Assembly: GCA_964649715.1 (NCBI GenBank)
Contig: CAZYTH010000002.1
Location: 2,248-66,247 of the forward strand
Source of the DNA: an uncultured Candidatus Saccharibacteria bacterium
GTDB taxonomy: Bacteria > Patescibacteriota > Minisyncoccia > Phycocordibacterales > UBA12445
Reading direction: 5' to 3'
Length of the DNA: 64,000 nucleotides
Numbering within the stretch: position 1 is the stretch's first letter; the number at the start of each line of letters is the position of its first letter. The translations under genes and the position numbers were made by a program. Below the pieces are notes generated by a model. It was not told where the DNA came from. It saw only the letters and a program-made list of their open reading frames with translations, and did no database searches. This document shows positions 1 through 64,000 of this stretch, piece after piece.

Positions 1-368
1 CTGATACAAATATTGGTATTGCCACAACTCTTGCAATAGCACTTCATGAGATACCACAGGAAATAGGTGATTTTGGGGTTCTTTTGTACGCGGGGTATGA
101 AAAGAGAAGAGCACTGTGGCTTAATTACTTGGTGGCGACAACTGTTATTATCGGTGGTGTTGTGGGTTATATATTTAATTTTTTTATAGAAGGTATTATG
201 CCATATCTTCTTCCATTTGCCGCGGGAGGGTTTATCTATATATCCGCCTCAGATCTTATACCAGAGATAAGAAAGGAATCAGATCACAAAAAGTCGCTAA
301 TAAATATAGGCATCTTTGTGCTGGGTGTATTATTAATGTTTGGTATTAAATTAATTCATTTTCATTAA
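1..368 (+). CDS. ZIP family metal cation transporter, C-terminal part (5' end outside window)
   Basis: Frame open from nt 3 with no stop before the listed ATG. HEIPQEIGDFGVL motif and TM-rich C-terminus typical of ZupT/ZIP. Confidence 0.55.
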   Translation, partial: DTNIGIATTLAIALHEIPQEIGDFGVLLYAGYEKRRALWLNYLVATTVIIGGVVGYIFNFFIEGIMPYLLPFAAGGFIYISASDLIPEIRKESDHKKSLINIGIFVLGVLLMFGIKLIHFH

Positions 369-437
369 TTTTGACTCTAAATACAGCTTTGTGTTACCGT
401 GTATTTAGAGAACATTTAAATAAATTTTTTAGGAGGG

Positions 438-815
438 TTGCGCTTGAATATTTTGGATATCGTGTTGATTCTCGTTTGTCTTTTTGCATATAGTTCTTCT
501 GGAGATAAAGAAAGAACCAATCAGCAGATATTTTCTCAAATAGTATCAAGTTCCTATTTGTTTTATCTGTCTTTGATTTTTAGTTTTATTTTTGTCTTTT
601 CTTCTGATCCACAAATACAGTATCGTTCGTTGCTTATGTCTGTTTATGCTCTATTTTGGTGGGTGATGATCGGTGTTGATAGTGAACAGCTGACAGAGAG
701 ATTTGCGAAAGAAAAAAAAGAGATTGAAGATAATCTCAAAAAAAATATCTTAGATTCTGTAAACAAAAAAGAGTCGGATAGTAAGAAGGAAGACGAACAG
801 AAAGGAGAAAAATAA
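438..815 (+). CDS. hypothetical small membrane protein with acidic/lysine-rich C-terminus
   Basis: ORF with N-terminal TM segments; no recognisable domain. Confidence 0.3.
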   Translation: MRLNILDIVLILVCLFAYSSSGDKERTNQQIFSQIVSSSYLFYLSLIFSFIFVFSSDPQIQYRSLLMSVYALFWWVMIGVDSEQLTERFAKEKKEIEDNLKKNILDSVNKKESDSKKEDEQKGEK

Positions 816-994
816 ATGTTTGGAAAAATATTTTTTGCATCATTGGTTGTCTTTTTTGTCATCTGTGTAATTCTAAATTTTCTAAAAAATAAGAAATCAC
901 TCAAGATCACAATTGAGCTTGATGAGATAAGAAAAAATGACGGATTCAATGAAATCCTATGAGTCACTGGCCTCGTTCTAAAAGAACGGGGTTT

Positions 995-1933
995 TTATTC
1001 GCGTGGTATTTTTATCGGATACAATTCTTTGTCTATCTTTCTCTCAAAACAATTTTTACCTGAAGTATGTTTCCAGTTTTCCTGGTTCACTGAGCGAGGA
1101 TAATATACTTCTTTATACATTATATTTTCGTCATCTTTTTGGTTTTCAAGATTAAATTCAGCACATAATTTAAATGTATCTTCTGAGATTATCTCATATT
1201 CATAATTATTTTTTGTGTCTGGGTCAACGGGAGGAATGAAACCAGAGATATCGTCCTTGAGTTCATCAAGCCTTTCTGGTATTTTGCCTTTGGTTTGCCA
1301 ATAATTAATTATTTGTGATTGTGTCTCCTGGAGATGCATTATTCTTGTTTCATCAAATCGCATCATTCTTTGTGTTGCGGGAGAGCCCATTGTATAGAAA
1401 CCAAGCAATATTGAAATAATCACTAGGGAGGTTGATATTCCGAATATTATTTTATTTAAAGAACGTTCATCTTTGAGGCTCAAGAGATAGTATTTTAAAG
1501 TGATAAGAAGTACCAAAAATAAAGATATTATCTTTAGAAAAAATCTCAAGGTTAGTTCACCACCAAGAAAAGTATTTAAAAGAATCACAATGTCTACTGT
1601 GATGGCTATGCCGACAATAAAGATCGTTAAGTATGAGAGCCACTTTCTGATTCCCAGATTTATTTTTTCGGGTTCAATTTCAGTGCTTTTGTTTAATACT
1701 CTCGTAATGTAAATAAAAAATGGGTAAATAATAATAAGACTTGCGATTGCCCATCTAATAGAGTCTGAGTTTGAATAATATGAATAGTAAGCAGGGTCTG
1801 GTATCGCTTTGTCTATGATTGAAAACAAAAGATTCAGAATATTTATTACCACTGAATATAATAGTATTGTCGCACCAAGATTTAGGAAAAAATCCTTGGG
1901 AGACGTTGGTTTTTTAATTGTTTGTGTGTCCAT
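995..1933 (-). CDS. hypothetical integral membrane protein
   Basis: 312-aa ORF with multiple hydrophobic helices in N-terminal two thirds and a soluble C-terminal region. Confidence 0.4.
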   Translation of the reverse strand: MDTQTIKKPTSPKDFFLNLGATILLYSVVINILNLLFSIIDKAIPDPAYYSYYSNSDSIRWAIASLIIIYPFFIYITRVLNKSTEIEPEKINLGIRKWLSYLTIFIVGIAITVDIVILLNTFLGGELTLRFFLKIISLFLVLLITLKYYLLSLKDERSLNKIIFGISTSLVIISILLGFYTMGSPATQRMMRFDETRIMHLQETQSQIINYWQTKGKIPERLDELKDDISGFIPPVDPDTKNNYEYEIISEDTFKLCAEFNLENQKDDENIMYKEVYYPRSVNQENWKHTSGKNCFERKIDKELYPIKIPRE

Positions 1934-2030
1934 TTTTATTTTTTAAAATTATATTTATTGATTAATATATACACCATTTATTTATAGTTGTTTTTCTGTT
2001 AGTATTTCATAATATTATATACTTATTCAT

Positions 2031-3350
2031 ATGAAAGAGATAGATTTAGAAAAAATAAAAAAAGTTCACTTTATCGGTATTGGCGGCATCGGTGTTTCCG
2101 CAATCGCACGGCTTATGCTCGCTAAAGGCAAAAAAGTTACGGGTTGCGACAAGAGTACCTCTATCATAACAGATAGATTGGCTAGTTTGGGTGCGGAAAT
2201 AACCCTTGGTCACAAAGCGGAGAATCTGAAAGAAGATGTTGACCTTGTTGTTTATACAATTGCCATTGAAGGAAACAACCCTGAATTTTTAAGGGCTAAA
2301 GAACTTGGGATTCTAACAATGTCTTATCCAGAAATTCTTGGATTGCTTTCTCGAGAAAAATACACCATAGCTGTTTCTGGCACACACGGCAAAACGACGA
2401 CTACCGCAATGATAGGAAAGATTCTTATTGATGCGAAAAAAGATCCGACTATAATTGTTGGCAGTCTTATGAATGGGCCAATGAGCAATCTTGTTGTTGG
2501 ACAGAGCGAATATCTTGTGGCTGAGGCATGTGAATACAGAAGGTCGTTTCTCAATTTGACCCCGAGAATTGTTGTCATTACAAATATTGATAACGATCAC
2601 TTAGATTATTACAAAGATATTGATGATATTAAAAGTGCATTCAGAGAATTTGCGAGGAAGCTTGGAAAGAGCGATTATCTTGTTTGCAATTTAAGTGATC
2701 CAACAGTACAGAGTATGGTAGAAAACATAGACTGTAATATTGTTGATTATTCAAAGAACGATATTGTTTCTAAATTAAAACTTAAAGTCGTGGGTGACCA
2801 CAATATAGAAAATGCGAAAGCTTCATTTTCTGTCTCCGAAATATTAAAAATTGACGCAAAAATAGCGAAAAATTCGCTTGAAGAATTCTCTGGAACATGG
2901 AGAAGGTTTGAATTCAAAGGAAGAACTGCAAATGGTGTTATGGTATATGATGACTACGCCCATCATCCGACAGAAATAAGAGCGACACTTTCTGGCGCAA
3001 GGCAGTATTTTAAAGACAAAAAGATAGCTGTCATTTTTCAGCCACATCTTTATAGCAGAACGAAATTACTTTTAAATGATTTTGCAAAAAGCTTTGATAA
3101 TGTTGATGCGGTTTTTCTTACAGATATTTATGCAGCGAGGGAGCCAAAAGATGAAAGTATAAGCTCAAAGATTTTGGCTGAAAAAATAAATGAACAGCAT
3201 GAAACAGGATACCATAAAGCTATTTGTGTCGGTAATATAGAAAACTCGGAAAAATATTTAAAGGAAAAAGAGAAAGATTTTGATGTGATAATTACAATGG
3301 GAGCAGGGGATGTATCAGGATTGTCAGACGTTTTGACAAACAAATTCTAA
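2031..3350 (+). CDS. murC: UDP-N-acetylmuramate--L-alanine ligase (Mur ligase family)
   Basis: N-terminal HFIGIGGIGVSAIA Rossmann motif and GTHGKTTTTAMI P-loop, typical of MurC; Mur ligase middle and C domains. Confidence 0.8.
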   Translation: MKEIDLEKIKKVHFIGIGGIGVSAIARLMLAKGKKVTGCDKSTSIITDRLASLGAEITLGHKAENLKEDVDLVVYTIAIEGNNPEFLRAKELGILTMSYPEILGLLSREKYTIAVSGTHGKTTTTAMIGKILIDAKKDPTIIVGSLMNGPMSNLVVGQSEYLVAEACEYRRSFLNLTPRIVVITNIDNDHLDYYKDIDDIKSAFREFARKLGKSDYLVCNLSDPTVQSMVENIDCNIVDYSKNDIVSKLKLKVVGDHNIENAKASFSVSEILKIDAKIAKNSLEEFSGTWRRFEFKGRTANGVMVYDDYAHHPTEIRATLSGARQYFKDKKIAVIFQPHLYSRTKLLLNDFAKSFDNVDAVFLTDIYAAREPKDESISSKILAEKINEQHETGYHKAICVGNIENSEKYLKEKEKDFDVIITMGAGDVSGLSDVLTNKF

Positions 3351-3364
3351 TTTTCAATTTTCAA

Positions 3365-3420
3365 ATACCCCCTTCACAAACGACAGACGATTGTCCGTTG
3401 TTTGTGAAGGGGGTATTTCA
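3365..3420 (+). terminator. long near-perfect hairpin (about 20-bp stem) downstream of murC
   Basis: Inverted repeat atacccccttcacaaacgacag / ccgttgtttgtgaagggggtat seen directly. Confidence 0.4.
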
Positions 3421-3580
3421 ATAATTATCCTCACGAGCTATGAAAATATATTATTTTTTAAATATTAATTTTATTTACTATGGTAATAGATATTTTTTAA
3501 GATTTTGTTTGGTGGGATGTGGTAGATTTTAATAATTTTTAAATATGCTACTATTAAAAAAAATTAATAAAACCATATAA

Positions 3581-4273
3581 ATGTCAATTTTATACGTAGT
3601 GGCAACGCCGATAGGCAATCTGAAAGATATAACATTTCGCGCGGTAGAAGTTTTGAAGTCCGTGGATTTTATAATTTGCGAAGATACCAGAGTTACAAAA
3701 AAACTTTTAGATGCATATGGGATAAATAAGCCAACCATCTCATATCACAAAGCAAGTAAGCTAGAGAGAATAGATAATATCATTGAAATGTTAAGAGAGG
3801 GTAAGAGTTCTGCTCTTGTTTCTGATGCTGGGACACCCACAATTTCTGATCCTGGAAGCTTCCTTATACAAAAGGCGAGAGAGGCTCTGGGTGATGAATT
3901 GTCCGTTGTGCCAATTCCAGGACCATCGGCCCTAATTACAGCAATTTCAGCAAGTGGATTTGGAGAAACAGCTTTTACCTTTTATGGATTCTTGCCACAC
4001 AAGAAGGGACGAGAAACCATTTTCAAAGAAATTGCCAAAAATGAAATAATCTCTGTTTTCTATGAATCGCCCCATCGCTTCATAAAAGCGATTGAGTCAT
4101 TAAAGAAATTTTTACAAGAAGGAAGGAAGATTTGTATCGCACGAGAGCTCACTAAGATTTTTGAAGAAGTGGTGTCCGGCACACCTGAAGATATTTTGAG
4201 ATATTATGCCGACAACCCTGACAAGATAAAGGGAGAGTTTGTTATTATTGTCAGTAGTGGATATAATGAGTAG
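3581..4273 (+). CDS. rsmI: 16S rRNA (cytidine1402-2'-O)-methyltransferase
   Basis: N-terminus LYVVATPIGNLKDITFRAVEVLKSVDFIICEDTRVTKKLL is the RsmI/tetrapyrrole-methylase signature. Confidence 0.85.
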   Translation: MSILYVVATPIGNLKDITFRAVEVLKSVDFIICEDTRVTKKLLDAYGINKPTISYHKASKLERIDNIIEMLREGKSSALVSDAGTPTISDPGSFLIQKAREALGDELSVVPIPGPSALITAISASGFGETAFTFYGFLPHKKGRETIFKEIAKNEIISVFYESPHRFIKAIESLKKFLQEGRKICIARELTKIFEEVVSGTPEDILRYYADNPDKIKGEFVIIVSSGYNE

Positions 4274-4339
4274 ATAGAAGGAAAGTAATCTTTAACCTTA
4301 TTTTTGCTTAATAAAACTTAGTGTTTAATTTATAATCAG

Positions 4340-4531
4340 ATGGAAAAGAAACAAAAAAGGAACAAAATCATATATTTAATTATCGGAATTTATCTCATAT
4401 TAGCCCCAACTGGTTTTATTGGTTTTCCTTCGGTTTTTAAAAATGCCCTATATGTCATTTCTGGTTCTATAATATTGTGGAAGAAATTTATAGAGCCTAA
4501 GGAAGACGAAGAAATTTCAGTCATAAGATAA
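4340..4531 (+). CDS. hypothetical small membrane protein
   Basis: 63-aa ORF with one or two TM helices. Confidence 0.25.
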   Translation: MEKKQKRNKIIYLIIGIYLILAPTGFIGFPSVFKNALYVISGSIILWKKFIEPKEDEEISVIR

Positions 4532-4547
4532 TTTGGGAAAATAAAAA

Positions 4548-5735
4548 ATGAATAAAAGCGGAGGACAAGCAAACTGGCGAAAGATTATGTTTTTGTTTGC
4601 TGTAATATTACTGTCTGCCTCTTTCTTTTATATAAAGTTTATTAAAACAGAAACAGTCGGATATCTCGCACCTCAAGAATTTAAAGAGGATTTATTGGCT
4701 CAAGCGGAAGATTTCAAGCCAGAAATACCCAAGAGGAAAGTTGTTCATGTAGAAACTCCGACCAGCGTTAAGGCGGTCTATATGTCTAGCTGGGTTGCGG
4801 GTACCCCGTCTTTTCGAAACCAGATTATAGAACTCATAGATAGCACAGAGCTAAATGCGGTTGTTATTGATGTAAAAGATTCAACAGGAGTGATTTCTTT
4901 CCCGATGGACGACCCTCTTGTGAAAAGCTACGAACCATTTGAAAACAGGATCAGAGATGTTGAAAATTTAATAGACACTCTACACGAAAAAAATATTTAT
5001 ATAATAGCAAGAGTAACCGTTTTTCAAGATCCGCTCCTTGCTAGTAAAAGAAATGACATTGCTCCTTTCAGAAAAAGCACAGGTGGGTTATGGAAAGACA
5101 GAAAAGGTTTGGCATGGGTGGAGACAGGTTCCACTGAGGTATGGGAGTACAATGTTGCTGTTGCAAAATATGCATACAAAATAGGTTTTGATGAAATAAA
5201 TTTTGATTATATAAGGTTTCCTTCTGATGGCGATATGAATGATATCGGTTATAGATTTTATGACCCCGCCACCACAACGAAAGCCGAAAAGTTGAGAGAG
5301 TTTTTTGAATATCTTCACGGTGAGATGAAGGCTATCGGTGCTCCAATTTCGGCCGATTTTTTTGGTATGACAATGACGAACAAAGACGACTTAAATATCG
5401 GCCAGGTACTTGAAAACGCTATCCCGTATTTTGATTTTATTGCTCCGATGGTTTATCCGTCACACTATCCTACGGGTTTTCATAATTACAAGAATCCTGC
5501 TTCTGTCCCTTATGAGATAATCAGAATATCTATGGATGAGGGAGTAAAGAGAGCTATCAGTGCAAGCTCTACTCCAAATAAACTTAGGCCATGGCTTCAG
5601 GATTTTAATTTGGGTGCGACATACACAGCAGAAATGGTGCGAGCACAGATACAGGCCACTTATGATGCGGGTTTGAATTCGTGGATGTTGTGGGACCCTT
5701 CAAATAAATACACAAGAGGGGCTTTGTTGGAGTAG
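4548..5735 (+). CDS. DUF4015-type putative glycoside hydrolase-like (TIM barrel) protein with N-terminal membrane anchor
   Basis: Signal/anchor then VKAVYMSSWVAGT...AVVIDVKDSTG, recalled as the GHL10/DUF4015 pattern. Confidence 0.45.
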   Translation: MNKSGGQANWRKIMFLFAVILLSASFFYIKFIKTETVGYLAPQEFKEDLLAQAEDFKPEIPKRKVVHVETPTSVKAVYMSSWVAGTPSFRNQIIELIDSTELNAVVIDVKDSTGVISFPMDDPLVKSYEPFENRIRDVENLIDTLHEKNIYIIARVTVFQDPLLASKRNDIAPFRKSTGGLWKDRKGLAWVETGSTEVWEYNVAVAKYAYKIGFDEINFDYIRFPSDGDMNDIGYRFYDPATTTKAEKLREFFEYLHGEMKAIGAPISADFFGMTMTNKDDLNIGQVLENAIPYFDFIAPMVYPSHYPTGFHNYKNPASVPYEIIRISMDEGVKRAISASSTPNKLRPWLQDFNLGATYTAEMVRAQIQATYDAGLNSWMLWDPSNKYTRGALLE

Positions 5736-5904
5736 TCTCATCTATTTTTTGAAGAAGCATGCTCAAGTGTGACGAGTCATTTCTTGGTGTATAATCAGTT
5801 GCAATTCTTTCTTTGACTCACCACCACTATAGTGGTAATATACTAAACTATGTTTAGTCTTTTTTGACTATATCCATTGTTGTTATTATAACTCCACTAA
5901 TTTT

Positions 5905-6849
5905 ATGCAAAAGATAATTTCAATAATCGTTCCGGTTTTTAATGAAGAAAAAAATATTCCTCTTTTAATCTCGGATATCTCAAAAGTTTTTTCTTCTTTG
6001 TCTTATGGATATGAGATTATTTTTGTAAACGACGGTTCAAAAGATAATTCACAACAGTCTATAGAAAGAGTTCTAAGAGAAAATGATCGTGTAAAAAGCA
6101 TAGAGTTTTCAAGAAACTTCGGCAAAGAGGCAGCTACTTCTGCGGGATTGAAATATTCAATTGGTGATGCTGTTATTATCATTGATGCTGACTTGCAACA
6201 TCCGACTTCTCTTATTCCCCAATTTATTGAGCGCTGGGAAAGTGGTTCTGATGTAGTAATCGGCTTGCGAACCAAAACAAAGGGACAATCTCCCATAGAT
6301 GCCTGTTGTTCTTTTCTATACTATAAAATAATCAATGCAATAAGTAGCACCCCCATTGTCCCTGGAGCTACAGATTTTAGACTAATAGATAGGAGGGTTG
6401 TGGATGAATTCAATAGGTTTACTGAACATGAGCGAATCTCTCGAGGGCTTATAGACTGGTTGGGCTTCAAGAGAGAATTTATTGAATTTAAAGCAGGAGA
6501 AAGAGCGAATGGCACAGCCTCTTACTCTTTTTCTAAGCGAGTAAAATTAGCCATGTCTTCTTTTATTATGCACAGCTTGTTTCCTTTAAAATTTGCCGGT
6601 TATCTTGGCATTTTCATTACTACTGCTTCTGGTATCGGTGGACTTGTCATTTTTTTAAATCGTTATGTATTTAATGAAGTTTTTAATTGGAATATTTCAG
6701 GAACAGCACAACTTGCAGTGCTTCTGGTTTTCTTCAATGGTATTATTCTATCTTGTCTCGGCCTTATCGCCCTTTATGTGGGCAATATTCACGATGAAGT
6801 ATTGGGAAGGCCTCTATATGTCATAAGGAGCTCTAAAAATATAAAATAA
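5905..6849 (+). CDS. GT2 polyprenyl-phosphate glycosyltransferase (DPM1/GtrB/ArnC-like) with C-terminal TM helices
   Basis: IISIIVPVFNEE, VNDGSKDNS and IIDADLQHP motifs plus two C-terminal TM segments. Confidence 0.75.
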   Translation: MQKIISIIVPVFNEEKNIPLLISDISKVFSSLSYGYEIIFVNDGSKDNSQQSIERVLRENDRVKSIEFSRNFGKEAATSAGLKYSIGDAVIIIDADLQHPTSLIPQFIERWESGSDVVIGLRTKTKGQSPIDACCSFLYYKIINAISSTPIVPGATDFRLIDRRVVDEFNRFTEHERISRGLIDWLGFKREFIEFKAGERANGTASYSFSKRVKLAMSSFIMHSLFPLKFAGYLGIFITTASGIGGLVIFLNRYVFNEVFNWNISGTAQLAVLLVFFNGIILSCLGLIALYVGNIHDEVLGRPLYVIRSSKNIK

Positions 6850-7944
6850 ATGAAAATCCTTTGGTTCACATGGAAAGATAGAAAAAATCCTTTAGCCGGA
6901 GGGGCGGAAGTGGTGAACGAGGAGCTGGCAAAAAGACTGGCGAATGATGGGCATAATGTCACCTTGCTTGTCGGTGGATTTGACGGATGCGAACCTGAGG
7001 AAAATATAGACGGCTACAAGGTGGTGCGTGTCGGGACCAGATGGACAGTGTATCTGCACGCATATAGATACTACAAGAAACATTTGAAAGGTTGGGCTGA
7101 TTTAGTAATAGATGAAGTAAATACTATTCCATTTTTCTGTAAATATTATGTAAAAGAAAAGAATATACTTTTTATTCATCAGCTGTGTCGTCAAATATGG
7201 TTTTACCAGATGTTTTTCCCTCTTAATATTTTTGGTTTTGTTTTGGAACCGTTTTATCTTTGGCTTTTATCCGATTTAAAGGTTATAACCATTTCAAATA
7301 GCACAAAGAAAGATTTGATGAGATTTGGTTTTAAGCAGGGGAATATAAACATTATAAGCGAAGGGATAGAGATTGAACCGATTAAGGATGTTTCTTTAAT
7401 AAGAAAGTTTGAAAAGCCGACATTGCTCGGGTTCGGAGCTTTTAGAGAGATGAAGCGCACCGATCATATTCTAAAAGCATTTGAAATTGCTAAAGAAAGC
7501 ATGCCTGATTTAAAACTTATTCTGGCTGGCGACTCGTCTGGCGATTATGGTAAAAAAGTGTTAAATTTGATAAAAAATTCAAAATATGCGGATTCTATAA
7601 AATATTTAGGAACGGTTACTATAGAAAAAAAGATAGAATTAATGCAGAGGTCGCACTTGATCGTAGTGACGTCTGTGAAGGAAGGTTGGGGTTTGATAGT
7701 TACCGAAGCTAATTCTCAAGGAACACCCGCAGTGGTCTATAATGTTGATGGTCTGTGCGATGCTGTAAAAGATAACGAAACTGGTCTCGTGTGCCAACAA
7801 AACACCCTTGAAAATTTAGCTGAAAACATGTTAAAGTTGCTAAACAATAAGGAAAAATATCAGAAGTTAAGAGTAAACGCATGGCAGTGGAGCAAAGAAA
7901 TAAATTTTGAAAATAGTTATCGGCAATTTATGGAGGCAATATAA
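6850..7944 (+). CDS. glycosyltransferase family 4 (GT-B fold)
   Basis: C-terminal EGWGLIVTEANSQGTPAVV...ETGLV (EX7E motif) of GT4 enzymes. Confidence 0.65.
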   Translation: MKILWFTWKDRKNPLAGGAEVVNEELAKRLANDGHNVTLLVGGFDGCEPEENIDGYKVVRVGTRWTVYLHAYRYYKKHLKGWADLVIDEVNTIPFFCKYYVKEKNILFIHQLCRQIWFYQMFFPLNIFGFVLEPFYLWLLSDLKVITISNSTKKDLMRFGFKQGNINIISEGIEIEPIKDVSLIRKFEKPTLLGFGAFREMKRTDHILKAFEIAKESMPDLKLILAGDSSGDYGKKVLNLIKNSKYADSIKYLGTVTIEKKIELMQRSHLIVVTSVKEGWGLIVTEANSQGTPAVVYNVDGLCDAVKDNETGLVCQQNTLENLAENMLKLLNNKEKYQKLRVNAWQWSKEINFENSYRQFMEAI

Positions 7945-7947
7945 AAA

Positions 7948-8757
7948 ATGAAAGAACCAAAAGTTTCGGTGATAATACCGACGAAAAATTCATCCAAAAC
8001 GCTTGAAGCCTGCTTGAGATCCGTCAAAGAACAGACATATAAAAATATTGAGATAGTTGTTGTTGATAATAATTCTACCGACAATACCAAAGAAATAGCA
8101 GGCAAATATGCGGATAAAGTTTTTAATAAAGGTCCGGAAAGAAGCGCACAGGTTAATTTTGGGGTTGAACAGGCGGATGGTTTTTTTGTTTATAAAGTTG
8201 ATTCGGACTTTATTTTGGATCAGAGAGTTGTTGAGGAGTGTATAAATAAGACAGAAGAAGGATATGATGCCATTGTCGTTCATAATTCTCCGGATATTAG
8301 GGTTTCGTGGATCGCTAGATTAAGAAAGTTTGAAGTTGATATGTATAAATACGACATTGTCCATTCATCGGCACGTTTTGTTGCAAAAGATGTTTATAAA
8401 AATATTGGCGGTTTTAATGAAAAAATTATAGCAGGAGAAGATTATGATTTTCAAAATAAGTTGAACCGTGGCGGATATAAGACGGGCTTTATCGATGCAG
8501 AGGCCCTTCATTTGGGCGAGCCGACCGAATTTTGGCCACATATGAAAAAATATTACGAATATGGAAAAGATTTTGTTAACTACGTAAATGAAAACAAATT
8601 TGAATCAGGGAAACAATTAGGCTTTTTAAGAGGTGTTTATATTAAAAATTGGAAAAAGTTTTTATTTCACCCCATTACTGGTCTAGGGTTTATTTTTTAT
8701 AATATTTCAAAATATGGATTCGGAGGGTTGGGGTATTTTATGTCAAAAATTAAATAA
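7948..8757 (+). CDS. glycosyltransferase family 2
   Basis: KVSVIIPTKNSSKTLEACLRSVKEQTYKNIEIVVVDNNSTD N-terminal GT-A signature. Confidence 0.7.
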   Translation: MKEPKVSVIIPTKNSSKTLEACLRSVKEQTYKNIEIVVVDNNSTDNTKEIAGKYADKVFNKGPERSAQVNFGVEQADGFFVYKVDSDFILDQRVVEECINKTEEGYDAIVVHNSPDIRVSWIARLRKFEVDMYKYDIVHSSARFVAKDVYKNIGGFNEKIIAGEDYDFQNKLNRGGYKTGFIDAEALHLGEPTEFWPHMKKYYEYGKDFVNYVNENKFESGKQLGFLRGVYIKNWKKFLFHPITGLGFIFYNISKYGFGGLGYFMSKIK

Positions 8758-8828
8758 ATGATTTTTCGATAAAACATTCTTTGGGAGAATTCTTTTTGTC
8801 GGCGTCGTAAAAAATTAATTGTAGATTT

Positions 8829-9851
8829 ATGAAAAAAGTTTCTATTTATGGTATCGGTAATTTTGGCTATGCGATATTGAAGCATTTAAGCAACAAAATT
8901 GATGGTGGGCAATTTTCTCTTTGTGTTTACGATAGAGACGAAGATTTAAGAGAGAGCATTAGAAATAAAAGGACACACACAACACACCATAAGGGGATAA
9001 GGATAAACGAAGGAGTGAAAGTGGCGGAATCCGTAAAAGATTTAATTTCTCAGACAGATATTTTAATCCTTGCGGTAGCATCTCCTGCCATAAAAAAGGT
9101 TTTAAAGGAGATTCGGAAGCACATAGACAAAAAGATAATAATTTTAAATACCGCCAAGGCCTTGGACTCTGTGAATGGAGAGAGATTCTCTGTTATCATC
9201 GAAAGAATATTGAGTGATGTTTCGCCCCAAATAAATGTGGCAGTTCTGTCGGGGGGTACAATAGCAAAAGATCTTTTTAACGAGAATCCTCTGGGAGTGG
9301 ATATTGCTTGCAAAGACATACAAATAGCGAAAGAGTTAAAAGATGTATTTATGTCCAACAATTTAAACGTTTACACAACAAAGGATATTGCTGGTGTTGA
9401 ATATGCGGGGGCTTTTAAAAATGTCGTGTCTATTTTGGCTGGTATAATGAATGGGGCGGGTTTTTCATATGGATCAGAAACCCATATAATATCTCGCTTA
9501 TCTGGAGAGATTAAAAATTTGTCTGTAACCAAGTTGGGGGCAAAAAATGAGACGTTTTCAATAGAAAGTCAATGTTGGGGGAACGATATGTTTATGAGTG
9601 CGACAGGAAATACAAGAAATAGAGAGTTTGGAGTTTTGATTGGTGGGGGATATAATACGAAAAATGCTCTTGAAAAAATGACGAAAGAAAACAAGACAGT
9701 TGAGGGAATAAACACCACAAAAGTTATAAAGAAGATTATAAAAAAGCATAATTTCAACGCACCTATACTTTCTGCCGTAAATGATATTATCCTTAAGAAC
9801 AAAGACCCAAAAAAGACGATATTGTCTCTAATGTCATCAAAAATTATTTAA
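8829..9851 (+). CDS. gpsA: NAD(P)H-dependent glycerol-3-phosphate dehydrogenase
   Basis: N-terminal Rossmann (VSIYGIGNFG). Central AFKNVVSILAGIMNG..., TRNREFG and VEG..TK blocks align with GpsA (ALKNVIAI.., SRNRRFG). Confidence 0.65.
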   Translation: MKKVSIYGIGNFGYAILKHLSNKIDGGQFSLCVYDRDEDLRESIRNKRTHTTHHKGIRINEGVKVAESVKDLISQTDILILAVASPAIKKVLKEIRKHIDKKIIILNTAKALDSVNGERFSVIIERILSDVSPQINVAVLSGGTIAKDLFNENPLGVDIACKDIQIAKELKDVFMSNNLNVYTTKDIAGVEYAGAFKNVVSILAGIMNGAGFSYGSETHIISRLSGEIKNLSVTKLGAKNETFSIESQCWGNDMFMSATGNTRNREFGVLIGGGYNTKNALEKMTKENKTVEGINTTKVIKKIIKKHNFNAPILSAVNDIILKNKDPKKTILSLMSSKII

Positions 9852-9859
9852 TTTTTAAA

Positions 9860-10258
9860 ATGGGAAAAACTATATTAACATACGGTACTTATGATTTGTT
9901 GCATGAAGGCCACATAAAGTTGTTAAAAAGAGCTAAGGCACTCGGTGATTTTTTGATAGTTGGTTTATCGACTGATGAGTTTAATAAAACGAAAGGTAAG
10001 AATAGTTTTATTTCCTATCAACAAAGGAAAATTGTGCTTGAGGCAATAAAATATGTTGATAAGGTAATACCTGAAAATGATTGGGTTCAAAAGATAAGAG
10101 ATATCAAAAAATACAAAGTGGATATTTTTGTGATGGGTGACGATTGGAAGGATAAATTTGATGATTTGAATAAATTTTGTAAAGTAAAATACCTTAAAAG
10201 AACTAAAAATGTTTCTACCACTGATTTAAAAAAAGATATTATTAATAAGAATAAATAA
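9860..10258 (+). CDS. tagD: glycerol-3-phosphate cytidylyltransferase
   Basis: ILTYGTYDLLHEGHIKLLKRAK (HxGH cytidylyltransferase motif), about 130 aa like TagD/TarD. Confidence 0.85.
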   Translation: MGKTILTYGTYDLLHEGHIKLLKRAKALGDFLIVGLSTDEFNKTKGKNSFISYQQRKIVLEAIKYVDKVIPENDWVQKIRDIKKYKVDIFVMGDDWKDKFDDLNKFCKVKYLKRTKNVSTTDLKKDIINKNK

Positions 10259-10262
10259 AATA

Positions 10263-10997
10263 ATGTTAGATAAAATCAAGACTTTTTTTCATGAATTATC
10301 GAGACCAATGCCGTTGGATAATAATTTTAACGATTACGATGAATATTGGAAGAATCGTGGTTTTCACGCACCCTCACAGCATAGGGCGGAAATAATATCA
10401 AAATATATTGAGCCCGGCTCAAGAATATTAGATATTGGTTGTGGCGATGGTACTATTATCGAATATTTAAGCAAGAACAATAAACCCAGGGAAATAGTCG
10501 GAATAGACATATCCAAAAGGGCCGTTGAATATGTAAAAGAAAAAGGATATGAGGCTTATGAAATGGATATTTTGTCGGAAGATTTTAATAAATTTTTAGA
10601 TGGTAAAAAGTTTGATTATATAATAATAACTGAAGTTTTAGAGCATATTATAGACCCAGAAAAGGTTATTGTTGCAGTAAAAGAAAAATTTAATAAATCA
10701 GTTTTTATCTCAATCCCGAATGCCGGTTTTTTTGTTCATAGATTAAGATTTCTATTTGGAAGATTTCCTGTTGTGATGGTTAACGAGCATGTAAAAGAAC
10801 ACATCCGCTTTTGGACGATGAAAGACTTTATTTATTGGGCAAAATATCATGGTTTTTCTGTCGAAAAAGTAATTGTTTCGGCTGGGTTAGGTTTTAGACC
10901 GCTCGTGTTTTTGGAAAATTTATTTCCTTCGTTATTTGGAAATCAGATAATTTATAAAATTATTTTAAAAGATGAAGATAAACAAGAAAGATATTGA
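10263..10997 (+). CDS. class I SAM-dependent methyltransferase
   Basis: ILDIGCGDGTII motif I; acidic residue after beta2. Confidence 0.6.
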   Translation: MLDKIKTFFHELSRPMPLDNNFNDYDEYWKNRGFHAPSQHRAEIISKYIEPGSRILDIGCGDGTIIEYLSKNNKPREIVGIDISKRAVEYVKEKGYEAYEMDILSEDFNKFLDGKKFDYIIITEVLEHIIDPEKVIVAVKEKFNKSVFISIPNAGFFVHRLRFLFGRFPVVMVNEHVKEHIRFWTMKDFIYWAKYHGFSVEKVIVSAGLGFRPLVFLENLFPSLFGNQIIYKIILKDEDKQERY

Positions 10998-11679
10998 CAG
11001 GGTTTATAATCAATCGATTATAAAGGAAGGTAATTCGGAAGGTTTTTTCAATGTTTTTATTTTTAGGAAGATTTCTATACATCTTTCTTGGTTATTGGCT
11101 TATTTAGATATTTCTCCTAATAAAATAACTATTTTTTCTTTTGTAATTGGTCTTATTGCTTCTTTTTTATTTTCTTTCGGTTTTTATTATTACACTTTAT
11201 TCGGTTTATTTTTTTATATTATCGCTAATATTTTGGATATGTCTGATGGAGAGGTAGCAAGATTGACGGGAAAGTTTTCGGAGTTTGGTCATTTTCTAGA
11301 TCCCTTTTTAGATAGAGTTCTTAATTTTATTTTTTTGGGTGGGGTTTCCTATGGTGTTTATGTTGAAAGTGGGAATAATTCAATTTTATTTTTGTATGTT
11401 TTTTATTTAATTTTCTCTTTTTTGAATTTATATTTAAACAGTGAATCTAAAAATCTTGGTGGTTTATCTGGAAAAGAATACCTTATAAAAACTACCCATT
11501 TTATTTCAAATGATAATATAAAAAAATATATAAGATGGGATGGTGGTTTTAGCTGTGTTATTTTAACTTTCTTTGTGCTTATAGACAAACTCTATTATTT
11601 CATTTTATTTTTATTATTTTTTTATATTTTTATTTTTTTAGCTTTATTTGTTGGGATTGTAAGAAAACTAAATGCTTAA
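10972..11679 (+). CDS. CDP-alcohol phosphatidyltransferase family membrane protein
   Basis: DMSDGEVARLTGKFSEFGHFLDPFLDRV matches the D-G-x2-A-R-x8-G-x3-D-x3-D motif; multi-TM. Confidence 0.6.
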   Translation: MKINKKDIDRVYNQSIIKEGNSEGFFNVFIFRKISIHLSWLLAYLDISPNKITIFSFVIGLIASFLFSFGFYYYTLFGLFFYIIANILDMSDGEVARLTGKFSEFGHFLDPFLDRVLNFIFLGGVSYGVYVESGNNSILFLYVFYLIFSFLNLYLNSESKNLGGLSGKEYLIKTTHFISNDNIKKYIRWDGGFSCVILTFFVLIDKLYYFILFLLFFYIFIFLALFVGIVRKLNA

Positions 11680-14600
11680 AAGGATTTTAGATGAATTAAT
11701 AAGATATAAATATATTTTATTTCTTTTAATTTTTACCATTTTAATCCATAATGTGTGGTTTTCTTTTGATAATATTTTAACGAGTACAGATTGGAGATAT
11801 TGGTTTAACGAATCAGCTAAAGAGGCATATTATTCTATTACGCCATGGATAGGTTTTTTTCATTTTGGTTATTTTAATGTACAAATGTATCTTTATTTTC
11901 ATATTTTTTTGTTTTCTCTTTTAGCTAATTTGGGTTTTGAAAGTGGTTTAACTTTAAAAATTGTTTATTTAATTCCGGTTTCAATAATGGGTTTTTTGTC
12001 TCCATATATCCTTGTCAAAAGATTGGTAAAAAATAATTTTATTGCTTTTGTTTCCGCATTATTTTACGGCACAACAACTTATTTTATTTGTAGACAGACA
12101 GCACATCTTTATATCGCTTTTATTTATTCTATTGCCCCATTGATATTTTATTTTTTTATTTCAGCTCTTTCTTCAAACAAAACAAAAGATTGGATATACT
12201 TCTTTTTGATTTCTTTTGTGGGTATTTGTTATGAGGCAAGGATAATGTTTATTGTTTTTTTTATTCTTCTATTCTATTTTATTTTTTTCCATGTTCTCGA
12301 GATAAAAAAATATTGTCGTGCTCTTTTTTTATTTTTTTGCTCCCTTTTGTTTTTTAACTCTTTTTGGTTGATTCCAACACTTCTCGGGGGCTCACAGGCA
12401 GGTATTGAAGAGATTACCGCTAGGGGTCTATTTGGTAATCATTTCTTTTCTTTGACTAACTCATTTACTATTCAAGAGTATGCGTGGACTGGTGGGGAAA
12501 TATTTGCTTTCGTAAAACAACCTGTCATTTGGTATTTTTGGTTTATACCATTATTCGCATTTTCAACCTTTTTATTTAAAAAAGCAAAGTATAAAAAAGA
12601 GTTGTTGTTTTTTGGGATATTGTCTTTGGTCGGCATATTTTTAACCAAACAATCTTCGGAGCCATTTACGGGGGTGTATCTGTGGTTATATAATAATTTT
12701 CCTGGTTTTTCTCTTTTTAGAGAAGCATCAAAACTATATTTAGTTACGTCTTTGGGATATCTTGGTTTAATATCTTATGGTTTAAGTATTTTCAAAGAGT
12801 CTAAAAATATTTACCTAAATAAGTATTTATTTTATTTTTTTTCTTTCTTGTTTATTGGAATAGCGTTTATTAATGTAAAACCTCTTTATACTGGAGAGAT
12901 GAAGAGAATGTTCGTTCCGAGAGAAATTCCGAAAGATTATTTAGTTTTTAAAGATTTTTTATTTAATCAAGAGAGTTTTTTTAGAACAGTCTGGGTTCCT
13001 GTGGTCTCAAGGTGGGGTTTCTTTTCTAATTCTTTTCCACGTGTATCTTTTGTTGACATGTTGAATAGTTCTTGGTCTGCGGTGTCAGATTATTCAAGCC
13101 CTAAAATGAAAAGGATAGCGAAGGAAGAAGCCATTTTGAATATATATAATAAAAATTTTGCTGATGAATTATTTGATATTTCTTTATTAAAATACATTGT
13201 CATTCCCATTAATGAGAAAGAAAATGATATTTATTTTTTTGATTCTTATGGTGGAAGAGAAAACCCTGGTGTAAGGCAATCGTATATTGAAAAACTGAAT
13301 GAAGTTTCTTGGCTCAAAAAGATAGATATCGGAACAAAGGATCTCGTGGTCTATGAAAACGAAGATTATAAACCACCAATATTTGCTTTTGATAATTTGT
13401 TTGGGTTAAATTATTTTTCCGACATTGATAAGAAATATGATCTTGCGTCTTCTAAACTTAAGAAAGAATTTTATTTTACTGTTGCAGATAAAAAAAATCA
13501 CGATGGCTCACCGTTATCTCCTCTTTTTGGTATTTTTGAAAATATTTCCGCAGATAATATTGGAAAAGATATTTCTTCAATCTTCCCTGGTCTTGGTCAG
13601 AGAGTTTTTAATTTATACAAGAAGAATACAAATGGTGTGGTCTTTTATTCTTTTGATGGTGATAAGGCGGTTTTTTACACAAAAGAGCGCGGAGTCTTGT
13701 CTCTAAATGGCATTAATGTCTCAGGGGCGGATGGTGAGAAAGATACCATTAGAACATTTTGGGCTATTCCTGGTGAGAAGTATTATATTTCCGAGGGTGG
13801 CACACTGTCTCCTTTGGTTAATGGAAAAGATTTTTATTTTGGAGATAACAAGAATGAAAAGACGATCAAAATATTTTCTGCAGGAGAGAATATATTGAAA
13901 AATGGTTCTTTTGAAGAAGGATTGTGGCAGGAAAAGGTTGGGGATTGTAATCGTTATGACAACAATTCAATAATGTCTATGAGTTTGGACAAAAAAAACA
14001 AAACCGATGGGGAAAATTCGCTAAGACTTGAAGCGACCACTCATATAGCATGTACTCTTACAAGGATACCTATCGTAGAATCAGGTAAGTATGTGTTCGG
14101 TTTTGATTATCAGAGTTCAAATTCTAAAATATCCGCATATCATCTTCGTTTCAATGACGCGGATAAAACATTGGTAAATGGCGTCCTGCCGATAGGCGAT
14201 AACAAATGGCATAGTTTTTTGAAGGAGATAGACATCCCTCCTGACGCAACTTCCGCCACTCTTCATATTTATGCTTATTCTTCAGACGGATTAATTAACA
14301 ATATTGTCAGATATGATAATTTTGAACTTCGTGAATTATATTTTGAGAAAAAATTAATTATTCCCGCCGAGAGGGGTGAATTTAAAAAGAGCAAAATAGA
14401 GATGGCGGAGGGGGGTAATGTTTTTAAATATGAAAGCAGTTTCTTTGACTATAAAAATTTATTTGCCAACGGTTCTTTTGAAGAAGGATTGTGGCAGGAA
14501 AAGGTTGGGGATTGCAATAATTACGACAAAGAACCGGTTATTGCTATGTCTTTGAGCGAAGCAACGAGCTCGGACAGAAGACGGTCGCTTCAGCTTGAAG

Positions 14601-15394
14601 CGGCGCGCCACATTGCTTGCACGGGCACGGCTACGAATATAGATGCCGGATCGACTTATTTTTTCATTTTTGATTATCAGAGCGATAATTCTAACACGGC
14701 TGGTTATCACATTGGTTTTAATGACAAAAAAAAGACAGTTATTGCGGAAAAGATAACTGTAAAAGATAAAAATTGGAATACTTTTTCTAATATCATAAAA
14801 GCCCCCGAAGGTGCGACCGCGTTTTCTCTTAACGTTTATGCTTACTCTAAGAATGAGAAAGAAAGAATGATAAACAGATATGATAATTTTAAGCTTATCA
14901 AAATTCCCGATTTGATTGGTTCTTATTACTTGGTTGGTGATCCCAGTATCAAGATTGAGAACCCTGCTTCTGTCGCCTTTGAACTTATAAATCCGACCAA
15001 GAAACTTGTACATATAAAGGGAGCATCGACACCTTTCTTTTTGGCTATGAGTGAAAGCTATCATCCGAAGTGGCAACTTCAAATGAATAATGACAAAGTG
15101 AACGGGTTTTTCAATTCATGGATGCCTTTCGTGGTTCCCGATAAAGTTTCCGATGACAGGCATTACAAATTGAACGATTTTTTGAATGCATGGTACGTGG
15201 ACACGGGGGTTATGTGTCATAATAATTCGGCTTGTGTAAAAAATGAAGATGGATCCTATGACATCGAGCTCGTTGTGGAATTTTTTCCCCAGAGATGGTT
15301 TTACTTAGGTCTTCTTATAAGCGGAATGACACTTACCGGATGTATTGGGTATCTGACGTATGAATGGAGAAAAAATAAAAAACAAATTGTATGA
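11672..15394 (+). CDS. large integral membrane protein: N-terminal multi-TM (GT-C-like) region plus two tandem CBM4/9-like beta-sandwich repeats and a C-terminal TM
   Basis: About 550-aa polytopic N-terminal region. Duplicated NGSFEEGLWQEKVGDCN...Y.YS domains at aa about 744 and 933; terminal hydrophobic helix. Confidence 0.5.
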   Translation: MLKRILDELIRYKYILFLLIFTILIHNVWFSFDNILTSTDWRYWFNESAKEAYYSITPWIGFFHFGYFNVQMYLYFHIFLFSLLANLGFESGLTLKIVYLIPVSIMGFLSPYILVKRLVKNNFIAFVSALFYGTTTYFICRQTAHLYIAFIYSIAPLIFYFFISALSSNKTKDWIYFFLISFVGICYEARIMFIVFFILLFYFIFFHVLEIKKYCRALFLFFCSLLFFNSFWLIPTLLGGSQAGIEEITARGLFGNHFFSLTNSFTIQEYAWTGGEIFAFVKQPVIWYFWFIPLFAFSTFLFKKAKYKKELLFFGILSLVGIFLTKQSSEPFTGVYLWLYNNFPGFSLFREASKLYLVTSLGYLGLISYGLSIFKESKNIYLNKYLFYFFSFLFIGIAFINVKPLYTGEMKRMFVPREIPKDYLVFKDFLFNQESFFRTVWVPVVSRWGFFSNSFPRVSFVDMLNSSWSAVSDYSSPKMKRIAKEEAILNIYNKNFADELFDISLLKYIVIPINEKENDIYFFDSYGGRENPGVRQSYIEKLNEVSWLKKIDIGTKDLVVYENEDYKPPIFAFDNLFGLNYFSDIDKKYDLASSKLKKEFYFTVADKKNHDGSPLSPLFGIFENISADNIGKDISSIFPGLGQRVFNLYKKNTNGVVFYSFDGDKAVFYTKERGVLSLNGINVSGADGEKDTIRTFWAIPGEKYYISEGGTLSPLVNGKDFYFGDNKNEKTIKIFSAGENILKNGSFEEGLWQEKVGDCNRYDNNSIMSMSLDKKNKTDGENSLRLEATTHIACTLTRIPIVESGKYVFGFDYQSSNSKISAYHLRFNDADKTLVNGVLPIGDNKWHSFLKEIDIPPDATSATLHIYAYSSDGLINNIVRYDNFELRELYFEKKLIIPAERGEFKKSKIEMAEGGNVFKYESSFFDYKNLFANGSFEEGLWQEKVGDCNNYDKEPVIAMSLSEATSSDRRRSLQLEAARHIACTGTATNIDAGSTYFFIFDYQSDNSNTAGYHIGFNDKKKTVIAEKITVKDKNWNTFSNIIKAPEGATAFSLNVYAYSKNEKERMINRYDNFKLIKIPDLIGSYYLVGDPSIKIENPASVAFELINPTKKLVHIKGASTPFFLAMSESYHPKWQLQMNNDKVNGFFNSWMPFVVPDKVSDDRHYKLNDFLNAWYVDTGVMCHNNSACVKNEDGSYDIELVVEFFPQRWFYLGLLISGMTLTGCIGYLTYEWRKNKKQIV
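13901..14514 (+). repeat. intragenic tandem duplication (two CBM-like domain copies sharing a 44-nt identical core)
   Basis: ggttcttttgaagaaggattgtggcaggaaaaggttggggattg at 13904-13947 and 14471-14514. Confidence 0.6.
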
Positions 15395-15837
15395 TATCCA
15401 ACAAAAAAAAATTACCACCTATAGGATGTTTTAAAAAGTTTATTGCTTTACTTATTTCTCGTACTCGTTGTATCGTGGAGCTGGTTAGGGGAGAACTCCA
15501 AAAAAAAAGAAGAAAGCTCGGCTATATTTTTTTGATCCCGATTATTATTTTGTTTTTAGGTATTACGATTTCCTTTTTTGTCGGCGCGAGGGGAGGAGTG
15601 TTGTGGGCAATGTTTTTTGCTTTTATCGTTTATGGCTGGGACAATAGAATTCCCGCCGCCCTTGCTTTGATATGTCTTTCTGTTTGTCCTCTTTTTATTG
15701 AGCTTGATATGAACGATCGTGCGGAAAATATCGCAGTATGGGCGTTCTTCTTTCTCACAATGACGGTAGCACTTCAGCTCATAGATATGTTTCGTCATCC
15801 AGATATTGAAATAACCGACCAAAATGAAAATTTATGA
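15391..15837 (+). CDS. hypothetical small membrane protein
   Basis: Start overlaps upstream stop (ATGA); three or four TM helices. Confidence 0.35.
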   Translation: MISNKKKLPPIGCFKKFIALLISRTRCIVELVRGELQKKRRKLGYIFLIPIIILFLGITISFFVGARGGVLWAMFFAFIVYGWDNRIPAALALICLSVCPLFIELDMNDRAENIAVWAFFFLTMTVALQLIDMFRHPDIEITDQNENL

Positions 15838-17491
15838 TAAAAATATCTTTCTTTTTGTTGTCGCCTCCATAGTTATCTTATGGCAGGCGCTTTTGCCTGG
15901 CTATATTTTAAGTTTGGATATGGTTTTTACCCCTGAAATGCACACAATCTCAGAAGCTGGTGGTTTTTTGAATACTTTACTCGTGGGCGGTTTACTCCGT
16001 TCGTTTTGTTTGGTTCTTCCCGCCTGGCTTATCCAAAAATTCATTCTTTTTTTTCTTTTCTTTAATATTGGTTACCTTGCTTACAAATTTTTGCCGGTCG
16101 GCGAAGACAAAAATACCCGTCTGTTTTCAGCACTAATCTATTTATCTAATCCTTTTGTTTATTCTCGTTTTTTAGCGGGTCACTGGATGCTTCTTTTTGC
16201 ATATGCTCTTCTTCCGATATTTATTTATTATCTTCTGGCACTGAAAGATAAATTTGATTTAAGATCAATGTTTAGGTTGTTTATAATTTTATTTGTGATT
16301 GGGCTATTTTCTCTTCATTTTCTTGTTATCTCATTCGCGATAACTTTCTTTTGGATATTTTATCTTTTGGCGAGGTTTTTGTATCAGAACGAAATTGCTG
16401 TGGCAAGGTCATTGTTTTTTAATTTTTGTATTGCTGTAATATTTTTTTTGATAGTTAGTGGTTACTGGATATTACCGGCTTTTTCAAGATCTGCGCCGAT
16501 AGAAGCGCGTTTTGGGCAAGAACACTGGAGTGCTTTTTCTGCGGGAAGCTATAATAACGTTGGCGTTCTTTTGAATATTGCTTCTTTGAACGGTTTTTGG
16601 GGAGAAAGGAATGTTTGGGCGGGATATTTCTTGTGGCCACAGGATAGTGCCGTTTTTTGGTTCGCTTTCTTGGCAGTTTTTGTTTTAGTGCTTTTGGGAA
16701 TATGTTTTGGATTAAGAAAAAAAGAGACGAGGCTCCTCACTGTTTTTTTTATGATTTTAAGTGCGTTTTCTTTTGTTTTCGCCACAGGGGTGTCGGATAC
16801 TGTCTTTAAAAATTTTAATTTATGGATGTATGAGCATATTTATTTTTGGTCGGGTTTTCGGGATAGTCAGAAATTTAGTGGTTTTCTCGCTTTAGGTTAC
16901 GCTTTTTTATCCAGCCTGGGATTTTCGCAAATATTTTCTTTTTTGGATGATAAAAAACCTGCTCTAAAAGAAAGGGTCCTGTCTTTTGTTTTCGTTATCC
17001 CAATTTTTTTCGGTCTTTTTGTGTGGGGAGGATTTCATGGGCAAATAAAATCTGTATGGTATCCTGCATCGTGGTTTGAGGTGCAAAATATTGTAAGAGG
17101 GGATATTACCGGTGGGCGTGTATTATTCTTGCCATGGCACGGATATTTGTCGTTTAAATTCAATAATAATTTGATCACCGCCAATCCATTTAGAACGTTT
17201 TTTGGAGAAAAAGTGGTTGCAGGACGAAGCGTTGAGATTGGGGATATTTATGATCAGGAAAACAATGAAGAGTATTCAGCGTTGGATAATCTGGTAAGAG
17301 AGAAGGTGTTTTTGTCTGCAAATGAGACGGTTGAATTATTGGCGAAGAAAAATATAAAATACATTGTTTATTTCCGTGACATTGAAAAGGTGGATAATTT
17401 GAAATATGAATTTTTAAATTCTGAAAAAATAGATTTGATATTAAACAAAGACGATCTCTCATTGTATGAAATAAAAGATTTACAGCGTTAG
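15824..17491 (+). CDS. polytopic membrane protein, likely paralog of the N-terminal domain of the 11672-15394 protein (GT-C-like)
   Basis: 555 aa with at least 10 predicted TM helices, similar layout to the upstream large protein. Start overlaps the previous gene. Confidence 0.4.
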   Translation: MKIYDKNIFLFVVASIVILWQALLPGYILSLDMVFTPEMHTISEAGGFLNTLLVGGLLRSFCLVLPAWLIQKFILFFLFFNIGYLAYKFLPVGEDKNTRLFSALIYLSNPFVYSRFLAGHWMLLFAYALLPIFIYYLLALKDKFDLRSMFRLFIILFVIGLFSLHFLVISFAITFFWIFYLLARFLYQNEIAVARSLFFNFCIAVIFFLIVSGYWILPAFSRSAPIEARFGQEHWSAFSAGSYNNVGVLLNIASLNGFWGERNVWAGYFLWPQDSAVFWFAFLAVFVLVLLGICFGLRKKETRLLTVFFMILSAFSFVFATGVSDTVFKNFNLWMYEHIYFWSGFRDSQKFSGFLALGYAFLSSLGFSQIFSFLDDKKPALKERVLSFVFVIPIFFGLFVWGGFHGQIKSVWYPASWFEVQNIVRGDITGGRVLFLPWHGYLSFKFNNNLITANPFRTFFGEKVVAGRSVEIGDIYDQENNEEYSALDNLVREKVFLSANETVELLAKKNIKYIVYFRDIEKVDNLKYEFLNSEKIDLILNKDDLSLYEIKDLQR

Positions 17492-17615
17492 GGGTATAAA
17501 AATCAACGATTTTAATTTGGAGTTGGGGATAAAATCACACTTTGCATTTGCATATTTTTTTTTTAGGTTTACAATAATACGAACAAGGATTAATGGATTG
17601 ATATCAAATAAATAA

Positions 17616-18197
17616 ATGAAAAAATTTCTTTTTTATTTTCCGGTTGTAGTCGCACTTTTTATTGTTGGCTCTTTGGGCGATGCTCGAGGAGATTTTTGGG
17701 GTGCTAAGTTGGCATTTGGTTATGGTGGAGGAGGTAGCGGAGGAGTTTGGTATGGAGGTAGTGATTCTATAGGGCAGACTGTAACATATCCTCAAATAAC
17801 TCCTGTGCCTCTGTCTATATTGCCAGCTAAACCGATAAGCGAGATGACACCAGTAGAGCTTCAGAGTGAAATAACGAGGCTTGTGAGTATTTTAGTTCAG
17901 TTGCAAACACAGTTGGGTTTGCCTGTCTCAATCCCTGGGGCGTACAATTTCTCAAGGAATTTGACTTTGGGTTCAACTGGTTCAGATGTGAGAGACCTTC
18001 AGAGGGCGCTCAATAGTGATCCTGATACTTTGGTTAATATTTCGGGTGCAGGTTCGCCTGGCAATGAGACTACATTCTTTGGTCCAGCAACAAGGAACGC
18101 TGTTTCTAAGTTTCAAGTTAAGCACAGAATATCTCCTTCTGTAGGATATTTCGGTTCTCTCACAAGGGCAAAGATGAATTCATTGTTTGCTCAATAA
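17616..18197 (+). CDS. secreted glycine-rich protein with C-terminal peptidoglycan-binding domain (PG_binding_1-like)
   Basis: Signal peptide and GYGGGGSGG tract. C-terminal G.TGSDVRDLQRALN...FGPATRNAVSKFQ..H.I pattern of PG-binding domains. Confidence 0.5.
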   Translation: MKKFLFYFPVVVALFIVGSLGDARGDFWGAKLAFGYGGGGSGGVWYGGSDSIGQTVTYPQITPVPLSILPAKPISEMTPVELQSEITRLVSILVQLQTQLGLPVSIPGAYNFSRNLTLGSTGSDVRDLQRALNSDPDTLVNISGAGSPGNETTFFGPATRNAVSKFQVKHRISPSVGYFGSLTRAKMNSLFAQ

Positions 18198-18212
18198 TAG
18201 ACATACATTTTA

Positions 18213-18246
18213 AAAACCAGCTCAAAAAAGGGAGCTGGTTTTTTTA
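18213..18246 (+). terminator. rho-independent terminator (ccagctc..gagctgg followed by a T run)
   Basis: Perfect 7-bp stem followed by tttttttaa. Confidence 0.5.
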
Positions 18247-18332
18247 ATTTAATTTGTGTTGTTATGGTTTTGCTAAAAGACCTTAGAAGTTCAAAAAATA
18301 AACCACCCAGAAACGGGTGGCAGTAAACTTTT

Positions 18333-18644
18333 TCAAATTATCAGATTTCTTCCTTTTTGGAGGAGGATCTGAAATTCTCTTTTTGTGAGCTCAATCATTC
18401 CTCCAGATTCGTCGATGATGTTTAGGGAGTCGTGCCCAGTTTGATATACCTTGACCACCCCGTCGTCTTTTTTGTTGAGGATGTTTTCAAACTGTTCTTT
18501 GGTGAATTCCACTTTTCCACCAGCATCATCAAAGATGACGTATGTCTCGTATTGAGTAGAGAACACGACAGGACATCTGTCAGAGCTGGGATTACGGAAC
18601 TTGAACTCCGATAGTATTTTTGCAAGAGCACTTTGTGTGAACAT
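18333..18644 (-). CDS. hypothetical protein with two internal about 40-aa repeats
   Basis: FDDAGGKVEFTKEQFENIL and IDESGGMIELTKREFQILL repeat units. Confidence 0.35.
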   Translation of the reverse strand: MFTQSALAKILSEFKFRNPSSDRCPVVFSTQYETYVIFDDAGGKVEFTKEQFENILNKKDDGVVKVYQTGHDSLNIIDESGGMIELTKREFQILLQKGRNLII

Positions 18645-18716
18645 TGGGAAGCTCCTTTCTTTTCAAGATACGAATTTATCTGAGGGTAAACATTTTTTTG
18701 GGCTTTGTCAAGTTTT

Positions 18717-18833
18717 TCGCGTTAGGATTCTTCCATTACGTGGACGGTATACCTTTTGAACATATTTTGTTCGTGCTTCGCACTTCAAAATATGCTCAAA
18801 AGGTCTTCGAACGTGGGACGAAGTTCGACAGGC
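18717..18833. repeat. structured dispersed repeat, copy A (family also at about 27511-27700 and 30205-30535)
   Basis: Shares aggattcttc..gacggta.accttttg.a.atatttt..aaaatatgctcaaaaggt..ttcgaa..acgaag with copies B and C. Contains an 18-bp inverted repeat around a gtgcttcgcac hairpin. Confidence 0.5.
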
Positions 18834-18913
18834 TATTATTATTAATGGTGGATGTAGTAAAAGTGAGGCCGTCTCGTTGAGAAAAATAAATAAGATATGA
18901 TACAATAATTTTC

Positions 18914-19396
18914 ATGAATAAAACCAATATTTATATCGATGGAAATAATCTTTATCGAAGCGCAAAAGATCTTGGTTTTGAAATTGATTATAAAAAATTT
19001 CGCGGTTGGCTCCGTCAAAAATACAATCCGGAATTTGTGTACTTGTTTATCGGGCTCGTACCTGAAAGAGCTAAATTTTACGAACATTTACAAAAATGTG
19101 GTTATATTTTGGTCTTCAAGCAAACAGTATCTGTAGGAGAAAAAATCAAAGGAAATTGTGATGCAGAACTTGTTTTAAAAACTGTATCAGATTTTTATAC
19201 TAAATCTTTTAATTCTTGCATTTTAGTGACGGGGGACGGAGATTTTGGTTGCTTGGCGGAATTTCTAAGAGAAAACAAATCCATGAATTGTATTGTTTCT
19301 CCCGATAAAAATAAGTGTTCAATTCTGCTCAGGAACAAAAATACTGAAATAATTTTTCTAAACGAACATTATCATAAATTTTCAAATAAGGCCTAA
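18914..19396 (+). CDS. NYN domain (LabA-like, PIN-fold) protein
   Basis: NIYIDGNNLYRSAK...VTGDGDF acidic residues of NYN/LabA nucleases. Confidence 0.6.
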   Translation: MNKTNIYIDGNNLYRSAKDLGFEIDYKKFRGWLRQKYNPEFVYLFIGLVPERAKFYEHLQKCGYILVFKQTVSVGEKIKGNCDAELVLKTVSDFYTKSFNSCILVTGDGDFGCLAEFLRENKSMNCIVSPDKNKCSILLRNKNTEIIFLNEHYHKFSNKA

Positions 19397-19551
19397 AAGA
19401 AAAAGCCCCCGGTGCAGACGTATCTGCACAAGGGTCTCTTTCATAATGATACCCATAGTGTATATCAGTAGCCTGTAGTAGTCAACATTTTTGTTATGGT
19501 TCAATAGCTTGGAAACAGAACATGGCAATGAGAAGGCAGAGAAAGATTGTT

Positions 19552-20202
19552 TTATTTTGGCCTTATGACGATGTATCTTTTGTTCCAGGCATTCATAAAG
19601 TCTTGAATTGATATAGACATATTTCCGTGTTCCATCGCAGGATCGTTGTAGCGAATGATATTATTTTGAATGTTATTAATTACTGCAAGGTGCGGTATCG
19701 GGCTTTGGGGGTCCATTTTGTAACGCACAGAGGCAATTACGGGCCCTTTTTTCAAAGATGACTCAAGTTTGGAAAAAGCTATTTCGTTTTCTTCTTTTGA
19801 GAGGTCGTAGGCTTCACCAACAAGGTCATATTTCTCCGAAAGAATCACAAGGTCTTTGTGTTTCCACCCAGCATCTTCCAGATATGCTCCGTTTGAAATT
19901 CCTTGCTCTAGAAGTTCGTTGACTGAAACAATTCCAGGTTTGTAATGTTCTATTATCATCGCAAGGCTTGCAATGCCACACCCTACCTTTTTCCACTTGG
20001 GTGATTCAATATCATCAAATTGGGAATAGAACGGTATTTGGGGGTTGGTTTGTAATATTTTCGGTGTTTCTGCTCTTATGTTTTGGGGGGTTGTGTAGGG
20101 TGGGGGAGTAACGTTTGAGCTGTTTGAAAAAGCGCCAGAAGCGCTGAAAATAAGGCTTAAAAATATTTTATTTATGTATAACACTAATATATAATTATAC
20201 AA
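19552..20202 (-). CDS. secreted papain-like cysteine peptidase domain protein (Peptidase_C39-like)
   Basis: Signal peptide. KKVGCGIASLAMIIEHY catalytic-Cys region and downstream His, as recalled for C39_2/BtrH-type domains. Confidence 0.45.
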   Translation of the reverse strand: MYNYILVLYINKIFLSLIFSASGAFSNSSNVTPPPYTTPQNIRAETPKILQTNPQIPFYSQFDDIESPKWKKVGCGIASLAMIIEHYKPGIVSVNELLEQGISNGAYLEDAGWKHKDLVILSEKYDLVGEAYDLSKEENEIAFSKLESSLKKGPVIASVRYKMDPQSPIPHLAVINNIQNNIIRYNDPAMEHGNMSISIQDFMNAWNKRYIVIRPK

Positions 20203-20339
20203 TATTTATTCTGATTTGGCAATGTTTTTCGGTGGGGTTTGTGTTGTCATTAAATACAGATGAACATTGTTTTTTTTTATTGAAAAAACAGCGGGCCCTA
20301 TTTTTAATTGAGCGGTTTTTGGAGTAAAATATTATAGTT

Positions 20340-20867
20340 ATGCCAATCGTGGAAAATAAGGATGATTTATCGTATCAGGAATCTGTGTCTCACAGGATTG
20401 GTTTTTGTGAGCAGTTGAGAGAGGGTTATATTGGTTCCATAGTTTTCGTATCTTTTTTCTTTTTGATGAAGTTGTGGGTGGAAGTGACATCTCCTTTATT
20501 TAGAATTGAAGATTTTAATGAGATGCTTGTTTTTTTCTCTTCTTTGATTGTTCCTGCTTATCTTTCTGTGTTTTTGCCTTTCAAGATACTAGGCGAGCTA
20601 AAGAATAATATACAAATAGAAAATGTTTTGGTAATACGAGATGCTTATTCTCACCATTTGGAAAAAGCTACACTTATCGTTTTTGTTTTGGCGCCGTTTA
20701 TATTAACTTTCTCAGAAGTTTTTGGGGTTATTATTTTTATGTCTTATTATACTTTCGTAATTGATACAATGCGTAAGCAAACATGGCAGGAAAGAACAAC
20801 ACTCTTGACTCGAATAGTTGCAATAATATCAATTTGGCTTTCTTTGGTGCTGTTTATTTTCAGGTAG
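20340..20867 (+). CDS. hypothetical membrane protein
   Basis: Four or five TM helices; no recognisable domain. Confidence 0.3.
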   Translation: MPIVENKDDLSYQESVSHRIGFCEQLREGYIGSIVFVSFFFLMKLWVEVTSPLFRIEDFNEMLVFFSSLIVPAYLSVFLPFKILGELKNNIQIENVLVIRDAYSHHLEKATLIVFVLAPFILTFSEVFGVIIFMSYYTFVIDTMRKQTWQERTTLLTRIVAIISIWLSLVLFIFR

Positions 20868-20975
20868 CATATCCCTGTGCGATTATTTTAAAATATTTTT
20901 TCATATTTAATTTATTTTCTTTTTTTGCCATATCCCAAAATGTGTCCTATCGTATGTTTTGTTTCTTAATTTTAT

Positions 20976-21004
20976 TTGCATAATATTTTTGTAACTTATA
21001 TAAT
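20976..21004 (+). promoter_or_regulatory. sigma70-like promoter TTGCAT-N17-TATAAT driving ncRNA copy 1
   Basis: -35 at 20976-20981, -10 at 20999-21004. Confidence 0.45.
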
Positions 21005-21010
21005 ATTTGT

Positions 21011-21124
21011 GAGGTTGATGGTTTGACAGGTTAGGTCGTGAGACATAACCACTCGGTTGCAACAGACCGATAGAATCATTCATCTTGTCAAATATCCTGC
21101 GCAAGTAGGATTTTTTGATTTTTG
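21011..21124 (+). ncRNA. candidate small RNA, copy 1 of a two-member family (second at 53178-53296)
   Basis: Own promoter. Conserved 5' ttgatggtttga.agg; hairpin with GTGA tetraloop showing compensatory changes between copies. Conserved cactcggttgcaacagaccgatagaatcatt, then GNRA-capped terminator stem plus T run. Confidence 0.5.
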
Positions 21125-21220
21125 GGCGAAAAAAATTACATCATCCGACGAGGGAGATGTAATTTTTTCAATTCAATATTTATATTATTATTTCGTTGTG
21201 GAGAGGTTGTGGGTTTTTTC

Positions 21221-22003
21221 TTAAATTCTTTTGCTCGTAAAAAATAAGCCAGACAAAAAAACAAAGAGACAGAATATTGTTGCTATGATTATCTCGTTGT
21301 ATTGTACCGCAAATCCTGCTTCAGATAGATGTTTGGCTAGTATTCCTAAGTAAGCCCATATTAAAACGAGGCCATATGCAACGTTTCTATCTTTAAACAT
21401 TCTTAAGCTACCGATAATTGTCCCCGCGAGAAGCGCCACGATGGTCCATGTTTGTTCGGTCAAACCAAAGCGATCCCATCCGATACTGACCAAGAAAACT
21501 GTAACGTTGGCGATGGTCGCCACCGTGATCCACCCGAAATAGATGCTGAATGGGAACAATATGAAAACTTTTTCTTTCAGAGAAAACTTTTCCTTGTTTA
21601 ATATGTTTGCGATTTTTATGAGAAAAAATAAAATCGCCACGATGCACAAGAGCGACAAGCCGATGACGTCGAAGTGCCATGAGAAGATCCACAGAGTGTT
21701 GGCAATTGAACTGAAAATAAAATTAATTCCTATTTTTTTGAAAAGGACTTCTCTGTCTGCGTCTTCTTTGCTTCGAAAAAAGCCAAATTGGTATAAAGAA
21801 TAAAATCCGAGCATCAGATAAATAAGACCCCAAATAGAAAAAGTGAAGGCTGAGGGAGCAAAAAGATTGGGATAATTATTGGAAACTTCTCCTGTCGTTA
21901 CTCCATTTAAGGGGATGATGTTTGCAAGCGAGTTCGTGGTGATCATCGCCAAATATGCAATGACAACTGATATTTTAATAAATAAATTATTTTTTTTAGA
22001 CAT
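21221..22003 (-). CDS. TspO/MBR-like tryptophan-rich polytopic membrane protein (extended)
   Basis: YPNLFAPSAFTFSIWGLIYLMLGFYSLY resembles the TspO N-terminal block; seven or eight TM helices. Confidence 0.35.
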   Translation of the reverse strand: MSKKNNLFIKISVVIAYLAMITTNSLANIIPLNGVTTGEVSNNYPNLFAPSAFTFSIWGLIYLMLGFYSLYQFGFFRSKEDADREVLFKKIGINFIFSSIANTLWIFSWHFDVIGLSLLCIVAILFFLIKIANILNKEKFSLKEKVFILFPFSIYFGWITVATIANVTVFLVSIGWDRFGLTEQTWTIVALLAGTIIGSLRMFKDRNVAYGLVLIWAYLGILAKHLSEAGFAVQYNEIIIATIFCLFVFLSGLFFTSKRI

Positions 22004-22124
22004 AATTTAATTTGTTATTTAATAATAAAAAAATTGGTGCTCAATTTGGATTTTTTGTTTATCTTTAAAATATTTTCTTGTTATTTTGGTTGGCCGAATT
22101 ACAGAATGATATCTTTCTTTGATT

Positions 22125-23078
22125 TTATTCTAATGCGGAAAAGGTGGAAAGCATTTTATTGTAAACTTCCTCACATTCTTGGTTGTTTAAGATGATTTGG
22201 AACGTTTTAAATTTTAATTGGCTATTTTGTCCTTGGGTTATTTTTTTGTTGTCAAAATAAGATATAGGCAGAGAAATTTTTTCTTGTCCGCTAAAATCCC
22301 TGTATGCCCATGTTGTTTTATAACCACTCAAACCTTTATCGGTCGTAATAGGTTCAATTGAATTTAATTTTTCATAATTTTGTATTTCTTCTTTTCCTGC
22401 TACCTTAACGTATTCATCAAAAGGTAAGTTGTAGTTTCTCTCTGCTGTTTCCCTTGCGTCAATCGTAATGCATTCAGATGCAATGTCATCTGGGCTATTT
22501 AGCGGTCTGAATCCCGATCCTGTACGGGTATCGGGGAATTCTCGAAAAGTCCAATCGCTAGGATAATTAATGCTGTAACCGAATTTGTTGTTTGTATAAG
22601 TCAGTTCACCCGTGTCTTTGGTGATACTGAAAGTCGCATCACTTTCGTCAGAGATGGGGTTGTTTATGGGTACTGATTCGTAACTTGTTATACCAAGGAT
22701 ATAATTGCCTTCAGGATACATTTCGGAAACGTTCCATTCTTTACTCCCTGTGTTTTCTAAGTTAACAAAAATGATTGGGTCAAACTCTTGTCCTTCTTCC
22801 TGTAGCGCGGGTGGAGCTACCCTTCTAATGGTAATGGAAATTTTGTTCGTTGTCGGCATGTTTCTGGTATCCCATTTTATGTTGTGGACAGAACCGCTTG
22901 CTAGAAGTTCACCTCCGTTTGGAGAGATAAGAGTAATAGATGGTTTGTCGCTCTCAATTTCTCTGTTTGCGTATTGTTGATAAGCTAAACTTCCTAAGCC
23001 AATAATGGCGATGAGGATTAAAAATAAAATTAGATTTTTTTTCATATTATATTTATTGCAGGGAGGGACAAATTCCAT
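22125..23078 (-). CDS. secreted hypothetical protein
   Basis: Signal peptide or N-terminal anchor; no recognisable domain. Confidence 0.35.
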   Translation of the reverse strand: MEFVPPCNKYNMKKNLILFLILIAIIGLGSLAYQQYANREIESDKPSITLISPNGGELLASGSVHNIKWDTRNMPTTNKISITIRRVAPPALQEEGQEFDPIIFVNLENTGSKEWNVSEMYPEGNYILGITSYESVPINNPISDESDATFSITKDTGELTYTNNKFGYSINYPSDWTFREFPDTRTGSGFRPLNSPDDIASECITIDARETAERNYNLPFDEYVKVAGKEEIQNYEKLNSIEPITTDKGLSGYKTTWAYRDFSGQEKISLPISYFDNKKITQGQNSQLKFKTFQIILNNQECEEVYNKMLSTFSALE

Positions 23079-23481
23079 TATAAAAATCTATTGTTGGACA
23101 TTCGGTACCGTCTTTGAAAGTGCAAACAGAATTTGGTACGGAAAAAGTTTGACCACCCGACCAGGCACAATAACTTTGATCAATGGTTTCAAAACCAGTT
23201 GTTTTGACTCCGCCTATCGGACAATCTCCTCGCATTAGCGCCCATTCTTCACAGGCTTTATTGTCTTCAAAATAACACAAACCATATTCACCCCCATCGC
23301 CACGTTTTTCTATTTTTAAAGTTCCTCCAACTTCCAAACAATTTGCTGAAGCGGGATTTGAAATATTTAAGACGTCTTTATCGGTGTCTATTTTTTGTGG
23401 GGTTTTTTGATAATAATAAGAGACATAAATAACTAACATAGCGACAATAACTACATAAAATACTTTTTTTGTTTTTTTCAT
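23053..23481 (-). CDS. secreted tandem DUF333-domain protein (putative hemolysin-like Cys-rich domain)
   Basis: N-terminal TM/signal. Two repeats of the ANPAS.NC...GG....G..G.C.F.D...C.EW pattern with conserved Cys. Confidence 0.45.
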   Translation of the reverse strand: MKKTKKVFYVVIVAMLVIYVSYYYQKTPQKIDTDKDVLNISNPASANCLEVGGTLKIEKRGDGGEYGLCYFEDNKACEEWALMRGDCPIGGVKTTGFETIDQSYCAWSGGQTFSVPNSVCTFKDGTECPTIDFYNGICPSLQ

Positions 23482-23681
23482 AAATTCAATTCTAGCATGA
23501 ATTAGGAAAAAATATTATTTTTCTTGCAATTAATTTTTATTTTTTTCACACAACATTCAAGCCATCAAAACTGGGGATAACATTTTTGTTTGAGATTAAA
23601 GCGAATGATATAATTTTAGACAAGAGTTTTTCTGCCTATGTTACAATAATATTTATGTTTTTATTATTTTTTTAAAAATAA

Positions 23682-24677
23682 ATGTCAAGATCATTTGAAC
23701 GATTCTCTCAAAAAGTAAAGAAAGATATCGAAAAAGCAACAAAAGGTTCCACTCAAAGATATTTTTTAGAAAAAATGTTAGAGGAGGAAAAAATAAAATT
23801 CGAAACATCTTCTAAGAAAGGAGGGTTTTCCCAAAAAACAAAAAGAGATGAATTGGAGGAGGCGAGAAGAAAAGTATCAGAGGAGTACGCGTCAATAAAA
23901 CAAACCGAAATCCAAAACGAAGGGGTGGAAGAACCGCCAGAATCATTATCTGAAGAATATGAAATAGAAAAAGAAGAAAATCTTATATATGGAGCTACTA
24001 AATATTTTAAAAAAACATTCAATAAACTGACTCAATTTTTTAAAGATAAATATGAATTTGGGTTTTTTGCCAATATTGATGAAGCAAAAGAAATTAAAAA
24101 AACAAGAAAAAAGCGAGTGGAAGAGATGAGGGGGTGTTTGGGTGAATCACTCAGTCTTATGGGGGAGGAGACATCTCTTGTGAGGGAGCACTTAGAACAT
24201 TTAAGTCTTATTCCAAGACGTTTTTTAGAAAAAATGAGAATTTTGGGTATTAGATTAAAGATAGGCAATGGTGATGTTATTGATCTAAGCGAAAGCGATG
24301 AATTAAGAAGAGAAGCGCCAAGGGGTTGGAATCAGGCTAATTGGGAAGGAGTCCCTGGTTGTTATGACGGGATAGAAAGAATGGTTTATATAGGAAAAGG
24401 ATTGCATGGTAGTGAAAGTTTTACTCTGCATGAATATGGCCACGGAGTAGGACATTTAATGGGGTTAAATAATTCCGATAAAACAATAGACGCACACATC
24501 AGGCTTTTTAAAAAATTGTCTTCGTATTACAGACAAGAAGGTCCGGGAGGTATAGCGGGAAGAGAGGAATTTGTAGCTGAATCATTTGCAAGTTATTTTA
24601 TGTTATCGGAAGAACAATTTATCAAAAGATATGATAAAGAGTGGCGTGAATATTTAACAGATAAAATAAACGTATAA
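23682..24677 (+). CDS. protein with C-terminal anthrax-lethal-factor-like (ATLF / Pro-Pro endopeptidase family) zinc metallopeptidase domain
   Basis: GIRLKIGNGDVIDL, W..VPGCYDG, TLHEYGHGVGH (HExxH) and downstream EEFVAESFASYF, as in the ATLF/PPEP family. Lysine/glutamate-rich N-terminal half; no signal peptide. Confidence 0.5.
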   Translation: MSRSFERFSQKVKKDIEKATKGSTQRYFLEKMLEEEKIKFETSSKKGGFSQKTKRDELEEARRKVSEEYASIKQTEIQNEGVEEPPESLSEEYEIEKEENLIYGATKYFKKTFNKLTQFFKDKYEFGFFANIDEAKEIKKTRKKRVEEMRGCLGESLSLMGEETSLVREHLEHLSLIPRRFLEKMRILGIRLKIGNGDVIDLSESDELRREAPRGWNQANWEGVPGCYDGIERMVYIGKGLHGSESFTLHEYGHGVGHLMGLNNSDKTIDAHIRLFKKLSSYYRQEGPGGIAGREEFVAESFASYFMLSEEQFIKRYDKEWREYLTDKINV

Positions 24678-24699
24678 TTTAATCAAATAAATTGAAAAG

Positions 24700-24864
24700 A
24701 TGCCTATAAAAAAATTAAAAAATGGTTCACTTGTTGTCCCCAAAAGAATAGAGAGCGAAAATGGAATAATTGGGGATACTGTAGAAATAATAAAGCAGGA
24801 TTCAGTAGAATATGAAAAATTTTTAAAAGATTACGAAAAAGAACAGAAAGATTTGATGAGTTAG
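24700..24864 (+). CDS. AbrB/MazE-type swapped-hairpin small DNA-binding protein (54 aa, below ORF-track cutoff)
   Basis: MPIKKLKNGSLVVPKRIESENGIIGDTVEI matches the SpoVT/AbrB N-terminal pattern. Confidence 0.35.
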   Translation: MPIKKLKNGSLVVPKRIESENGIIGDTVEIIKQDSVEYEKFLKDYEKEQKDLMS

Positions 24865-24985
24865 ATAAAATAAGATCTGGAAATTTATTTGAGTTTTATT
24901 TAATTACTTGACTTCACGATGTTTTTCCAATCACAATATCTTTGAACTTTTATATTGTGACCTTGGGGTGATTCGTCTCATATTT

Positions 24986-25888
24986 TTAAACTTCATATTT
25001 TTTTATATCTTCTTTCACCTTCTTTATTAATTTTCCAAATCGTTTGTCTTTGTTTCTTTTTTCAAAGTCTGTCATCTCGTAAAAATCAGCTTCCTTCTTT
25101 AGGCTAATATAATTGGAATATTTATGTTCATCTAATTCGCCAGATTTTACTTTTGCCAAAATTTCGCACCCTGGTTCGTGAGTGTGTGTGCAGTCGGAAT
25201 ACTTACATTTTGGAGCTAGCTCAATTATTTCTGCAAACAAATCATTTATACCGATATTCGTATCGGTCATGCCGATCCCGCGTACCCCAGGATTATCTAT
25301 TACAATGGCCCCATTTTCCAAAAAATACATTTCTCTTTTTGTGGTAATGTGTTTTCCTCTATTGGAGTTAGCGCCAATATTTTCAGTTCTTATGATATCT
25401 TTTCCTAGCAATTTGTTTATTAAAGATGATTTTCCAACACCAGAAGAACCCAAAAAACAATATGTTTTGCCCTTTGTTGTGTATTCTTTTAGTTCTTTCA
25501 ACCCCTGGTTGGTGGCAGTGCTGGTTAATATATAGTCAACACCACTAAATCTTTTTTTTATTTCAGACAATATCGTGTCTAATTCTTCTTTTGAGATTAA
25601 GTCTATTTTATTTAATATGATAACAGGTTTAACACCCCCAGCCTTTGCAATGGCAAAATATCTCTCAAAACGATTCAAATTATAATCTCTGCCAACAGAT
25701 TCAACAATAATCGTTACGTCCATGTTTGTTGCGATAATCTGTGCCTCACTTTTATTAATATCTTTTCTTTTTATTATTGTTTTTCTTGGAAGAATTTTCT
25801 GGATTACAGCCTGTTCTTTACCAAGTGGAACGATTGCAACCCAATCGCCGACCGCAGGATAATCTTCTCTTCTTGTGGCATCAAACAT
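24986..25888 (-). CDS. rsgA: ribosome small-subunit-dependent GTPase A
   Basis: VIILNKIDL (G4), GSSGVGKSSLIN (G1) and the C-terminal C-x2-C-x-H-x5-C zinc knuckle. The authentic N-terminus (MSNEIKKLENEDLGYDVF...) lies upstream in another frame, with the frame join at an A7 tract at 26014-26020. Confidence 0.75.
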   Translation of the reverse strand: MFDATRREDYPAVGDWVAIVPLGKEQAVIQKILPRKTIIKRKDINKSEAQIIATNMDVTIIVESVGRDYNLNRFERYFAIAKAGGVKPVIILNKIDLISKEELDTILSEIKKRFSGVDYILTSTATNQGLKELKEYTTKGKTYCFLGSSGVGKSSLINKLLGKDIIRTENIGANSNRGKHITTKREMYFLENGAIVIDNPGVRGIGMTDTNIGINDLFAEIIELAPKCKYSDCTHTHEPGCEILAKVKSGELDEHKYSNYISLKKEADFYEMTDFEKRNKDKRFGKLIKKVKEDIKKYEV

Positions 25889-26203
25889 TTGTCTTCCTGT
25901 TATTTTTGCCAGATATTCGCCCTCCGCGTTTTTAACTTTATAAGCTCCTTTGTGCTCTGTGGTGACTCTCGCAACAGGGAGATCTTTTAATCCCAGTTTT
26001 TTATAATTAGATTCAAAAAAACATCGTAGCCGAGATCTTCATTTTCTAGTTTTTTAATTTCATTACTCATTGTTTTATTTTAACATTTTTGTAAACGGTT
26101 CTAAAATATATTGTGTTTTAGTATCAAAAACTTTCTTATGTGAGGGATGGTGGACATGTATTATTGAATAATAAAATAATTTCTGTTATTTTTAGTTTTA
26201 ATT

Positions 26204-26548
26204 TTGAACTTTGAAAGGAGAAGGAAGATGATAAAGAATTATGATTTTTATTGTCCGCAATGTGGTAAAAAAGCGGAGACCGTAACCCCCGCATTTTTTA
26301 GATCTTACTCCCGGGCACGTCTTGATCTGGTTATCTTTTGTTGCGACACATGCCGAACAATTTATGTTGATAAGCCGACAATTCGTCGGATGATAAGTGT
26401 TTGGAGAAAAGACAATCCACAGACAATAAAAATAACTTTTGAAAATCAATGTCGAGAGTTCTATAAAGAATTGGAAAAGATGTTAAACGAGTATTGGATT
26501 CCAATTGGACGCTTTAGAAAAGCTCGCTTTCTAAGAGTTTTAAAATAA
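26204..26548 (+). CDS. hypothetical zinc-ribbon protein
   Basis: CPQCG...CCDTC four-Cys arrangement. Confidence 0.35.
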   Translation: MNFERRRKMIKNYDFYCPQCGKKAETVTPAFFRSYSRARLDLVIFCCDTCRTIYVDKPTIRRMISVWRKDNPQTIKITFENQCREFYKELEKMLNEYWIPIGRFRKARFLRVLK

Positions 26549-26655
26549 AACAAAATCCTGATAAATCATCGGGATTTTTTTATTTTATAGATGGAGATTT
26601 TTTCTAAAAAAAGAAAAACCTCCCTGGTGGGGGAGGTTGGTAACCTGTGATAGGG

Positions 26656-26907
26656 TTATTTTGCTGAAAACTCATCAAAGTCATAGGCGCCAACAGTGCC
26701 GTCGTTGTGTTGCACCCACCACACATCTCCGCCGTGTCCTGGAACCCAGCCCACAACAATGCCATTCTTATTGGGTTTTCGGACATCAAGATTCTTACGC
26801 GAAATAAGAAAACCTTTTGTATTTCCGAGTTTTTTGTTGGTTTTGACCCTGAGTCCAACTTTCACCTGATCACGTTTCATTTTTATTCCTCCTTTTTCAA
26901 ATATCAA
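26656..26907 (-). CDS. hypothetical small protein
   Basis: 83-aa ORF preceded by GC-elevated leader. Confidence 0.3.
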   Translation of the reverse strand: MIFEKGGIKMKRDQVKVGLRVKTNKKLGNTKGFLISRKNLDVRKPNKNGIVVGWVPGHGGDVWWVQHNDGTVGAYDFDEFSAK

Positions 26908-27129
26908 ATGCCTGTCTAGTTAGACAAACTACTATAGATTAGAAGACTTGCCAACCCCCACATGTGGACGAGTTCAACTTAGCCCTATGACGCAGCCGGA
27001 TAGGGAACTTTGAATTGGGAGAGATAAAGAGTGAATTGCGGATGATTGGAATTTTAACGATGGTTTGAAGCAAAAGAAAAACCACTAATCTTATGGGATT
27101 AGCGGTTCTATTAGATAAAAGATATTGTT

Positions 27130-27408
27130 CTACAAACAAAATTGATCAAAGGGAATTATTTTTCCCGTGATCTTCCTTTGGCTTTTATTGCGATTGGTGG
27201 ATGCGGGGTATAGTTTAACAGGAAATTCATATCGCCAACCGCATTTACGCAAATTGCGAATTGTTTCGGTGTTGTGAATAAAACCATCAAGTGGTTTCTT
27301 TTCGGGTGCCCACGTAAAACTGGCGGTTAAAAAGTTTCCCTTAGATCCTTCAACGATAAAACCTTTAATTATATTTTGATCTTTTGGGGAAATGTCTTGT
27401 TCGCTCAT
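27130..27408 (-). CDS. hypothetical small protein
   Basis: 92-aa ORF; no domain recognised. Confidence 0.3.
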   Translation of the reverse strand: MSEQDISPKDQNIIKGFIVEGSKGNFLTASFTWAPEKKPLDGFIHNTETIRNLRKCGWRYEFPVKLYPASTNRNKSQRKITGKIIPFDQFCL

Positions 27409-27510
27409 TTTTTCCTCCTCTTAAAGAACTAAGCCTGAAATTAAACTACCTTATCTATGGTAAATATTCAATCTTCGCGTAAGCAAAAATCACCATAGGG
27501 ACTTTATCAT

Positions 27511-27700
27511 TTTACTCCGCGGGTAGGAATTTCGGTCCTTACAGGACCAGTACCCCCGATGGATTTTTTGTTCGTGCAGAGCACTCTAAAAAATGCTCAT
27601 CGGGGCTTCGAATCCTGACGAAAGCCATGGGTAATGGCTTTCTCCCGCGTTCGCAAAAACAGAAAAAGCACCATAAAGGTGCATTTCTGTTTTTACTCCC
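27511..27700. repeat. structured dispersed repeat, copy B (begins with a 14-nt copy of the tRNA-Asn 3' end)
   Basis: tttactccgcgggtagga..., ttcgaatcctgacgaaagccatgggtaatggctttctccc (9-bp perfect hairpin), then hairpin plus ttttactcc. Confidence 0.5.
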
Positions 27701-27827
27701 CAAACAGGTTCAACAACGTTGCTCTCAAGCCATTGTAAGGGTCTTTGAGATGCTCATTGAGTGGGATCGGACGCAAACAGGTCGAAAAGATGCAGGTGAG
27801 AAATGAGACACCATAAAAGAGTTTGTA

Positions 27828-28304
27828 TTATTTTTTCTTCTCTTCTATTGCTTTTTTAGTTTTGGCCTCAAGTTCGTCTGAGTCGTCTGTTCCCATGCGA
27901 TAAATTTTTTGATTTTTCATTATTATTTCGATTGCATCAAAACCTGAGACATTATATATCCACATCCTGGGCCAAAGACAGAATCTTATTCCCCAGCCAC
28001 AATACCAATGGTTTTTTACTTTTCTAACCGAAACAATCTCTTCAAGCGGAAATGTCTTTTTAAAAATCCCATAACCAAACTTAATCTTAAGATATTCTTC
28101 ATTAATGGATGTTGTTAGTGTTGTAAATGATGCAAGAATAAAAAGGATTAAAAACATCACGGAAGTAACGGCAAAGTTTGTGCCGGAGTCGACTGATGGT
28201 GGTTCGGCTCTAGCTGTAATCTGAACCCATGTGAAAAGAATCAATACTGATAAGTTGACAATTATCATTAAGTAGCCAATTTGTGTGTGTTTATATGAGT
28301 TCAT
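27828..28304 (-). CDS. hypothetical membrane protein (two TM helices plus soluble C-terminal domain)
   Basis: Hydrophobic N-terminus; possible bacterial PH-like domain, not certain. Confidence 0.35.
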   Translation of the reverse strand: MNSYKHTQIGYLMIIVNLSVLILFTWVQITARAEPPSVDSGTNFAVTSVMFLILFILASFTTLTTSINEEYLKIKFGYGIFKKTFPLEEIVSVRKVKNHWYCGWGIRFCLWPRMWIYNVSGFDAIEIIMKNQKIYRMGTDDSDELEAKTKKAIEEKKK

Positions 28305-28363
28305 AAATAATTATTTTTATCTCCTTCTTTTGTCTGTGTAATCAATAGAAGATATTTTATCCA

Positions 28364-29140
28364 TTATTCAGTAGCCATTCGAATGTTGCCACATCTATCA
28401 TTCAAATTTTCTACTGCCTTAAATATGTCATCTATTTGGGGTTCATAAGCAATAATCTTATCGTCGTTTTTAAGTTTGAGGGTTATCAATTTATCGTGGG
28501 TTTGAAATATACTTTTTACTTCACAATTATTAAGGGCGGTTAAAACAATATTCCAGTCACTGTTGGCTTCGTTTATAAAGTTTTGACCATCAGGAGTGGC
28601 ACATTGTAGAGGATCAGATTTCATAATAGGAAAACCGGCGGTTACGCAATCGTTAAAATTTCTAATTCTAGCCAGCAGATCGTTACATTTTTCGTAGCTT
28701 GCCATATCGCTTTTTGGTAAACATTCTTTTAACTCATCTGCTAGAGTAGTTTCCTTTTTAATTAAATTTTCAGTAATACTCCACAAAGAATAATATCGAC
28801 TATAGTATCTATGAACAACAACTGCACCAACTCCCGTTTGTGACTCAAAGAAATATCCTGACCCCATTTGTTCGGTAAATTCATAACCCTTATCTTTCAT
28901 AAAGGACTTAATTATCCCAAGGTTATTACTTTTAGTAATGTACTTATTGTCTCCAATATCTAGTTTTATAATATCCTCATTGCCAAAAATTAACTTAGCT
29001 ATTCCTTTTATTTGTGGCCATGGATTACCTTCTTGGAAGATAATCGGGGAATAAAAAAAGATAAAAATACCTAATACTAAAATTATTAGCGAGGTAATAA
29101 GTAGAATCTTTTTGTTTTTTGAGGAGTGTTCAAAAATCAC
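28364..29140 (-). CDS. hypothetical membrane-anchored/secreted protein
   Basis: N-terminal TM anchor; Cys-containing soluble domain. Confidence 0.35.
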   Translation of the reverse strand: MIFEHSSKNKKILLITSLIILVLGIFIFFYSPIIFQEGNPWPQIKGIAKLIFGNEDIIKLDIGDNKYITKSNNLGIIKSFMKDKGYEFTEQMGSGYFFESQTGVGAVVVHRYYSRYYSLWSITENLIKKETTLADELKECLPKSDMASYEKCNDLLARIRNFNDCVTAGFPIMKSDPLQCATPDGQNFINEANSDWNIVLTALNNCEVKSIFQTHDKLITLKLKNDDKIIAYEPQIDDIFKAVENLNDRCGNIRMATE

Positions 29141-29819
29141 AGTGAATTATTTTAAATTATTTTTTATTTCTATCCCTAAACACAACAATAAAAGTGGCGA
29201 CAATTAGTATGAGTCCAATTCCTTGAGCACCGGGGCTGTCATCAAATTCACCAAATACAATAAAGAATACCCCTAATGGTATCGCTATAATTTTTGGAGT
29301 CCAGTATAGAATTTTACTTTTTATATTCATAGACCATTGATAACACACCGAAAAACAAAAAGGTTTTACGGCAAAAAGGCTTTAAGCTTCTCAACAAAAG
29401 GTTTTTCTGACTCTAATTCTTCCGCGACTGCTGTAAACATATCACAGGGAAGGTGCTCATCAAGCGCCAAGAAGAATTTTTTTATTTTTTGCATTTCTTT
29501 TTTATTACAAGTAATAAGTGAATTATACAGTGTAAATTTTTTACAGTAAATCAAAAATACACTGGTAGTTTATACAGAGTAACTTAAGGAGATAAAAGAT
29601 TAATTTTCTTGTAAACCTTTAATCCAAAAATAACCACACATAAAGGCGGTTATTTTTGGGGAGGCATAAATGTTCCTAAACCCAGTTTTGGGCGGGGATA
29701 GGTTGGATGACACTAAAATTATGAATTCCATTTAATAGATTCCATTCGAACCTGGAGACAGTTTGCTCTTGAGTGGTTTACACTATATCTAGAATCGGGG
29801 AGATGATATAATTGGACTC

Positions 29820-30173
29820 ATGAAAGATAATAGGGAAATTATTTTAATCAGAAATTCTCTGGGGATTATTGTGGCTGGACTTGTTCTGGCTAAATATTTA
29901 TTGGAATATCACATTTACAGTGACAATGAATCTTTGGTTTCTGAAATAGCTCGTAGCGTGTCTTTTTTATTCGTACCAATACTGATAGTCGGTTTGGCAT
30001 TCACGATGTTATATTTTTCATATGTAATAATAAAAAAATCAGAGAATCACGAAGAAATTTCCCAGAGATCCGGAACGTTAAGAAAACCATTTGCCTTGGC
30101 ATTGGTTATCATCCTCACTCTTCCGATAATTTTTATTATTTTAATGATCCTGCTCAAATATAATTTTCTTTAA
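29820..30173 (+). CDS. hypothetical membrane protein
   Basis: Three TM helices. Confidence 0.3.
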   Translation: MKDNREIILIRNSLGIIVAGLVLAKYLLEYHIYSDNESLVSEIARSVSFLFVPILIVGLAFTMLYFSYVIIKKSENHEEISQRSGTLRKPFALALVIILTLPIIFIILMILLKYNFL

Positions 30174-30204
30174 ATATAGGGGAAACAAAAAGGCACACAA
30201 AAGG

Positions 30205-30535
30205 GTGTTTTTTTGATTTACTCCGCGGGTAGAAGGATTCTTCGCTTACATCGACGGTAAACCTTTTGGATATTTTATTTCATCTTCGTAAACTCAGATC
30301 CATAAAATATGCTCAAAAGGTTATTCGAATCCTAACGAAAGCCATGGGTAATGGCTTTCTCCCTTGGAGGATTCTTTCTCTATGAGAACTGTATAGGTTT
30401 CCCATTTTTTCGGATTAAAAAATCCTCAAAAATATAGGAGAACCTTTTCGAATCCTACACGGAAACCAAGCAGTTGGTTTCCTCCACTCCGTAAAATGAA
30501 AAAGACCCTATAAAGGGGCTTTTTCATTTTACTCC
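30205..30535. repeat. structured dispersed repeat, copy C (compound; contains an 18/20 match to the tRNA-Asn 3' end)
   Basis: tttactccgcgggtagaaggattcttcg... plus two ttcgaatccta.acg-hairpin-ctcc modules and a terminal hairpin plus ttttactcc. Confidence 0.5.
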
Positions 30536-30657
30536 ACATCGTGAACGAAGTTATAACCTATTTTAAGACCACGGACCAATACCATTACATACCAGCCTTT
30601 TAATTAAGATAGCCCGTGTTTGCCCTAAAATGCCCTCGTGTAGGGCTTTTCAAGTGC

Positions 30658-31896
30658 TTATTTGATAGTCTTGAGGAGTTCTGAATTGTAACCCTTTAAG
30701 TCGACCTTTTTTGAGGCATCATATGCTATGTTTTCTACTTCTTTAAGATAAACGGTGTTTTTTGAATAATCAGAGAGTGTCATGTCATTCTCATTAAAAT
30801 CCATAACCACGTTACGATTTCTGTTTTGAGTTATTTGAGCATGACTATAAGCATCGATGTAGACCATATTTTGCCATTTATCGAGTAAGCGGAAATGATT
30901 TTGACTCTCAGACCAAGCAAGTGGCACAACGTGGTGTAATTCAAAGCCTTTAATTTTGTCTTTAATTTTATGGTTAACAAAGTACTGATATTTTTCATTG
31001 AGTGACCGATCAAGTCTTTTTGGTGATTCACTGCCACTGAAACTATTCTTACCAGTTCTCAAGACTAGTTGTTCACCCCTCTGCTCGAAATACACAGTCT
31101 GGTTTAATAAAGTGTAAACCTGTTGTGCCTCATTTCTCCAATTATGAAAATCTCTTTTCTTGATTTTATTTCCAGCGAACTTTTCTGGAACTAAATCATT
31201 TTTTAATGTTTCTAGTACAGCCTGTCTTTGTATGTTTGATAAAGCCCTATACGATTTTATTAATTCAACTGCCTCGTCTGGTGTTATGTTAAAAGTCGAG
31301 TCAACAACACCAATAGCGGATACAAAAAATTGATATTCAGACAGCGAGATACTATCTATTCCATAATCAGCGTCTCTGAGAATATCAAGGACCATATCGA
31401 TAGAACCACTCAACAAAGTATCAATAGCCTTTGAGAACACGAATTCTTGATCCAAGATAGTTTGCGCAGTTATTAATTTGTGACCAAGTTCAGAGAGTGC
31501 TACGTATTTAACACTAGATCGTGCAAATGGGTCTAGTGGCTTTTTATTTTTATCAAATCTATTTATTAGCCCCATTCGATGTAAATCAACGAATAGGTTT
31601 TTTCTCATAGCATCCTGTGTACCAATGCCCGATAATTCTTTTGCGGCATCACAGAATCGTGCGTAGACTGCTTCATCGGGAGTATTCTCTGGTCTCTTTG
31701 ATAGGTCTGCTGTTCTTATTGCCATCAAAGATAAACTTGGTGCGAATTGGTCCAACAATTTCAAAATACCCACAATTCTTGTCGAATCATATCTGTTGTG
31801 TTGCGAGAAATGAAGCCCACGATATTTATCATCGGCTATTCTCCTGGTTATGAATTCCAGTGATTTATTTCCTTGGTTAATATCAATTAATGCCAT
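30658..31896 (-). CDS. restriction endonuclease-like protein with C-terminal HNH nuclease motif
   Basis: GFELHHVVPLAWSESQNHF...DAYSHAQI (HH..N..H) at C-terminus. Operonic with two DNA methyltransferases, with 14-nt overlap. Confidence 0.5.
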   Translation of the reverse strand: MALIDINQGNKSLEFITRRIADDKYRGLHFSQHNRYDSTRIVGILKLLDQFAPSLSLMAIRTADLSKRPENTPDEAVYARFCDAAKELSGIGTQDAMRKNLFVDLHRMGLINRFDKNKKPLDPFARSSVKYVALSELGHKLITAQTILDQEFVFSKAIDTLLSGSIDMVLDILRDADYGIDSISLSEYQFFVSAIGVVDSTFNITPDEAVELIKSYRALSNIQRQAVLETLKNDLVPEKFAGNKIKKRDFHNWRNEAQQVYTLLNQTVYFEQRGEQLVLRTGKNSFSGSESPKRLDRSLNEKYQYFVNHKIKDKIKGFELHHVVPLAWSESQNHFRLLDKWQNMVYIDAYSHAQITQNRNRNVVMDFNENDMTLSDYSKNTVYLKEVENIAYDASKKVDLKGYNSELLKTIK

Positions 31897-32665
31897 ATTC
31901 TTTTAAGTTCTTTTTTGCTAATTCGACATACTTTTTATCTGCATCAGCACAGATAAAATTCCTCTTTAGTCTGTTTGCAGCAACTGCCGTCGTACCACTT
32001 CCAACAAAACAATCCAAAACAAGATCACCACGTTTTGAACTTGCCTTTATTATACGCTCAACTAGGTCGAGTGGCTTAGGCGTAAGATGCTCCATTTTCT
32101 GCGTCTTTCCGTTAACTTTTCTTTTATGTCTTTCGCTTGTTATATGCCACACTTCACCACAAAAACGACCGTCTGGATTTGGAAACCAACGTTTACCATT
32201 TTTTAAGATACCTTTTTCTGCTGCGTGTTGAATGCGATCGGTAGATTCATAAGGAATTCTTATATCGTTGTAATTAAAAACATGCTTATTTGATTTAGTA
32301 AAAAATAAAATAGTCTCTTGACCATTACTATATTTTCTTTTCGAAGCACCAAGACCATCTCTTTTATCCCAGGTAATCCAATTTTGAAATACCATTTTCT
32401 TTGATACAAGGTACTGGAGAATAAAAGCGGAGTTGAACGGCGTATTGAATACATACAAACTACCATTGTCCTTTAATTTTTCAATAACTAAATCTAACCA
32501 TGCGTACGTAAAATTCAAAAAATCTGATTGTGATTTGAAAGTATCCCAATCTGCTTTATGCATATTGTAAGGGGGATCAACCACAACCAAGTCAATTGAT
32601 TTATTATCAATTTTTTTCAAAAAATCAAAGCAATCCAAATTGTGTATTTTATTAATTTCCAACAT
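31883..32665 (-). CDS. DNA methyltransferase (N6-adenine or N4-cytosine, beta class), DPPY motif
   Basis: DLVVVDPPYNM (motif IV) then C-terminal FVGSGTTAVAA (motif I): ParB-like/N6_N4_Mtase order. Confidence 0.75.
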   Translation of the reverse strand: MLEINKIHNLDCFDFLKKIDNKSIDLVVVDPPYNMHKADWDTFKSQSDFLNFTYAWLDLVIEKLKDNGSLYVFNTPFNSAFILQYLVSKKMVFQNWITWDKRDGLGASKRKYSNGQETILFFTKSNKHVFNYNDIRIPYESTDRIQHAAEKGILKNGKRWFPNPDGRFCGEVWHITSERHKRKVNGKTQKMEHLTPKPLDLVERIIKASSKRGDLVLDCFVGSGTTAVAANRLKRNFICADADKKYVELAKKNLKEYGIN

Positions 32666-32667
32666 AA

Positions 32668-33528
32668 TTATTTTTTCAATTTGAGATTGATAACTTTCTC
32701 ATAACTCTTGGATATTTCATACCCAACATAGTCTCTGCCTAATTCTTTTGCTACTTTAAGTGTGGTTCCAGAACCAGCAAATGGGTCCAGGACCAACTCG
32801 CCAACAAAAGTAAACAACTTAACACAGCGTCGAACTATCTCCTCAGGCATAAGAGCAGAATGTTCACCAAAAGCAATGTCACCCTTACCTGGAATAGGGA
32901 TATTCCATATTTGCTTTGTAAGTTCAACCCACTCCTTTTGAGTTAACTTACTTTTTTCTTTAATATCTTTAGGAACATTATTTTCAGGTTGCCCATCCTT
33001 TACATAAACAGTAATAAATTCAATAGTGTTTTGTGCATAGAAATTACGAGGGTACGGATAACTTCCAAACATTAATTTTTTTGATGGGTTTGTGCGATTC
33101 CAGATATACACATCCATCAAAAAAAGACCCGTGCCATTAATAACAGAATGTTGAATATCACTATTGATATCAAAAATATGACGATTATAGTGAGTAATTA
33201 AATTCTTTTTAAGCATCGGCATTAACGGAGTGTTTATGATAAGTTTACCGTTTGGTTTTAATACTCTCTCACACTCTTTCCATACCTCTAACATTTCTTT
33301 TATGTATTTTGAGTAGTCTGGAATATCGCCGATTTGCCCTTTTGCTTTTGAAATTTTCTTTTTTTCTTGGCGACCATCCATGGAATAGTCTTTGATATTA
33401 AAATATGGTGGACTTGTTACGATCAATTGAACAGAGTTGTCTGGCAACTCCTTCATATCTCTCGCATCCTTAAAAAATACTTTGTTCTTATATTCCATAA
33501 AATTATTTTTTGTATTGCTTTTTTGCAA
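32668..33528 (-). CDS. DNA methyltransferase, SPPY motif (N4-cytosine type likely)
   Basis: LIVTSPPYFN (motif IV) and C-terminal FAGSGTTLKVA (motif I). Confidence 0.75.
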   Translation of the reverse strand: MQKSNTKNNFMEYKNKVFFKDARDMKELPDNSVQLIVTSPPYFNIKDYSMDGRQEKKKISKAKGQIGDIPDYSKYIKEMLEVWKECERVLKPNGKLIINTPLMPMLKKNLITHYNRHIFDINSDIQHSVINGTGLFLMDVYIWNRTNPSKKLMFGSYPYPRNFYAQNTIEFITVYVKDGQPENNVPKDIKEKSKLTQKEWVELTKQIWNIPIPGKGDIAFGEHSALMPEEIVRRCVKLFTFVGELVLDPFAGSGTTLKVAKELGRDYVGYEISKSYEKVINLKLKK

Positions 33529-33709
33529 TTTTTACATTCGAAGTTAGTTGCAAAAACTTCTCAAGGTCCTGTTCGTCAATTCTCCAATAACCGACCTTTG
33601 ATGCTTTTAGTTTACCTTCATGAATGTAGCGAAATACAGAGCGTTCACTCACACGGAGCACCTCTGCAACTTCTTTTGTATTAAGAAATTTTGTAGTCAT
33701 TTTTTTCAT
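33503..33709 (-). CDS. excisionase/MerR-type helix-turn-helix DNA-binding protein
   Basis: FLNTKEVAEVLRVSERSVFRYIHEGKLKASKVGYWRIDEQDLEKFL matches the Xis/AlpA HTH_17 pattern. Confidence 0.65.
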   Translation of the reverse strand: MKKMTTKFLNTKEVAEVLRVSERSVFRYIHEGKLKASKVGYWRIDEQDLEKFLQLTSNVKIAKKQYKK

Positions 33710-34022
33710 TTGGTCTCCTTGTTACATTTTAACTTTTATGAAAACTTATGTCAAAGTGTGTCATGTTGTTTCTTGATTAAATTATACAGTGGAGGTATAA
33801 TTGGAACGCTACCCATATAGTTTGTAATAATCCAAAACGGGCAAATGCCTTTTTGTGTCACGTAGTTGTGACCAGAGAAGGGCAGTTTGTCCCTGCCACA
33901 ACTACTGTCGCCCTTTTGGGTTACAGACTATGTGGGTAGCCAGGTGTACAGGCTGCCCCTTTCTTGTTTTTAGGCGCAGCATAAAGTCGAAAGCCTGAAT
34001 TAATAATTTAGGAAAAAACTAT

Positions 34023-34481
34023 ATGCTATTTAATGTAATTTTTGCACTTTCATTTTTATTTGTTGCAGACTTGTTATGGCGACGTCACAAGAAAAACAAA
34101 CAAACAAAACTTCTCAATAATCCTGATTTTTTAATAGAACAAATTGAGGAGAAAAAAAGTAAATTCATACCTGCTATTGCTAAATCGTCTGAAAACTCAA
34201 ATTGGGATGTGTATAGCGAGATACTCAAAGATATTGAACAGACAGATTCGCAATTTTTGCAACTAAAAGAAAGGTACGTACATGATAAAGAAAAACTGTT
34301 AAATATAATAAAGGATTATGATAACTACTTAGCAAGTCAGAGTACCTTGTATTGGGCGTGGAGAGCGCTGTATACGGACCTGGAGGATGGTGCTAGCGAC
34401 AGGTTCGATGAGGAGGCAAAAGAACCTAGAATAAGAATTGAGGAAATAAAAAAACGTTTTACTGTTTTGCTAAATAAGTAA
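34023..34481 (+). CDS. hypothetical membrane-anchored protein (island cargo)
   Basis: Single N-terminal TM, charged coiled-coil-like remainder. Confidence 0.3.
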   Translation: MLFNVIFALSFLFVADLLWRRHKKNKQTKLLNNPDFLIEQIEEKKSKFIPAIAKSSENSNWDVYSEILKDIEQTDSQFLQLKERYVHDKEKLLNIIKDYDNYLASQSTLYWAWRALYTDLEDGASDRFDEEAKEPRIRIEEIKKRFTVLLNK

Positions 34482-34538
34482 GTTGCCCCAGGGCAAATGC
34501 TCGATAAATAAGGCACAAAATGGTAAAATGTATTTACT

Positions 34539-35273
34539 ATGGTTTCAGAGTTGGAATTCAAAATTAAATTTGTTTTGGAGTATTTAAGGAATCAAATACA
34601 GGATGAAAATCAGCCTGAAACTTTTGAAATTGACCAACAAAAATTTGATTTTGATAATAGTCGTGGTGGCATCATTCCTAAGAATGTAGAGGTTAGAGAT
34701 ATTGTTCGGCAAATTACCTCAGGGAATGAACTGGGTGAAATACTTGATCACATATCAGATATAACAAATGGAGAATTTAAGTTAGTATCGATTGCGCCAA
34801 TAAGAAAGGTTGATTCAAGAAATCCAATAGAACTTACTTTTGGTACCAAAAAGTTGAAAGTGGCACCAGCCCATACTCAGTGGTCTAGTGGATATAATGC
34901 TTGGACCGTTGAATACCACCCCGAAAAGAAGCATTTACAAAAGAAAATCCTATCCAATAAGCAGGTTTTTAATTTTTACATAAACAAGGATCGAGAACTT
35001 ACCCAAGTGCTACCAGATAGACCTGAAAAGACAATTAAAATTACTAAAAAACAGTACGCATTTTTTGAATTACTCGTTGAATATGACCACTCCTATGCAC
35101 CAGCAAAAGACATTGCGGAAACTATTAAAAGCCCTACGAAGTATGTTCAAAATTTAGCACAACTACTTAAAAAGGAAATAGATAAAAACTTTGTCGGTAT
35201 TACAGGAAAAGAATTCATTGAATCGGATGATGGGTATAGGATAGGTAGAAAAGTGAAACTCATATTGAAGTAG
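34539..35273 (+). CDS. protein with C-terminal OmpR/PhoB-type winged-helix DNA-binding domain
   Basis: ITKKQYAFFELLVEYDHSYAPAKDIAETIKS...VQNLAQLLKKEID...GYRIG resembles Trans_reg_C. N-terminal 150 aa unassigned. Confidence 0.45.
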   Translation: MVSELEFKIKFVLEYLRNQIQDENQPETFEIDQQKFDFDNSRGGIIPKNVEVRDIVRQITSGNELGEILDHISDITNGEFKLVSIAPIRKVDSRNPIELTFGTKKLKVAPAHTQWSSGYNAWTVEYHPEKKHLQKKILSNKQVFNFYINKDRELTQVLPDRPEKTIKITKKQYAFFELLVEYDHSYAPAKDIAETIKSPTKYVQNLAQLLKKEIDKNFVGITGKEFIESDDGYRIGRKVKLILK

Positions 35274-35717
35274 TGCACAAAAATAAATTGTGGATAAGTA
35301 GAAAAAGCACAGGAAAATAAACCTGTGTTTTTTCTATTTTGTGCACCACTTCTGGTATTTATTGTGCACATTACTAACTCCTAGAATGAGTCATAGGAGT
35401 TGGATCCAACCTACAAACGTTCGCTTTGGTCCCAACTCCCAAGGCGAATTTTTGTTTTTCAGGAATCCGCCACTGAACAGAAATGTTCACGTCACCGAAC
35501 TCTTCGTACAAGAGAACCTAATGACGAAAATTGATAGGTGGCATGTACGCCAATACGGATACCTCATCAACGTGCAGAGGAAGCGGTGTCTGAGTGGAGC
35601 AGTAACCTCCACCACCCCTCCCAGCAACCAGTACCTAGAAAACACAAGCAAGAAAGTTGAAGTGAGTCGTGGATACCAAAAGTAACTACTTCCTACTGCA
35701 ATTGAAAGGAATACGGC

Positions 35718-35906
35718 TTGGGGGGTTCGGGCATTGCAATGGCAATAGCAAATACTATGCGAGACAAACATTATCCAAATAGGTCGATAAGACTATCAGA
35801 CGAAGTGTGGGAAACATTCAAGAGCCAAGTAAAACACTCTGGTAAGTCTTGGAATTTGTTTGTGCGTAATTTGTTAGCCAAGAACAAAAACAAGCAAAAG
35901 AAATAA
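35718..35906 (+). CDS. ribbon-helix-helix (CopG/Arc-like) DNA-binding protein
   Basis: RSIRLSDEVWETFKSQVKHSGKSWNLFVRNLL: beta strand plus two helices typical of RHH. Confidence 0.45.
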   Translation: MGGSGIAMAIANTMRDKHYPNRSIRLSDEVWETFKSQVKHSGKSWNLFVRNLLAKNKNKQKK

Positions 35907-36071
35907 GTTTTATGATTAGCCAGCAAACATTACAAGAATTCAAAGAGATCTTTGAAAAAGAACTCGGACCAATGCCAGACGAGGAAGTCTTGCTTGATTC
36001 GGCTTGTGATTTGCTGACACTGTTTGATAACACCTACAAACCCATAAAAAAGGAATGGGTTGAGAAATTTC

Positions 36072-36285
36072 CCCCAGGGCAAAAAGAAATGGTGGAAAAT
36101 GGACAATTTATTGCCCCAGGGCAAAAAATAAACCAAGAAAACCAAGAAAATAATTTCCCCAGGGCAAAAATAACAGGCAATAACAGATAAAATTATCTAA
36201 TAAATTGCCCCAGGGCAACAAAAAACGGTAGAAAACGGATAAATAATTCACCTTATGCAAATACACAATTATTGCCCCAGCGCAA
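36072..36285. repeat. iteron-like direct repeats, five copies of TT(G/T)CCCCAGGGCAAAAA; sixth copy at 34486-34496
   Basis: Cores at 36072, 36114, 36157, 36208 and 36275 (the last with one mismatch); spacing 42, 43, 51 and 67 nt. Confidence 0.55.
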
Positions 36286-36391
36286 AAAGAAGTGGTGAAT
36301 GTGGATAGTTTTATGTAAAAAGTCATTGGAGTCATGCCAATCCACTAGACTTCTATTAAAAATTAAGGCATGTTCGTAATAAGAAAACCCT

Positions 36392-36577
36392 ATGAAAAAA
36401 ACAAGCAAAGTAAGTCAATACTGGAAAAGTAGAGCAACCTTCATAAACCAACATTTAGGTGCTGAGGTACAACCACTTACTCCCTTAGAACTAAGAGAAA
36501 TGCATAGTCGAAGCATTAAGAGAGGAATTAGCCATAGAAAATTAAATCCAAAGTTATATGAAAACCCAACCAAATAA
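36392..36577 (+). CDS. small basic protein immediately upstream of and overlapping the recombinase start
   Basis: 61 aa, lysine/arginine-rich. Speculative recombination directionality factor or leader peptide. Confidence 0.2.
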   Translation: MKKTSKVSQYWKSRATFINQHLGAEVQPLTPLELREMHSRSIKRGISHRKLNPKLYENPTK

Positions 36578-38192
36578 CCCAATCAAGTACTTTATTTATG
36601 CCCGCAAGTCGAGCGAGGATAAAGAAAAACAAGTCGCATCTATTGAGGACCAGTTAGAAGTTCTTAATAAAATCGCAATACAAAATAACATTAAAATAGT
36701 ACATGTATATGAGGAATCACAATCAGCCAAAAAACCAGGCAGACCACAATTCACCGCCATGCTCGAACGGATTATTAAAGGCGATGCTAGTGGGATACTT
36801 TGTTGGAAACTTGATCGCCTGGCTCGCAATCCTATTGATGGTGGGCAGATAAACTGGCTACTTCAACAAGGAACAATACAAATTATTAAAACAAACGAGC
36901 GAGATTACTACCCAAGCGACAACGTTTTGATGATGCAAGTTGAACTTGGTATGGCTAACCAATACATTCGAGACCTTTCATCAAATGTAAAGCGTGGGCT
37001 CGCTAAGAAATTACGTGATGGCTGGTTACCAGGTCTTGCACCTATCGGATACTTAAACGATCGAACAAACGAAAAAGGAAATCGCACAGTTATGAATGAT
37101 CCTGATAGATTTGTACTGGTTCGTAGAATATGGGACCAAGCACTTACTGGTAATTACACAGTGCCTCAGTTATGGGAGTACTCGAGAAAAGAATTGAATC
37201 TAACAACCGTACTAAGACGAAAGTCTGGAGGTAAGCCATTATCAAAAAGCGCAATGTATTCATTACTCACTAACCCGTTTTATTACGGAATGATTCGGTA
37301 TCCTGAAAAGACTGGTGAACTACATCAAGGTAAACACGAACCAATGATAACGGTCCAAGAATTTGACCGTGTACAAGACATAATTGGCACTCGTAACGCA
37401 ATACGACCTAAGAATGAAGTGTTTGCTTTTACTGGTCTTATGAGGTGCGGTAACTGCGGTTGCTCAGTAACTGCTGAAAGTAAAATAAAGCGATGTAAGA
37501 ATGGAAATTCGCATTACTATACCTACTACCATTGCACTAAAAAGAAAGTCGACATTAAATGCGATCAAAAAAGTGTAGAGGTACGTAAACTAGAGACTAT
37601 GTTCAAAGAGAAATTGATGAACTTGCAAATCTCAGATGCGTTCAAAGCATGGGCAATAAAACATTTGCACGAAATAAGAACCACTGAGGCAGATAGCAAC
37701 AAAATAGCAATGAGTGTGGCATCCAAAGAACTCGCAACCGTGTCAGAGCAACTAAGAGCACTAACTTTGAATTACACATCACCACAGAACATAAACAGAT
37801 CGATAATGACCGAGAGTGAATACTTGGAATTTAAGAATGACCTATTAAAAAAGAAAGAGACCGCAGAGAGTCGAGTTAAAACAACATCAGACGAACTCGA
37901 GTCTTGGGTTGAACTTAGTGAAAAAACTTTTAATCTAGCGTTCTATGCGAGTGTTTGGTTTGAAAAAGGAACGAACGAACAACGTAAAGCAATAATGTCG
38001 TGTTTAGGCTCGAACCTCACACTGAAAGATGGAAAAATCCAACTATACATGCATCCTTTCATTGAAACGCTTATTCAAAACAAAAAATATGTCACTATTG
38101 AGAATCCAAAGGTTAGAACCTCTGAAAACTCAATGTACATAAGACAAAACGCCGCTTTAGGCGACGTTTCATCAAAGTGGCTCCGCGGGTAG
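36558..38192 (+). CDS. large serine recombinase (resolvase-domain integrase)
   Basis: YFIYARKSSEDKE...IEDQ resolvase N-domain with catalytic Ser. Recombinase domain and CGNCGC...YYHC zinc-ribbon. The 3' end overlaps tRNA-Asn. Confidence 0.85.
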   Translation: MKTQPNNPIKYFIYARKSSEDKEKQVASIEDQLEVLNKIAIQNNIKIVHVYEESQSAKKPGRPQFTAMLERIIKGDASGILCWKLDRLARNPIDGGQINWLLQQGTIQIIKTNERDYYPSDNVLMMQVELGMANQYIRDLSSNVKRGLAKKLRDGWLPGLAPIGYLNDRTNEKGNRTVMNDPDRFVLVRRIWDQALTGNYTVPQLWEYSRKELNLTTVLRRKSGGKPLSKSAMYSLLTNPFYYGMIRYPEKTGELHQGKHEPMITVQEFDRVQDIIGTRNAIRPKNEVFAFTGLMRCGNCGCSVTAESKIKRCKNGNSHYYTYYHCTKKKVDIKCDQKSVEVRKLETMFKEKLMNLQISDAFKAWAIKHLHEIRTTEADSNKIAMSVASKELATVSEQLRALTLNYTSPQNINRSIMTESEYLEFKNDLLKKKETAESRVKTTSDELESWVELSEKTFNLAFYASVWFEKGTNEQRKAIMSCLGSNLTLKDGKIQLYMHPFIETLIQNKKYVTIENPKVRTSENSMYIRQNAALGDVSSKWLRG

Positions 38193-38252
38193 GATTCGAA
38201 CCTACGACCAACCGCTTAACAGGCGGTCGCTCTACCACTGAGCTACCGCGGA
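38178..38252 (-). tRNA. tRNA-Asn (anticodon GUU), CCA encoded
   Basis: Reverse complement tccgcggtagctcagtggtagagcgaccgcctGTTaagcggttggtcgtaggttcgaatcctacccgcggagcca folds as a cloverleaf. 7-bp acceptor stem; ctgttaa anticodon loop. Confidence 0.85.
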
Positions 38253-38461
38253 ATATGTTTTATACAATAATACCAAATTAAAATTTACACTCAAATAATG
38301 AGCTCTGCCCAAGGCGGACAGGTACCATAGAATATATTTTTGTTTAAAAAGAACTGATAAGCATACTACCAAAAAAGTTAAAAAATGCAAAGAAATTAGC
38401 TCGGCTTTGTTTTTAGTTTTTTTTAGTATAGTATTTAGGTATTAAGAAATAAAGAAAATAT

Positions 38462-39730
38462 ATGAATTTTGAAGGACCGCAATCAATCCCAAGTAGTATA
38501 GAGAAAAAAAAGACTCAAGGGGAAAGGGAGCAATGGGAAGAAGAAATAAAAGATATTATTGAGATTGAGGATAATTTGGCGGAGATGCAGATATCCGAGG
38601 AATTAAAACAGAAATTATCTTTAAGTATTTCTAGGACAAAAGAAAAATATAAGAAGAATGTTTTGGACGTTGTTGAAAAACTAGGAAAGACCGAGAGGGA
38701 GGCCAGGGTAATGGTTATTGATAATTTAAAAAAGAAAATAGATTTTGTTAGAGAAAATGAAGAAAGGATATTGAGATTGTCTCGAGCAATAGAATCTTCC
38801 GTTGTTTTGGGTGAATTTATTGCTTTGAAATTTGAAATTACGGAATTACTTTCTAATGCTAGGGATGAATATAAGATAGAGAAAAACGAGGATATTTTTG
38901 AGTATCTAATATCTGATGAACTTGCTGAGTCAATAAAAAATCAATCATATAGTGTTTCAGAAAGGGAAACATATTTACCACTTGTTGATGAACGAGAGAC
39001 AGAAGATGGTGGTGATGGATGGTTACGAGGGGATGGTAATAGTGAGAGTTCGGTGGTATTGTTGGACACGTTGCATCACGGAGAAAAAGTTTTCTATCAA
39101 AAGGTAATGATAAGAAAGATGATAGAACTTTTCGAAGAGACACCAAAAGAAAAACAAGTCGAATCCCTTACAAACATCGATTTTTTTATAAACGCTATTT
39201 CCGATTCGTCTTGTAACGGTCTCAATTTTTCTTATGAGAGAATAAAAAAGAGAGATAAAAAAGATGCGACAGGGAATATTTTAGAAAAAGAGTTATCTAT
39301 TAGAATAAATGGAGATTCTGCTGTTTTAATTTTTGTTCCAGAGGAGGATATGATATATCAATGGGGTGTTACTGAGGACACAGAAGGTTTTGATTTCCTA
39401 ACACCGCTTAATAGCGAAAACCCACATAAAATAAAAGATATAAAAAACGGGTTTAAGTTGGGTTTTGGAATGTTGGAGTATGGTGAGAGGCTTATTGGTT
39501 CGGAAGGGGTTTTTAATTTTCCGAGTTCAGCTCAGGTTGTAATGGCGTCTGACGGTATTTTTGATTCCAAAAATATTTTGTCCGGAAATGAGAATACTGT
39601 TCAGAAATTAAAAAATTTTATTGAACAAAGCCGCTCGGGAGGGGACAACAACTTGGCTTTATATCTAAAGAAAATTTTCAGTGACCCGAAGACAAAATTA
39701 GAGGATGATACGACAATATTAGAAGTTTAA
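38462..39730 (+). CDS. coiled-coil protein with C-terminal PP2C/SpoIIE-like phosphatase domain
   Basis: DTLHHG (GHG-like), MASDGIFD and terminal EDDTTILEV match PP2C/SpoIIE motif order. Confidence 0.45.
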   Translation: MNFEGPQSIPSSIEKKKTQGEREQWEEEIKDIIEIEDNLAEMQISEELKQKLSLSISRTKEKYKKNVLDVVEKLGKTEREARVMVIDNLKKKIDFVRENEERILRLSRAIESSVVLGEFIALKFEITELLSNARDEYKIEKNEDIFEYLISDELAESIKNQSYSVSERETYLPLVDERETEDGGDGWLRGDGNSESSVVLLDTLHHGEKVFYQKVMIRKMIELFEETPKEKQVESLTNIDFFINAISDSSCNGLNFSYERIKKRDKKDATGNILEKELSIRINGDSAVLIFVPEEDMIYQWGVTEDTEGFDFLTPLNSENPHKIKDIKNGFKLGFGMLEYGERLIGSEGVFNFPSSAQVVMASDGIFDSKNILSGNENTVQKLKNFIEQSRSGGDNNLALYLKKIFSDPKTKLEDDTTILEV

Positions 39731-39953
39731 AAATAAATTATGATGATAGAAGGACCAGTAAAGGATATTGAGGGAGATAGAAATTTACCAAAAATAGAGC
39801 CCATACCCGGGGTTCCACCAATAGAACCGACAGAAAAGAAGGATGTGGATCATTCTACTGAAAACCCGAATGAAACTCCCAAAAACATTCATCCTTATTT
39901 GGGTCACAATATAGACATAAAAGCTTAGTTTATTTTAGAAGATAAAAATAAAT

Positions 39954-40166
39954 ATGGAACTAATAAATGTTTTGTATCTTTTGGTAACGGTTCTTTTTGG
40001 GGGTACTGTATTTGCATGGGTGAATGTTTTCTTGGAGTTCACTAAGGTTTGTAAAGCTTGCAATACAGAAGGGGTGAATATTTTTTGGTCAAAATGTTTT
40101 TGGGGTGCTATGTTTTTCACTCTATCTTTTATTCTGTCTGTTTATGCAACTTATCTCGTGAGATAG
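39954..40166 (+). CDS. hypothetical small membrane protein
   Basis: Two TM helices. Confidence 0.25.
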   Translation: MELINVLYLLVTVLFGGTVFAWVNVFLEFTKVCKACNTEGVNIFWSKCFWGAMFFTLSFILSVYATYLVR

Positions 40167-40200
40167 TTTTTTGCTTTAAAATATTTTTTGTGCTTTTATC

Positions 40201-40545
40201 TTGTTAGGATTGAATGTACATTATAACGGGGGTGTAAATATGGACACGAAAGATATTGATCTGCTTAAAATGCAAGAAGCAACCGGTTTGTCTGCCAAGA
40301 GATTGAGTCAAATACTTGAGCAAGAAGAATTTGATGAGACACCAAAATCTTTGAGCTTTGAAGAAGCAAGAGAGGAATATATATCTTGCAAGGTTGGTTG
40401 TGTTAAAAAAATAAAGACCCTAATCCACTGGATATGCCTTGCCAAGACATTGGATCAATTAGAAGAGGTTTTCGGACACACCATCTCTGGAACTTATGAA
40501 GAACAAATGGTTGTTATAAAGATGACCTATTTCTTTCGTAAATAA
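40201..40545 (+). CDS. hypothetical protein
   Basis: 114-aa ORF; likely true start at MDTKDIDLL (40240). Confidence 0.25.
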   Translation: MLGLNVHYNGGVNMDTKDIDLLKMQEATGLSAKRLSQILEQEEFDETPKSLSFEEAREEYISCKVGCVKKIKTLIHWICLAKTLDQLEEVFGHTISGTYEEQMVVIKMTYFFRK

Positions 40546-40640
40546 CCAAAAGACGCCATTTGCGCGTCTTTTTTAATTTTAGTTAATTTAAAATATCACC
40601 TAATATTCCAATAATTTTCTAGTTTCTAAATTAATTAAAT

Positions 40641-41207
40641 GTGCTATATTGGATAAGATTAAAATTTAATCAAAATAAAATGAAAAGATTATTTATTGCG
40701 TTGGAGGTTCCGGAGAACCTGAAATCAGAAGTCGTTGTTTGGAAGGATAAGCATTACAGCCTTCCTGTAAGGTGGATACCGAGCAGTGACTTACATATAA
40801 CAATTGTTCCCCCGTGGGATGAAGAGGACCCTGAGGGTGTTATAGAAAAATTGGACACAATTCAGGGAAAGACGGGATCGATAAGGGTTTCTTTTGATAG
40901 GGTCTCGATTGGTCCAAACAGGAGATTTCCGAGACTTATCTGGGCAACCGGAGAGGTGCCTCAGAGAATGCTTGTGCTTAGGGAATTGATCAAGAATACT
41001 TTAAGTAAGATTAGTGATAGGAATGTTTTTTTCACCCACTTAACAATGGGTAGGTTTGAGGAAAAGGATTTAGAAAAGTTTCCTGGGCAGAGATTAAGTG
41101 AAGATGTTGATTGGCTTTGCTTTTCTGAAAGTATACTTCTTATGGAAACTAAGATCGGGGATTCGGGCGTTCCTGAATACGAGATTTTGAAAAAAGTTAC
41201 AATATAG
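40641..41207 (+). CDS. thpR: RNA 2',3'-cyclic phosphodiesterase / 2'-5' RNA ligase (2H phosphoesterase)
   Basis: Two H-x-T/S-x motifs (DLHITIVPP and FTHLTMGRF). Probable true start at MKRLFIALEV (40680). Confidence 0.65.
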   Translation: MLYWIRLKFNQNKMKRLFIALEVPENLKSEVVVWKDKHYSLPVRWIPSSDLHITIVPPWDEEDPEGVIEKLDTIQGKTGSIRVSFDRVSIGPNRRFPRLIWATGEVPQRMLVLRELIKNTLSKISDRNVFFTHLTMGRFEEKDLEKFPGQRLSEDVDWLCFSESILLMETKIGDSGVPEYEILKKVTI

Positions 41208-41261
41208 TTTTTGAAAATAAATTAAAACAACCCCATTTATTTGGGGTTGTTTTAATTTATT

Positions 41262-41576
41262 TTAGTGATCTTTTTTTCTCCCTTTTCTCTCCCGCAATAT
41301 CTCAAGGGCCTTGTCTTTGGCTTTATCCATTGAGTAGATAAGACTGTCTCCCTCAGCTCGCGCCCTCATTACTTCATTGTCTATTCTAAAATTTAGTTCT
41401 GTGAAAAATATATTGCCTGATTTATGTTTGTTTGTTAATTTTCCTATCTCCGCATTTACATATGACCCGTCATCATCTTTCGTGAACTTCTCTAGGGCCT
41501 CAAGTTTTTTATCGAGATAATTACTAATGTCAGGGGTTAGTTCTATGTTTGACGCTTTAATATTTTTATTTATCAT
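41262..41576 (-). CDS. hpf: ribosome hibernation promoting factor (RaiA/YfiA family)
   Basis: MINKNIKASNIELTPDISNYLDKKLEALEKF matches the S30AE N-terminal pattern. Confidence 0.7.
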   Translation of the reverse strand: MINKNIKASNIELTPDISNYLDKKLEALEKFTKDDDGSYVNAEIGKLTNKHKSGNIFFTELNFRIDNEVMRARAEGDSLIYSMDKAKDKALEILRERKGRKKDH

Positions 41577-41659
41577 TTTTTAATTATTATTTTATAACTG
41601 TATAGATTTTAACAGATAAATTATTATTACCAAAATTTTTTTGTGTTATAATTCCAAGA

Positions 41660-43534
41660 ATGAACATCAGAAAGATGCCACTTATAAATTATACAATGGT
41701 TTTTGTCCTATCTTTTCTCTTGATGGTGTCTTTGTTCAATATTTCTTTTGATATAGAAATTTATATATTTTATTTAGCTCTTTTGGGTGCATTCCCAATA
41801 TTTAAAGATTCTGTAAAAGATATTTTTTTTGAACACAAAATAACACTCGATGTTTTTAACAGTTTCGTGTTAGTTGTCGCATTTCTGGTAGAGGAGCCCA
41901 GGTCAGCTGCTTTTATAGTTTTAATGCTTTCTTTCGCAGATATTTTGGAAGGCAAAACAATTTTTAGGGCCAAAAGGGCGATAGAGGAATTATTAAAACT
42001 CAATCCATCGGAAGCGATCATAGAAAAAGATGGTTCTCATGTTGTGGTAAATATAAAAGAAGTTCGGGGTGGCGATATTGTTGTGGTAAAAAATGGTTCA
42101 AGGATACCAGTTGACGGTAAAATAATATTTGGGAAAGCTATGATAAACGAGTCTTCTGTGAGTGGCGAATCAGTACCTGTTTTTAAGGTTGTCGGTGAAG
42201 ATGTTTTCGGGTCCACACTAATTGAGTCGGGTCTTATAAAAATATCAGCCACAAGAGTGGGGGAGGATTCTACACTAGAAAGAATGGCATTCCTCATAAA
42301 GAAGGCTTCTCTGTATAAATCAAAACCGGAAAAGATCGCCGATAGATTTGCCTCTTTTTTCTTACCATTTGTTGTTTTTTTGGGCATATTGGCTTTTTAT
42401 TTAACGGGAGATATAAAAGCTGTTATCTCAATATTTTTGGTTGCTTGTGCCGATGATATGGCAGTAGCTATTCCGCTTGCAATAACCGCATCTATGGGGA
42501 GAGCGGCAAAGAGAGGGGTAATAATAAAAGGGGGAGAGTGGTTGGAAAATATTTCCAAAATAGATTCTTTTGTTTTTGATAAAACAGGAACATTAACATA
42601 TGGAATTTTGAAACTCGAAGAATTTTATCTGAGTCCGGAAGTTTCAGAAGAAAAATTTTGGAAAAGTGTGGCCATTGCAGAAAAATTTTCAGAGCATCCA
42701 TTTGGGCGGGCTATTTTTAAAGAGGCGGTATCTAGGATTTCGGATATACCAGATCCAGAAAGTTTCGAGATTCATGAAAACAATGGCGTGTCTGCTTTGT
42801 GTGGTAAAGAAGAAGTCGTTATTGGTAATGAAAAGCTGTTTGATAAATTTGATATTAAGTTAGAAAAAGATATCAAGAGGATGATTGACCTGAGAATGGG
42901 TCTTGGCGGGAAAACCGTTTCTCTCGTGGCTCTTAATGGGGAGATCATGGGTTTTATTGTGGTGTCGGATGTTATTCACAATACAGCGAAAGAAAGCATA
43001 GATAGAATTAGGGGACTGGGAATAAGGGATATCATTATGTTTACAGGAGACAACGAGTCAACGGCAAAAGAAGTTTCCGAAAAACTTGGCATAGGAAAAT
43101 ATGAATATAAAATGACTCCGGAAATGAAATTAGAACTGTTAGACAAAATGATTAAGGATAAAAAAGTTGCAATGGTGGGAGATGGAATAAACGACGCCCC
43201 ATCGCTTGCAAGGGCTGATGTGGGTATTGCTATGGGTGGAAATGGTATAACTGTTGCCACGGAATCGGCAGACATTATAATTGTTGGCGGTCGGCTCGAT
43301 AGGATACCTGAAATGATAGAATTAGGAAGAAAGACCATGTCTGTCATAAGATTAGATATCGCAATATGGTTTGTGACTAATTTTGTAGGTTTTTCTCTTG
43401 TTTTTGCCGGTGTTATTGGTCCGATGTCAGCTGCTTTTTATAATTTTATAACAGACTTTATTCCTCTTATAAATTCGGCTAGATTATTCGGAGAAAAAAG
43501 GCAGGTTGAACAAAAAAACACCCAACCAATATAA
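41660..43534 (+). CDS. P-type ATPase with P1B-like core, lacking HMA domain; CPC motif replaced by A-D-D
   Basis: DKTGTLT, TGDN and MVGDGINDAPSLA motifs. VACADDMAVAIPLAITASMGRAAKRGVIIKGGEWLE aligns to the CopA [12 protein letters not shown]...[17 protein letters not shown]. Confidence 0.75.
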   Translation: MNIRKMPLINYTMVFVLSFLLMVSLFNISFDIEIYIFYLALLGAFPIFKDSVKDIFFEHKITLDVFNSFVLVVAFLVEEPRSAAFIVLMLSFADILEGKTIFRAKRAIEELLKLNPSEAIIEKDGSHVVVNIKEVRGGDIVVVKNGSRIPVDGKIIFGKAMINESSVSGESVPVFKVVGEDVFGSTLIESGLIKISATRVGEDSTLERMAFLIKKASLYKSKPEKIADRFASFFLPFVVFLGILAFYLTGDIKAVISIFLVACADDMAVAIPLAITASMGRAAKRGVIIKGGEWLENISKIDSFVFDKTGTLTYGILKLEEFYLSPEVSEEKFWKSVAIAEKFSEHPFGRAIFKEAVSRISDIPDPESFEIHENNGVSALCGKEEVVIGNEKLFDKFDIKLEKDIKRMIDLRMGLGGKTVSLVALNGEIMGFIVVSDVIHNTAKESIDRIRGLGIRDIIMFTGDNESTAKEVSEKLGIGKYEYKMTPEMKLELLDKMIKDKKVAMVGDGINDAPSLARADVGIAMGGNGITVATESADIIIVGGRLDRIPEMIELGRKTMSVIRLDIAIWFVTNFVGFSLVFAGVIGPMSAAFYNFITDFIPLINSARLFGEKRQVEQKNTQPI

Positions 43535-43564
43535 GGTTCGGTGTTTTTTTGATTTTTATTTTAG

Positions 43565-44128
43565 TTATATTATTTTCTCTATATCTCCAGACAAACCAGA
43601 AGCATCTCCTTCGACTCCATCGATGTTTCCTATTATGTTTGTGACGTCTCCTTTGAGGTTGGTAGCATTTCCGAATATATTACCCACATTTCCGCTTAGG
43701 TTTGTTATGTTTCCCGATAGTTTGCTTACGTCACCATATAAATCAGAAACATCACCGATAATTCTCGTGGTATCTCCGTCGATATGCGTAACATCTCCTC
43801 TTACGTTTGTAACATCTCCCTTGATGGTTGTAACGTCTCCGATTATCCCACTTACATCGCCACGTATTCCACTTACGTCGCCTTTTATGTTGCTAAGGTC
43901 TCCTACGATGTGTGTTACGTCTCCTCGTACGTTGCTTGCGTCTCCAAATACCCCACTTATATCTCCTTTGATATTACCCACATTTCCCTTGATTTTGTGA
44001 ACTCCTATGTCTCCATAAATATTTGCTACGCTTCCCTCCACTTCTCCGAAATTCCCCCAAATATTTTTGTGTAGGCCAGTTATTTTTTCTGTGTTCGTTT
44101 GATCTCTTTTGATTATTCTCGTTAACAT
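43565..44128 (-). CDS. tandem heptad-repeat protein, about 20 copies of [S/T]-x-I-x-G-[D/N]-[V/I]
   Basis: 21-nt DNA periodicity. Convergent with the ATPase and shares a hairpin terminator at 43535-43565. No signal peptide seen. Confidence 0.45.
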   Translation of the reverse strand: MLTRIIKRDQTNTEKITGLHKNIWGNFGEVEGSVANIYGDIGVHKIKGNVGNIKGDISGVFGDASNVRGDVTHIVGDLSNIKGDVSGIRGDVSGIIGDVTTIKGDVTNVRGDVTHIDGDTTRIIGDVSDLYGDVSKLSGNITNLSGNVGNIFGNATNLKGDVTNIIGNIDGVEGDASGLSGDIEKII

Positions 44129-44269
44129 TTTTTTGAATTAATTCATTAATTGTAGATATAAATATACCAGTAAGAGGTTTTTTTTTCAACAAAATTAAAT
44201 TAAAATTAGCAAATGAATAAATATTAAAAAAGTGCTATAATCTAAAGCAATTCAATTAGTTTAAAGAAT

Positions 44270-45805
44270 ATGAAAAAATTAATTTATATCCTTGTCCTTG
44301 TCGTTGTCGTTTCCGTTTCTTTCTTTGTTTATTACCGGAGCAATGAAAGTGATATCTATGATTACGTTGTCGCGGAAAAAGGTAGTGTGGTACAGGAGGT
44401 TAGTGTCACTGGAAAAGTTAAACCTGTTTCAAGTGTGTCTTTGGCTTTTGATAGAACAGGCAAGATAACCAAATTTAATTTTGATGTTGGAGACCATGTA
44501 GTTGCTGGTGATATTTTGGTAACAATAGACAACACAGAACTTTATTCAACCCTAAATGAATCTCTTGCAAGTTTAAGGGCATCGGAGGCGAGGTTATTGG
44601 AAATAAAGAAAGGTGCCAAAGAAGAGGAAATTATTGTGTCACAGGCAAGAGTGTCTGGGGCGGACAATTCCGTAAGAGATTCAAAAATAGGTTTGGTTAA
44701 TTTTATAAAAGACTCATACACAAAGGCGGATGATTCAATAAGGAATAAAATAGATAAATTTTTTAGCAATCCAAGAAGCGCTAATCCTTCTGTTAATTTT
44801 GTTATAACTGATACTGTTTTGGGTTATGAAATAGAATTCAATCGTTTTGTTGTGGAGGAAAGATTAAAGAAGTGGGCAACGTCGATTGGCAACCTCTCCC
44901 TAGAAAGTGATCTTTCTGTCGCATTATTTGAAGCGAAAGATAATTTAAGCTTGATAAAGGGATTTTTAGATAAAGTTTCTCTTGCTGTTAACTCGCTTGT
45001 GCCAACATCTGAATTATCTCAAGCGACAATAGATTCTTACAAATCAGATACGTCGACAGCTAGAACAAATATTAATGCTTCGATATTAAGTTTGGCCTCA
45101 GCCGATGAAAAGTTGAGTACCGCTGAATCATCTCTTTTGATTGCGCAAAAAGAACTTGCGTTAAAACTATCAGGGAGTACTCCCGAGCAAATAAAAGCGC
45201 AAGAAGCTAACGTGGAGCAGGCTAAGGCAAGAGCGGACAATATTAGATCTCAAATAAACAAAACCATACTAAAATCTCCGATAAGTGGAGTGGTTACAAG
45301 AAGGAATTATGAGGTAGGAGAAATAGTAGCGATAAACTCTTCCGTTATTTCTGTAATATCAGATTTAAGTTTAGAGATAGAGGCCAATGTCTCAGAAGCA
45401 GATATTGCAAAAGTAAAAATAGGAGATATCGCAAGAGTCACTCTCGATGCTTATGGAGAGGAGATTAACTTTCCTGCTACTGTTGCCAAAGTAGATCCCG
45501 CAGAGCTAGTTATCGAGGGGATTGCTACTTATAAGGTCAGTTTTAGATTGATTGATAATGACAATAGAATTAAATCTGGAATGACAGCAAATATTGATAT
45601 TCTTACAAACAAAAAAGACAACGTTCTGACTATTTCCCAAAGATCCACTTTTACAAGAGAACAGACGAGATATGTTTTGGTGAAGGGGGTTGACGGTGTT
45701 CCCGCAGAAAGAGCGGTTGTTGTTGGATTACGTGGCTCAGATGGTTTGTTTGAGGTTATCTCCGGTATATCAGAGGGCGATTTTGTGTTAGCTTTTCCAA
45801 ATTAA
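44270..45805 (+). CDS. HlyD/MacA-like periplasmic adaptor (membrane fusion protein)
   Basis: N-terminal TM, biotinyl-lipoyl-like, long coiled-coil, beta-barrel and MP domains. Followed by ABC ATPase and permease genes. Confidence 0.6.
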   Translation: MKKLIYILVLVVVVSVSFFVYYRSNESDIYDYVVAEKGSVVQEVSVTGKVKPVSSVSLAFDRTGKITKFNFDVGDHVVAGDILVTIDNTELYSTLNESLASLRASEARLLEIKKGAKEEEIIVSQARVSGADNSVRDSKIGLVNFIKDSYTKADDSIRNKIDKFFSNPRSANPSVNFVITDTVLGYEIEFNRFVVEERLKKWATSIGNLSLESDLSVALFEAKDNLSLIKGFLDKVSLAVNSLVPTSELSQATIDSYKSDTSTARTNINASILSLASADEKLSTAESSLLIAQKELALKLSGSTPEQIKAQEANVEQAKARADNIRSQINKTILKSPISGVVTRRNYEVGEIVAINSSVISVISDLSLEIEANVSEADIAKVKIGDIARVTLDAYGEEINFPATVAKVDPAELVIEGIATYKVSFRLIDNDNRIKSGMTANIDILTNKKDNVLTISQRSTFTREQTRYVLVKGVDGVPAERAVVVGLRGSDGLFEVISGISEGDFVLAFPN

Positions 45806-45808
45806 AAA

Positions 45809-46552
45809 ATGGATTTTGTAAATGGACACAAAGAACCAATAATTATTTGTGATAATATTTGTAAGGTTTATAAAGACGATGGGGTGGAAACACCCGCTCT
45901 TTCCGGTATTTCTTTTTCTGTAAAACCCGGGGAATTTTTAGCTGTAATGGGACCTTCTGGTTCGGGAAAATCAACGCTACTCCATATTTTGGGTTTTTTG
46001 GATAGACAGAGCGGGGGAAATTATTTTTTTGATGGAAGATCAATGGACGAATTGAATGACGAGGAGCTTGCTATGACCAGAAACAAAAAAATGGGTTTTA
46101 TTTTTCAATCTTTTAATCTTCTGCCAAGGACTACTGTTTTAGATAACGTAAAATTGCCACTTCTTTATTCTGGTATTGTTGAAAGCGAATGGGAAAGTCG
46201 AGCTATTCGTGCAATAGAATCCGTTGGTTTGTCTCACAGGATATATCATGAGTCTTCTCAACTTTCAGGAGGGGAAAAACAAAGAGTTGCCATCGCAAGA
46301 GCTTTGGTTCTTAAACCTCAGGTTATTTTCGCAGATGAGCCAACTGGCAATCTTGACTCAAAATCAGGGCAGAAGGTAATGGAAATAATTCAAAAACTTA
46401 ACGAAGAAGAAGGGCATACAATACTTCTCATAACCCACGAGACATATACGGCTGAGCATGCGGAAAGGATTATTCATGTTAGGGATGGTAAAATAGAGAG
46501 AGACGAAAAAGTTTTAAATAGATTAAGGGCGGATAATGGTTTTAAAAAATGA
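45809..46552 (+). CDS. ABC transporter ATP-binding protein (MacB/LolD type)
   Basis: GPSGSGKST Walker A, LSGGEKQRVAIARAL signature, IFADEPTGNLD Walker B. Confidence 0.8.
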   Translation: MDFVNGHKEPIIICDNICKVYKDDGVETPALSGISFSVKPGEFLAVMGPSGSGKSTLLHILGFLDRQSGGNYFFDGRSMDELNDEELAMTRNKKMGFIFQSFNLLPRTTVLDNVKLPLLYSGIVESEWESRAIRAIESVGLSHRIYHESSQLSGGEKQRVAIARALVLKPQVIFADEPTGNLDSKSGQKVMEIIQKLNEEEGHTILLITHETYTAEHAERIIHVRDGKIERDEKVLNRLRADNGFKK

Positions 46553-47784
46553 GAATAAGACACACCATTAAGACAGCGGCAAAAGGATTGAGTTCCAATA
46601 AACCAAGGTCTGGTTTAACGATTCTTGGTATTGTTATCGGAATCACTTCGATAATGATGGTTATGTCGTTGGGCCAAGGAGCTCAAGATTTGATTCTGGG
46701 CCAAATACAAGGTTTGGGCGCCAAGACTATTGCGATAGTCCCAGGAAGACAACCAACAGGAGCTGTTTCCGCAGCTCAAACAATGAGCGACTCTTTAAAA
46801 CAAAAAGATCTTGAGCTTCTTAAAAATAAATCAAATGTGCCATATGCGATCAATGTTGAGCCGATAAATATAGGAGGTGGCGTCGCTGCTTTTGAGAACC
46901 AAACTTTTCAGTTGAGTATTTTTGGTTCTTCTGAATTCGTCCAAAAAGTTTATGACATGTCTCTTGATAGTGGACGCTTTATTGACGATTATGATGTTAA
47001 GAATAAGTCTTATGTCGTGGTTATCGGTTCTAGGGTTAAAGAAGAATTATTTGGAGGTGATGAGGCTATTGGTCAAAAAATAAAACTAAAAGGAATAAAT
47101 TTTAAAGTTATTGGTGTGCTATCTAAAAAGGGGCAAGGACTTGTAAATTTTGATGAGGTGGCGGTTATTCCTTACTCTACTGCCCAGCAGTACATATTTG
47201 GGATAAAACATTTTAATAGAATAATTGTTGAAATTGATAATGAGATAAATTTAATGGCATCTGTCCGGGATATAGAAAATACACTAAGAAACTCTCACAA
47301 TATAACAGATCCCGAAAAAGATGATTTTTATTTAATGACACAAGATGCCGCTATGGAACAAGTGGCAACGATTATGGATGTTCTTACTCTTCTACTTGCT
47401 GCAATTGCTGCAATATCTCTTGTAGTTGGTGGTGTGGGAATTATGAATATTATGCTTGTATCTGTAACAGAGAGAACCAGAGAAATTGGTTTAAGAAAGG
47501 CGCTTGGAGCAACAAGTAAAGATATAATGTTGCAGTTTCTGATCGAAGCAATAATGCTTACGGGTGTTGGTGGTATTATTGGAATTATTCTTGGTTCCGC
47601 ACTATCTTTTGTCACCTCTGTATTTTTAAGTAATTATGCTGGTCTTAACTGGGTTTTTAATTTTCCTGTGACAGCAGCTATTTTGGGTATTGCGGTGTCA
47701 TCGGTCGTGGGGGTTATTTTCGGTCTTTATCCTGCGAGACAAGCTTCTTTAAAGAGCCCGATGGAAGCGCTGAGATATGAATAG
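46549..47784 (+). CDS. ABC transporter permease (MacB-like periplasmic domain plus FtsX fold)
   Basis: N-terminal TM, about 220-aa periplasmic domain, C-terminal FtsX-type three-TM bundle with ERTREIGLRKALGA. Confidence 0.75.
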   Translation: MRIRHTIKTAAKGLSSNKPRSGLTILGIVIGITSIMMVMSLGQGAQDLILGQIQGLGAKTIAIVPGRQPTGAVSAAQTMSDSLKQKDLELLKNKSNVPYAINVEPINIGGGVAAFENQTFQLSIFGSSEFVQKVYDMSLDSGRFIDDYDVKNKSYVVVIGSRVKEELFGGDEAIGQKIKLKGINFKVIGVLSKKGQGLVNFDEVAVIPYSTAQQYIFGIKHFNRIIVEIDNEINLMASVRDIENTLRNSHNITDPEKDDFYLMTQDAAMEQVATIMDVLTLLLAAIAAISLVVGGVGIMNIMLVSVTERTREIGLRKALGATSKDIMLQFLIEAIMLTGVGGIIGIILGSALSFVTSVFLSNYAGLNWVFNFPVTAAILGIAVSSVVGVIFGLYPARQASLKSPMEALRYE

Positions 47785-47921
47785 AAAAAATCAAAACTCA
47801 ATCATCAAAATTGTGAATATTTAATGGTCTGAATTTTGATACTATTTTATTTTTAATCATTTGTGTATTAGTATAAATTCGTATATTCGCATCTTTTATT
47901 TATTGGCTTTATTCTTTAATT

Positions 47922-48689
47922 ATGGATCACAAATCTTCTTTTAATAATACTTCGTGGGGTGGTGTTGCTGGTTGGTACGACGACCTACTGAAAGAAACTT
48001 CTAATTATCAAAAAGATGTTATTCTGCCGAATTTGCTTCGTCTTCTTGATATAAGAGGAGGAGAAAAAATTTTGGATCTTGCCTGTGGACAAGGTTTTTT
48101 CTCTGGCGAGTTTAAAAAAGCGGGAGCCTTGGTTACTGGTGTTGATATTTCCGCTGAACTTATTGAGATAGCTCGAAAAAATAATAAAGATATTGAGTTT
48201 TTTGTTTCATCTGCAGATGATTTGAAATTTATTAAAGAAAAAAGCCAAGACAAGGTTGTCGCTGTTTTGGCGATACAAAATATTCAGAATATCAACTCGG
48301 TGTTTAAGGAGGTAGAAAGAATTTTAGTATCAGATGGAAAATTTTATCTTATTCTCAATCACCCCGCATTCAGGGCGCCCAAGGCGACTTCGTGGTTATA
48401 CGATAACAATAAGGAAATTCAGTACAGGAGGGTTGATTCGTATATGTCAGAATCAAAGACCGAAATAGACATGACCCCGGGTGTTGAGATGGATAAAAAA
48501 TTCACAGTTTCTTTTCATAGACCGATACAATTTTATTTTAAGTCATTAAAAAATAACGGTTTTTGCATTACCAATCTTGAGGAATGGTTGTCGCACAAAA
48601 TTAGCCAGCCCGGCCTGAGAAAGAAGGCTGAAGATCGAGCCAGAAAAGAGTTTCCGATGTTTATGATGATAGAGGCGAAGAAAGTATAA
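47922..48689 (+). CDS. class I SAM-dependent methyltransferase
   Basis: ILDLACGQGFFSGEF motif I. Confidence 0.55.
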   Translation: MDHKSSFNNTSWGGVAGWYDDLLKETSNYQKDVILPNLLRLLDIRGGEKILDLACGQGFFSGEFKKAGALVTGVDISAELIEIARKNNKDIEFFVSSADDLKFIKEKSQDKVVAVLAIQNIQNINSVFKEVERILVSDGKFYLILNHPAFRAPKATSWLYDNNKEIQYRRVDSYMSESKTEIDMTPGVEMDKKFTVSFHRPIQFYFKSLKNNGFCITNLEEWLSHKISQPGLRKKAEDRARKEFPMFMMIEAKKV

Positions 48690-48734
48690 GGCGTGAAATA
48701 CTTACGAATTATTAGCAGAAAGTTGAATATTTAA

Positions 48735-49103
48735 ATGGACAAAAATATTAAGATTAATGCTAAGGTTTTTTATTTGCCGACAAGTAGAAGGCCAAAAAGT
48801 CTTGGCCCTGTCCCTTTGGGTATAAAAGAATATTGGCACGTTGGTATTCTTTACAACAACAAGGTTTATGAAAATTTTAGTGCCGGTAAGTATTTGGTTT
48901 CGGATGAGGCCAAAAGGAGACCTGAATTAGAAGAAATGGGTGCTGAGTGGCAAGATGTATTTTTGAAAGAGCCTGATGGTCTTGATAACTTTTTGAAAGA
49001 TGGATTGCCTTGCGATAATTATGTTGAAAAGGTTTTGGGGTTAACACTTACGGGTGGGAAAGCAGTTGTAAAAAGGAATTTAACCTTAGAGACAAGTAAG
49101 TAA
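48735..49103 (+). CDS. hypothetical protein
   Basis: 122-aa ORF; no domain recognised. Confidence 0.3.
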   Translation: MDKNIKINAKVFYLPTSRRPKSLGPVPLGIKEYWHVGILYNNKVYENFSAGKYLVSDEAKRRPELEEMGAEWQDVFLKEPDGLDNFLKDGLPCDNYVEKVLGLTLTGGKAVVKRNLTLETSK

Positions 49104-49138
49104 TCGATAGTAGTAAATTATAAGTTGTAAATTAAGAA

Positions 49139-49363
49139 TTGAAGATTTATATAAAAACAAAACCACAGGCAAGAGAAGCAAAAGTTGAAAAAATAGATGA
49201 AACCCACTTTATTGTGTCTGTAAAAGAGGTACCCGAAAAAGGGAAGGCAAACGAGGGGGTAAGGAGGATGCTTGCTGAATACTTCGGTGTTCCAAAGAGT
49301 AGTGTGAACATACTCGCAGGGCATACAGCACGCAATAAAATTGTGCAAGTTGTACAGTTATAA
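49139..49363 (+). CDS. DUF167 (YggU/UPF0235) family protein
   Basis: GKANEGVRRMLAEYFGVPKSSVNILAGHTARNKIVQV matches the DUF167 C-terminal pattern. Confidence 0.5.
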   Translation: MKIYIKTKPQAREAKVEKIDETHFIVSVKEVPEKGKANEGVRRMLAEYFGVPKSSVNILAGHTARNKIVQVVQL

Positions 49364-49444
49364 TTTGTTGTCATTTTCACCTTCGCGGTAATGACAACAA
49401 CACATTCAGCTGATTTATCTTAATGAATTTGTTATAATATTTTT

Positions 49445-50413
49445 ATGTCTAAAATTCGTGTCGCAGTTTTGCGTGGTGGTCCAAGTTCTGAATATGACGT
49501 TTCTCTTGTTACGGGCGGGAGTGTTTTAAAAGCACTACAGAACAAATATCATACAAAAGATATTCTTATAGACAAGCAAGGAGTGTGGCATATGGATGGC
49601 CTGCCTGTTCATCCGGAAAAGGTCTGTAGGGGTGTTGATGTGGTATTTAACGCAATGCATGGTGAATTTGGAGAAGATGGAAAAGTTCAACAAATTTTAA
49701 ACAATTTTTCAGTTCCCTATACAGGGTCGGAAGCCTTTCCTTCGGCTCTTGCTATGAATAAAGTTTTATCAAAGGAAGCGTTTAGAAGAAATAGTATAAA
49801 AACTCCCCTGCATGTTGTTTTTGGACAAGAGCATAGTCCTTCTGTCATATCAAATTTGGTTTTTAGGAAGATATCCCCTCCGTGGGTAATAAAGCCAGCA
49901 AACGGCGGTTCTTCGGTTGGAACGTCTTTGGCTAGAAGTTTAAAAGAATTAGAGAGGGGGATTATGAATGCTTTTGGTTTTGGAGAAAAAGTTTTGGTAG
50001 AGGAATATATTGCGGGTAAAGAGGCGACTTGTGGAGTCATAGATCATTTTAGGGGTCAAGAACATTACTCTCTTTTTCCCATAGAAATAATCAAACCCAA
50101 AGAAAGAGATTTTTTTGATTATGAGTGTAAATATGATGGAAGTACAAGGGAAATATGCCCGGGAAATTTTACAAAAGAAACAAAGAAAGAAATACAGAGA
50201 TTGGCTACTTTAATCCACAAAAAACTTGGTCTTCGTCATTATTCGAGATCAGATTTTATTATCCATCCAAAAAGAGGAATATTCGCGCTTGAGGTGAACA
50301 CTCTCCCGGGTCTTACTCCCGAATCACTTTTTCCAAAAGCGATAAAGGCTGTTGGAAGTAGCTATGAAGAATTTCTTGAACATTTAATAGGCCTTGCTTT
50401 AAAGGGCAATTGA
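49445..50413 (+). CDS. ddl: D-alanine--D-alanine ligase
   Basis: IRVAVLRGGPSSEYDVSLVTG N-domain and ATP-grasp central and C-terminal regions. Confidence 0.8.
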   Translation: MSKIRVAVLRGGPSSEYDVSLVTGGSVLKALQNKYHTKDILIDKQGVWHMDGLPVHPEKVCRGVDVVFNAMHGEFGEDGKVQQILNNFSVPYTGSEAFPSALAMNKVLSKEAFRRNSIKTPLHVVFGQEHSPSVISNLVFRKISPPWVIKPANGGSSVGTSLARSLKELERGIMNAFGFGEKVLVEEYIAGKEATCGVIDHFRGQEHYSLFPIEIIKPKERDFFDYECKYDGSTREICPGNFTKETKKEIQRLATLIHKKLGLRHYSRSDFIIHPKRGIFALEVNTLPGLTPESLFPKAIKAVGSSYEEFLEHLIGLALKGN

Positions 50414-50460
50414 TGTTACCTTAATTTGTAATTCGTAATTTTTAATTGGTAATTAATTCT

Positions 50461-50533
50461 GGGCCGTTAGCTCATCTGGTAGAGCACCACATTTGCAATG
50501 TGGGGGTGGCAGGTTCGAGTCCTGTACGGTCCA
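50461..50533 (+). tRNA. tRNA-Ala (anticodon UGC), no encoded CCA
   Basis: Cloverleaf with G3:U70 wobble in the acceptor stem (the Ala identity element); ttTGCaa anticodon loop. Confidence 0.85.
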
Positions 50534-50865
50534 CAAAATAACCACACAAATGAGAAGCATTTGTGTGGTTATATTTTTTGCGACCGTACAGGACTCGAAG
50601 CCCGATTGAGATATTTTTGGAGTTTACGAACAAAAATATCCAATTGGGTTGAAATGCGAAGAGTTGTAGTATTTCAAAGACGGAGCGATCGAATGTGAGT
50701 GAGTCGGGGTCGCGGAAATTTTGCATAGCAAAATTATCTGTGACACTGACCTCGTGGAGGTCGAGTCCAAGACGATATCGCTTGCTCAAATGCAGTTTAC
50801 CTGTCTATTTGTAAAGCACAGATTGTTTGTGGTAGAATTGAAATATTATCCTTATTAAAAAAATT

Positions 50866-51930
50866 ATGTCTATTCCCGAACTTTTGAATTATTTAAACTA
50901 TTTAATTGGTGTTGTTTTTTTAGTTTTTATTTTAGCAAACGCATATATACTTTATAGAACTGAATATTATTCACCGAAGGAGAAGAAAAGATGGATTTTA
51001 ATGTTTATAACGATATTCATCCTGTCTTTTTTTACTAAGGGCAATAATCTATTCAATGGTATTTTTGAGTTTTTGGATTTGTTTGGTCTAATGTTTATTC
51101 TTCCGATTTTGTTTTCTGCGAAAGTGGTTTCCATTCTCTATCACAGTTCTGATGATTTTAATTTGAATGAGAATGTGGAAAAACAACGAGCAAGGAAAAA
51201 AGACCTCTTTTCTGTTTATTTATTTATACTCATGTTGTTTTTTGTTCCCACTTATAATAGTGGTGGTAGTGTTACTGCGGGTAATTGTTTTTATTCTTAC
51301 CAAATAAGATGTAGTGGATTAACCTTGCCAGGAATTTTTGATAGCCCATTATGTATTGGCTTTATTGTAAGCAGTTCATATGGTGAGTCTAAAAATTGCG
51401 ATATAACGATACCCGAGTTGATGCCGATACCAACGATACTAAATGAATCCCTAAAACCAGGTGGTACTTCGGAAGATAAAAATCCAGATAATACTGTTGT
51501 TGATATTTCTAATTGGCAAACTTATAAAAACGATAAATTTGGTTTTGAGTTTAGATACCCAAACAACATGAAGATTGTTTTTGATGATATTAAGATGATC
51601 TATTCTGGTGGAAATGCTTGGTACAGACTACAAATAATGGATGGTGATTCTAATCAAAAACCTTTCTTATCTTTTGAAATTGATGCAGACGGTTATGGCC
51701 CACTGTCTATTCAAAAAAGATTTACACTAAAAGAATTGGACATCGGAGGATTTGTTGTTAATTCAATTGAAACAATAGAAGATGTGACTAGTATTGATAA
51801 TGATATGTGGATAGATTCCCACTACGCTAAAAATAATAAAAATTATTGGTGGCAGTTTGAATTTCAATCGGGTAACATAGATTATGATCTTATTTTTAGA
51901 GAAATATTGAAGTCTTTTAAAATTAAATAA
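50866..51930 (+). CDS. hypothetical membrane-anchored protein with Cys-rich extracytoplasmic domain
   Basis: Three TM helices then soluble domain. Confidence 0.35.
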   Translation: MSIPELLNYLNYLIGVVFLVFILANAYILYRTEYYSPKEKKRWILMFITIFILSFFTKGNNLFNGIFEFLDLFGLMFILPILFSAKVVSILYHSSDDFNLNENVEKQRARKKDLFSVYLFILMLFFVPTYNSGGSVTAGNCFYSYQIRCSGLTLPGIFDSPLCIGFIVSSSYGESKNCDITIPELMPIPTILNESLKPGGTSEDKNPDNTVVDISNWQTYKNDKFGFEFRYPNNMKIVFDDIKMIYSGGNAWYRLQIMDGDSNQKPFLSFEIDADGYGPLSIQKRFTLKELDIGGFVVNSIETIEDVTSIDNDMWIDSHYAKNNKNYWWQFEFQSGNIDYDLIFREILKSFKIK

Positions 51931-51946
51931 AAATTTTATTTTTCTT

Positions 51947-52159
51947 TTAAAATCTCCACCAAATACTCAACACTCCCTCGATAAATCTCTTCTTAATTAT
52001 CTTTATCCACTTTCGCGAAGAAACATCTTTCCGTTTTTTAATGCTAGATGATCTGCAATTTTTACAATACCACCTAGTTTTTCCTTTTTTGGTTTTGCCG
52101 TGTTTCCACATTGGTTTTTTGCACGACAAACAGAGTTTTTTGTGATGATTAAGGTTCAT
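51947..52159 (-). pseudogene. IS1595/ISXO2-type transposase N-terminal zinc-ribbon fragment (DDE domain absent)
   Basis: CLSCKKPMWKHGKTKKGKTRWYCKNCR pattern of the Zn_Tnp_IS1595 domain. Only 70 aa, with no DDE-encoding sequence adjacent. Confidence 0.35.
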
Positions 52160-52272
52160 GGAGCTTAATCATACACAAAAATAGAAAAACCCCCTTGAAT
52201 CTCAAGGGGTTTTCGGAAACGGAACTAACACTTTTTCTGTATTAACTCAATTTAGCAGAAGGGAAAGGGAAT

Positions 52273-52572
52273 GTGAGGATTGATTTCTATATTTTTGGTT
52301 CTTTGGTCGAGTCATCTGGTTGGAATGGTAAATGGACACTTCATTTAGATTGCCCCGCCGGTGTTACGAGTTCCGATGGTCCTTATATAAAATGCAACGA
52401 AACGGTTGATGGACAGCGTTGGTCTGATTTTACAAATCCTGGTGGATGGCTTAAAAACGCGACAGACAAAACAGCAGAAGTGCGGGCTACTGCTAAGCTT
52501 ATTGGAGAGTCGGGTGCCGAATTACTCGCAACTGATGAAGCGATAATAGTTGTCCCTCCAGCTCAAAATTAA
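52273..52572 (+). CDS. hypothetical protein
   Basis: 99-aa ORF. Confidence 0.25.
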   Translation: MRIDFYIFGSLVESSGWNGKWTLHLDCPAGVTSSDGPYIKCNETVDGQRWSDFTNPGGWLKNATDKTAEVRATAKLIGESGAELLATDEAIIVVPPAQN

Positions 52573-52647
52573 CCCTTTTTAAATAAGACTCGGGATAATT
52601 AATTAATTTTATCCATCGCTACGAGTATTGCTGATTTTTAATAAAAT

Positions 52648-53040
52648 CTAACCAGCCATCTTCTTATTGTGAGATGGTTTGTGTGCGCGAATCCCATCTT
52701 CGTCAAAGCCCAGATGGTGTCCGACCTCATGATAAACAACTTCAAAAATAATTTGTTTGATTTTTTCTGGTTTATTTTCAGCAATTAATTCAATTGGTTG
52801 TTGGAAAATTGTTATCTTGTCTGGCAAGACTCCAAAATACCCGGAACCGCGATTAAGCTTCGAGACCCCTTCATATAAACCAAGTAATAATTCACCTTTT
52901 TTAATACCAATTTCGTCTGCTTTTACTTCACGAACCTCTGGCTCAACGAAAAAAGCCACATTCTTCATAGCCGTTTGACCAGCGGGAGGTAGTGCTGAAA
53001 TTGCATTAGAAACTAATTGTTCAAATTCACGCTGTTTCAT
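52648..53040 (-). CDS. zincin-like metallopeptidase family protein (DUF1025-type)
   Basis: C-terminal VVYHEVGHHLGFDEDGI HExxH motif; about 130 aa, as in PF06262-type proteins. Confidence 0.5.
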   Translation of the reverse strand: MKQREFEQLVSNAISALPPAGQTAMKNVAFFVEPEVREVKADEIGIKKGELLLGLYEGVSKLNRGSGYFGVLPDKITIFQQPIELIAENKPEKIKQIIFEVVYHEVGHHLGFDEDGIRAHKPSHNKKMAG

Positions 53041-53142
53041 TTCTTACATTTTACCAACAAAAAGATTTATTGGCTATTTTTTTGCAATATTCTTGAAATC
53101 ATTGTCCAACATCTTTTTAAAAGTTATCCACAGCTAAATTAG

Positions 53143-53171
53143 CTTGATTTTTTTTATCACTACTTTATAAT
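53143..53171 (+). promoter_or_regulatory. sigma70-like promoter TTGATT-N17-TATAAT driving ncRNA copy 2
   Basis: -35 at 53143-53148, -10 at 53166-53171. Confidence 0.45.
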
Positions 53172-53177
53172 TATGAA

Positions 53178-53296
53178 TAGATTGATGGTTTGATAGGTTG
53201 TGTCGTGAGACACAGTCACTCGGTTGCAACAGACCGATAGAATCATTTTATCTCGTCGAGAAGTTCCGGGTCAAACCGGGGCTTTTTGATTTTTGG
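53178..53296 (+). ncRNA. candidate small RNA, copy 2 of the family at 21011-21124
   Basis: Same conserved 5' and central blocks. Hairpin tgtgtc-GTGA-gacaca versus ttaggtc-GTGA-gacataa in copy 1. Own terminator ccgggtcaaaccgggg plus T run. Confidence 0.5.
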
Positions 53297-53448
53297 ATAG
53301 AATCTACGAAATTAACCACATTATAAAAAATAGAAATTGAAATATTAATACATCTTTACTATCTCGATGCTTACATATTTTTTTTGTATTTTTATGATAT
53401 ACATGACAGGATAATTTAAGGGATTATTAAGTAAAGAATTTAAAATTC

Positions 53449-53994
53449 ATGAATAACAAAAAATACGAAGATTTAGGGGTTTTAACTCCGGAGATTTTAT
53501 TACCAAAAAAGGAAATTGATCTTAATACAACAAGGGGCAGGCTTTTTTCTAGTCTCTTTGCGTTTGTTGGAGTAATAATATTTATTTTTGGTGTTTATGA
53601 TTATAAAAACGCTCAAGCCAGTAAAGATTGGCCGTTTGTCGAAGGCAAAATAGTTTCCTCCGCCGTATACAAGTCATATAGTAATAAAAAATACATGTAT
53701 GAAGCAAAGATATCTTTTACGTATTATTTAAATAACACCCCACACACTGGAAACAAGGTATCTTTTAATGATTACAAGGCATCTTATTCATCTCGTGCCG
53801 AAGACGTTGTAAGTAGGTATCCCCAAGGAAGTGTTGTTCGTGTTTATTATAATCCCCAAAATCCAAACGAGTCCGTACTTGAGCCCGGATTAGGTTTTGG
53901 AAGTTTTTTTATAGTTATTGTGGGAGTAATCTTTGCATTTATTGGAACAACCCTGCTGTTTTTTCCTAATATATTTCCAATGTCAAATGCATAA
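53449..53994 (+). CDS. DUF3592 family membrane protein
   Basis: Two TM helices flanking a beta-rich domain (GKIVSS..YKSYS..YYNPQNP). Confidence 0.45.
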   Translation: MNNKKYEDLGVLTPEILLPKKEIDLNTTRGRLFSSLFAFVGVIIFIFGVYDYKNAQASKDWPFVEGKIVSSAVYKSYSNKKYMYEAKISFTYYLNNTPHTGNKVSFNDYKASYSSRAEDVVSRYPQGSVVRVYYNPQNPNESVLEPGLGFGSFFIVIVGVIFAFIGTTLLFFPNIFPMSNA

Positions 53995-54213
53995 AGAAAG
54001 AGTTATTCCTCTTAAAATCCCCGTCAGACAATCACGCTACCTAGTAAATCTGTTCCAAAAGTTAACCCCCTGGTCCACAAATCTTTCCATCAAGACAAAA
54101 CCATTTAATCAACAATCTTAATTATCGCTCATTGCTTTTTGTTGCCTGTTCTTGCTATACTGTTACCAAAATAGTTATTAATAGTTGAGGAATTAAGGAG
54201 AATAAATATAAAA

Positions 54214-54924
54214 ATGGAGAATGAAAATAAGCCAGAAGTAAATAATGAAGTCACAAGGAGCAGTAATTTGCCGATGGTGTTGTTTGTAGTGTTGCTATTG
54301 TTAACAGTTGGTTACTTTTTTATTAACAGTGACAAAAAGATAGATGGTGTGGCAGAGGTTAACGGAGTTTCAATTTCTTCGATAGATTATGATACACAGT
54401 TAAATTTTGTGTTGGAATCTTATAAGGGACAGGGTGATCTTGTAAATGAAGACAATCTTTTGAGAATTAGAAAAGAGGTTTTAGATAATCTTATAAATGC
54501 TGAATTATTATCTCAAAACGCGATTGCGTCTGGGGTGGAGGTAGACACAGAAGATGTGGAAAAACAATTCGAATTAATTTTAACGCAAGCAGGAGGTTCA
54601 GAGAATTTTGCTTCTGAACTTGCTAAAAATAATTTAACAGAAGAACAGGTTAGAAATAATATAATCAAACAATTTACAATCGATAAATATGTATTGCAGA
54701 ACATTAATTTGGACTCAGTGGTGGTTGATGAAGAAGAAATAAAGCAGTTTTATTCAGAATATGTTAAAGCACAAGAGGGTATTAGACACGAAGATCTTCC
54801 AGAAATAGAGGAAGTGAAGGAACAGATAAGGCAAGAAATATTAAACAACAAAAAACAAAATTTGCTTTTTGAATTTATTGGCTCGCTTAGAGAAAAAGCA
54901 AAGATTGAGATAGCAGGTGTTTAA
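54214..54924 (+). CDS. SurA N-terminal-domain-like periplasmic chaperone (no PPIase domain)
   Basis: N-terminal TM anchor and VNGVSISSIDYDTQLNFVLESYKGQ, typical of SurA_N/PpiD-like chaperone domains. Confidence 0.45.
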   Translation: MENENKPEVNNEVTRSSNLPMVLFVVLLLLTVGYFFINSDKKIDGVAEVNGVSISSIDYDTQLNFVLESYKGQGDLVNEDNLLRIRKEVLDNLINAELLSQNAIASGVEVDTEDVEKQFELILTQAGGSENFASELAKNNLTEEQVRNNIIKQFTIDKYVLQNINLDSVVVDEEEIKQFYSEYVKAQEGIRHEDLPEIEEVKEQIRQEILNNKKQNLLFEFIGSLREKAKIEIAGV

Positions 54925-55029
54925 TCGGTATTGTTTTTTAAAAAAGCCCGAATTATTTCGGGCTTTTTTAACAAGATTTAAATATGTTTAGTTTTTGAGA
55001 TAAATTTTTAAAGTGCTAATATTTATAGA

Positions 55030-56130
55030 ATGAATAGGTTGGTGCGAATAAATATTTTTTATGAAAGATATGAAAGCAAACTCTCATCTTTTTCTCTTTT
55101 GGCAGGTTTTTTGTTTGATATTTTTGTGTTGAATAGGATAGATCAACCGGCTGAAAATTTTTGGATTATTTGCCACATACTAATTGCCGTGTTTGGAATA
55201 TTTTTACTTAACAGGAAAGGAGGGTCTGCGCTGAGTTTTGAATCGTCGCTTTTTAATTACTATCATTGGCTTCTTTTAACTGTTCAATTTGCTTTTGGCG
55301 GAATTTTGAGCACCTTTTTAGTTTTTTATTTTAGAAGCGGAACTGTTTCAGAGAGTTGGCCGTTTCTTTTTATACTATCACTTGCTTTTGTTTTTAATGA
55401 AATTTTCAAGAAAAATTATTCGCAACTTACTTTTCAGGTGGGTTATTTATTTTTATCAGTTTTTGCTTTTGCAATCTATATAGTACCGATATTTTTTGAA
55501 AGAATGGGACCCGATGTTTTTATTTTTAGTGGTCTTTTGAGCCTGTTCTTTATTCTTTTATTTATTCTCTTTCTGTCTTTCGTCTCAAGGGAAGATATAT
55601 CTATAAATTGGCAAAAGATAAATTATAGTGTTTTTGGAATATATGCCCTGGTAAATTTATTCTACTTTGCGAATATTATTCCTCCAATACCTCTTTCTTT
55701 GAAAGATGTCGGTGTGTATCATAATATAAAAAAGGGTACTGATGGAAGCTATAATGTTTCGTATTTAGAAGGTGAAGGAAGGGCTTTTTTGAGTCGTCGG
55801 AATATCTTTTTCTACAACGAAGGAACGCCTGTCTATGTTTATAGCGCTATTTTTTCTCCAACGAAATTAAATACGATTATAATTCATGAGTGGCAAAATT
55901 ATAATAAAGAAGATGGCTTTTGGTTTACGATAAATGAAATAAGTTTGCCAATATATGGAGGGAGAGAATACGGCTACAGAACATATTCTTTATCAGAAAG
56001 AACTTTTCCAGGGATATGGAGGGTTAATGTAAAAACTTTAGACGGAAAAGTTATTGGTAGATTTAATTTTGAGATAGTCATTCCTTACCGTCTTGAAAAG
56101 ATATTTTTGTCAGAAACTAAAAATAATTAA
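55030..56130 (+). CDS. hypothetical polytopic membrane protein with C-terminal soluble domain
   Basis: Six or seven TM helices. Confidence 0.35.
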   Translation: MNRLVRINIFYERYESKLSSFSLLAGFLFDIFVLNRIDQPAENFWIICHILIAVFGIFLLNRKGGSALSFESSLFNYYHWLLLTVQFAFGGILSTFLVFYFRSGTVSESWPFLFILSLAFVFNEIFKKNYSQLTFQVGYLFLSVFAFAIYIVPIFFERMGPDVFIFSGLLSLFFILLFILFLSFVSREDISINWQKINYSVFGIYALVNLFYFANIIPPIPLSLKDVGVYHNIKKGTDGSYNVSYLEGEGRAFLSRRNIFFYNEGTPVYVYSAIFSPTKLNTIIIHEWQNYNKEDGFWFTINEISLPIYGGREYGYRTYSLSERTFPGIWRVNVKTLDGKVIGRFNFEIVIPYRLEKIFLSETKNN

Positions 56131-56310
56131 TCCTTACTTTTTAGTTTTGGCTTGTGTTGTGATTCATGGTATTGGTATTGAAAAAGGAATATGGGCAAGT
56201 GGCTTGAGTGTTTTTGCGTTTTATATATTTGACATTGGAGATTTGAAATAAAGTAGAGTAAACAACAAAAAACACCTCGGATAAATTACCGAGGCGTTTT
56301 TTATTTTTGT

Positions 56311-56508
56311 CTACTCCACTTTTCCAAGTGCAGGTATTCTTATTACGGCAGATATACCAACCAAGATGTAAACAATATTTTCTACCATTGGCCATGAACC
56401 AAAAAGGAGGTTTACAAGATTCCAATTTCCACCCATTAAGTTTCCTAGTCCGAATAGCCCCCAGTTGAGAGCCCCGACAATGACCAATACAAAAGCTAAT
56501 TTTTGCAT
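56311..56508 (-). CDS. DUF378 family small membrane protein
   Basis: LAFVLVIVGALNWGLFGL...LVNLLFG is the DUF378 signature. Confidence 0.5.
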   Translation of the reverse strand: MQKLAFVLVIVGALNWGLFGLGNLMGGNWNLVNLLFGSWPMVENIVYILVGISAVIRIPALGKVE

Positions 56509-56617
56509 TTCTTTATTTTTTTAAATGAATATAAAATCGACCAGATTTATTTGTGCTATTCTGATGTGAATTATAACTTTTATTTTATAAAAATTAAAAA
56601 TAGTTATCCACAGATAA

Positions 56618-57427
56618 TTAAAGATGGTTTGTGATTCGAGTGGGTGTATTTCTTTCCGCCTCAAGGACTATCTTTTCCATTATTTCAATAGTTTCAATCG
56701 GATATTTTCCAATAGCCGATTCTTCGGAAAGCATTACAGCATCTGCTCCTTGTATTATTGCATTGGCAACATCAGACACCTCGGCCCTTGTAGGCGTCGG
56801 AGAGTTAACCATCGAGAGCATCATTTGAGTCGCCACTATTACGGGCTTCTTGGATAAGTTGCACTTCTTTATTATGTTTGCCTGAATGAATGGTATTTTT
56901 TCTATTGGCACTGAGTTTCCAAGATCTCCTCTGGCCACCATTATTGCATCGCTTGATTCTATTATGCTGTCTATTTTTTCAAGTGCCTCCAGTCTTTCTA
57001 TTTTTGCAATTACAGGTCTTTCCTTTCCCATTTCTTTCATTAATGCTTTTAATTCAATTATATCCTGGGCTTTTTCAACAAAAGACATTGCGACATAGTC
57101 GATATCGTGTTCTAGGCCAAAATACAGATCCCTTTTATCTTTTTCGGTTATTATACTTAAGGAATTTTTGTCTAGTCCGTGACCCTCTGAGGTTGTTTCT
57201 CTTGGTCCTGATAGGTCTTGGATGATTGGTATTTTTTTATCATAGACAGAAGATGCTTCCTTTATATTTTTTATGTGTTCCGCGTGGTCGGCATATTCTC
57301 CGTGAGAAAAATTAAGCCTAACGACATCCATTTGCTTCTCTATCATTTTTTTTAGTATCTCAATATCTCGAGTGGACGGACCTAACGTTGCAATTATTTG
57401 GGATCTTGAACAATCTAATTTGAACAT
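56618..57427 (-). CDS. pyk: pyruvate kinase-like TIM-barrel protein lacking B (lid) and C-terminal domains
   Basis: [10 protein letters not shown]...[31 protein letters not shown]...[10 protein letters not shown] and [21 protein letters not shown]. Only 269 aa. Confidence 0.55.
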
Positions 57428-57533
57428 TTTTTTATTTTTTAGCTTAGTAAAATATTATTTTATATATAAATTTTTTATTTTTTGATTATTTTATTAAAAA
57501 TAAAAAATGGAGACCTTGGTCTCCATTTTAACA

Positions 57534-58769
57534 TCATGAATCGGTTTGTGGAAGAATTATTTTTTCAATAATTATTTCCTCGTCTCCTTGAGACTGATTG
57601 ATGTCTACTATCAGGTGGTCTCCGCTAACAATACCGCCAATCTTTCCTTTTCGGATCAGTGTTACGATTGGTCTCACGATCCTTTTCTCTATGATCCTTT
57701 CAATGGAAGATGCTCCCAGTTTTTTATTGAAGTCATCTTGGGCGTGTTTTACTAAAAAACCAAGAACACTTTCTGAAAATTCAACATGAACATCAGCCGA
57801 AGTGAGGTTAAGGGAAATATCTCTTAACTGTCTTTTTGTTATCTCCCTTAGCTCTTGATTTAAAAGGGATTTGTATATCAGTATATTTTCTTTGCCGATG
57901 ACTTTTATTAATTCAGGGATTAAGGTTGTCTTTGGAAGCACTGAACCGACAAGGGTTTCATAGGGGCTTTTCTTTTTATTATTATTTTCTTGCATCTTAA
58001 TGACGCCCTTGCCTGATATCTCGCAAGAAAGATCTTCCGAGAGAATATTGGTTGTCATAAAGATAAAACATCTTTTAAATGAGATGTTCTCTTGCTGTCC
58101 GAAAAGCATTCCTTGGTCGAGAATTTGTTTGAGGGTGTTTTGGAAAATACTATGCATTTCATCAACACCATCGATGAGAAGGATCGAATGATAACTACCG
58201 GGACGATATGGGTTTTTTTGAGATATCTTGTTTTTTTCTTTTTTGACAAATGCTAATTTTTTTATAATTTCAGACAATTGTTTTTCTGTTGCCGTTCTCT
58301 CTTCTCCTTGGGGGAGATCGAGCAACATACTCTTTAAGATATCTATGCTTTGTTCGGTGGTTTTTTCTTTCTCCGATATATCTTCGAGTTTGTTAATGAA
58401 TTTTTCATCCAGTTCAGCTTCGAAACCATATTTATCGATTTTGAATTGATCAAGAACGGATAGACCTCTTTCGAAGTCGGCTCCATTGATCCTAACAAAC
58501 GCGTTTGGATCACCAAAAAGCAATTCAGCGAAAGCTTTAACAGTAAGCGTTTTTCCTGTTCCAGGATCGCCAACCAAAAGGAACACTCCCAGCGGTTTAT
58601 TTGCTCTTGATAATCCGATATCGGAAGCTATTAGCCCTTCAAGTATTTTTTTCTTTGGAAAATTCTGTCCGACAATTAGTCTGTCTAAAAACTCTAGCAT
58701 TTTTAAGAAGTTTACATCTGGGGTTTTGTGGTCAAGTCTGATCTTTCCAGTCTCATCTTTTGTTTTCAC
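57534..58769 (-). CDS. Clp/Hsp100-like AAA+ ATPase (single AAA_2 module plus D2-small domain)
   Basis: VGDPGTGKT Walker A, LLIDGVDEM Walker B-like and C-terminal small-domain pattern of ClpB D2. Confidence 0.5.
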   Translation of the reverse strand: MKTKDETGKIRLDHKTPDVNFLKMLEFLDRLIVGQNFPKKKILEGLIASDIGLSRANKPLGVFLLVGDPGTGKTLTVKAFAELLFGDPNAFVRINGADFERGLSVLDQFKIDKYGFEAELDEKFINKLEDISEKEKTTEQSIDILKSMLLDLPQGEERTATEKQLSEIIKKLAFVKKEKNKISQKNPYRPGSYHSILLIDGVDEMHSIFQNTLKQILDQGMLFGQQENISFKRCFIFMTTNILSEDLSCEISGKGVIKMQENNNKKKSPYETLVGSVLPKTTLIPELIKVIGKENILIYKSLLNQELREITKRQLRDISLNLTSADVHVEFSESVLGFLVKHAQDDFNKKLGASSIERIIEKRIVRPIVTLIRKGKIGGIVSGDHLIVDINQSQGDEEIIIEKIILPQTDS

Positions 58770-58961
58770 TCAAAAACCTCCTTTTTTTAATTGGCTTTAA
58801 TTTTCAAAGAACCTTAGTTTAGCTTATTAAACACTAATACTTTTATTGAAATAAGGCAAAGTTCTTTGTTTTGAGATATAATCAACAGAGTGTTAAAATA
58901 GTTTTATTAATATTAGTATTATGGGGCGAAAATAGTTTTCTTTCGTTCTGTCTTTAAAAGA

Positions 58962-59963
58962 ATGAAGATCATATTTTTTGAAGTAAACGATGAAGAGCAG
59001 GGAATTATTTCTGACATGTTGTCAGAACTTGATAATACCGAGATTATTTTTAATAAAGGAGTGTTTGATATATCGCTTATTGATGGGGCTCAAATCGTTT
59101 CAGTATTTGTTAATTCTGAAATAAGAAAAGATTCAATTGATAAGATGCCTGGTCTGAAACTTATTACGACAAGGTCAACGGGATATGATCACATAGATCA
59201 TGAATATGCAAAAACCAAAGGCATTGGTGTTGCAACGGTTCCTTCTTATGGTGCTCATACGGTTGCTGAATTTACATTCGCCCTCATTTTGACTCTATCG
59301 AGGAAGATATACCCAGCTTATAATCAGTTGAGAGAGGGGAGTAATTTTGATATTTCTGGGCTTCGAGGTTTTGACCTTTTCGGAAAGACGCTTGGTGTGA
59401 TAGGTATGGGTAAAATAGGGAAAAATGTAATAAAGATGGCAAAGGGTTTTGGTATGAACGTATTGGCAAATGATATAAATCCTGATTTAATTTTTGCTAA
59501 AGAAACATGCACAAAGTGCGTTTCTTTAGAAGAAGTTCTTGCGGGTTCTGATATTATAACTATCCACACTTTTCTTTCCGACGCGACCCGTCATCTTATA
59601 AACAAGAACAATGTTTATAAGATTAAAAAGGGAGCTTATCTTATAAATACATCAAGGGGAGAGGTGGTTGATACAAGCGCTTTAATTTCGGCAATAACAG
59701 ATGGACATCTTGCGGGTGCTGGGTTGGACGTGCTTGAGGCGGAGAGGCAAATGAAAGAGGAGGTAGAGCTTCTTAAAGACGATAAAGAGAGAATTAGGGA
59801 TTTTAAGGTGCTTTACGAAAATCATGTCCTCATAGATCTTCCCCAGGTAATAGTTACTCCTCATATCGCTTTTTGCACCAAAGAAGCCGAAGAAGAGATA
59901 CTTAGAATCACGATTGATAGCATAATTGGTTTTGCGAAAGGAGAAGTAAGAAATATTATTTAA
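58962..59963 (+). CDS. D-isomer-specific 2-hydroxyacid dehydrogenase (NAD-binding)
   Basis: GVIGMGKIGKNV Rossmann motif, catalytic R (TSRGEVVD), E and H (VTPHIAF). Confidence 0.7.
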   Translation: MKIIFFEVNDEEQGIISDMLSELDNTEIIFNKGVFDISLIDGAQIVSVFVNSEIRKDSIDKMPGLKLITTRSTGYDHIDHEYAKTKGIGVATVPSYGAHTVAEFTFALILTLSRKIYPAYNQLREGSNFDISGLRGFDLFGKTLGVIGMGKIGKNVIKMAKGFGMNVLANDINPDLIFAKETCTKCVSLEEVLAGSDIITIHTFLSDATRHLINKNNVYKIKKGAYLINTSRGEVVDTSALISAITDGHLAGAGLDVLEAERQMKEEVELLKDDKERIRDFKVLYENHVLIDLPQVIVTPHIAFCTKEAEEEILRITIDSIIGFAKGEVRNII

Positions 59964-60130
59964 ACATTTTTTAAATAACCCCATTTCTTTTGTTCATTTA
60001 TTTGGTAAAGTGATAAAATTCTAAAATTGTCAAATTGTCAAAATCCCGATTTATCATTAAAATAGTTTTTATATTTTGTGGAGGTGTTTTCTTAAAGAAT
60101 TATTAATATTAAACATAATTTAGATAATAT

Positions 60131-62125
60131 ATGTCTATCATAACTTTATCTGTGGTTGCGTCCTGCATCTCTCTTCTGTATGGAGCCTTTCTTACCAGAT
60201 CAATCATGCAGAAGTCGGCAGGTGATGAAAAAATGGTCAAGATCCAGCAAGCCATTGAGGCTGGAGCTAGAGCTTATCTCTCAAGGCAGAATAAGACTGT
60301 TTTTTTTGTTGGCACTGTTGTCGCCATTATTTTGGCGATTTGGCTTGGTAGAATGGTTGCTTTTGGATTTGTTGTCGGTGCGTTATCTTCGATGCTAGCT
60401 GGTTTCATAGGAATGATAGTGGCTGTTAAATCAAACTCCCGCGTGGCAGAAGAGGCAAAGAAGGGTTTATCTGAAGCTTTCTCTCTCGGGTTTAAAGGAG
60501 GTGCTGTTACTGGATTCTTTGTTGTTGGACTCGCGCTTTTGTCCCTCACTATTTTTTACTCATGGACAAAGGATGTTGATGCTCTTATCGGTTTGGGTTT
60601 TGGAGCTTCTTTGATATCTGTTTTTGCCAGACTTGGAGGAGGAATATTCACGAAGGGTGCGGATGTTGGAGCTGATCTTGTCGGAAAAGTTGAGGCGGGT
60701 ATTCCCGAAGACGACCCAAGAAACCCAGCTGTTATCGCAGATAACGTTGGTGATAATGTGGGCGATGATGCTGGTATGGCAGCCGACCTTTTTGAGACAT
60801 ATGTTGTTTCGGCTCTTTCTGTGATGCTTTTGGGTGAACTTCTTTATCCTGGTAATCAGTCAATAATTGAATTTCCTCTTTTAATAGGCGCGATATCTAT
60901 AATCGCTTCAATTATAGGTTCTTTCTTTGTGAGACTCACAGGAGGGATTATGGCTGCCCTTTATAAGGGACTCGCGGTAACTATTATTCTTCAACTTATT
61001 TTCTTTTGGTTTATTTCTAAGCCGAATAGTTTTGTTGACTTTTCTTCTGCGGGTGTAAATGTTTTGTGGCCACTTGTTATCGGGGTTATCGTTACTGTTC
61101 TTATGGTCATTATTACAGAATATTATACTTCAAAAAGTTTCAGTCCTGTTCAGCGAATAGCCAAAGCTTCCACGACAGGTCACGGGACGAACATAATCAC
61201 AGGATTGGCTGTTTCTATGCAAGCGACCTCTCTTCCTATATTGGTTATTTGTTTGGCAATATATTTTGCATATTTTTTCGCAGGGCTTTATGGAATTGCT
61301 CTTGCAACTATGAGCATGCTTTCTTTGGCTGGGATAATTGTGGCAATCGATGCGTTTGGTCCAATAACGGACAATGCGGGAGGTATTGCAGAAATGGCTG
61401 GTCTTCCTGAATCAGTAAGAAACATCACAGATCCTTTAGATGCTGTTGGGAATACGACAAAAGCCGTTACAAAGGGGTACGCGATAGCATCTGCGGGACT
61501 TGCAGCATTGGTGCTTTTTGCCTCTTATACACAGGAAATTTCGGCTGTATCTGGTGGGGTTCCTATGTTGTTTGACCTTTCTGACGTAAATGTTTTAATT
61601 GGCCTTCTCTTAGGAGGAATGATGCCTTATCTTTTTGCATCAATCGCGATGGAGGCGGTGGGAAGAGCTGCTGGTTCTGTGGTTGAAGAGGTTCGAAGAC
61701 AGTTCAGGGAAATAAAAGGAATAATGGAGGGTGAAGCTTTGCCTGACTATGCGGAGTGTGTTGATATCGTTACGAAGGCTGCTCTTAAGGAGATGATCCT
61801 TCCTGCCCTTATCCCCATCGTCTTTCCAATTCTCGTTGGATTTTTGCTCGGACCACAGGCTCTTGGTGGTCTCTTGGTTGGTTTGATTGTCACTGGTATT
61901 TTCGTAGGACTCTCTATGACTTCTGGTGGTGCCGCTTGGGATAATGCCAAGAAATACATAGAAGCTGGTAATTATGGGGGAAAGAAATCTTTCGCTCACC
62001 AGTCTGCAGTTACAGGAGATACTGTTGGTGACCCTTACAAAGATACAGCTGGACCCGCGATAAACCCGATGATAAAAGTTGCGAACATCGTGGCGTTGCT
62101 TATTGCAAAATTCATAGTTAGGTAA
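60131..62125 (+). CDS. hppA: membrane-bound proton/sodium-translocating pyrophosphatase
   Basis: [19 protein letters not shown] and [25 protein letters not shown] signature blocks; about 16 TM helices. Confidence 0.85.
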
Positions 62126-62201
62126 TTATAAATAGACAATAAAGCAAAATTAGAATGTAATTGAACAATAACATTCTAATTTAATTCTAACTCTCAAAAT
62201 T

Positions 62202-62438
62202 ATGTTTAAAGAATTTTTTATGAAGCAAGTAGCCAAAAAAGCACTTAAAAATGCACCAGTCTCTGACGAGCAGAAGAATATGATGATAGAGATGGTTTCC
62301 AAAAATCCTGAATTGTTTCAAAAAATAGCCCAAGAGTCTCAAGCGTTAATGACCGAAAAGGGGATGGACCAAATGACTGCTGTGATGCAAGTTGCGGGAA
62401 AATACGAAAGTGAGCTTAAGGGTTTGATGGGAAAATAA
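62202..62438 (+). CDS. hypothetical small protein
   Basis: 78-aa ORF. Confidence 0.3.
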   Translation: MFKEFFMKQVAKKALKNAPVSDEQKNMMIEMVSKNPELFQKIAQESQALMTEKGMDQMTAVMQVAGKYESELKGLMGK

Positions 62439-62509
62439 TCAAAGTATTTCTGACCGTAAATTCTAAGCCCTATAAATTAGATATTAACCGATAAGCCATA
62501 ACGGTGTGC

Positions 62510-62538
62510 TTGACATTTGTTGTATTAGATGATATACT
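62510..62538 (+). promoter_or_regulatory. consensus sigma70 promoter TTGACA-N17-TATACT
   Basis: -35 at 62510-62515, -10 at 62533-62538; about 40 nt upstream of the 62575 gene. Confidence 0.4.
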
Positions 62539-62574
62539 TAAAGAAGTTCTTTAGTATATAAAAACGACGGAGGT

Positions 62575-62901
62575 TTGGATATGAAGAAGTCTTTGTTTCT
62601 GGTGTTCTTGGTAAGTTTGTTGTTGATTCAGGGATGTCTCAGCTCTTTCAACCCAATATCCCCGTTTTCTCCTGAGACCTTGGCCAACAATGAAGTTTTG
62701 GCTACCCCCACCCCCGTTCCCGTCGTCGATGCTTCATCGGAACCAGCTACATGTACGGTTACGATGGTTATTACCGACATCGTTCCGGATGAACCCTCTT
62801 CTCCTTTAGATCCTTCAGACCTTACTCCGAAGATGGAGGAATATTACGAAAAAACTCCAAAGGTAAAGACAGTGGGATTTAGGTTAGTTTTTCCGAAGTA
62901 A
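62575..62901 (+). CDS. putative lipoprotein / secreted small protein
   Basis: Signal peptide with LIQGC lipobox-like Cys; proline/threonine-rich linker. Confidence 0.35.
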   Translation: MDMKKSLFLVFLVSLLLIQGCLSSFNPISPFSPETLANNEVLATPTPVPVVDASSEPATCTVTMVITDIVPDEPSSPLDPSDLTPKMEEYYEKTPKVKTVGFRLVFPK

Positions 62902-63031
62902 AAACAAAACAGAAAAAGCATCAAGCCACCGCAAGGTGGCTTTTATCTTTTATAAAAATTAAATTTTTAGGGCGAAATTTTTGCTTTTTTAGTGTATAAT
63001 CCATAGTTAATACAGAAGGTAAAAAATAAAT

Positions 63032-64000
63032 ATGGAAAAGAAATCTTTAAATAAAAATTTACATAAAGCAAACCAAGCAAAAAAAGATGAGTTTTATACT
63101 CAGCTTATTGATATTGAAAAGGAGTTAAAACACTATAAAGAGCAGTTTAAGGGTAAGGTTGTTTATTGTAACTGTGACGACCCTTTTGAGAGTAATTTTT
63201 TTAAGTATTTTGCTTCAAACTTCAATGCCCTTGGATTAAAAAGACTTATTGCCACCAGTTACAAGCCATCGCCAATTGCCAATACTCAACTAGGATTATT
63301 TGGTGATGATAGTACGCTAACCGTACCAAAGGGTCGCCCAAAAGCAACAGCAAATAAATTCATTATCAACGAAGTTCGCGATCTAGATGGTGATGGTGCG
63401 TTTGATTTGCGTGACATTGCGATACAACTCAAGGCCAACAAAAATAACGAATGGTCACCTCTAGAAGGCGAGGGAGATTTTAGAAGTGAAGAAAGTATAG
63501 AACTTTTAAAACAAGCAGATGTTGTAGTCACAAATCCGCCTTTTTCATTGTTTAGAGAATATGTAGATCAGCTGATAGAACACAATAAAAAATTTCTGAT
63601 TCTCGGTGATCAAAATGCTATTACTTATAAAGAAACTTTCAAATTAATAAAGGAAGATAAATTGTGGCTTGGTTATGATAATGGTGGAACAAAATGGTTT
63701 CAAGTTCCTATGGATTATGATATTCCAACAGAAACTAGAAAGAAAATTGAAAATGGGATTAAGTATTTTAGTATGGGCAGAATTATGTGGTTTACAAATA
63801 TGGATACAACAAAAAGGCACGAAGACCTTACTTTATATAGAAAATATTCTGCAAAAGACTATCTCGGTTATGATAATTATGACGCAATTGAGGTATCACG
63901 AGTTTTAGAAATTCCCATGGATTACATCGGGAAGATAGGTGTTCCAATAACTTTTCTTGATAAGTACAACCCAGCGCAGTTTGAAATTATTGGATTGTTA
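63032..64000 (+). CDS. N6-adenine-type DNA methyltransferase (NPPF motif), 3' end outside window
   Basis: ATG at 63032 with open frame to window end. DEFYTQ near N-terminus, then ADVVVTNPPFSLF catalytic motif IV. Confidence 0.5.
   Translation, partial: MEKKSLNKNLHKANQAKKDEFYTQLIDIEKELKHYKEQFKGKVVYCNCDDPFESNFFKYFASNFNALGLKRLIATSYKPSPIANTQLGLFGDDSTLTVPKGRPKATANKFIINEVRDLDGDGAFDLRDIAIQLKANKNNEWSPLEGEGDFRSEESIELLKQADVVVTNPPFSLFREYVDQLIEHNKKFLILGDQNAITYKETFKLIKEDKLWLGYDNGGTKWFQVPMDYDIPTETRKKIENGIKYFSMGRIMWFTNMDTTKRHEDLTLYRKYSAKDYLGYDNYDAIEVSRVLEIPMDYIGKIGVPITFLDKYNPAQFEIIGLL

Follow-up and report, generated by a model that had tools for sequence, protein, structure and literature searches.

A ten-gene Patescibacteria operon that probably makes a surface glycan carrying glycerol-phosphate

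What would an ultra-small CPR/Patescibacteria bacterium make with a locus that joins CDP-glycerol synthesis to a CDP-alcohol phosphotransferase and two large membrane proteins? An earlier note on the window (the 64,000-nucleotide stretch of DNA analysed here) had proposed a surface glycoconjugate pathway, and every one of its gene-family calls was reproduced with Pfam, NCBIfam and PDB comparison. The locus is a genuine operon: the ORF list of the window holds exactly ten ORFs on the + strand of positions 5905-17491, all co-directional and tightly packed, with intergenic gaps of, in order, 0, 3, 71, 8, 4, -26, -8, -4 and -14 nt, so that four junctions overlap. Thus, the direction, packing and overlaps described before stand, but the count of eleven genes does not, and the earlier list itself names ten. 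An eleventh member of the same transcript may be the co-directional gene for a 193-aa PG_binding_1 protein (17616..18197, +; PF01471, 33.7 bits). It lies between the last of the ten genes and a terminator-like hairpin (12-bp stem and T-run; 18212..18243, +) that, although only a pattern match, is the strongest within 4300-19000. At the other end, the 169-nt gap 5′ of the first gene holds a promoter-like site (5813..5841, +) that reads TTGACT-17-TAATAT and includes a TG extension. It is a match to the consensus only, and the operon region has no excess of such sites over shuffles.

The first three genes encode glycosyltransferases that would work at the cytoplasmic face. GT2a (314 aa; 5905..6849, +; PF00535, 102 bits) combines a GT-A domain with two TM helices in its C-terminal part (TM-like stretches spanning residues 233-251 and 270-288), with orthologs at 52-68% identity in the related loci L002, L003, L005 and L006. 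It had been called DPM1-like. It is indeed a polyprenyl-phosphate GT2, but of the GtrB/ArnC type, as GtrB (5EKP, 2.8e-61) and ArnC (1e-34) are closer among solved structures than DPMS (9e-18). The soluble GT4 (GT-B; 364 aa; 6850..7944, +; PF00534, 118.6 bits) has orthologs at 62-67% identity in L003 and L005-L007. Soluble GT2b, a GT-A enzyme (269 aa; 7948..8757, +; PF00535, 91.3 bits), is 35-43% identical to its counterparts in L004-L006 and 73% in L037. Comparative genomics covered about 90 related loci, and among the 44 surveyed, well-covered ones a GT4 homolog lies 5′ of the large GT-C gene in 32 and GT2b is found in 33.

The following genes supply the glycerol-phosphate cassette. GpsA, an NAD(P)H-dependent glycerol-3-phosphate dehydrogenase (340 aa; 8829..9851, +; PF01210 and PF07479), scores 214.7 bits on NF000942, under the cutoff of 257. 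It is an addition specific to this locus, as no homolog occurs across L001-L007. TagD, the glycerol-3-phosphate cytidylyltransferase that makes CDP-glycerol (132 aa; 9860..10258, +), passes the equivalog cutoff of TIGR01518 (177.4 versus 165.4 bits) and can be aligned along its whole length to the solved TagD/TarD structures (2B7L, 1COZ) at about 1e-48. Its orthologs in L005, L006, L007, L017, L025 and L037 share 65-71% identity. Next comes a class I SAM methyltransferase, MetW/UbiG-like (244 aa; 10263..10997, +; PF07021, 79.9 bits). Orthologs of this enzyme stand immediately 3′ of TagD in L017 and L025; as a correction to the earlier note, it belongs to the glycerol-phosphate cassette as part of a TagD-methyltransferase sub-cassette.

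The product of 10972..11679 (+) is an AF2299/DIPPS-like CDP-alcohol phosphotransferase of 235 aa with about six TM helices. It scores 54.8 bits on PF01066 (CDP-OH_P_transf) against a cutoff of 22, and its signature, D89xxD92G93xxA96R..G106xxxD110xxxD114, is complete. Its top PDB matches are AF2299 (2e-17) and DIPPS (4e-13), with PgsA at only 0.07, and NCBIfam models of PgsA/PssA give 20-24 bits versus about 70 bits for those of DIPPS/AIPS. An ordinary PgsA or PssA was consequently rejected. The closest relatives, AF2299 and DIPP synthase, take soluble CDP-alcohols such as CDP-glycerol as donors. For instance, a small hydrophilic pocket of AF2299 holds the glycerol of CDP-glycerol, and lipids are not substrates of AF2299 or DIPPS (PMC4634129).

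Gene neighbourhoods bear on the role of this enzyme. As the earlier note had asked, the gene order was compared with that of related CPR genomes, and it recurs there: L005, L006, L007 and L014 carry TagD, the CDP-alcohol transferase, the large GT-C, a small membrane module and a 555-type protein, while L022 and L037 carry partial versions of the set. The transferase gene shares 26 and 8 nt with the genes on either side and adjoins the large GT-C gene in all ten CPR loci examined. In L017 and L025, the order is TagD (68-71% identity), methyltransferase (68%), Glyphos_transf (E 1.3e-72) and large GT-C, so that a canonical TagF-type glycerophosphotransferase stands in these two loci where the CDP-alcohol transferase is found here. 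In L004, the neighbour of the transferase homolog (53% identity) is a phosphonate cassette made up of a Fom1-like cytidylyltransferase-PEP-mutase fusion, for which Fom1 is a precedent (PMC6697681), a TPP enzyme and an Fe-ADH. Another fused cytidylyltransferase is paired with the transferase in L055, L070 and L077, and distant relatives adjoin nucleotidyltransferases in proteobacterial polysaccharide loci. Because of the TagF slot swap, the phosphonate-cassette locus and the recurrent synteny, the enzyme is most likely a CDP-glycerol glycerophosphotransferase that acts on a membrane-associated glycan intermediate. Nevertheless, the cassette is rare, with the transferase in 4 of the 44 well-covered loci. 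In addition, characterised CDP-alcohol phosphotransferases make lipids or soluble phosphodiesters, and we know of none, nor did a search find one, shown to modify a glycan.

The largest gene (11672..15394, +) encodes an AftD-like GT-C glycosyltransferase of 1240 aa, assigned with AlphaFold and Foldseek. A polytopic GT-C domain (aa 1 to ~570), modelled with confidence across residues 1-570, is followed by two CBM-like modules and a C-terminal TM helix. Foldseek returns AftD first (6wby, 7.8e-6) and then OST, PglB, AftA and ArnT, and a sequence bridge exists as well, since a CPR homolog (L001:4553-7396) resembles AftD in sequence at 1.7e-11. Module 1 (aa ~739-886; 13886..14329, +) is CBM_4_9-like (PF02018, 34.7 bits; cutoff 25.9); module 2 (aa ~928-1075; 14453..14896, +) was recognised by BLASTP to module 1 (48% identity across 148 aa, E 1e-48). 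Both point to a glycan as substrate. The C-terminal TM anchor, read from the sequence (aa ~1209-1230, WFYLGLLISGMTLTGCIGYLTY; 15296..15361, +), is kept in the homologs P0280 and P0327.

The last gene (15824..17491, +) encodes a polytopic, MmpA-like GT-C paralog of 555 aa. On NF053599, named 'MmpA trehalose lipid delivery protein' and describing an AftD paralog of GT-C type, it scores 148.6 bits (E 2.4e-43), below the cutoff of 210. Its AlphaFold model (pLDDT 90.8, pTM 0.92) matches AftD best (6w98, 5.7e-9, TMq 0.66), and the top 20 Foldseek matches are all GT-C. Its paralogy to the 1240-aa protein, already proposed, is confirmed by BLASTP to the N-terminal domain of the latter (26% identity, E 5e-9) and by hhalign (probability 99.3%, E 1.1e-20, 427 columns). 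Between both genes lies that of a 148-aa membrane module (15391..15837, +), which has a conserved 3-TM core (aa 51-138) and 240 representative relatives but no Pfam, GtrA or PDB match. In P0280 the large GT-C carries this module fused at its C-terminal end, and in P0262, P0044, P0059 and L006 the 555-type protein carries it at its N-terminal end; the module is probably a subunit that bridges the two. The trio recurs across Patescibacteria glycan loci.

The two large proteins had been likened to GT-C enzymes, and the models agree: for both, mycobacterial AftD, from the set of enzymes that make the cell wall, is the best structural match, followed only by GT-C enzymes (OST/STT3, PglB, AftA, DPY19, ArnT), while transporters have a Foldseek probability of 0.15 or less, which speaks against a transporter identity. 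A search for catalytic motifs found an Asp directly after TM1 that is invariant in both families, as is an FRxxxK motif; the invariant residues are D40, R350 and K354 in the large family and D32, P37, R346, D347 and K350 in the other. Direct Pfam and NCBIfam scans of both proteins, by contrast, do not call GT-C. Some observations count against the main reading, as both proteins stay below the thresholds of Pfam GT-C_AftD and NCBIfam MmpA, AftD E251 and D474 could not be matched to residues in them, and glycosyltransferase activity of mycobacterial MmpA has not been demonstrated (PMC8698533). Perhaps the 555-aa protein, and possibly the small module with it, has no catalytic role and instead serves the large GT-C as a scaffold or lipid-handling partner. 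The name of its best model and the fusions of the module to either partner, which suggest a complex, would fit this idea, and Cashmore et al. proposed a membrane anchor or complex role for MmpA (PMC8698533). We consider it rather improbable, however, since the invariant Asp lies in an AftD-like L-D-x-x-x-x-P context, this residue and R346, D347 and K350 line up with AftD residues essential for function, and the protein resembles active GT-C enzymes in fold from end to end. A 2026 preprint also inferred a glycosyltransferase function for MmpA from Foldseek.

Other products can be envisaged for the locus as a whole. The transferase could place glycerol-phosphate on diacylglycerol or a GT4-made glycolipid in a Kennedy-type reaction, yielding phosphatidylglycerol or a glycerophospho-glycolipid that would serve to remodel scavenged lipids or to anchor a lipoglycan, the latter elongated outside the cell by the GT-C enzymes from polyprenyl-phosphate sugars. 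The mycobacterial route PI to PIM to LM/LAM (a CDP-alcohol enzyme, GT4 PimA/B, GT2 Ppm1, GT-C Mpt/Emb/Aft) is the parallel, and all its enzyme classes are present here: CDP-OH_P_transf, GT4, GtrB/DPM1-type GT2 and AftD-like GT-C. Moreover, GpsA is classically a phospholipid-precursor enzyme, and PIP/AIP synthases are the closest relatives of the transferase among lipid makers. A lipid would also be compatible with the L004 context, because eukaryotic phosphonolipids are made from CMP-AEP by CDP-alcohol-type transferases. Even so, a lipid product is unlikely. For characterised TagF-family members, whose relatives fill the equivalent slot in orthologous loci, the known acceptors are polyprenyl-linked glycans or poly(GroP) and not diacylglycerol, the window holds no further lipid-synthesis gene, and the transferase gene is linked to the large GT-C in 10 of 10 CPR loci. 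Also, this transferase is of the short, six-TM form, while lipid-acceptor enzymes of CEPT1 type have 3-4 additional TM helices (PMC4634129).

Protein glycosylation, in which the GT-C enzymes would move a lipid-linked glycan bearing methyl and glycerol-phosphate substituents to S-layer, pilin or other surface proteins, seems quite improbable. The archaeal Agl and Streptococcus mutans Pgf systems would be its models: the top NCBIfam match of GT2a is PgfS (232 bits, under the cutoff of 500), with a weak one to AglJ; related loci carry GtrB-like GT2, other GTs, a Wzx-type flippase, a methyltransferase and GT-C, to which AglJ/G/I/E, AglR, AglP and AglB correspond; and the Foldseek matches include OST, PglB and AglB. 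However, the OST-type matches are weaker than those to AftD, a glycan-to-glycan transferase and the best match in both structure and sequence, and the two carbohydrate-binding modules, the TagF-type enzyme of orthologous loci and the peptidoglycan-binding PG_binding_1 homologs (encoded after the 555-type protein in L001 and L002, nearby in L027) also speak against protein acceptors. A soluble product, namely a compatible solute of the glycerophospho-inositol type, as in Archaeoglobus, made by GpsA, TagD and the transferase and only accidentally adjacent to the rest, is very improbable indeed. Although DIPPS and AF2299 use soluble substrates, the transferase gene overlaps both neighbours and stays beside the large GT-C despite differing head-group cassettes, the window lacks inositol-phosphate synthase and phosphatase, and TagF-type enzymes again occupy the slot.

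In general, these comparisons favour, somewhat better than evenly, an operon for a surface or cell-wall glycan that is assembled extracytoplasmically and to which glycerol-phosphate is added. The gene families, GT-C folds, paralogy, recurrent synteny and the exchange of TagF for the CDP-alcohol transferase are observed directly, whereas the donor (CDP-glycerol), acceptor class, step order, complex formation and final attachment are what we infer. GT2a would load a sugar onto polyprenyl phosphate, and GT4 and GT2b would add more sugars to the lipid-linked intermediate, all at the cytoplasmic face. GpsA would provide sn-glycerol-3-phosphate and TagD CDP-glycerol, from which the phosphotransferase would transfer glycerol-phosphate to a hydroxyl of the membrane-associated glycan, releasing CMP; this is the job that TagB/TagF-type enzymes would do in orthologous loci. 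The co-conserved methyltransferase would add a methyl group. The window encodes neither a flippase (Wzx, GtrA or ABC type) nor a priming phosphoglycosyltransferase, TagO/TagA or LCP ligase, which counts against this reading, and export would depend on a flippase encoded outside it. After export, the 1240-aa protein, probably in complex with the 3-TM module and the 555-aa paralog, would grip the acceptor through its two CBM modules, and the complex would transfer lipid-linked sugars to a growing polymer or wall acceptor. Regarding the earlier choice between a teichoic-acid-like and a glycerophosphate-decorated glycan, the evidence is better for decoration, which is more probable than a chain of poly(glycerol-phosphate). 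The proposal of a surface glycoconjugate pathway in a CPR-type cell is thus upheld by computation alone, most likely as a variant in which a CDP-alcohol transferase replaces the classic teichoic-acid enzyme.

The cluster at 5905-17491 comprises ten ORFs on the + strand, which encode a GT2 glycosyltransferase (GT2a), a GT4, a second GT2 (GT2b), GpsA, TagD, a methyltransferase, a CDP-alcohol phosphotransferase, a 1240-aa membrane protein (the large GT-C), a 148-aa protein with three transmembrane (TM) helices and a 555-aa protein. The earlier note on this DNA had counted eleven genes, but its own list likewise names ten; the tight packing and overlaps that it described are present, with spacings of 0, 3, 71, 8, 4, -26, -8, -4 and -14 nt. 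A promoter-like pattern match lies at 5813-5841, within the 169-nt gap 5′ of the first gene. The region's strongest terminator-like hairpin (18212-18243, also a pattern match) is found beyond a co-directional PG_binding_1 protein gene (17616-18197), which comes next after the gene for the 555-aa protein. Thus, the transcript may include the PG_binding_1 gene and have eleven genes. Since the promoter and terminator pattern counts in the operon region do not exceed those of shuffles, these boundaries are suggested rather than established.

Low GC (0.23-0.29, against 0.34-0.40 on both sides) is observed over 9700-12300, which spans TagD, the methyltransferase, the CDP-alcohol transferase and the 5′ end of the large GT-C gene, while the gpsA gene is normal in composition. 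This fits a cassette, although the codon usage of membrane proteins contributes to the dip. The operon is flanked by unrelated housekeeping or unknown genes (Mur ligase, TP_methylase, DUF4015, NYN and C39-like peptidase). The DUF4015 glycoside-hydrolase-like protein (4548-5735; E 8e-102) is encoded directly 5′ of the operon, in the place that a Wzx flippase takes in related loci, and has no homolog in L001-L007, seven of the loci used here for comparison.

Some other features of the window can be recorded at this point. At 34000-38300, the AT skew rises to between +0.17 and +0.26 (34-38 kb) and a large serine recombinase gene (36558-38192, +) terminates inside a tRNA-Asn gene (38178-38252, -); a mobile element may have integrated at the tRNA gene here. 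What looks like a restriction-modification-type module occupies 30658-33528 (-), with adjacent N6_N4 DNA methylase genes (31883-32665 and 32668-33528) beside a gene for a 412-aa protein (30658-31896, -) that has no Pfam match. A 331-aa protein (23682-24677) carries an anthrax-lethal-factor-type (ATLF) metalloprotease domain (E 3.5e-15), and an HlyD-like membrane-fusion protein, an ABC ATPase and a MacB/FtsX permease (44270-47784) together form an exporter of the tripartite type, in a probable CPR genome.

Among the soluble enzymes of the operon, TagD scores 177.4 bits with TIGR01518, above the equivalog cutoff (165.4), and gives full-length alignments to solved TagD/TarD proteins at about 1e-48 (2B7L, 3.7e-48 over residues 3-130); by such comparisons, its identity is secure. 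GpsA passes both PF01210 (87 bits) and PF07479 (108 bits), its best NCBIfam subfamily model giving 214.7 against a cutoff of 257. GT4 and the soluble GT2b have generic family matches. GT2a has two TM-like helices at its C-terminus and, over residues 5-308, matches a solved structure, that of the polyisoprenyl-phosphate glucosyltransferase GtrB (5EKP), at 2.8e-61. Its homology places it among the GtrB/ArnC-type polyprenyl-phosphate glycosyltransferases; the earlier description as a DPM1-like enzyme was correct as to the polyprenyl-phosphate class, but GtrB ranks first, followed by ArnC and only then by DPMS.

The CDP-alcohol phosphotransferase (10972-11679) scores 54.8 bits with PF01066 (cutoff 22) and has all eight residues of the signature DxxDGxxAR...GxxxDxxxD. 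It belongs to a small subfamily, with 13 close relatives in the protein collection and six loci in reference genomes. In a 13-sequence alignment of this subfamily, seven signature residues are invariant and the Arg is Lys in two sequences, and there are motifs peculiar to the subfamily, namely EGFFNVFIFRKISI and KYIKWDGGF. With NCBIfam models, it reaches about 70 bits for DIPPS/AIPS, far under their cutoffs, and 49 for PIP synthase, against 20-24 for the PgsA, ClsA and PssA range (PgsA 24, cutoffs 109 and 304; PssA 20, cutoff 107). Its PDB matches are AF2299 (2e-17), DIPPS (4e-13) and PgsA (0.07). AF2299 and DIPPS are six-TM enzymes that take soluble CDP-alcohol donors; in AF2299, the pocket that receives the glycerol of CDP-glycerol is small and hydrophilic, and the lipid-acceptor enzymes of the family carry additional TM helices (PMC4634129). 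Consequently, the possibility raised earlier that this protein is an ordinary PgsA or PssA does not hold.

Conservation of gene order in related genomes, to which the earlier note had looked, is indeed found. The trio of large GT-C, small module (the 148-aa protein) and 555-type GT-C recurs across homolog neighbourhoods, often with Wzx-GT2a-GT4-GT2b before it and sometimes with a PG_binding_1 gene after it. Among 44 metagenomic loci in which the sequence upstream of the large GT-C is 2.5 kb or longer, homologs of GT2b are present in 33, of GT4 in 32, of the methyltransferase in 28, of GT2a in 14, of TagD in six and of the CDP-alcohol transferase in four. Other upstream genes are variable and include methyltransferases, GT4s, DegT aminotransferases, sugar-nucleotide enzymes, Stealth and pyruvyl transferase. 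In three loci (L005, L006 and L007), TagD and then the CDP-alcohol transferase stand directly upstream of the large GT-C. Both are also present in L037, with a GT4 and a methyltransferase intervening before the large GT-C, and L014 and L022 have the CDP-alcohol transferase upstream of the large GT-C, with no TagD in the sequence available.

The most informative comparison among these neighbourhoods is a swap, seen at the level of homology, in the position directly before the large GT-C gene. In L017 and L025, orthologs of TagD (68-71% identity to that of the window) and of the methyltransferase (68%) are followed by a TagF-family gene (Glyphos_transf, E 1.3e-72; L017:8775-9965 and L025:8818-9987) and then by the large GT-C. 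As the neighbours are orthologous, the same slot takes either a classical CDP-glycerol glycerophosphotransferase or a CDP-alcohol transferase. By the predicted function of these TagF-family genes, classical chemistry of the teichoic-acid type is in use in some CPR loci. A different swap, of the head group, is found in L004, where a 53%-identical transferase is encoded beside a cytidylyltransferase-PEP-mutase fusion resembling Fom1, which provides a precedent for it (PMC6697681), a Ppd-like TPP enzyme and an Fe-ADH.

Three further loci have a divergent CDP-alcohol transferase near a cytidylyltransferase whose C-terminal fusion partner, a domain of about 290 aa, has no Pfam match (L055:6532-7779, L070:5888-7183 and L077:5604-6872). 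They were considered as phosphonate cassettes like that of L004 and rejected, as the cytidylyltransferase domain alone is recognisable; in L077, an Asp/Glu racemase gene is nearby. Similarly, the generalisation that every variable upstream cassette adds an anionic group, be it glycerol-phosphate, phosphonate, Stealth sugar-phosphate or pyruvate, is unsupported, because the 82 unclassified upstream genes are mostly methyltransferases, GT4s, aminotransferases and sugar-nucleotide enzymes. Outside CPR, distant relatives of the transferase occur in Pelagibacteraceae and Cellvibrionaceae, beside nucleotidyltransferases in polysaccharide loci. Two proteobacterial MAGs from these families share one gene block (L010:4420-12542 and L013:4222-12717) of an MsbA-like ABC protein, an asparagine-synthase-like amidotransferase, a nucleotidyltransferase, the CDP-alcohol transferase, a heparinase II/III-like protein and a GT2, with a GtrB/ArnC-like GT2 a few kb downstream (L010:19100-20077 and L013:16917-17945); it appears to be an uncharacterised polysaccharide decoration module. 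Toxin-antitoxin or defence-like genes (MazE-like, Fic, pentapeptide-repeat protein and AAA_14/DUF4143 ATPases) are seen within or beside several glycan loci (L005:7523-7717, L006:5295-8751 and 13992-15131, L004:236-1405 and L025:5296-6429). Downstream of the glycan locus in L006, 20081-20714 is the start of a gene for a 6843-aa giant surface protein with Laminin_G_3, TIG and Kelch repeats.

For the two large membrane proteins, scans against Pfam and NCBIfam return CBM_4_9, a weak DUF6541 and a sub-threshold MmpA match, with no GT-C call, and single-sequence and profile searches of the PDB with the 555-aa, 1240-aa and small-protein families find nothing. Both large-protein families are almost exclusively from Patescibacteria and are annotated as 'hypothetical'. 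The GT-C assignment is thus reached solely by structure prediction and a sequence bridge through L001. The AlphaFold model of the 555-aa protein, built from its family alignment, has a pLDDT of 90.8 and a pTM of 0.92; that of the 1240-aa protein, built likewise, is confident for residues 1-570. With Foldseek, the best match of the former is AftD (6w98, E 5.7e-9, TMq 0.66) and the top 20 are all GT-C, including STT3/OST, PglB, AglB, AftA and DPY19, with transporters at a probability of 0.15 or less. The N-terminal part of the latter also matches AftD best (6wby, E 7.8e-6) and has 22 GT-C matches at probability 1.0, with STT3/OST, PglB, AftA, DPY19, ArnT and ALG12 among further matches and transporters at 0.12 or less. 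The bridge is a 948-aa CPR protein in L001, which carries PF11847 (GT-C_AftD), matches the sequence of the AftD structure at 1.7e-11 and matches the two window proteins at 1e-27 and 1e-11. Neither window protein reaches the gathering score of PF11847, which matches weakly in just 3 of the 30 members of the 555 family; PMT_2 matches 4 of the 29 members of the large family.

The two proteins are paralogs (hhalign probability 99.3%, E 1.1e-20, 427 columns). Catalytic-type residues are present in both families, as an Asp just after TM1 is invariant (D32 in 30/30 of the 555 family and D40 in 29/29 of the large family) and is aligned by hhalign; its L-D-x-x-x-x-P context resembles the K-L-D-L-A-I-N-P of AftD. 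An F-R-x-x-x-K motif is invariant as well. In the L001 alignment, the Asp corresponds to AftD D41 and the Arg of FRxxxK (R350/R346), a basic residue likewise, to AftD K361, both among five AftD residues shown to be essential. For E251 and D474 of AftD, which are likewise essential, there are no clearly conserved or mappable equivalents in the window GT-C families.

In the 1240-aa protein, the GT-C domain is followed by two tandem CBM_4_9-like modules (48% mutual identity) and a C-terminal TM helix. Judged by sequence and model, its architecture is of the type of AftD, a GT-C arabinofuranosyltransferase of Mycobacteriales (PDB 6W98), which has a GT-C membrane domain at the N-terminus, then a soluble GT-C domain, then carbohydrate-binding modules, and TM helices at the C-terminus, although identity is about 12%, Pfam GT-C_AftD and NCBIfam MmpA thresholds are not reached, and AftD has three CBMs rather than two. 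The 555-aa protein matches the MmpA model NF053599 over 12-552 of its 555 residues with 148.6 bits (E 2.4e-43); as the equivalog cutoff is 210, it is an MmpA homolog and not an equivalog. MmpA (Rv0226c/NCgl2761) is a shorter paralog of the N-terminal region of AftD, and in Mycobacteriales its gene shares a conserved locus with aftD and the methyltransferase gene mtrP (PMC8698533), a layout that the window resembles in the closeness of its two GT-C genes and its nearby methyltransferase gene. Thus, with both folds superimposing on solved GT-C enzymes, AftD first, and with the AftD bridge and an MmpA-type paralog, the earlier view of these proteins as GT-C-like is borne out, and the alternative that they are transporters fails.

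The 148-aa protein has a conserved 3-TM core (aa 51-138) with 240 representative relatives and matches no Pfam family or PDB chain. Its identification as GtrA was rejected, since 0 of 40 family members match GtrA even at E <= 1. The module is fused at the C-terminus of large GT-C proteins, for instance in the homolog P0280, and at the N-terminus of 555-type proteins (the homologs P0262, P0044 and P0059, and a gene of L006). Fusions to either GT-C argue that the small protein is a physical partner of both. As a separate protein, it stands where AftD has its TM13-16 bundle, and together with the C-terminal TM helix of the large protein it is a putative counterpart of that bundle.

From the observed families, folds, synteny and slot swap, we infer the substrates and the order of steps of the following pathway. 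GpsA and TagD would produce CDP-glycerol, from which the CDP-alcohol transferase would place glycerol-phosphate on a membrane-associated, probably polyprenyl-linked glycan made by GT2a, GT4 and GT2b on the cytoplasmic face. The methyltransferase may act on the same glycan intermediate. Once the intermediate has been flipped, the two GT-C proteins (AftD-like and MmpA-like) and the 3-TM module would pass sugars to a glycan acceptor held by the CBMs; the co-encoded GtrB-type GT2 suggests a polyprenyl-phosphate-linked sugar donor for them. No flippase, primer or ligase gene is found within the window, where an HMM built from six Wzx proteins of related loci has no match. TagB/TagF Glyphos_transf, TagO, TagA, TagGH and LCP domains are absent from the ten cluster proteins and the scanned flanking proteins, Glyphos_transf being confined to the orthologous loci L017 and L025. 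As no CDP-alcohol transferase is known to us to be a polymerase, and TagF, TagGH and TagO are absent, the attachment of one glycerol-phosphate is a likelier outcome than a poly(GroP) chain. In effect, of the teichoic-acid-like or glycerophosphate-decorated glycoconjugate proposed earlier, the decoration is favoured and the chain is not.

Several known systems share parts of this arrangement. In transmembrane glycosylation, a GtrB/CsbB GT2, a GtrA/GtcA flippase and a GT-C such as YfhO or GtrX form a multi-component system (PMC8035078, PMC11127046). The window likewise co-encodes a GtrB-type GT2, GT-C proteins and a small multi-TM protein, and both would add sugars to envelope polymers outside the cytoplasm; however, its small protein has no detectable similarity to GtrA, and it has two GT-C paralogs, one with CBMs, and a CDP-glycerol branch. 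The extra cytoplasmic glycosyltransferases and the Wzx-type flippase of related loci suggest an oligosaccharide rather than a single-sugar decoration. With the synthesis of wall teichoic acid and of teichoic-acid-like capsules, the locus shares a bona fide TagD, CDP-glycerol as predicted glycerol-phosphate donor and, in L017 and L025, a TagF-family enzyme at the same slot, but here a CDP-alcohol phosphotransferase replaces that enzyme and assembly is predicted to proceed via GT-C. In phosphonate tailoring with the Fom1/PntC cytidylyltransferases (PMC6697681), too, a small polar head group activated with CMP is transferred to a glycan or lipid of the cell surface; the window makes CDP-glycerol and no CMP-phosphonate. 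For pntC neighbourhoods, that paper names LicD-like phosphotransferases or glycosyltransferases, and its main text does not contain 'phosphatidyltransferase' (PMC6697681).

Alternative readings concern both the acceptor and the enzymes. We know of no precedent for action on glycans in the CDP-alcohol phosphotransferase family, and the product could be a lipid or lipoglycan anchor, with a logic like that of LM/LAM; the transferase has the short form of about six TM helices, and this reading is unlikely, although with an appreciable probability. The same short form, the complete signature and the pairing with a donor-making cytidylyltransferase are shared with the class I enzymes AF2299 (4O6M) and IPCT/DIPP synthase (4MND) of Archaeoglobus fulgidus, which use soluble donors. 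This likeness would suit the synthesis of a compatible solute unrelated to the glycan genes, a very improbable reading. In the window, the cytidylyltransferase is a separate TagD gene rather than a fused N-terminal domain, and the context is glycan assembly instead of compatible-solute synthesis.

Glycan decoration followed by GT-C assembly, the reading preferred here, must also be weighed against protein glycosylation of the Agl/Pgf type. The oligosaccharyltransferases PglB, AglB and STT3/OST are among the Foldseek matches, with AftD ahead of them for both proteins, and we consider protein glycosylation distinctly improbable. It is also conceivable, though quite unlikely, that the MmpA-like 555-aa protein is a non-catalytic partner. 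In Corynebacterium, where its function was defined, MmpA takes part in making and transporting acetyl-trehalose monomycolate (PMC8698533), and Foldseek points to a glycosyltransferase for MmpA (preprint 10.64898/2026.07.31.741767); in the 555 family, the Asp after TM1 is invariant. To our knowledge, CPR bacteria lack the pathways for mycolates and arabinogalactan, so that the sugar and acceptor here must be other than those of AftD.

Taken jointly, these results lead to a tentative reading, to which we give slightly less than an even chance. A branch of the CDP-alcohol phosphotransferases, so far known for phospholipids and soluble phosphodiesters only, would be, in CPR, a glycan-directed transferase of cytidylyl-activated head groups (glycerol-phosphate here; phosphonate or others in sister loci), interchangeable with TagF-type enzymes at this step. 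The glycan would then be assembled outside the cell by an AftD/MmpA-type GT-C pair and a 3-TM subunit, a machinery thought to be specific to Mycobacteriales yet widespread in Patescibacteria. Cashmore et al. reported no MmpA homologs outside Corynebacterineae (PMC8698533). The literature searched holds no paper that treats these families, or the chemistry of CDP-glycerol, in Patescibacteria, and does not describe AftD/MmpA-type pairs outside Mycobacteriales, the 3-TM partner or a CDP-alcohol phosphotransferase replacing TagF in a glycan locus. Nevertheless, all parts come from known superfamilies and this is no new kind of system: the logic of multi-component transmembrane glycosylation, teichoic-acid chemistry and AftD-type GT-C is already known, as is the scheme of a lipid-linked precursor, cytoplasmic decoration and external GT-C assembly. 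The whole case is computational, and its predictions are clear and testable.

The locus thus represents a candidate pathway for an anionic surface glycan in CPR/Patescibacteria, which could serve teichoic-acid-like roles such as cation binding, phage or host recognition and surface-protein anchoring. It also predicts a new activity for CDP-alcohol phosphotransferases, glycan glycerophosphorylation, for which the orthologous loci with TagF instead provide a natural control. Finally, aftD and mmpA are both essential in Mycobacterium tuberculosis, and their distant relatives outside Mycobacteriales offer a simpler, mycolate-free system that could help to separate a glycosyltransferase from a scaffold role.

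Follow-up and report, generated by a model that had tools for sequence, protein, structure and literature searches.

The repeats described here are, judging by their sequence, a modular non-coding element that is tied to tRNA genes in the Patescibacteria (CPR). In tRNA orientation, the full module comprises, in order, T1, S'a, H3, S'b, L, the GUACUG strand (J), h and S; for units A, B, C1 and C2 of the 64,000-nucleotide stretch of DNA analysed (the window; Table 1), this orientation corresponds to the minus strand. T1 is a bidirectional terminator-like hairpin. S'a is Watson–Crick antisense to a stretch covering the acceptor 3' strand of the tRNA, its discriminator and the first bases of the trailer, whilst S'b is the antisense of tRNA positions 54–65 (the T loop and the T-stem 3' strand); the two are separated by H3, a lineage-specific hairpin. 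L is a long conserved hairpin, h a hairpin with a GUA triloop, and J lies between them. Finally, S repeats the final ~20 nt of the tRNA in direct orientation, ending one base beyond the discriminator. Units are ~130–190 nt in length and contain no ORF. The scaffold is constant at at least 17 tRNA species, with S' and S always being the local tRNA sequence. S'a is antisense of the tRNA 3' strand rather than a copy of the 5' strand, as seen from the A that stands opposite U70 in tRNA-Ala units, and the antisense segment tracks the neighbouring tRNA, since unit D carries tRNA-Ala antisense.

The first-pass annotation of the window described a structured repeat with copies at 18.7, 27.5 and 30.2 kb, all of which are present at these positions. 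The copy at 30.2 kb is real but is not a single copy, being resolved by two nhmmer matches into the tandem units C1 and C2. The ordered blocks that the copies were said to share align with a mean column identity of 66%, and the similarity does not dissolve on alignment. A profile built from the window copies matches the plus strand at 18702–18850, 27502–27659, 30207–30365 and 30357–30499 with E-values of 1e-27 to 1e-35, values that are circular, since the same copies went into the profile; a fifth, weaker match lies on the opposite strand at 50584–50646, directly past the tRNA-Ala gene. A spaced pattern derived from L occurs twice in the window and in none of 100 shuffles, and all window copies are more stably folded than their shuffled versions (z −2.8 to −5.8). 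In copy A, the reported 18-bp inverted repeat around gtgcttcgcac corresponds to hairpin L, and the perfect 9-bp hairpin (gaaagccat-gggta-atggctttc), found in B and C1, is H3. The proposed likeness to the 3' end of tRNA-Asn is borne out by the 12-mer CTCCGCGGGTAG, which occurs in the window only at 27515, at 30221 and in the tRNA gene itself at 38181. Unit C2 carries a second subtype of L, in which G:C pairs are flipped to C:G, and decay is greatest in unit A, the window copy most distant from tRNA-Asn. A gene encoding an NYN-domain ribonuclease (18914–19396) adjoins unit A and one encoding a LigT-like 2H phosphoesterase (40641–41207) lies near tRNA-Asn; both are RNA-end enzymes, although this may be coincidence.

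Table 1 Units, tRNA genes and inserted blocks in the window
Feature	Position	Strand	Description	Parts
Unit A	18712–18835	−	Decayed Asn-type unit	S 18712–18731 (degenerate); h 18732–18744; J 18745–18750; L 18751–18805; S'b 18806–18817 (mutated); truncated H3 remnant up to ~18835
Unit B	27515–27649	−	Complete Asn-type unit	S 27515–27534 (14 nt identical to tRNA-Asn end); h 27535–27547; J (GTACTG) 27548–27553; L 27554–27606; S'b 27607–27617; H3 27621–27641; S'a 27642–27649
T1 of unit B	27655–27694		Bidirectional terminator-like hairpin	
TTTACTCC after T1 of unit B	27692–27699	+	TAAA plus last 4 nt of tRNA-Asn end	
Gene block 2	27700–30220		2.5 kb; three small ORFs, no recombinase	
Unit C1	30221–30358	−	Asn-type unit	S 30221–30241 (12 nt identical to tRNA-Asn end); h 30242–30254; J 30255–30259; L 30260–30322; S'b 30324–30335; H3 30338–30358
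Unit C2	30359–30490	−	In tandem with C1; second L subtype	S 30359–30375 (degenerate); h 30376–30388; J 30389–30394; L 30395–30446; S'b 30447–30458; H3 30461–30482; S'a-like 30481–30490
T1 of unit C2	30493–30530		Hairpin between A and T runs, then TTTACTCC (30528–30535)	
Island 1	30536–38180		7.6 kb, between tRNA-Asn end and T1/C2; junctions share CTCC	
tRNA-Asn(GTT)	38178–38252	−	Last ~20 nt are the source of S and S' in A, B, C1 and C2	
tRNA-Ala(TGC)	50461–50534	+	Source of the antisense segment of unit D	
Unit D	50540–50676	+	Ala-type variant, without H3	T1 terminator 50540–50579; antisense of tRNA-Ala 3' end 50582–50599 (18 nt, uninterrupted); L 50600–50649; other hairpin (TGAAAT..ATTTCA) 50650–50676, replacing h

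The family extends well beyond the window. The first-pass annotation had allowed that only three copies might exist, all at recombination junctions, but many copies are found in ~60 other genomes, mostly right after a tRNA and without an island. A pattern derived from L, scanned over 185,579 species genomes, returned at least 118 loci; about half of those listed are true units and, among the matches listed, the true units all fall in Patescibacteria/CPR assemblies (labelled Saccharibacteria, Paceibacterota, Taylorbacteria or Parcubacteria). Using nhmmer with a profile made from the window copies only, we recovered at least 77 further units, in ~60 CPR genomes among the matches listed. Among these same matches, 46 of the at least 77 units follow a similarly oriented tRNA gene at a distance of 10–110 nt, at least 17 tRNA species being represented, and most sit directly past the tRNA with no island; S'b has at most one mismatch to the local tRNA in 41 of the 46. 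Antisense of tRNA positions 54–65 is found within 200 nt downstream of 55 of 91 tRNAs at unit loci, compared with 2 of 129 at other metagenome loci, the latter two both belonging to a further class of CPR unit. Synteny across Ddl and tRNA-Ala links the window to one unit-bearing genome (~69% nucleotide identity), the relatives of the window Ddl carry CPR labels, and one window unit shares 92% identity with a unit from a genome in which identity across housekeeping genes is ~69%.

The S copy repeats the tRNA sequence exactly over as many as 24 nt (range 5–24 nt) and stops at the tRNA end. In approximately half of the tRNA-adjacent units there are exact repeats of 13–24 nt ending at the tRNA 3' end, with the tRNA intact according to ARAGORN and Rfam. 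The acceptor part of S has decayed in around half of the units, which matches the expectation for a displaced end. A minimal case is seen at locus L110, where an insert of ~100 nt lies between perfect 18-nt repeats and is followed by an ordinary terminator. Nearly all of 33 tRNA genes in CPR loci lack an encoded CCA and have CA directly past the discriminator. A CCA follows the S copy in 6 of the 33 and the tRNA in 2 of the 33, and as a signature of retro-copying this was judged weak.

The covariation check on the folded consensus that had been suggested at the outset was carried out, and it bears out the description of the repeats as a structured family: L and h covary strongly. Over 57 units, pairing holds in 94.5% of cells for the 23 base pairs in L and h, compared with 70% in shuffles, and the covariation score is 0.58 compared with 0.13, with none of 500 shuffles scoring as high and slid controls reaching no more than 0.125. 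Changes on both sides are seen in 18 of the 23 pairs. The tRNA-sense strand is the better folder in 58 of 64 units, and also in 49 of 68 when composition-corrected z-scores are used (p = 3e-5). In addition, at 38 of 41 loci the tRNA acceptor 3' strand pairs with S'a to give the basal part of a long, near-perfect hairpin (median 20 bp). Covariation and strand bias point to a functional single strand of tRNA polarity, which could be either RNA or DNA.

Spread of units within genomes, when judged by scaffold similarity, was considered and set aside, as L, J and h are no more alike inside genomes than between them (identity 0.72 in both cases). Only H3 behaves differently, with an identity of 0.74 within a genome and 0.62 between genomes despite the different tRNAs involved, a pattern that suggests either within-genome homogenisation or co-evolution with a genome-specific partner. 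GNA-type mini-hairpins (GCGAAGC, GCAAAGC, GCGGAGC) recur at the centres of the tRNA–S'a palindromes and at the apex of L (examples being loci L088 and L074 and positions 18770–18785 of window unit A), and the GTA triloop of h is invariant. Triloops of this kind are unusually stable in single-stranded DNA, which could have some bearing on the choice between RNA and DNA.

Units are subject to turnover. Each tRNA has from 0 to 3 copies, tandem arrays exist, and units are also found decayed, chimeric or orphaned. The orthologous Ddl–tRNA-Ala site in relatives of the window carries no unit, one or two units, or other inserts: past tRNA-Ala there is the D variant in the window, a single unit at L113, a 570-bp cassette and then a unit at L242 and L243, a unit, a 2.3-kb island and another unit at L053, and no unit but a different, 85-nt palindromic insert at L246. 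At least three other scaffolds, unrelated in sequence and without an Rfam match, occupy the S'...S frame behind other CPR tRNAs (class 2 at L096, L106, L110, L084 and L127, class 3 at L078 and class 4 at L012), and at L096 a class-2 and a class-1 unit stand in tandem. One chimeric unit (L005, positions 6752–6904) has an antisense segment that corresponds to the adjacent tRNA-Pro and a sense copy that corresponds to the 3' end of tRNA-Arg, implying recombination between units at different tRNA genes.

Our preferred explanation, which we hold tentatively and with some reserve, is that the unit may be a miniature non-autonomous element whose integration sites are tRNA 3' ends and whose folded attachment structure mimics the target. 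Mobility, a single-stranded intermediate and an enzyme are what we infer here. The element would enter a tRNA gene by recombination within S; integration would regenerate the tRNA and displace the old 3' end, which would then be the downstream S copy. In the single-stranded tRNA-sense form, folding would bring S' and S together to reconstitute the target duplex beside the L/h scaffold, producing a folded attachment site like that of integron attC or CTXphi attP, with the recombinase supplied in trans. A possible route by which S' could become matched to each tRNA is template-switch correction of the inverted arm, with the tRNA sequence as the reference. The att-type repeat, the decay of S, the arrays and turnover and the interchangeable scaffolds all fit an integrated small element that recombines in the last ~20 nt of the tRNA. 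Against this, no recombinase or transposase is found within the units or recurrently beside them, a different S/S' pair is needed for each of the at least 17 tRNAs, and there is no filled/empty pair among near-identical genomes. The even likeness of L, J and h within and between genomes also counts against an integrated element, as does the 92% identity of a unit shared by genomes ~69% identical; a constrained cellular RNA would fit these two observations at least as well.

Such an RNA is the main rival explanation, and a possible one, though we think it doubtful. The unit would then be a cellular non-coding RNA derived from the tRNA 3' trailer by read-through or co-transcription, in which S' and S close a helix that copies the acceptor/T-arm 3' strand and a putative CPR protein binds a conserved three-way junction made up of L, GUACUG and h; the role of the RNA could lie in the maturation or surveillance of tRNA 3' ends, or tRNA enzymes could process it. 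The fact that L and h are deeply conserved and covary across CPR classes, the G-U pairs and better folding of the tRNA-sense strand and the fixed orientation behind tRNA genes all favour this reading, and the homogeneity of H3 in each genome is as expected if it co-evolves with a partner. At L110, L108-Pro and L005 there is no terminator between the tRNA and the unit but there is one past the unit, which suits co-transcription and is a further point against an integrated element. Plant tRNA–snoRNA dicistrons, mascRNA, bacterial YrlA and viral tRNA-like structures are known examples of tRNA-linked or tRNA-mimicking RNAs, and the units resemble these in that an RNA would lie beside, or be shaped like, an acceptor/T-arm and would possibly be handled by tRNA enzymes.

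The units differ from those RNAs, however, in that the discriminator is paired and the G3.U70 pair is lost, and no Rfam match to those families was found. Nor is a T-loop or D-loop mimic kept in the units, the T loop being paired with S'b. As S'a pairs with position 74 as well as the discriminator and turns G3.U70 of tRNA-Ala into A-U, the helix would be a poor mimic for RNase P, RNase Z or AlaRS; an aminoacylatable minihelix was rejected on the same pairing of the discriminator and the same A-U change. Other evidence against a trailer RNA comes from the variation in copy number per tRNA, the decayed, chimeric and orphan units, the differences between orthologous loci, the fact that roughly half the units have lost the acceptor portion of S and the presence of several unrelated scaffolds in one frame. 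Finally, a strong bidirectional terminator precedes the unit in many loci. In the window, T1 scores as a terminator on both strands and separates the units from the tRNA, and a sigma-70 scan detected no promoter-like site beside the window units.

A quite different possibility is that the units are attachment sites, primary or, as the first-pass annotation suggested, secondary, of the large serine recombinase encoded in the window. The recombinase is a 544-aa ORF (36558–38192) in Island 1, which also contains two N6/N4 DNA methylase genes and several ORFs without a Pfam match. Its gene has its stop codon inside tRNA-Asn, and the units carry tRNA-end sequence and are located at block boundaries; indeed, the layout of the window supports the earlier suggestion that copies lie at junctions of inserted DNA. 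Furthermore, a distant large serine recombinase abuts tRNA-Ala at locus L244. The junctions of Island 1, however, share nothing beyond CTCC, and the left junction (30532–30535) lies outside C2, beyond T1 and 38 nt from the unit. On our reading, joining the inner halves of the island would give an attP (..tcatcaaagtggCTCCacatcgtgaacg..) with its own imperfect dyad, centred on CTCC, and without unit sequence. In a tblastn search of the 118 loci holding 77 units (among the matches listed), the only homologue of the recombinase was that of the window itself. Taking these points together, we regard it as scarcely credible that the units are attachment sites of this enzyme.

The outer halves of Island 1, when joined, would read T1-TTTA-CTCC-GCGGGTAGG, that is, a normal tRNA-Asn end followed by T1 and then C2–C1, and the T1 of C2 would in this reconstruction be the original tRNA-Asn terminator. 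As the outer halves restore the tRNA-Asn end, T1 and the units, Island 1 would have entered between the tRNA and units that were already present. The same order, a tRNA end followed by T1 and units, is found in other CPR genomes (locus L128 being one example). A pattern scan of metagenomes for the reconstructed empty tRNA-Asn site itself found nothing, and a second pattern matched mostly proteobacterial tRNA-Asn genes together with a few CPR loci with units. Gene block 2 runs from the CTCC past T1 of unit B to the S copy of C1 and has TTTACTCC at both flanks; it appears that the S copy within C1 served as a secondary insertion point for this block. We read A, B, C1 and C2 as probable successive former tRNA-Asn ends, with D as their tRNA-Ala counterpart. 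The serine-recombinase island and older gene blocks would later have been inserted at the boundary between GGAG and TAAA, past the tRNA or an S copy.

Inserted blocks beside tRNA ends finish with ATGT and the last bases of the tRNA at L053 (5255–7632), at L242 (4122–4640) and in the 30536 region of the window, the two tRNA-Ala endings reading GATGTAGTCCA and GTCGTAGTCCA and the tRNA-Asn ending of the window ACGATGTGGAG. The common ending could be a half-site of the enzyme responsible for insertion. At L244, two partial tRNA-Ala 5' fragments are found upstream of tRNA-Ala (3990–4480), their D loop being split by an insert of ~95 nt with inverted ends (TCCCGAT...ATCGGGA) beside a GIY-YIG ORF. 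The large serine recombinase at this locus is 503 aa in length, is 29% identical to that of the window, and is encoded convergently with, and overlapping, the intact tRNA-Ala.

The direct repeats of the tRNA end with islands between them in the window, L053 and L242 might also be taken to mean that units are inert scars (CIME-like accretion), composed of tRNA 3'-end fragments and terminators that persisted after islands had repeatedly integrated and decayed, and alike by common descent only. Integrative elements are well known to accrete at tRNA genes (PMC5704250). Neither a covarying scaffold found across bacterial classes nor an antisense copy matched to each of at least 17 tRNAs is expected of scars, however, and most units are right behind a tRNA with no island. 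This reading is disfavoured, and we consider it improbable.

In the first-pass annotation the repeats were likened to a dispersed MITE-like family, and units do resemble MITEs in size, copy number, hairpin potential and lack of coding capacity. Were the unit a classical MITE, mobilised by a DDE or HUH transposase, it would have terminal inverted repeats and a target-site duplication, and the inverted flanks and direct repeat of the unit might be seen in these terms. The inverted flanks are not constant, however, but vary so as always to match the local tRNA end, and the left one is broken by H3; the direct repeat is 5–24 nt in length and always corresponds to the tRNA end, rather than being a short duplication of fixed size; insertion is confined to tRNA 3' ends, a strict linkage that is not MITE-like; and there is no related transposase nearby, nor was any full-length element seen that combines these scaffold ends with a transposase gene. 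We therefore think a classical MITE very improbable. The related suggestion of a tRNA-derived miniature element is correct as regards the flanks, which do come from a tRNA, but the unit is neither a tRNA-like gene nor a classical MITE. A tRNA gene or pseudogene was rejected, as there is no cloverleaf and only the last ~20 nt of a tRNA are present, in one sense and one antisense copy; neither ARAGORN nor the Rfam tRNA model called any unit.

Returning to the preferred reading, that of a small integrating element, the closest comparison is with tRNA-targeting integrative elements (IMEs and CIMEs), which likewise insert at the tRNA 3' end and leave the tRNA intact, with a direct repeat of the tRNA 3' end and tandem accumulation at one site (PMC5704250). 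Units differ from these in being only ~130–190 nt, without genes or a nearby integrase, and in having a covarying scaffold conserved across CPR classes and an internal antisense of the target, the latter being absent from such att regions. Of the features that define a tRNA-integrating element, the att-type direct repeat is present, whilst the units encode no integrase of their own and the ORFs neighbouring ~60 loci offer no recurrent recombinase as a helper.

In attC and the CTXphi attP, the stem mimics the binding site of the recombinase (R/L boxes, dif). Units are similar in that structure is kept over sequence, one strand folds, inverted arms rebuild a duplex site, the apex is variable and arrays are interleaved with gene cassettes. 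They are dissimilar in that the stem corresponds to the end of an individual target tRNA. On inspection of the units by eye, no attC R''/R' cores (RYYYAAC ... GTTRRRY) were noticed, and no intI was seen among the annotated ORFs. The primer binding site of retroviruses and LTR retrotransposons, in which ~18–20 nt of a structured non-coding region are complementary to the 3' end of a specific tRNA, offers another parallel, since units carry an exact complement of about this length (~18–20 nt) to the 3' end of a specific tRNA. In the unit, however, complementarity runs into the trailer of the gene rather than to CCA, and the unit lies beside the tRNA gene itself, paired in cis with the sense copy. 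No reverse transcriptase was found near units.

A further reading, which we think unlikely, is that the unit is the integrated, linear form of, or the template for, a circular single-stranded molecule (RNA or ssDNA) of rod-like shape and ~150–190 nt in length. The unit strand would run from position 74 past the tRNA (or the previous S) to position 73 of the next S. Both ends would then lie side by side at a nick on the continuous trailer'–S'a strand, which would act as a ligation splint. The molecule would form a single extended helix (S.S' plus trailer.trailer'), with the T1 loop closing one end, the L/h junction closing the other and H3 as a branch, and cuts would be made at the RNase Z-type site of the tRNA and at that of the S'/S mimic. 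If true, this would explain the antisense copy, the perfect palindrome across the trailer, the direct repeat to the tRNA end, the arrays and the alternative scaffolds.

Searches for known families and partners were negative. Rfam 15 at the gathering threshold identified only the two tRNAs in the whole window, and relaxing the threshold to E up to 10 for unit B and E up to 1 for 12 CPR loci gave no match on units. There was no match to unit B in a blastn search of 72,556 plasmids. Two pattern scans of 2.9 million viral contigs yielded no true match but only three chance ones, all in coding DNA, and thus no autonomous partner or vehicle is known. The ORFs neighbouring ~60 loci include no recurrent recombinase, transposase or other gene, only housekeeping clusters; those around orphan units revealed nothing obvious, and an exact look-up of two window proteins returned no match on record. 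Several RNA motifs were considered by eye and dropped: a group II intron domain V, the bulges being on the wrong strand, hammerhead and box C/D or H/ACA guide RNAs, the target being paired contiguously with no pocket, and a kink-turn.

Since the units qualify neither as tRNA genes nor as MITEs, recombinase attachment sites or members of an Rfam family, and since a full-text search of the literature found no description of the module, we rate the architecture as apparently new in kind and offer its function as a proposal. If this is correct, a large fraction of CPR tRNA genes would bear a conserved and structured, but unannotated, module whose core is a sense/antisense pair of their own 3' end, which would explain tRNA 3' ends as layered insertion sites in these reduced genomes and would provide a sequence marker for delimiting islands and annotating CPR genomes. 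The mechanism would be a new one, either a target-mimicking integration site specified by nucleic acid or a new tRNA-trailer RNA, and the combination of a 20-nt complementary specificity segment with a constant scaffold would be an arrangement that has proved programmable elsewhere.

Follow-up and report, generated by a model that had tools for sequence, protein, structure and literature searches.

Two copies of a candidate structured small RNA gene with a predicted three-way-junction fold in a putative CPR genome

The window (the whole 64,000-nucleotide stretch of DNA analyzed here) contains two copies of what appears to be a small RNA gene, and two further members of the same family are found on metagenome contigs. 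Judging from sequence and from modeled folds, we favor, at a probability of about 0.5, the reading that the loci are separate genes, each encoding a structured small RNA of ~105-112 nt that acts in trans and binds a partner through its junction and loops. The three-way-junction structure itself is well supported as a prediction; transcription, action in trans, and partner binding are what we infer.

Both copies lie on the plus strand, with the following features.

20976 to 21004, plus strand: promoter of copy 1, with -35 TTGCAT at 20976-20981, a 17-nt spacer, and -10 TATAAT at 20999-21004
21012 to 21119, plus strand: predicted transcript of copy 1 (~105-112 nt), beginning with the first base of P1 and ending at the terminator U-run/GAU
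21012 to 21024, plus strand: 5' strand of P1 in copy 1, with outer AGGU, a bulged U, and inner GAUGGUUU; its partner is 21073-21086
21029 to 21050, plus strand: P2 hairpin of copy 1, GGUUAGGUC-GUGA-GACAUAACC, with its GNRA loop (21038-21041) and a single G-A mismatch
21053 to 21070, plus strand: P3 hairpin of copy 1, UCGGUU-GCAACA-GACCGA, with the loop at 21059-21064; GUUGCAAC is an 8-nt palindrome
21073 to 21086, plus strand: 3' strand of P1 in copy 1, GAAUCAUU, a bulged C, and AUCUU
21087 to 21124, plus strand: putative intrinsic terminator of copy 1, an extended hairpin GUCAAAUAUCCUGC-GCAA-GUAGGAUUUUUUGAU followed by UUUU
53119 to 53136, plus strand: upstream element AAAAGTTATCCACAGCTA, which contains the perfect DnaA box TTATCCACA and abuts the -35 of copy 2
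53144 to 53171, plus strand: promoter of copy 2, with -35 TTGATT, a 16-nt spacer, and -10 TATAAT (10 of 12 consensus matches)
53179 to 53290, plus strand: predicted transcript of copy 2, with P1 at 53179-53191 paired with 53240-53253, P2 at 53196-53217, P3 at 53220-53237, and the terminator at 53255-53290

A preliminary description of copy 1 had placed a promoter TTGCAT-N17-TATAAT about 7 nt before AGGTTGATGG, and a GNRA-capped 7-bp terminator stem with TTTTTTGATTTTT at the other end of the gene, and both are indeed there: the promoter is present in the sequence and AGGTTGATGG starts 7 nt past its -10; a consensus scan scores 10 of 12 matches if the promoter is read as TTTGCA-18-TATAAT; and the 7-bp stem of the terminator scan occupies 21094-21111 (ATCCTGC-GCAA-GTAGGAT), followed by the T-rich tail TTTTTTGATTTTT. 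When copy 1 is folded by itself the terminator has 13 pairs with a mean pair probability of 0.96. Copy 2, for which 53178-53296 had been given, is found at 53179-53290, with 7 nt from the end of its -10 to the A at 53179, and its terminator hairpin has 15 pairs followed by TTTTGG. The common blocks already pointed out, TTGATGGTTTGA.AGG and the 31-nt CACTCGGTTGCAACAGACCGATAGAATCATT, occur in both copies, the 31-nt block without a single difference; over the compared stretches mean column identity is 82%, and the exact 24-mer GGTTGCAACAGACCGATAGAATCA occurs 2 times in the window where 0.00 occurrences are expected from 100 shuffles. A covariance model (R1) of the core alignment, with 81 positions and 28 pairs, scores copy 1 at 96.4 bits (E=6e-25), copy 2 at 98.4 bits (E=1.6e-25), and all four members at 90-106 bits. 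Run over the window with filters off, R1 finds no further copy; the next best score is 16.6 bits (E about 0.04) at 11063-11122, a P1-like hairpin only, which is located inside a coding region and which we reject as a member. The genome carries at least two paralogs of the candidate RNA gene.

No coding gene follows copy 1 on the same strand, just as had been stated: the stretch from 21221 to 23481 has minus-strand genes only (21221-22003, 22125-23078, and 23053-23481), and a convergent TspO-like gene faces copy 1. The DNA between copy 1 and the TspO-like gene holds a perfect inverted repeat of 13 bp, AAAAAATTACATC / GATGTAATTTTTT, with A and T runs on its flanks (21130-21168); it looks like a bidirectional intrinsic terminator. 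Upstream, copy 1 is adjoined by a gene for a predicted membrane protein of 175 amino acids (20340-20867), for which a search of 5.8 billion clustered proteins matched only the protein itself.

The two members outside the window came from a pattern scan of public metagenome collections, using a degenerate pattern in which the P3 stem was free to change by transitions. They lie at about 2712-2820 of contig L001 and about 894-1005 of contig L002, and these contigs are unrelated and have no neighboring genes in common. At 1020-1050 of L002, TGCTATAAT is located only 7 nt before the ATG of the downstream gene, VIT1/CCC1-like as judged by eye, which implies a leaderless or nearly leaderless mRNA for that gene. 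Other searches brought no further members. The pattern AGGTT..GNRA..GCAACAG..TAGAATCA had a single match in GTDB (one genome per species), inside a coding region, and we regard it as due to chance; so too the viral-contig matches from two scans, one of which reads as coding sequence and two of which are unmatched by R1. No relatives of the candidate RNA were found among phage sequences by blastn, nor by R1 in about 150 kb of loci from distantly related Patescibacteria, fetched through homologs of the TspO-like neighbor of copy 1 and of the SIMPL neighbor of L002 (the nearest being 60-76% identical); nor was a copy found by eye in the intergenic regions 3' of the SIMPL gene in two loci (L015 and L016). 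A literature search found nothing on such an RNA in Patescibacteria. The known family is thus four sequences in size, and more divergent members are possible, as the scans of large collections matched exact patterns.

Comparison of the four loci defines the limits of the unit. Specifically, i) every locus has a near-consensus sigma-70 promoter, with 7-8 nt separating the end of the -10 from the AGG at the start of P1, and the promoter, the 5' end of P1, and the terminator occupy the same relative positions throughout; ii) pairwise identity is 0.74-0.93 in the core and 0.61-0.81 in the terminator, but 0.41-0.64 in the 100 nt further upstream and 0.49-0.63 in the 75 nt downstream, which is the background for AT-rich DNA; iii) the neighboring genes are different at each locus; and iv) the G+C content of the core is 0.42-0.46 in three copies and 0.38 in L001, compared with ~0.35 for the window. 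Because identity drops outside it and the neighbors differ from locus to locus, the conserved unit is exactly the predicted transcript. The small RNA gene reading of the preliminary description is supported by two homologs, by gene-like boundaries in register, and by the lack of an Rfam family for any copy.

The four members resemble one another in a mosaic fashion. In the core, copy 1 goes with L002 (0.93), in the terminator copy 1 goes with L001 and copy 2 with L002, and in the upstream region copy 2 goes with L001, which suggests recombination or gene conversion between paralogs. Mosaic similarity of this sort would also be at home in a DNA-level or selfish repeat, be it a dispersed promoter-terminator cassette, a MITE-like element, or a mobile remnant, whose fold is incidental, as would the four unrelated genomic contexts without synteny and the DNA palindrome GTTGCAAC. 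We nonetheless consider such a repeat improbable: neither copy 1 nor copy 2 is bounded by terminal inverted repeats or other flanking repeats; conservation runs from the predicted +1 to the terminator, unlike the ends of an element; the substitutions keep the RNA paired; the copies are 74-93% identical, whereas recent transposition would give near-identical ones; and there is no transposase or recombinase nearby, the nearest recombinase being more than 13 kb away.

The full three-way junction is the single-sequence minimum free energy (MFE) structure of copy 1, copy 2, and L002, and is also returned by RNAalifold on the four-sequence alignment; the MFE structure of L001 has P2, P3, and the terminator only, P1 being weak and absent from it. 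The MFE is -38.2 kcal/mol for copy 1 (z=-4.46 relative to 200 shuffles) and -45.1 kcal/mol for copy 2 (z=-5.21), and the core alone of these two copies gives modest z values of -2.3 and -1.5 against shuffles. In the predicted structure, P1 consists of an outer 4-5 bp, a bulge, and the inner GAUGGUUU/GAAUCAUU helix with three conserved G-U pairs; P2 has 9 bp capped by GUGA, fully paired in copy 2 and L002 but with one mismatch in copy 1 and two in L001; P3 has 6 bp (UCGGUU-GCAACA-GACCGA); and the helices are joined by the short strands GAYA (J1/2), AC (J2/3), and UA (J3/1). The terminator is a hairpin of 13-15 bp conserved in all four sequences, in the lower part of which an A-rich 5' strand pairs with the U-run and (G/A)UC with GAU. 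No conserved run of unpaired bases is longer than 6 nt. The top of P3 together with its loop, GTTGCAAC, forms an 8-nt palindrome in both copies (21057-21064 and 53224-53231), and could serve for loop-loop dimerization of the RNA or as a pair of DNA operator half-sites.

Substitutions among the four sequences largely respect this fold. In the core alignment 94.6% of pair cells are standard, a share that falls to 34-52% if the 3' partners are shifted by 1-3 columns, and three core pairs are changed on both sides and still paired: 6-76 (G-C / A-U / G-U), 46-61 (C-G / U-A), and 48-59 (G-C / A-U). RNAalifold, with the terminator included, counts six double-changed pairs, three in the core and three in the terminator. 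Homologs with structure-preserving variation, which the preliminary description had named as a check, are provided by L001 and L002, where such variation is seen in P1, P3, and the terminator. The compensatory P2 hairpin that it had claimed from copies 1 and 2 holds in part: one pair is changed on both sides (A-U to G-C, columns 25/38), two others are changed on one side only, to G-U, and copy 1 has a mismatch (G-A) where copy 2 has U-A. Better compensatory evidence comes from outside the window, in the P3 stem of L001, which reads UUGAUU/GAUCAA rather than UCGGUU/GACCGA and differs in two pairs changed on both sides; pairing is kept there by compensatory substitutions, and what is conserved is therefore structure rather than sequence. 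Overall the covariation is suggestive and statistically not significant over four sequences (n=4), as 17 of 500 shuffled controls reach the observed percentage paired and 92 of 500 the observed double changes.

The same substitutions bear on another reading, in which the conserved stretch encodes a small protein on the minus strand. In all four sequences the core is covered by an ATG (CAT in GAATCAT, reverse-complemented) and ~22 open codons, in a frame beginning MILSVCCNRV... which reaches 62 amino acids in L002. Yet the variable columns are distributed as 6, 9, and 4 over codon positions 1, 2, and 3, with no third-position excess, and most of the changes alter the amino acid while keeping the RNA helices paired. 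The frame also runs into non-conserved promoter DNA and ends in unrelated tails of differing lengths, no minus-strand frame of at least 40 amino acids covers copy 2, and reading the sequence by eye revealed neither a conserved, well-spaced Shine-Dalgarno nor a minus-strand promoter. We think a minus-strand gene extremely improbable; on the plus strand, no reading frame is open in all copies.

Most of the variation is in the helices: variable positions make up 20 of the 55 paired columns but just 1 of the 18 in the junction and hairpin loops (Fisher p = 0.015), a comparison to be read with the caution that 8 of those 18 'invariant' unpaired positions, namely the P3 loop and TAGAATCA, were fixed by the search pattern from which the outside members came. 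Invariance could also be the mark of a trans-acting base-pairing sRNA, in which the 31-nt block or the P3 loop would pair with an mRNA or engage in kissing, the junction serving to present the seed. The main rival to the reading we favor is that the RNA acts by base pairing, or by kissing at the P3 loop, although we judge this unlikely. A promoter of its own and an intrinsic terminator with a U-tail are, as motifs, the usual anatomy of regulatory sRNAs; a long sequence-invariant block is common to the paralogs; paralogous pairs are frequent among base-pairing regulators; and GUUGCAAC, spanning the P3 loop, is palindromic over 8 nt, so that homo- or heterodimers could conceivably form by kissing. 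The invariant block is, however, almost wholly paired in the predicted fold, leaving conserved unpaired runs of at most 6 nt, and the P3 stem within it changes compensatorily in L001. Nor does a search for targets in the 64-kb window favor base pairing: k-mers of at least 10 nt complementary to the block are not above chance, and the best duplex, at -25.1 kcal/mol, falls within the range of -23.5 to -28.8 kcal/mol for shuffled blocks.

An invariant three-way junction directly before a terminator would also suit a transcriptional OFF-riboswitch or attenuator acting in cis, with the junction as aptamer and the terminator as expression platform for a downstream gene on the same strand, and same-strand features do lie downstream at three of the four loci (a DUF3592 gene at copy 2, the VIT1/CCC1-like gene, identified by eye, in L002, and a tRNA in L001). 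But these are mutually unrelated, and the genes after copy 2 and L002 have promoter-like sites of their own; what comes after copy 1 is a further hairpin terminator and then a convergent gene; no antiterminator pairing is predicted, the terminator having a probability of 0.96-0.99; forcing the 5' strand of P1 to be unpaired leaves the terminator unchanged in all four sequences; and no Rfam riboswitch family is matched. Because the terminator forms regardless of P1, and copy 1 faces a convergent gene, the RNA is probably not a leader or riboswitch, and we hold a cis-acting role to be very improbable.

Rfam 15, run at gathering thresholds over the whole window, identifies two tRNAs only. Even at E<=10, copies 1 and 2, L001, and L002 give nothing beyond scattered matches of 12-18 bits (miRNA, snoRNA, terminator-only), none of them common between copies; this agrees with the earlier failure to match the RNA to SRP, 6S, tmRNA, or RNase P, as Rfam 15 offers no matching family for any of the four. 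The likeness to the bacterial small SRP RNA (4.5S, RF00169) deserves comment. The two are of similar size, and the 5' strand of P2 with its loop in copy 1, CAGGUUAGGUC-GUGA, resemble the GNRA-capped helix of E. coli 4.5S domain IV, which reads CAGGUCAGGUCC-GGAA. The AGGUC of copy 1 is, however, GUGUC or GCUUC in the other three, limiting the likeness to copy 1; the 5' AGG is present in copy 1 only and the 3' AGCA in none of the four; P2 is perfect in copy 2 and L002; SRP RNA is one long hairpin with internal loops, whereas the candidate is a three-way junction; a second SRP RNA copy within 64 kb would be unusual; and cmscan finds no match. We reject 6S RNA (RF00013) as well, a ~180-nt irregular hairpin with a central bubble compared with a junction and terminator of ~110 nt, and the hammerhead ribozyme, whose core CUGANGA ... 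GAAA ... UH is unlike the junction strands GAYA, AC, and UA; neither is matched by cmscan.

Known three-way-junction aptamers include the purine (RF00167) and c-di-GMP-I/GEMM-I (RF01051) riboswitches, the latter with a GNRA tetraloop on one arm. The candidate is like them in that P1 closes two arms, the stems are variable but the junction and loops conserved, a GNRA loop caps one of the arms, and a terminator comes next; it differs from them in its much shorter junction strands (4, 2, and 2 nt), and in having no match at E<=10, no antiterminator, and no consistent downstream gene. With stand-alone sRNA genes it has in common a sigma-70 promoter of its own in register, a terminator with a U-run, an intergenic location, a length of ~110 nt, and paralogs, but unlike them it has no long accessible seed and is almost all helical with a compact invariant junction. 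Orphan structured ncRNA motifs of the Breaker/Weinberg type have been found by comparative genomics of GC-rich intergenic regions; the candidate resembles these as a well-folded stretch, enriched in GC, between the genes of an AT-rich genome, with a conserved fold and a few compensatory changes, although it has only 4 representatives and a much narrower known distribution than the published motifs. We regard the family as new, within the familiar kind of stand-alone structured bacterial sRNAs, and its known distribution is very narrow.

The upstream element of copy 2 may provide a link to regulation. L001 has the identical 18-nt AAAAGTTATCCACAGCTA at about 2653-2670, at the same distance from the start of the RNA, even though copy 2 and L001 are the most divergent pair in the core (0.74 identity); the element is absent from copy 1 and L002. 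A DnaA-box element upstream of two members is a candidate regulatory input. Other perfect DnaA boxes in the window are intergenic, at 35289-35297 (minus strand) and 56604-56612 (plus strand), the latter also reading AGTTATCCACAG, and the count of boxes with one mismatch or none is 36 over the window, compared with 19.4 +/- 4.8 in shuffles. GC skew is positive over most of the window, and therefore no origin is evident.

In other respects the window is an ordinary bacterial chromosome of about 35% G+C, encoding a Mur ligase, an H+-pyrophosphatase, a ClpX/ClpB-type AAA+ ATPase, a P-type ATPase, and two tRNAs. The gene for a large serine recombinase (36558-38192, plus strand) slightly overlaps tRNA-Asn (38178-38252, minus strand), the typical signature of a mobile element integrated at a tRNA gene. 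Homologs of the TspO-like neighbor of copy 1 (annotated 'tryptophan-rich sensory protein') are at most 60-65% identical, and those from named organisms are mostly from Patescibacteria (Falkowbacteria, Shapirobacteria, and Pacebacteria), so that assignment to the CPR, made from the names of homologs of neighboring genes, seems reasonable. The lineage is poorly sampled, because these homologs are distant and all six window proteins looked up (6 of 6) are singletons at 90% identity.

Under the reading we favor, a trans-acting structured RNA, the sigma-70 promoter would start transcription at the first base of P1; the RNA would fold into the three-way junction, P1 closing the 5' end onto the segment before the terminator; the constitutive intrinsic terminator would release the transcript; the RNA would act in trans and not upon the adjacent gene; and the folded junction and loops would present a surface to which a protein or, less likely, a small ligand binds. 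We prefer a binding surface to a linear seed because most of the sequence change is in the helices, the junction and loops hardly vary, and unpaired runs do not exceed 6 nt. A bolder proposal, to which we give little credence, is that the family represents a compact three-way-junction RNA class of little-sampled Patescibacteria, a free-standing sensor or cofactor of which at least one paralog is wired to DnaA.

To our knowledge, few if any regulatory or structural RNAs have been described in Patescibacteria/CPR beyond the universal ones. If the RNA is merely a narrow-range sRNA, its value would lie mainly in annotation of the lineage; if instead it is an orphan aptamer or a protein-regulating RNA with a paralog wired to DnaA, it would tie some downstream process to the state of DnaA, in organisms for which very few regulators are known. 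Small enough for direct biochemistry, a duplicated, tightly folded, stand-alone RNA with an invariant junction would be a concrete candidate for lineage-specific RNA regulation in reduced genomes.

Follow-up and report, generated by a model that had tools for sequence, protein, structure and literature searches.

A probable 7.65-kb integrative element at the 3' end of tRNA-Asn whose insertion would divide its own serine recombinase gene

Where does the mobile DNA beside a tRNA-Asn gene end, and what does its insertion do to a serine recombinase gene that overlaps the tRNA? The locus lies in a 64,000-nucleotide stretch of DNA (the window) from a CPR (Paceibacteria/Parcubacteria) bacterium, in keeping with the CPR-type host proposed in the initial annotation. 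The two genes reported there, tRNA-Asn(GUU) on the minus strand and a serine recombinase gene overlapping its 3' end by 15 nt (38178-38192), agreed with the ARAGORN and Rfam results and with the recombinase domains and coordinates. The features of the locus are collected in Table 1.

Table 1. Coordinates of the element, its junctions and the neighbouring modules (window positions)
Feature	Position	Strand	Basis or remark
Module B (27515-27650) with upstream terminator and decayed tRNA-Asn-like sequence (27650-27771)	27515..27771	-	Outside element
Module C	30221..30365	-	Outside element; 3' end is the 18/20 repeat noted initially
Original tRNA trailer with terminator hairpin (30495-30531) and sub-module (30366-30494)	30366..30531	-	Outside element; 84% identical to region downstream of relative's tRNA-Asn
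Integrative element	30532..38180		7,649 bp core to core; empty-site alignment, L001 homology, junction pairs
Far junction core CTCC, left element end	30532..30535		Relative's tRNA...GGAG continues into 30535 to 30366; L001 homology begins at 30532
Detached 3' exon of recombinase gene, (L)HIVNEVITYFKTTDQYHYIPAF-stop	30535..30603	+	Translation; homologous tails; synonymous changes
Type II restriction endonuclease, MboII-like	30658..31896	-	PADLOC REase_II E=3e-135; homologue named MboII
DNA methyltransferase 1 (N6_N4_Mtase)	31883..32665	-	Pfam; PADLOC MTase_II
DNA methyltransferase 2 (N6_N4_Mtase)	32668..33528	-	Pfam; PADLOC
Excisionase-family HTH_17 protein	33503..33709	-	Pfam HTH_17; TIGR01764 above cutoff; mad1-like
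Two ORFs, 152 aa and 244 aa	34023..35273	+	Without matches in profile searches
Sixth 14-bp palindrome	34483-34496
Arc-like RHH protein	35718..35906	+	phrog_6506; 35-kb bin conserved in most loci
Five 14-bp near-palindromes TT(G/C/T)CCCCAG(G/C)GCAA	36069..36285		Upstream of int; operator- or iteron-like
Large serine recombinase gene (int), integrated truncated form, 544 aa	36558..38192	+	Pfam, PHROG, PDB, C-terminal census
P' arm of inferred attP	38146..38180		Hairpin AAAACGCCGC-TTTA-GGCGACGTTT; inside recombinase coding region
tRNA-Asn(GUU), integration target	38178..38252	-	ARAGORN; Rfam tRNA 76 bits; 88% identical to relative's tRNA-Asn
tRNA-side junction core CTCC (GGAG on tRNA strand, tRNA nt 70-73)	38181..38184		Empty-site alignment; crossover within CTC

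Element boundaries and the empty site

The initial annotation had called for an empty tRNA-Asn site to be sought in related genomes, and such a site was found in the closest relatives (L066, L067 and L069; RsgA 83% identical), where tRNA-Asn lies 267 nt upstream of rsgA. Using blastn, the L066 sequence ending in the tRNA GGAG aligned with window positions 38263-38181, and from the same GGAG it continued along window positions 30535-30366 (84%), then 30242-30196 and then 26105-25979. The relative's tRNA-Asn runs directly into the sequence leading from 30535 to 30366, and therefore the 7,649 bp between the CTCC cores are an insertion by alignment to the closest available genome. Because the relative belongs to another species, its site may always have been empty. 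CTCC is the only identity between 30532-35 and 38181-84.

By alignment, the same element, about 80% identical, recurs beside tRNA-Asn in two or more genomic contexts other than this one. Nucleotide homology to L001 spanned window positions 30532 to 38256 at 80%, and the flanks were unrelated. Two further loci, L152 and L153, carried the same restriction-modification (R-M) cargo with a restriction enzyme 81% identical; their junctions read tRNA-Asn ...ATCGGAG/CCACTTTGAC and ...CACGATGTGGAG/CATTTGAC, and a host Exo_endo_phos gene comes next. Collectively, these results make it highly probable that window positions 30532-38184 are a 7.65-kb integrative element whose own large serine recombinase (LSR) inserted it at the very 3' terminus of tRNA-Asn, in line with the LSR-driven integration first proposed.

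The initial annotation had drawn the left boundary differently, at about 30211, with a tRNA-like repeat at 30.2 kb bounding an ~8-kb element, and possibly a second, integrase-less element inserted in tandem at 27.5-30.2 kb; this would imply a crossover in the T loop. The repeats are real and exceed chance, with an exact 16-mer, TTTACTCCGCGGGTAG, at 27511 and 30217 where 0.17 matches were expected; their positions needed correction, ctccgcgggtagAAggattc lying at 30221-40 rather than 30211-32 and ctccgcgggtagga at 27515-28 rather than 27513-26. Their similarity to the tRNA stops in the T loop (after GGATTC), likewise in L007 and L014. A tandem arrangement would also fit with the absence of 26.1-30.37 kb from the relative and with clear tandem arrays elsewhere in the family (L002, L010, L033 and L057). 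Nevertheless, this geometry is very improbable, as it is already contradicted by the empty-site alignment: positions 30366-30531, between the 30.2-kb repeat and the cargo, correspond to host DNA downstream of the relative's tRNA-Asn, and the L001 homology ends at 30532. The repeats, 290 nt and 3 kb outside the element, are the 3' ends of ~150-nt structured, covarying modules that mimic a tRNA 3' end. Further copies of these modules lie at 18.7 kb and in other loci, L066, L070 and L115 among them, and the element-free relative, too, has them downstream of its tRNA-Asn. Tail exons of the recombinase gene mark the true far ends in L007 and L014, and these ends lie inside the T-loop-type repeats. 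No tail exon or LSR-type P/P' arms were found in 26-30.5 kb, and the data therefore give no support to an integrase-less tandem unit of the same element type; the 26.1-30.37 kb region, absent from the relative and containing a decayed tRNA-Asn/terminator/module block, is nonetheless read as a variable hotspot. The suspicion that the repeats belong merely to a dispersed family was thus borne out for the repeats and not for the element, whose left end lies at 30532-35.

Crossover at the end of the tRNA

Fifteen elements of 7.06-11.5 kb had both junctions available. The sole identity common to the 15 junction pairs was CTC (GAG on the tRNA strand, tRNA nt 71-73), which puts the crossover at tRNA positions 71-73, in agreement with what a serine recombinase should do. 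The mature tRNA-Asn sequence is intact, and the trailer past G73 (CCA, hairpin and T-run) comes from the element. The P'-arm hairpin reads as a minus-strand terminator for the tRNA and is kept across loci with differing sequences. We propose that the recombinase would bind an attB comprising the final ~20 bp of the tRNA gene (3' half of the T arm and 3' strand of the acceptor) together with a trailer of low conservation, cut it with a 2-bp overlap of either GA or AG, and join it to an attP of the form CGTTCACGATGTGG-AG-CCACTTTGATGAAACG. Integration would leave all 73 tRNA nt unchanged; the new trailer (CCA in the window) and a hairpin/T-run terminator would come from the element and lie within the recombinase coding sequence. 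The predicted junction sequences are GTTTCATCAAAGTGGCTCCACATCGTGAACGAAG for attP and TTTCATTTTACTCCGCGGGTAGGATTCG for attB.

The 544-aa ORF has Resolvase, Recombinase and Zn_ribbon_recom domains (Pfam), matches phrog_95 integrase at 4.6e-71 (PHROGs), and has PDB sequence matches to SPbeta YokA and the A118 integrase. It thereby resembles phage-type large serine integrases (phiC31, Bxb1, A118, SPbeta SprA/YokA), which it also resembles in the position of int at the element edge beside attP and in sharing just 3-4 bp between attL and attR, as a 2-bp staggered crossover would allow. In contrast to those integrases, which typically target protein-coding genes, the window element targets a tRNA gene 3' end, has its attP inside the int ORF, lies in a CPR host, and is of a 7-11 kb kind without phage genes. 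Mageeney et al. (2020, PMC7192596) describe serine integrases (S-Ints) as 'not known for targeting tRNA genes', having placed only 14 of 297 at t(m)RNA genes. Integration at a tRNA 3' end with the tRNA preserved, an integrase gene adjoining the tRNA, tandem arrays and defence cargo are instead features of tyrosine-integrase tRNA islands and prophages (P4/lambda-like; Williams 2002 sublocation classes). Those rely on a different enzyme family and have a core identity of 15-76 bp (range quoted in PMC8092301), whereas the window element shares 3-4 bp only; its crossover at nt 71-73 also differs, and therefore no part of the mature tRNA needs replacing. In SCCmec (CcrAB/CcrC at the 3' end of rlmH (orfX)), an LSR likewise inserts cargo at the far 3' terminus of a conserved housekeeping gene, which stays active. 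Composite or tandem SCCmec arrays with recombinase-less units are known. Unlike SCCmec, the window element has a tRNA rather than a protein gene as target, a single recombinase and a split int, and the similarity of its recombinase to CcrB and CcrA was weak (NCBIfam, 81 vs 900 bits), far below the Ccr equivalog cutoffs.

A recombinase gene that runs across the junction

Read from the sequence, the recombinase ORF runs across the tRNA-side junction: tRNA sequence provides both the residues past Leu542 (RG) and the stop codon. The far end of the element translates in frame to LHIVNEVITYFKTTDQYHYIPAF followed by a stop codon, and this detached exon doubles as the P arm of attP; excision, which restores attP, would be needed to bring it into frame with Leu542. 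Homologous tails are contiguous with int in attP-type loci and lie at the far ends of integrated elements. In a census of C-termini, integrated copies ended ...L/RG-stop or ...L/RRQDSNL-stop, and attP-type or tandem copies continued ...L/RMLNEIRTFF..., L/RLMEDVRTCF... or L/DIAREIGTFWKTNK.... The recombinase gene spans the recombination site, so that insertion would cut off the conserved tail of the enzyme. Integration would swap a tail of 23-42 aa, encoded at the far end, for a few tRNA-encoded residues, and the product of the integrated copy would end in 2-10 residues read from the tRNA. The excised circle, with attP placed within the int ORF, would encode the full-length enzyme, with a tail of the form phi-x-[DEN]-[VIF]-x-T-x-[FW].... 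The activity or directionality of the two isoforms probably differs.

About 20 loci had a tail exon at the far end, and these exons were aligned. Between the window and L001, five codons differed synonymously and one changed the amino acid; synonymous differences were also frequent in other pairs. Comparing the far-end tail of L014 with the int-contiguous tail of L096, 25 of 42 codons were identical and 31 of 42 residues the same. These exons stay open with many synonymous differences while 7-11 kb from the gene body, which we take to mean that the elements regularly pass through a circular form. Some of the conservation in the tail may stem from a DNA motif, as words resembling GTTAGAACCT flank the core on either side.

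A fixed, immobile remnant, that is, a lineage-specific island with an inactive or domesticated recombinase and a tRNA-Asn pattern left by old events only, would account for several observations. No circular form or attP junction of the window element was seen: short contigs were without terminal overlaps, and viral_contigs and exact-protein look-ups gave no match; the recombinase is truncated by integration; the composition of the element is not distinct from its host flanks; and the window tail is just 23 aa, whereas most relatives have 36-42 aa. Some copies are decaying, judging by L152, whose recombinase gene seems to be split into small ORFs. We consider such a remnant improbable, since the window and dozens of diverged integrated copies have an intact int ORF (544 aa in the window), the detached tail exons remain open as described, near-identical cargo occurs in three genomic contexts, and the site is polymorphic between relatives.

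A gene divided at the recombination site, with a tRNA target and two pieces at opposite element ends, is the arrangement of SSV1-type ('suicidal') archaeal integrases (PMC7253208, PMC8371274); PMC7253208 describes the integrase gene of these tyrosine recombinases as disrupted into two parts on integration. The window enzyme differs in being a bacterial serine recombinase, and its family detaches only the last 23-42 codons, the remaining 541 codons forming an intact ORF. Integration-dependent switching in mycobacteriophages (PMC8092301) is similar in that attP lies within an ORF, integration alters the C-terminus of an element protein, and bacterial sequence provides the new end and stop codon. 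There, a repressor is affected and the integrase is a tyrosine enzyme; here, it is the recombinase itself.

Distribution, backbone and cargo

Among 121 assessable related loci, all from MAG or metagenome contigs, the recombinase adjoined tRNA-Asn in at least 70 and tRNAs for His (5), Trp (1) or Cys (1) in seven. The tRNA-Asn was intact in 45 loci, including the window itself, and split by a group I intron in 25 (Rfam RF00028, 73 bits); tRNA fragments were adjoined in eight. By this census, the recombinase family sits beside tRNA 3' ends across Patescibacteria. Several int loci on short contigs (L012, L073-L075 and L096) had attP-type junctions; all such junctions in other contigs could stem from tandem arrays, as those of L002, L010, L033 and L057 clearly do.

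These short contigs would also suit an integrated small plasmid or phage/satellite whose excised form replicates via the 244-aa protein (as Rep) and 14-bp iterons, as would the clustering of six 14-bp sites near this unannotated ORF and the RHH gene. This origin is nevertheless unlikely. No Rep, relaxase, capsid, terminase or other hallmark was found in Pfam, PHROGs or NCBIfam, no relatives of the element were found in IMG/VR (viral_contigs), and no contig had a terminal overlap. The 244-aa ORF is variable rather than conserved among relatives, the 34-kb bin being missing from most loci, and its protein had no match in Pfam, PHROGs, NCBIfam, PADLOC or PDB. The 'iterons' of the initial annotation do exist as six copies of TTGCCCCAGGGCAA, all inside the element (9 strand-matches vs 0.34 expected, none outside), but they are dyad-symmetric, upstream of int and operator-like.

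As an integrative element, the locus combines an MboII-like R-M cargo with a backbone of an HTH protein, an Arc-like RHH protein, an operator-like palindrome array and int. Of the cargo initially described, the restriction enzyme, both methyltransferases, the excisionase-like HTH and the RHH protein were upheld; an HNH assignment for the 412-aa restriction enzyme (no Pfam match) and a winged HTH for the 244-aa protein (no match) were not. No directionality factor was identified; the HTH_17 protein may be an R-M controller, an element regulator or a directionality factor, and it is kept in L072, whose cargo differs. Most related loci conserve the Arc-like RHH gene upstream of int, and the 14-bp sites show nucleotide conservation in L001, L072 and L073.

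Limits, enzyme and cargo of the element at tRNA-Asn

The nearest genome that could be found through RsgA (P0002, 83% identical) is represented by loci L066, L067 and L069 and is free of the element, with rsgA 267 nt downstream of tRNA-Asn. In a blastn comparison of the relative's tRNA-rsgA stretch with the window, the tRNA aligned to 38263-38181; a second match starts at its terminal GGAG and covers 30535-30366 (84%), followed by segments at 30242-30196 and then 26105-25979. Because the relative joins tRNA GGAG directly to window 30535->30366, the 7,649 bp from the CTCC at 30532-35 to that at 38181-84 represent inserted sequence. This is the empty tRNA-Asn site that the initial annotation had proposed to seek in related genomes, and the element is thus polymorphic, with precise limits, at an orthologous site. 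The same element was also found at tRNA-Asn in unrelated flanks. In L001, whose recombinase is 80% identical, nucleotide homology spans window 30532-38256 and there is none in the flanks. The restriction-modification cargo recurs in L152 and L153, flanked there by tRNA-Asn on one side and an unrelated host gene on the other, with the junctions ATCGGAG/CCACTTTGAC and CACGATGTGGAG/CATTTGAC (a slash marks the junction). The window therefore very probably holds a site-specific integrative island with these limits, and the three comparisons agree with the earlier core reading of an integrative element at tRNA-Asn.

The boundaries differ from those first proposed. The tRNA-like repeats that had been taken as att sites are present, the 16-mer TTTACTCCGCGGGTAG occurring exactly at 27511 and 30217 with a tRNA counterpart at 38177 that matches at 13 of 16 positions, but their coordinates had been 2-10 nt off. 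They are not boundaries: since the far limit of the element is CTCC 30532-35, the repeat at 30221-40 lies ~290 nt outside it. A crossover in the T-loop, with these repeats as att sites, is contradicted by the empty-site alignment and by the junction comparison described below.

The recombinase ORF overlaps the 3' end of tRNA-Asn, which was placed by ARAGORN and Rfam, by 15 nt, as initially described. A YARKSS motif is read close to its N-terminus, within which a resolvase-type catalytic domain was detected (PF00239, E=2e-22, residues 12-155), and its C-terminal part contains PF07508 (215-278) and PF13408 (291-353), each above cutoff. Sequence matches in PDB include the serine integrases of SPbeta (YokA/SprA) and A118, both of solved structure, with the A118 C-terminal domain structures matching residues 212-358, and the PHROG integrase family phrog_95 matched at 4.6e-71. 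The enzyme belongs to the large serine recombinases (LSRs). Exact-protein look-ups with the recombinase and the right-flank protein gave no record, an IMG/VR scan with the recombinase gave no match, and scanning metagenomes for the 422-aa right-flank protein gave none either.

The element encodes a 412-aa type II restriction enzyme (PADLOC REase_II, 3e-135; one homologue is annotated MboII), preceded by two N6_N4 methyltransferases (two MTase_II in PADLOC). The order is MTase-MTase-REase with overlapping ORFs, and by homology this is a type II (IIS, MboII-like) restriction-modification system with the endonuclease and its cognate methyltransferases in one operon. PDB searches with the 412-aa and 244-aa proteins returned no useful match. 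L072, whose recombinase is 89% identical, shares the backbone and not the restriction-modification genes, so the cargo is exchangeable. The family illustrates the movement of small restriction-modification and defence islands among CPR/Patescibacteria, whose mobile elements are, to our knowledge, poorly described. The near-palindrome TTGCCCCAGGGCAA is present in six copies, all confined to the element, and five lie upstream of the recombinase gene. The excisionase-family HTH protein, the Arc-like RHH protein and a 61-aa ORF are candidate directionality factors. Searches of Pfam, PHROGs and NCBIfam found no phage (virion), conjugation, relaxase or replication hallmarks in the element, which, with no virion, conjugation or relaxase genes detected, is not classed as a prophage, ICE or IME.

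Coordinates of features in the window and in related loci
Feature	Locus	Position	Strand	Evidence or remark
tRNA-Asn(GTT)	window	38178-38252	minus	ARAGORN and Rfam
LSR ORF, 544 aa	window	36558-38192	+	Resolvase, Recombinase and zinc-ribbon domains
Arc-like RHH protein	window	35718-35906		PHROG match; upstream of the recombinase gene in most loci
Excisionase-family HTH protein	window	33503-33709		TIGR01764 above cutoff
VRT/VIT words	window	38110-38125, 30553-30562		GTTAGAACCT / GTTATAACCT
Modules	window	30221-30365, 30366-30494, 27515-27650	minus	nhmmer
Module, degenerate	window	18722-18846	minus	nhmmer
Modules	L066	8233-8382, 10539-10637		nhmmer
Modules	L115	4420-4542, 5406-5531		nhmmer
Module	L025	4222-4380		nhmmer
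Module	L081	2593-2705		nhmmer
Group I intron in tRNA-Asn	L005	11681-12004	minus	Rfam RF00028, 73 bits
Decayed tRNA-Asn-like sequence and terminator	window	27650-27771	minus	terminator 88% identical to relative's tRNA-Asn trailer
Direct repeat, 82 nt	window	20999-21080, 53166-53247		84% identical
1240-aa ORF	window	11672-15394		repeats 567 nt apart (13889/14456, 14090/14657)

The recombinase family and its crossover site

Genome and metagenome scans yielded 145 related loci, nearly all from Patescibacteria, and 121 of them, the window included, allowed an assessment of the recombinase 3' end. An intact convergent tRNA-Asn lies beside it in 45 loci, a tRNA-Asn with a group I intron in the anticodon loop in 25, and a tRNA fragment (contig ends and similar cases) in eight. 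The neighbour is tRNA-His in five loci and tRNA-Trp and tRNA-Cys in one each; the other 36 have no tRNA there. Loci lacking an ARAGORN tRNA had been considered as tandem arrays, an explanation that was rejected because most have a tRNA-Asn split by a group I intron. Such introns are present in many Patescibacteria, L005 and about 25 related loci among them, and ARAGORN misses the genes that contain them. Tandem arrays at tRNA-Asn were observed in L002, L010, L033 and L057, with tRNA-Asn 4-10 kb further on in all four.

Both ends could be located for 15 elements (7.06-11.5 kb), and their junctions were compared. CTC was the only sequence common to all 15 attL/attR pairs; it reads GAG on the tRNA strand and corresponds to tRNA nt 71-73. 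Identity limited to CTC is what would be predicted for a serine recombinase with a 2-bp overlap, here either GA or AG. In contrast, tyrosine integrases at tRNA genes have reported cores of 25-76 bp (PMC8092301). From the junctions we infer the attP GACGTTTCATCAAAGTGGCTCCACATCGTGAACGAAGTTATAACC and the empty attB GGGGCTTTTTCATTTTACTCCGCGGGTAGGATTCGAACC; the predicted attP has imperfect dyad symmetry as judged by eye. The arm adjoining the recombinase contains a hairpin in every case; the hairpin sequence varies between loci while the pairing is kept, and a T-run comes after the hairpin on the tRNA strand. The element therefore replaces the tRNA trailer and terminator. The window element also supplies an encoded CCA, and the empty site is without one.

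A recombinase reading frame across attP

Every homologue was extended in frame past the recombinase 3' end, which separated two classes. In integrated copies the C-terminus consists of tRNA-encoded residues, as in the window (SSKWL/RG-stop) and in many others (SSLGL/RRQDSNL-stop). Copies with no tRNA behind the gene run on into a conserved tail, such as WL/RMLNEIRTFFRENPDAEF-stop in L073, GL/RLMEDVRTCFV-stop in L074 and RL/DIAREIGTFWKTNKAHIWLPNIKQGFFG and onwards in L096. Translated in frame beginning with the CTC codon, the far end of the window element gives LHIVNEVITYFKTTDQYHYIPAF-stop, with a 22-aa tail, HIVNEVITYFKTTDQYHYIPAF, following residue 542 in the reconstructed protein. In a pattern search, about 20 integrated elements, including L014 (LDLVREVVTFWKTNKDHIWIPNIKQGFFGITQPTAEEMMSYK-stop) and L087, had a detached tail exon at the far end. 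The ORF thus spans attP, with its tail exon at the far end, and integration detaches the last 23-42 codons. In the tail alignment the crossover Leu and one Thr are nearly invariant. The window and L001 tails (23 codons) differ by 5 synonymous codons and 1 amino-acid change, and those of L027 and L087 (42 codons) by 10 synonymous codons and 4 amino-acid changes; this codon comparison shows change of a coding type. The detached exons have stayed open and conserved, which argues for passage of the elements through a circular form. Junctions of the attP type are present in other contigs (L012, L073-75 and L096), and in an all-against-all blastn the tail contiguous with the L075 recombinase matched the far ends of integrated elements in L076 and L057, which leaves circles unproven; a search for circular contigs by terminal overlap found none. 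In the L002, L010 and L033 arrays the inner element's recombinase is fused in frame to the foreign tail exon of the next element. The sequence beyond the core in the L057 array is no recognisable tail. In many loci the words encoding VRT and VIT flank the crossover on either side; they may represent a DNA site or a peptide motif that is repeated.

If the tail acts as a state switch, the excised circle would be the only source of full-length enzyme with the conserved C-terminal tail, the integrated copy would be the only source of the tail-less isoform, and the two might differ in activity or in direction of recombination. A regulatory meaning of the tail swap is tentative. In its design the gene resembles archaeal SSV-type integrases, in which attP lies within int (PMC7253208) and which are likewise partitioned upon integration. 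However, those are tyrosine recombinases and the present enzyme is a serine recombinase, so that the likeness is not one of membership. Use of tRNA genes is the second unusual feature. Mageeney et al. 2020 found that t(m)RNA genes host 4.9% of S-Int as against 44.5% of Y-Int elements, and wrote that such use by S-Int elements had no earlier report and called for proof (PMC7192596). Neither feature was found described for serine recombinases or for CPR bacteria in the literature searched, whose coverage is incomplete.

Unidirectional genome insertion relies mainly on serine integrases, which have a textbook link to sites in protein genes. A large and diverse LSR clade that acts on the conserved final ~20 bp of tRNA-Asn, and whose relatives use His, Trp and Cys tRNAs, widens their known choice of targets and is a source of candidate integrases with attB in a tRNA gene. 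The crossover within the ORF is in addition a natural experiment, its two natural isoforms bearing on a possible role of the extreme C-terminus in directionality.

tRNA-3'-end-mimicking modules and the surroundings of tRNA-Asn

With its introns, modules and tandem arrays, tRNA-Asn is a hotspot in CPR/Patescibacteria. The repeats first read as att sites are the 3' ends of a ~150-nt module, of which nhmmer found four copies in the window and others in L066, L115, L025, L081, L070 and L014; one more was seen by eye in L084. Its 3' part duplicates the final ~20 nt of the local tRNA-Asn, the 5' part carries their reverse complement, interrupted by a hairpin, and the middle contains a long hairpin and a small one with the loop yGUAA. 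The sequences of the three hairpins change and their pairing is kept. RNAalifold predicted 17 pairs, 12 with compensatory changes; paired cells amounted to 89.9% compared to 70.9% in shuffles, and the covariation score was 0.518 compared to 0.186 in shuffles and <=0.196 in slid structures. These compensatory changes are hard to reconcile with a merely decaying tRNA fragment. Single modules gave cloverleaf-like folds with z-scores of -3.5 to -5.7, and no Rfam family matched. Derivation from LSR element ends was rejected, as the module arms are unlike P or P', the element-side halves of attP.

In L081 and L084 tRNA-Asn is followed by a terminator, a module and then the LSR element, inserted at the module 3' end, which can therefore serve as an insertion site. 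As to origin and function, the modules may be tRNA-like RNAs, secondary landing pads or what is left of another recombination system. A wider reading would combine a widespread CPR LSR clade specialised on tRNA 3' ends, with a built-in switch between isoforms of different direction or activity, and functional modules that act either as pseudo-attB secondary landing pads (the use seen in L081 and L084) or as a tRNA-like non-coding RNA of a new kind; we consider this combination rather unlikely.

The initial annotation had also suggested a tandem integrase-less unit at 27.5-30.2 kb; such a unit would be a CIME-like tandem accretion. Neither P/P' arms nor a tail exon were found in 26-30.5 kb, and the repeats flanking the supposed unit are module 3' ends rather than att sites, which speaks against it. 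The 4.2 kb on the tRNA-Asn 3' side (26.1-30.37 kb) are missing from the relative L066. They contain module B (27515-27650) and, ahead of it, a decayed tRNA-Asn-like sequence and then a terminator, which form a second, degenerate version of the block downstream of tRNA-Asn. On the 5' side the window has 16.7 kb more than L066 (38.26-55.0 kb), with P-type ATPase and HlyD/ABC/FtsX genes and tRNA-Ala. By this comparison the surroundings of tRNA-Asn are variable. Elsewhere in the window, an 82-nt direct repeat with a TATAAT-like start and internal complementarity had no match in Rfam, and a 1240-aa ORF contains internal repeats.
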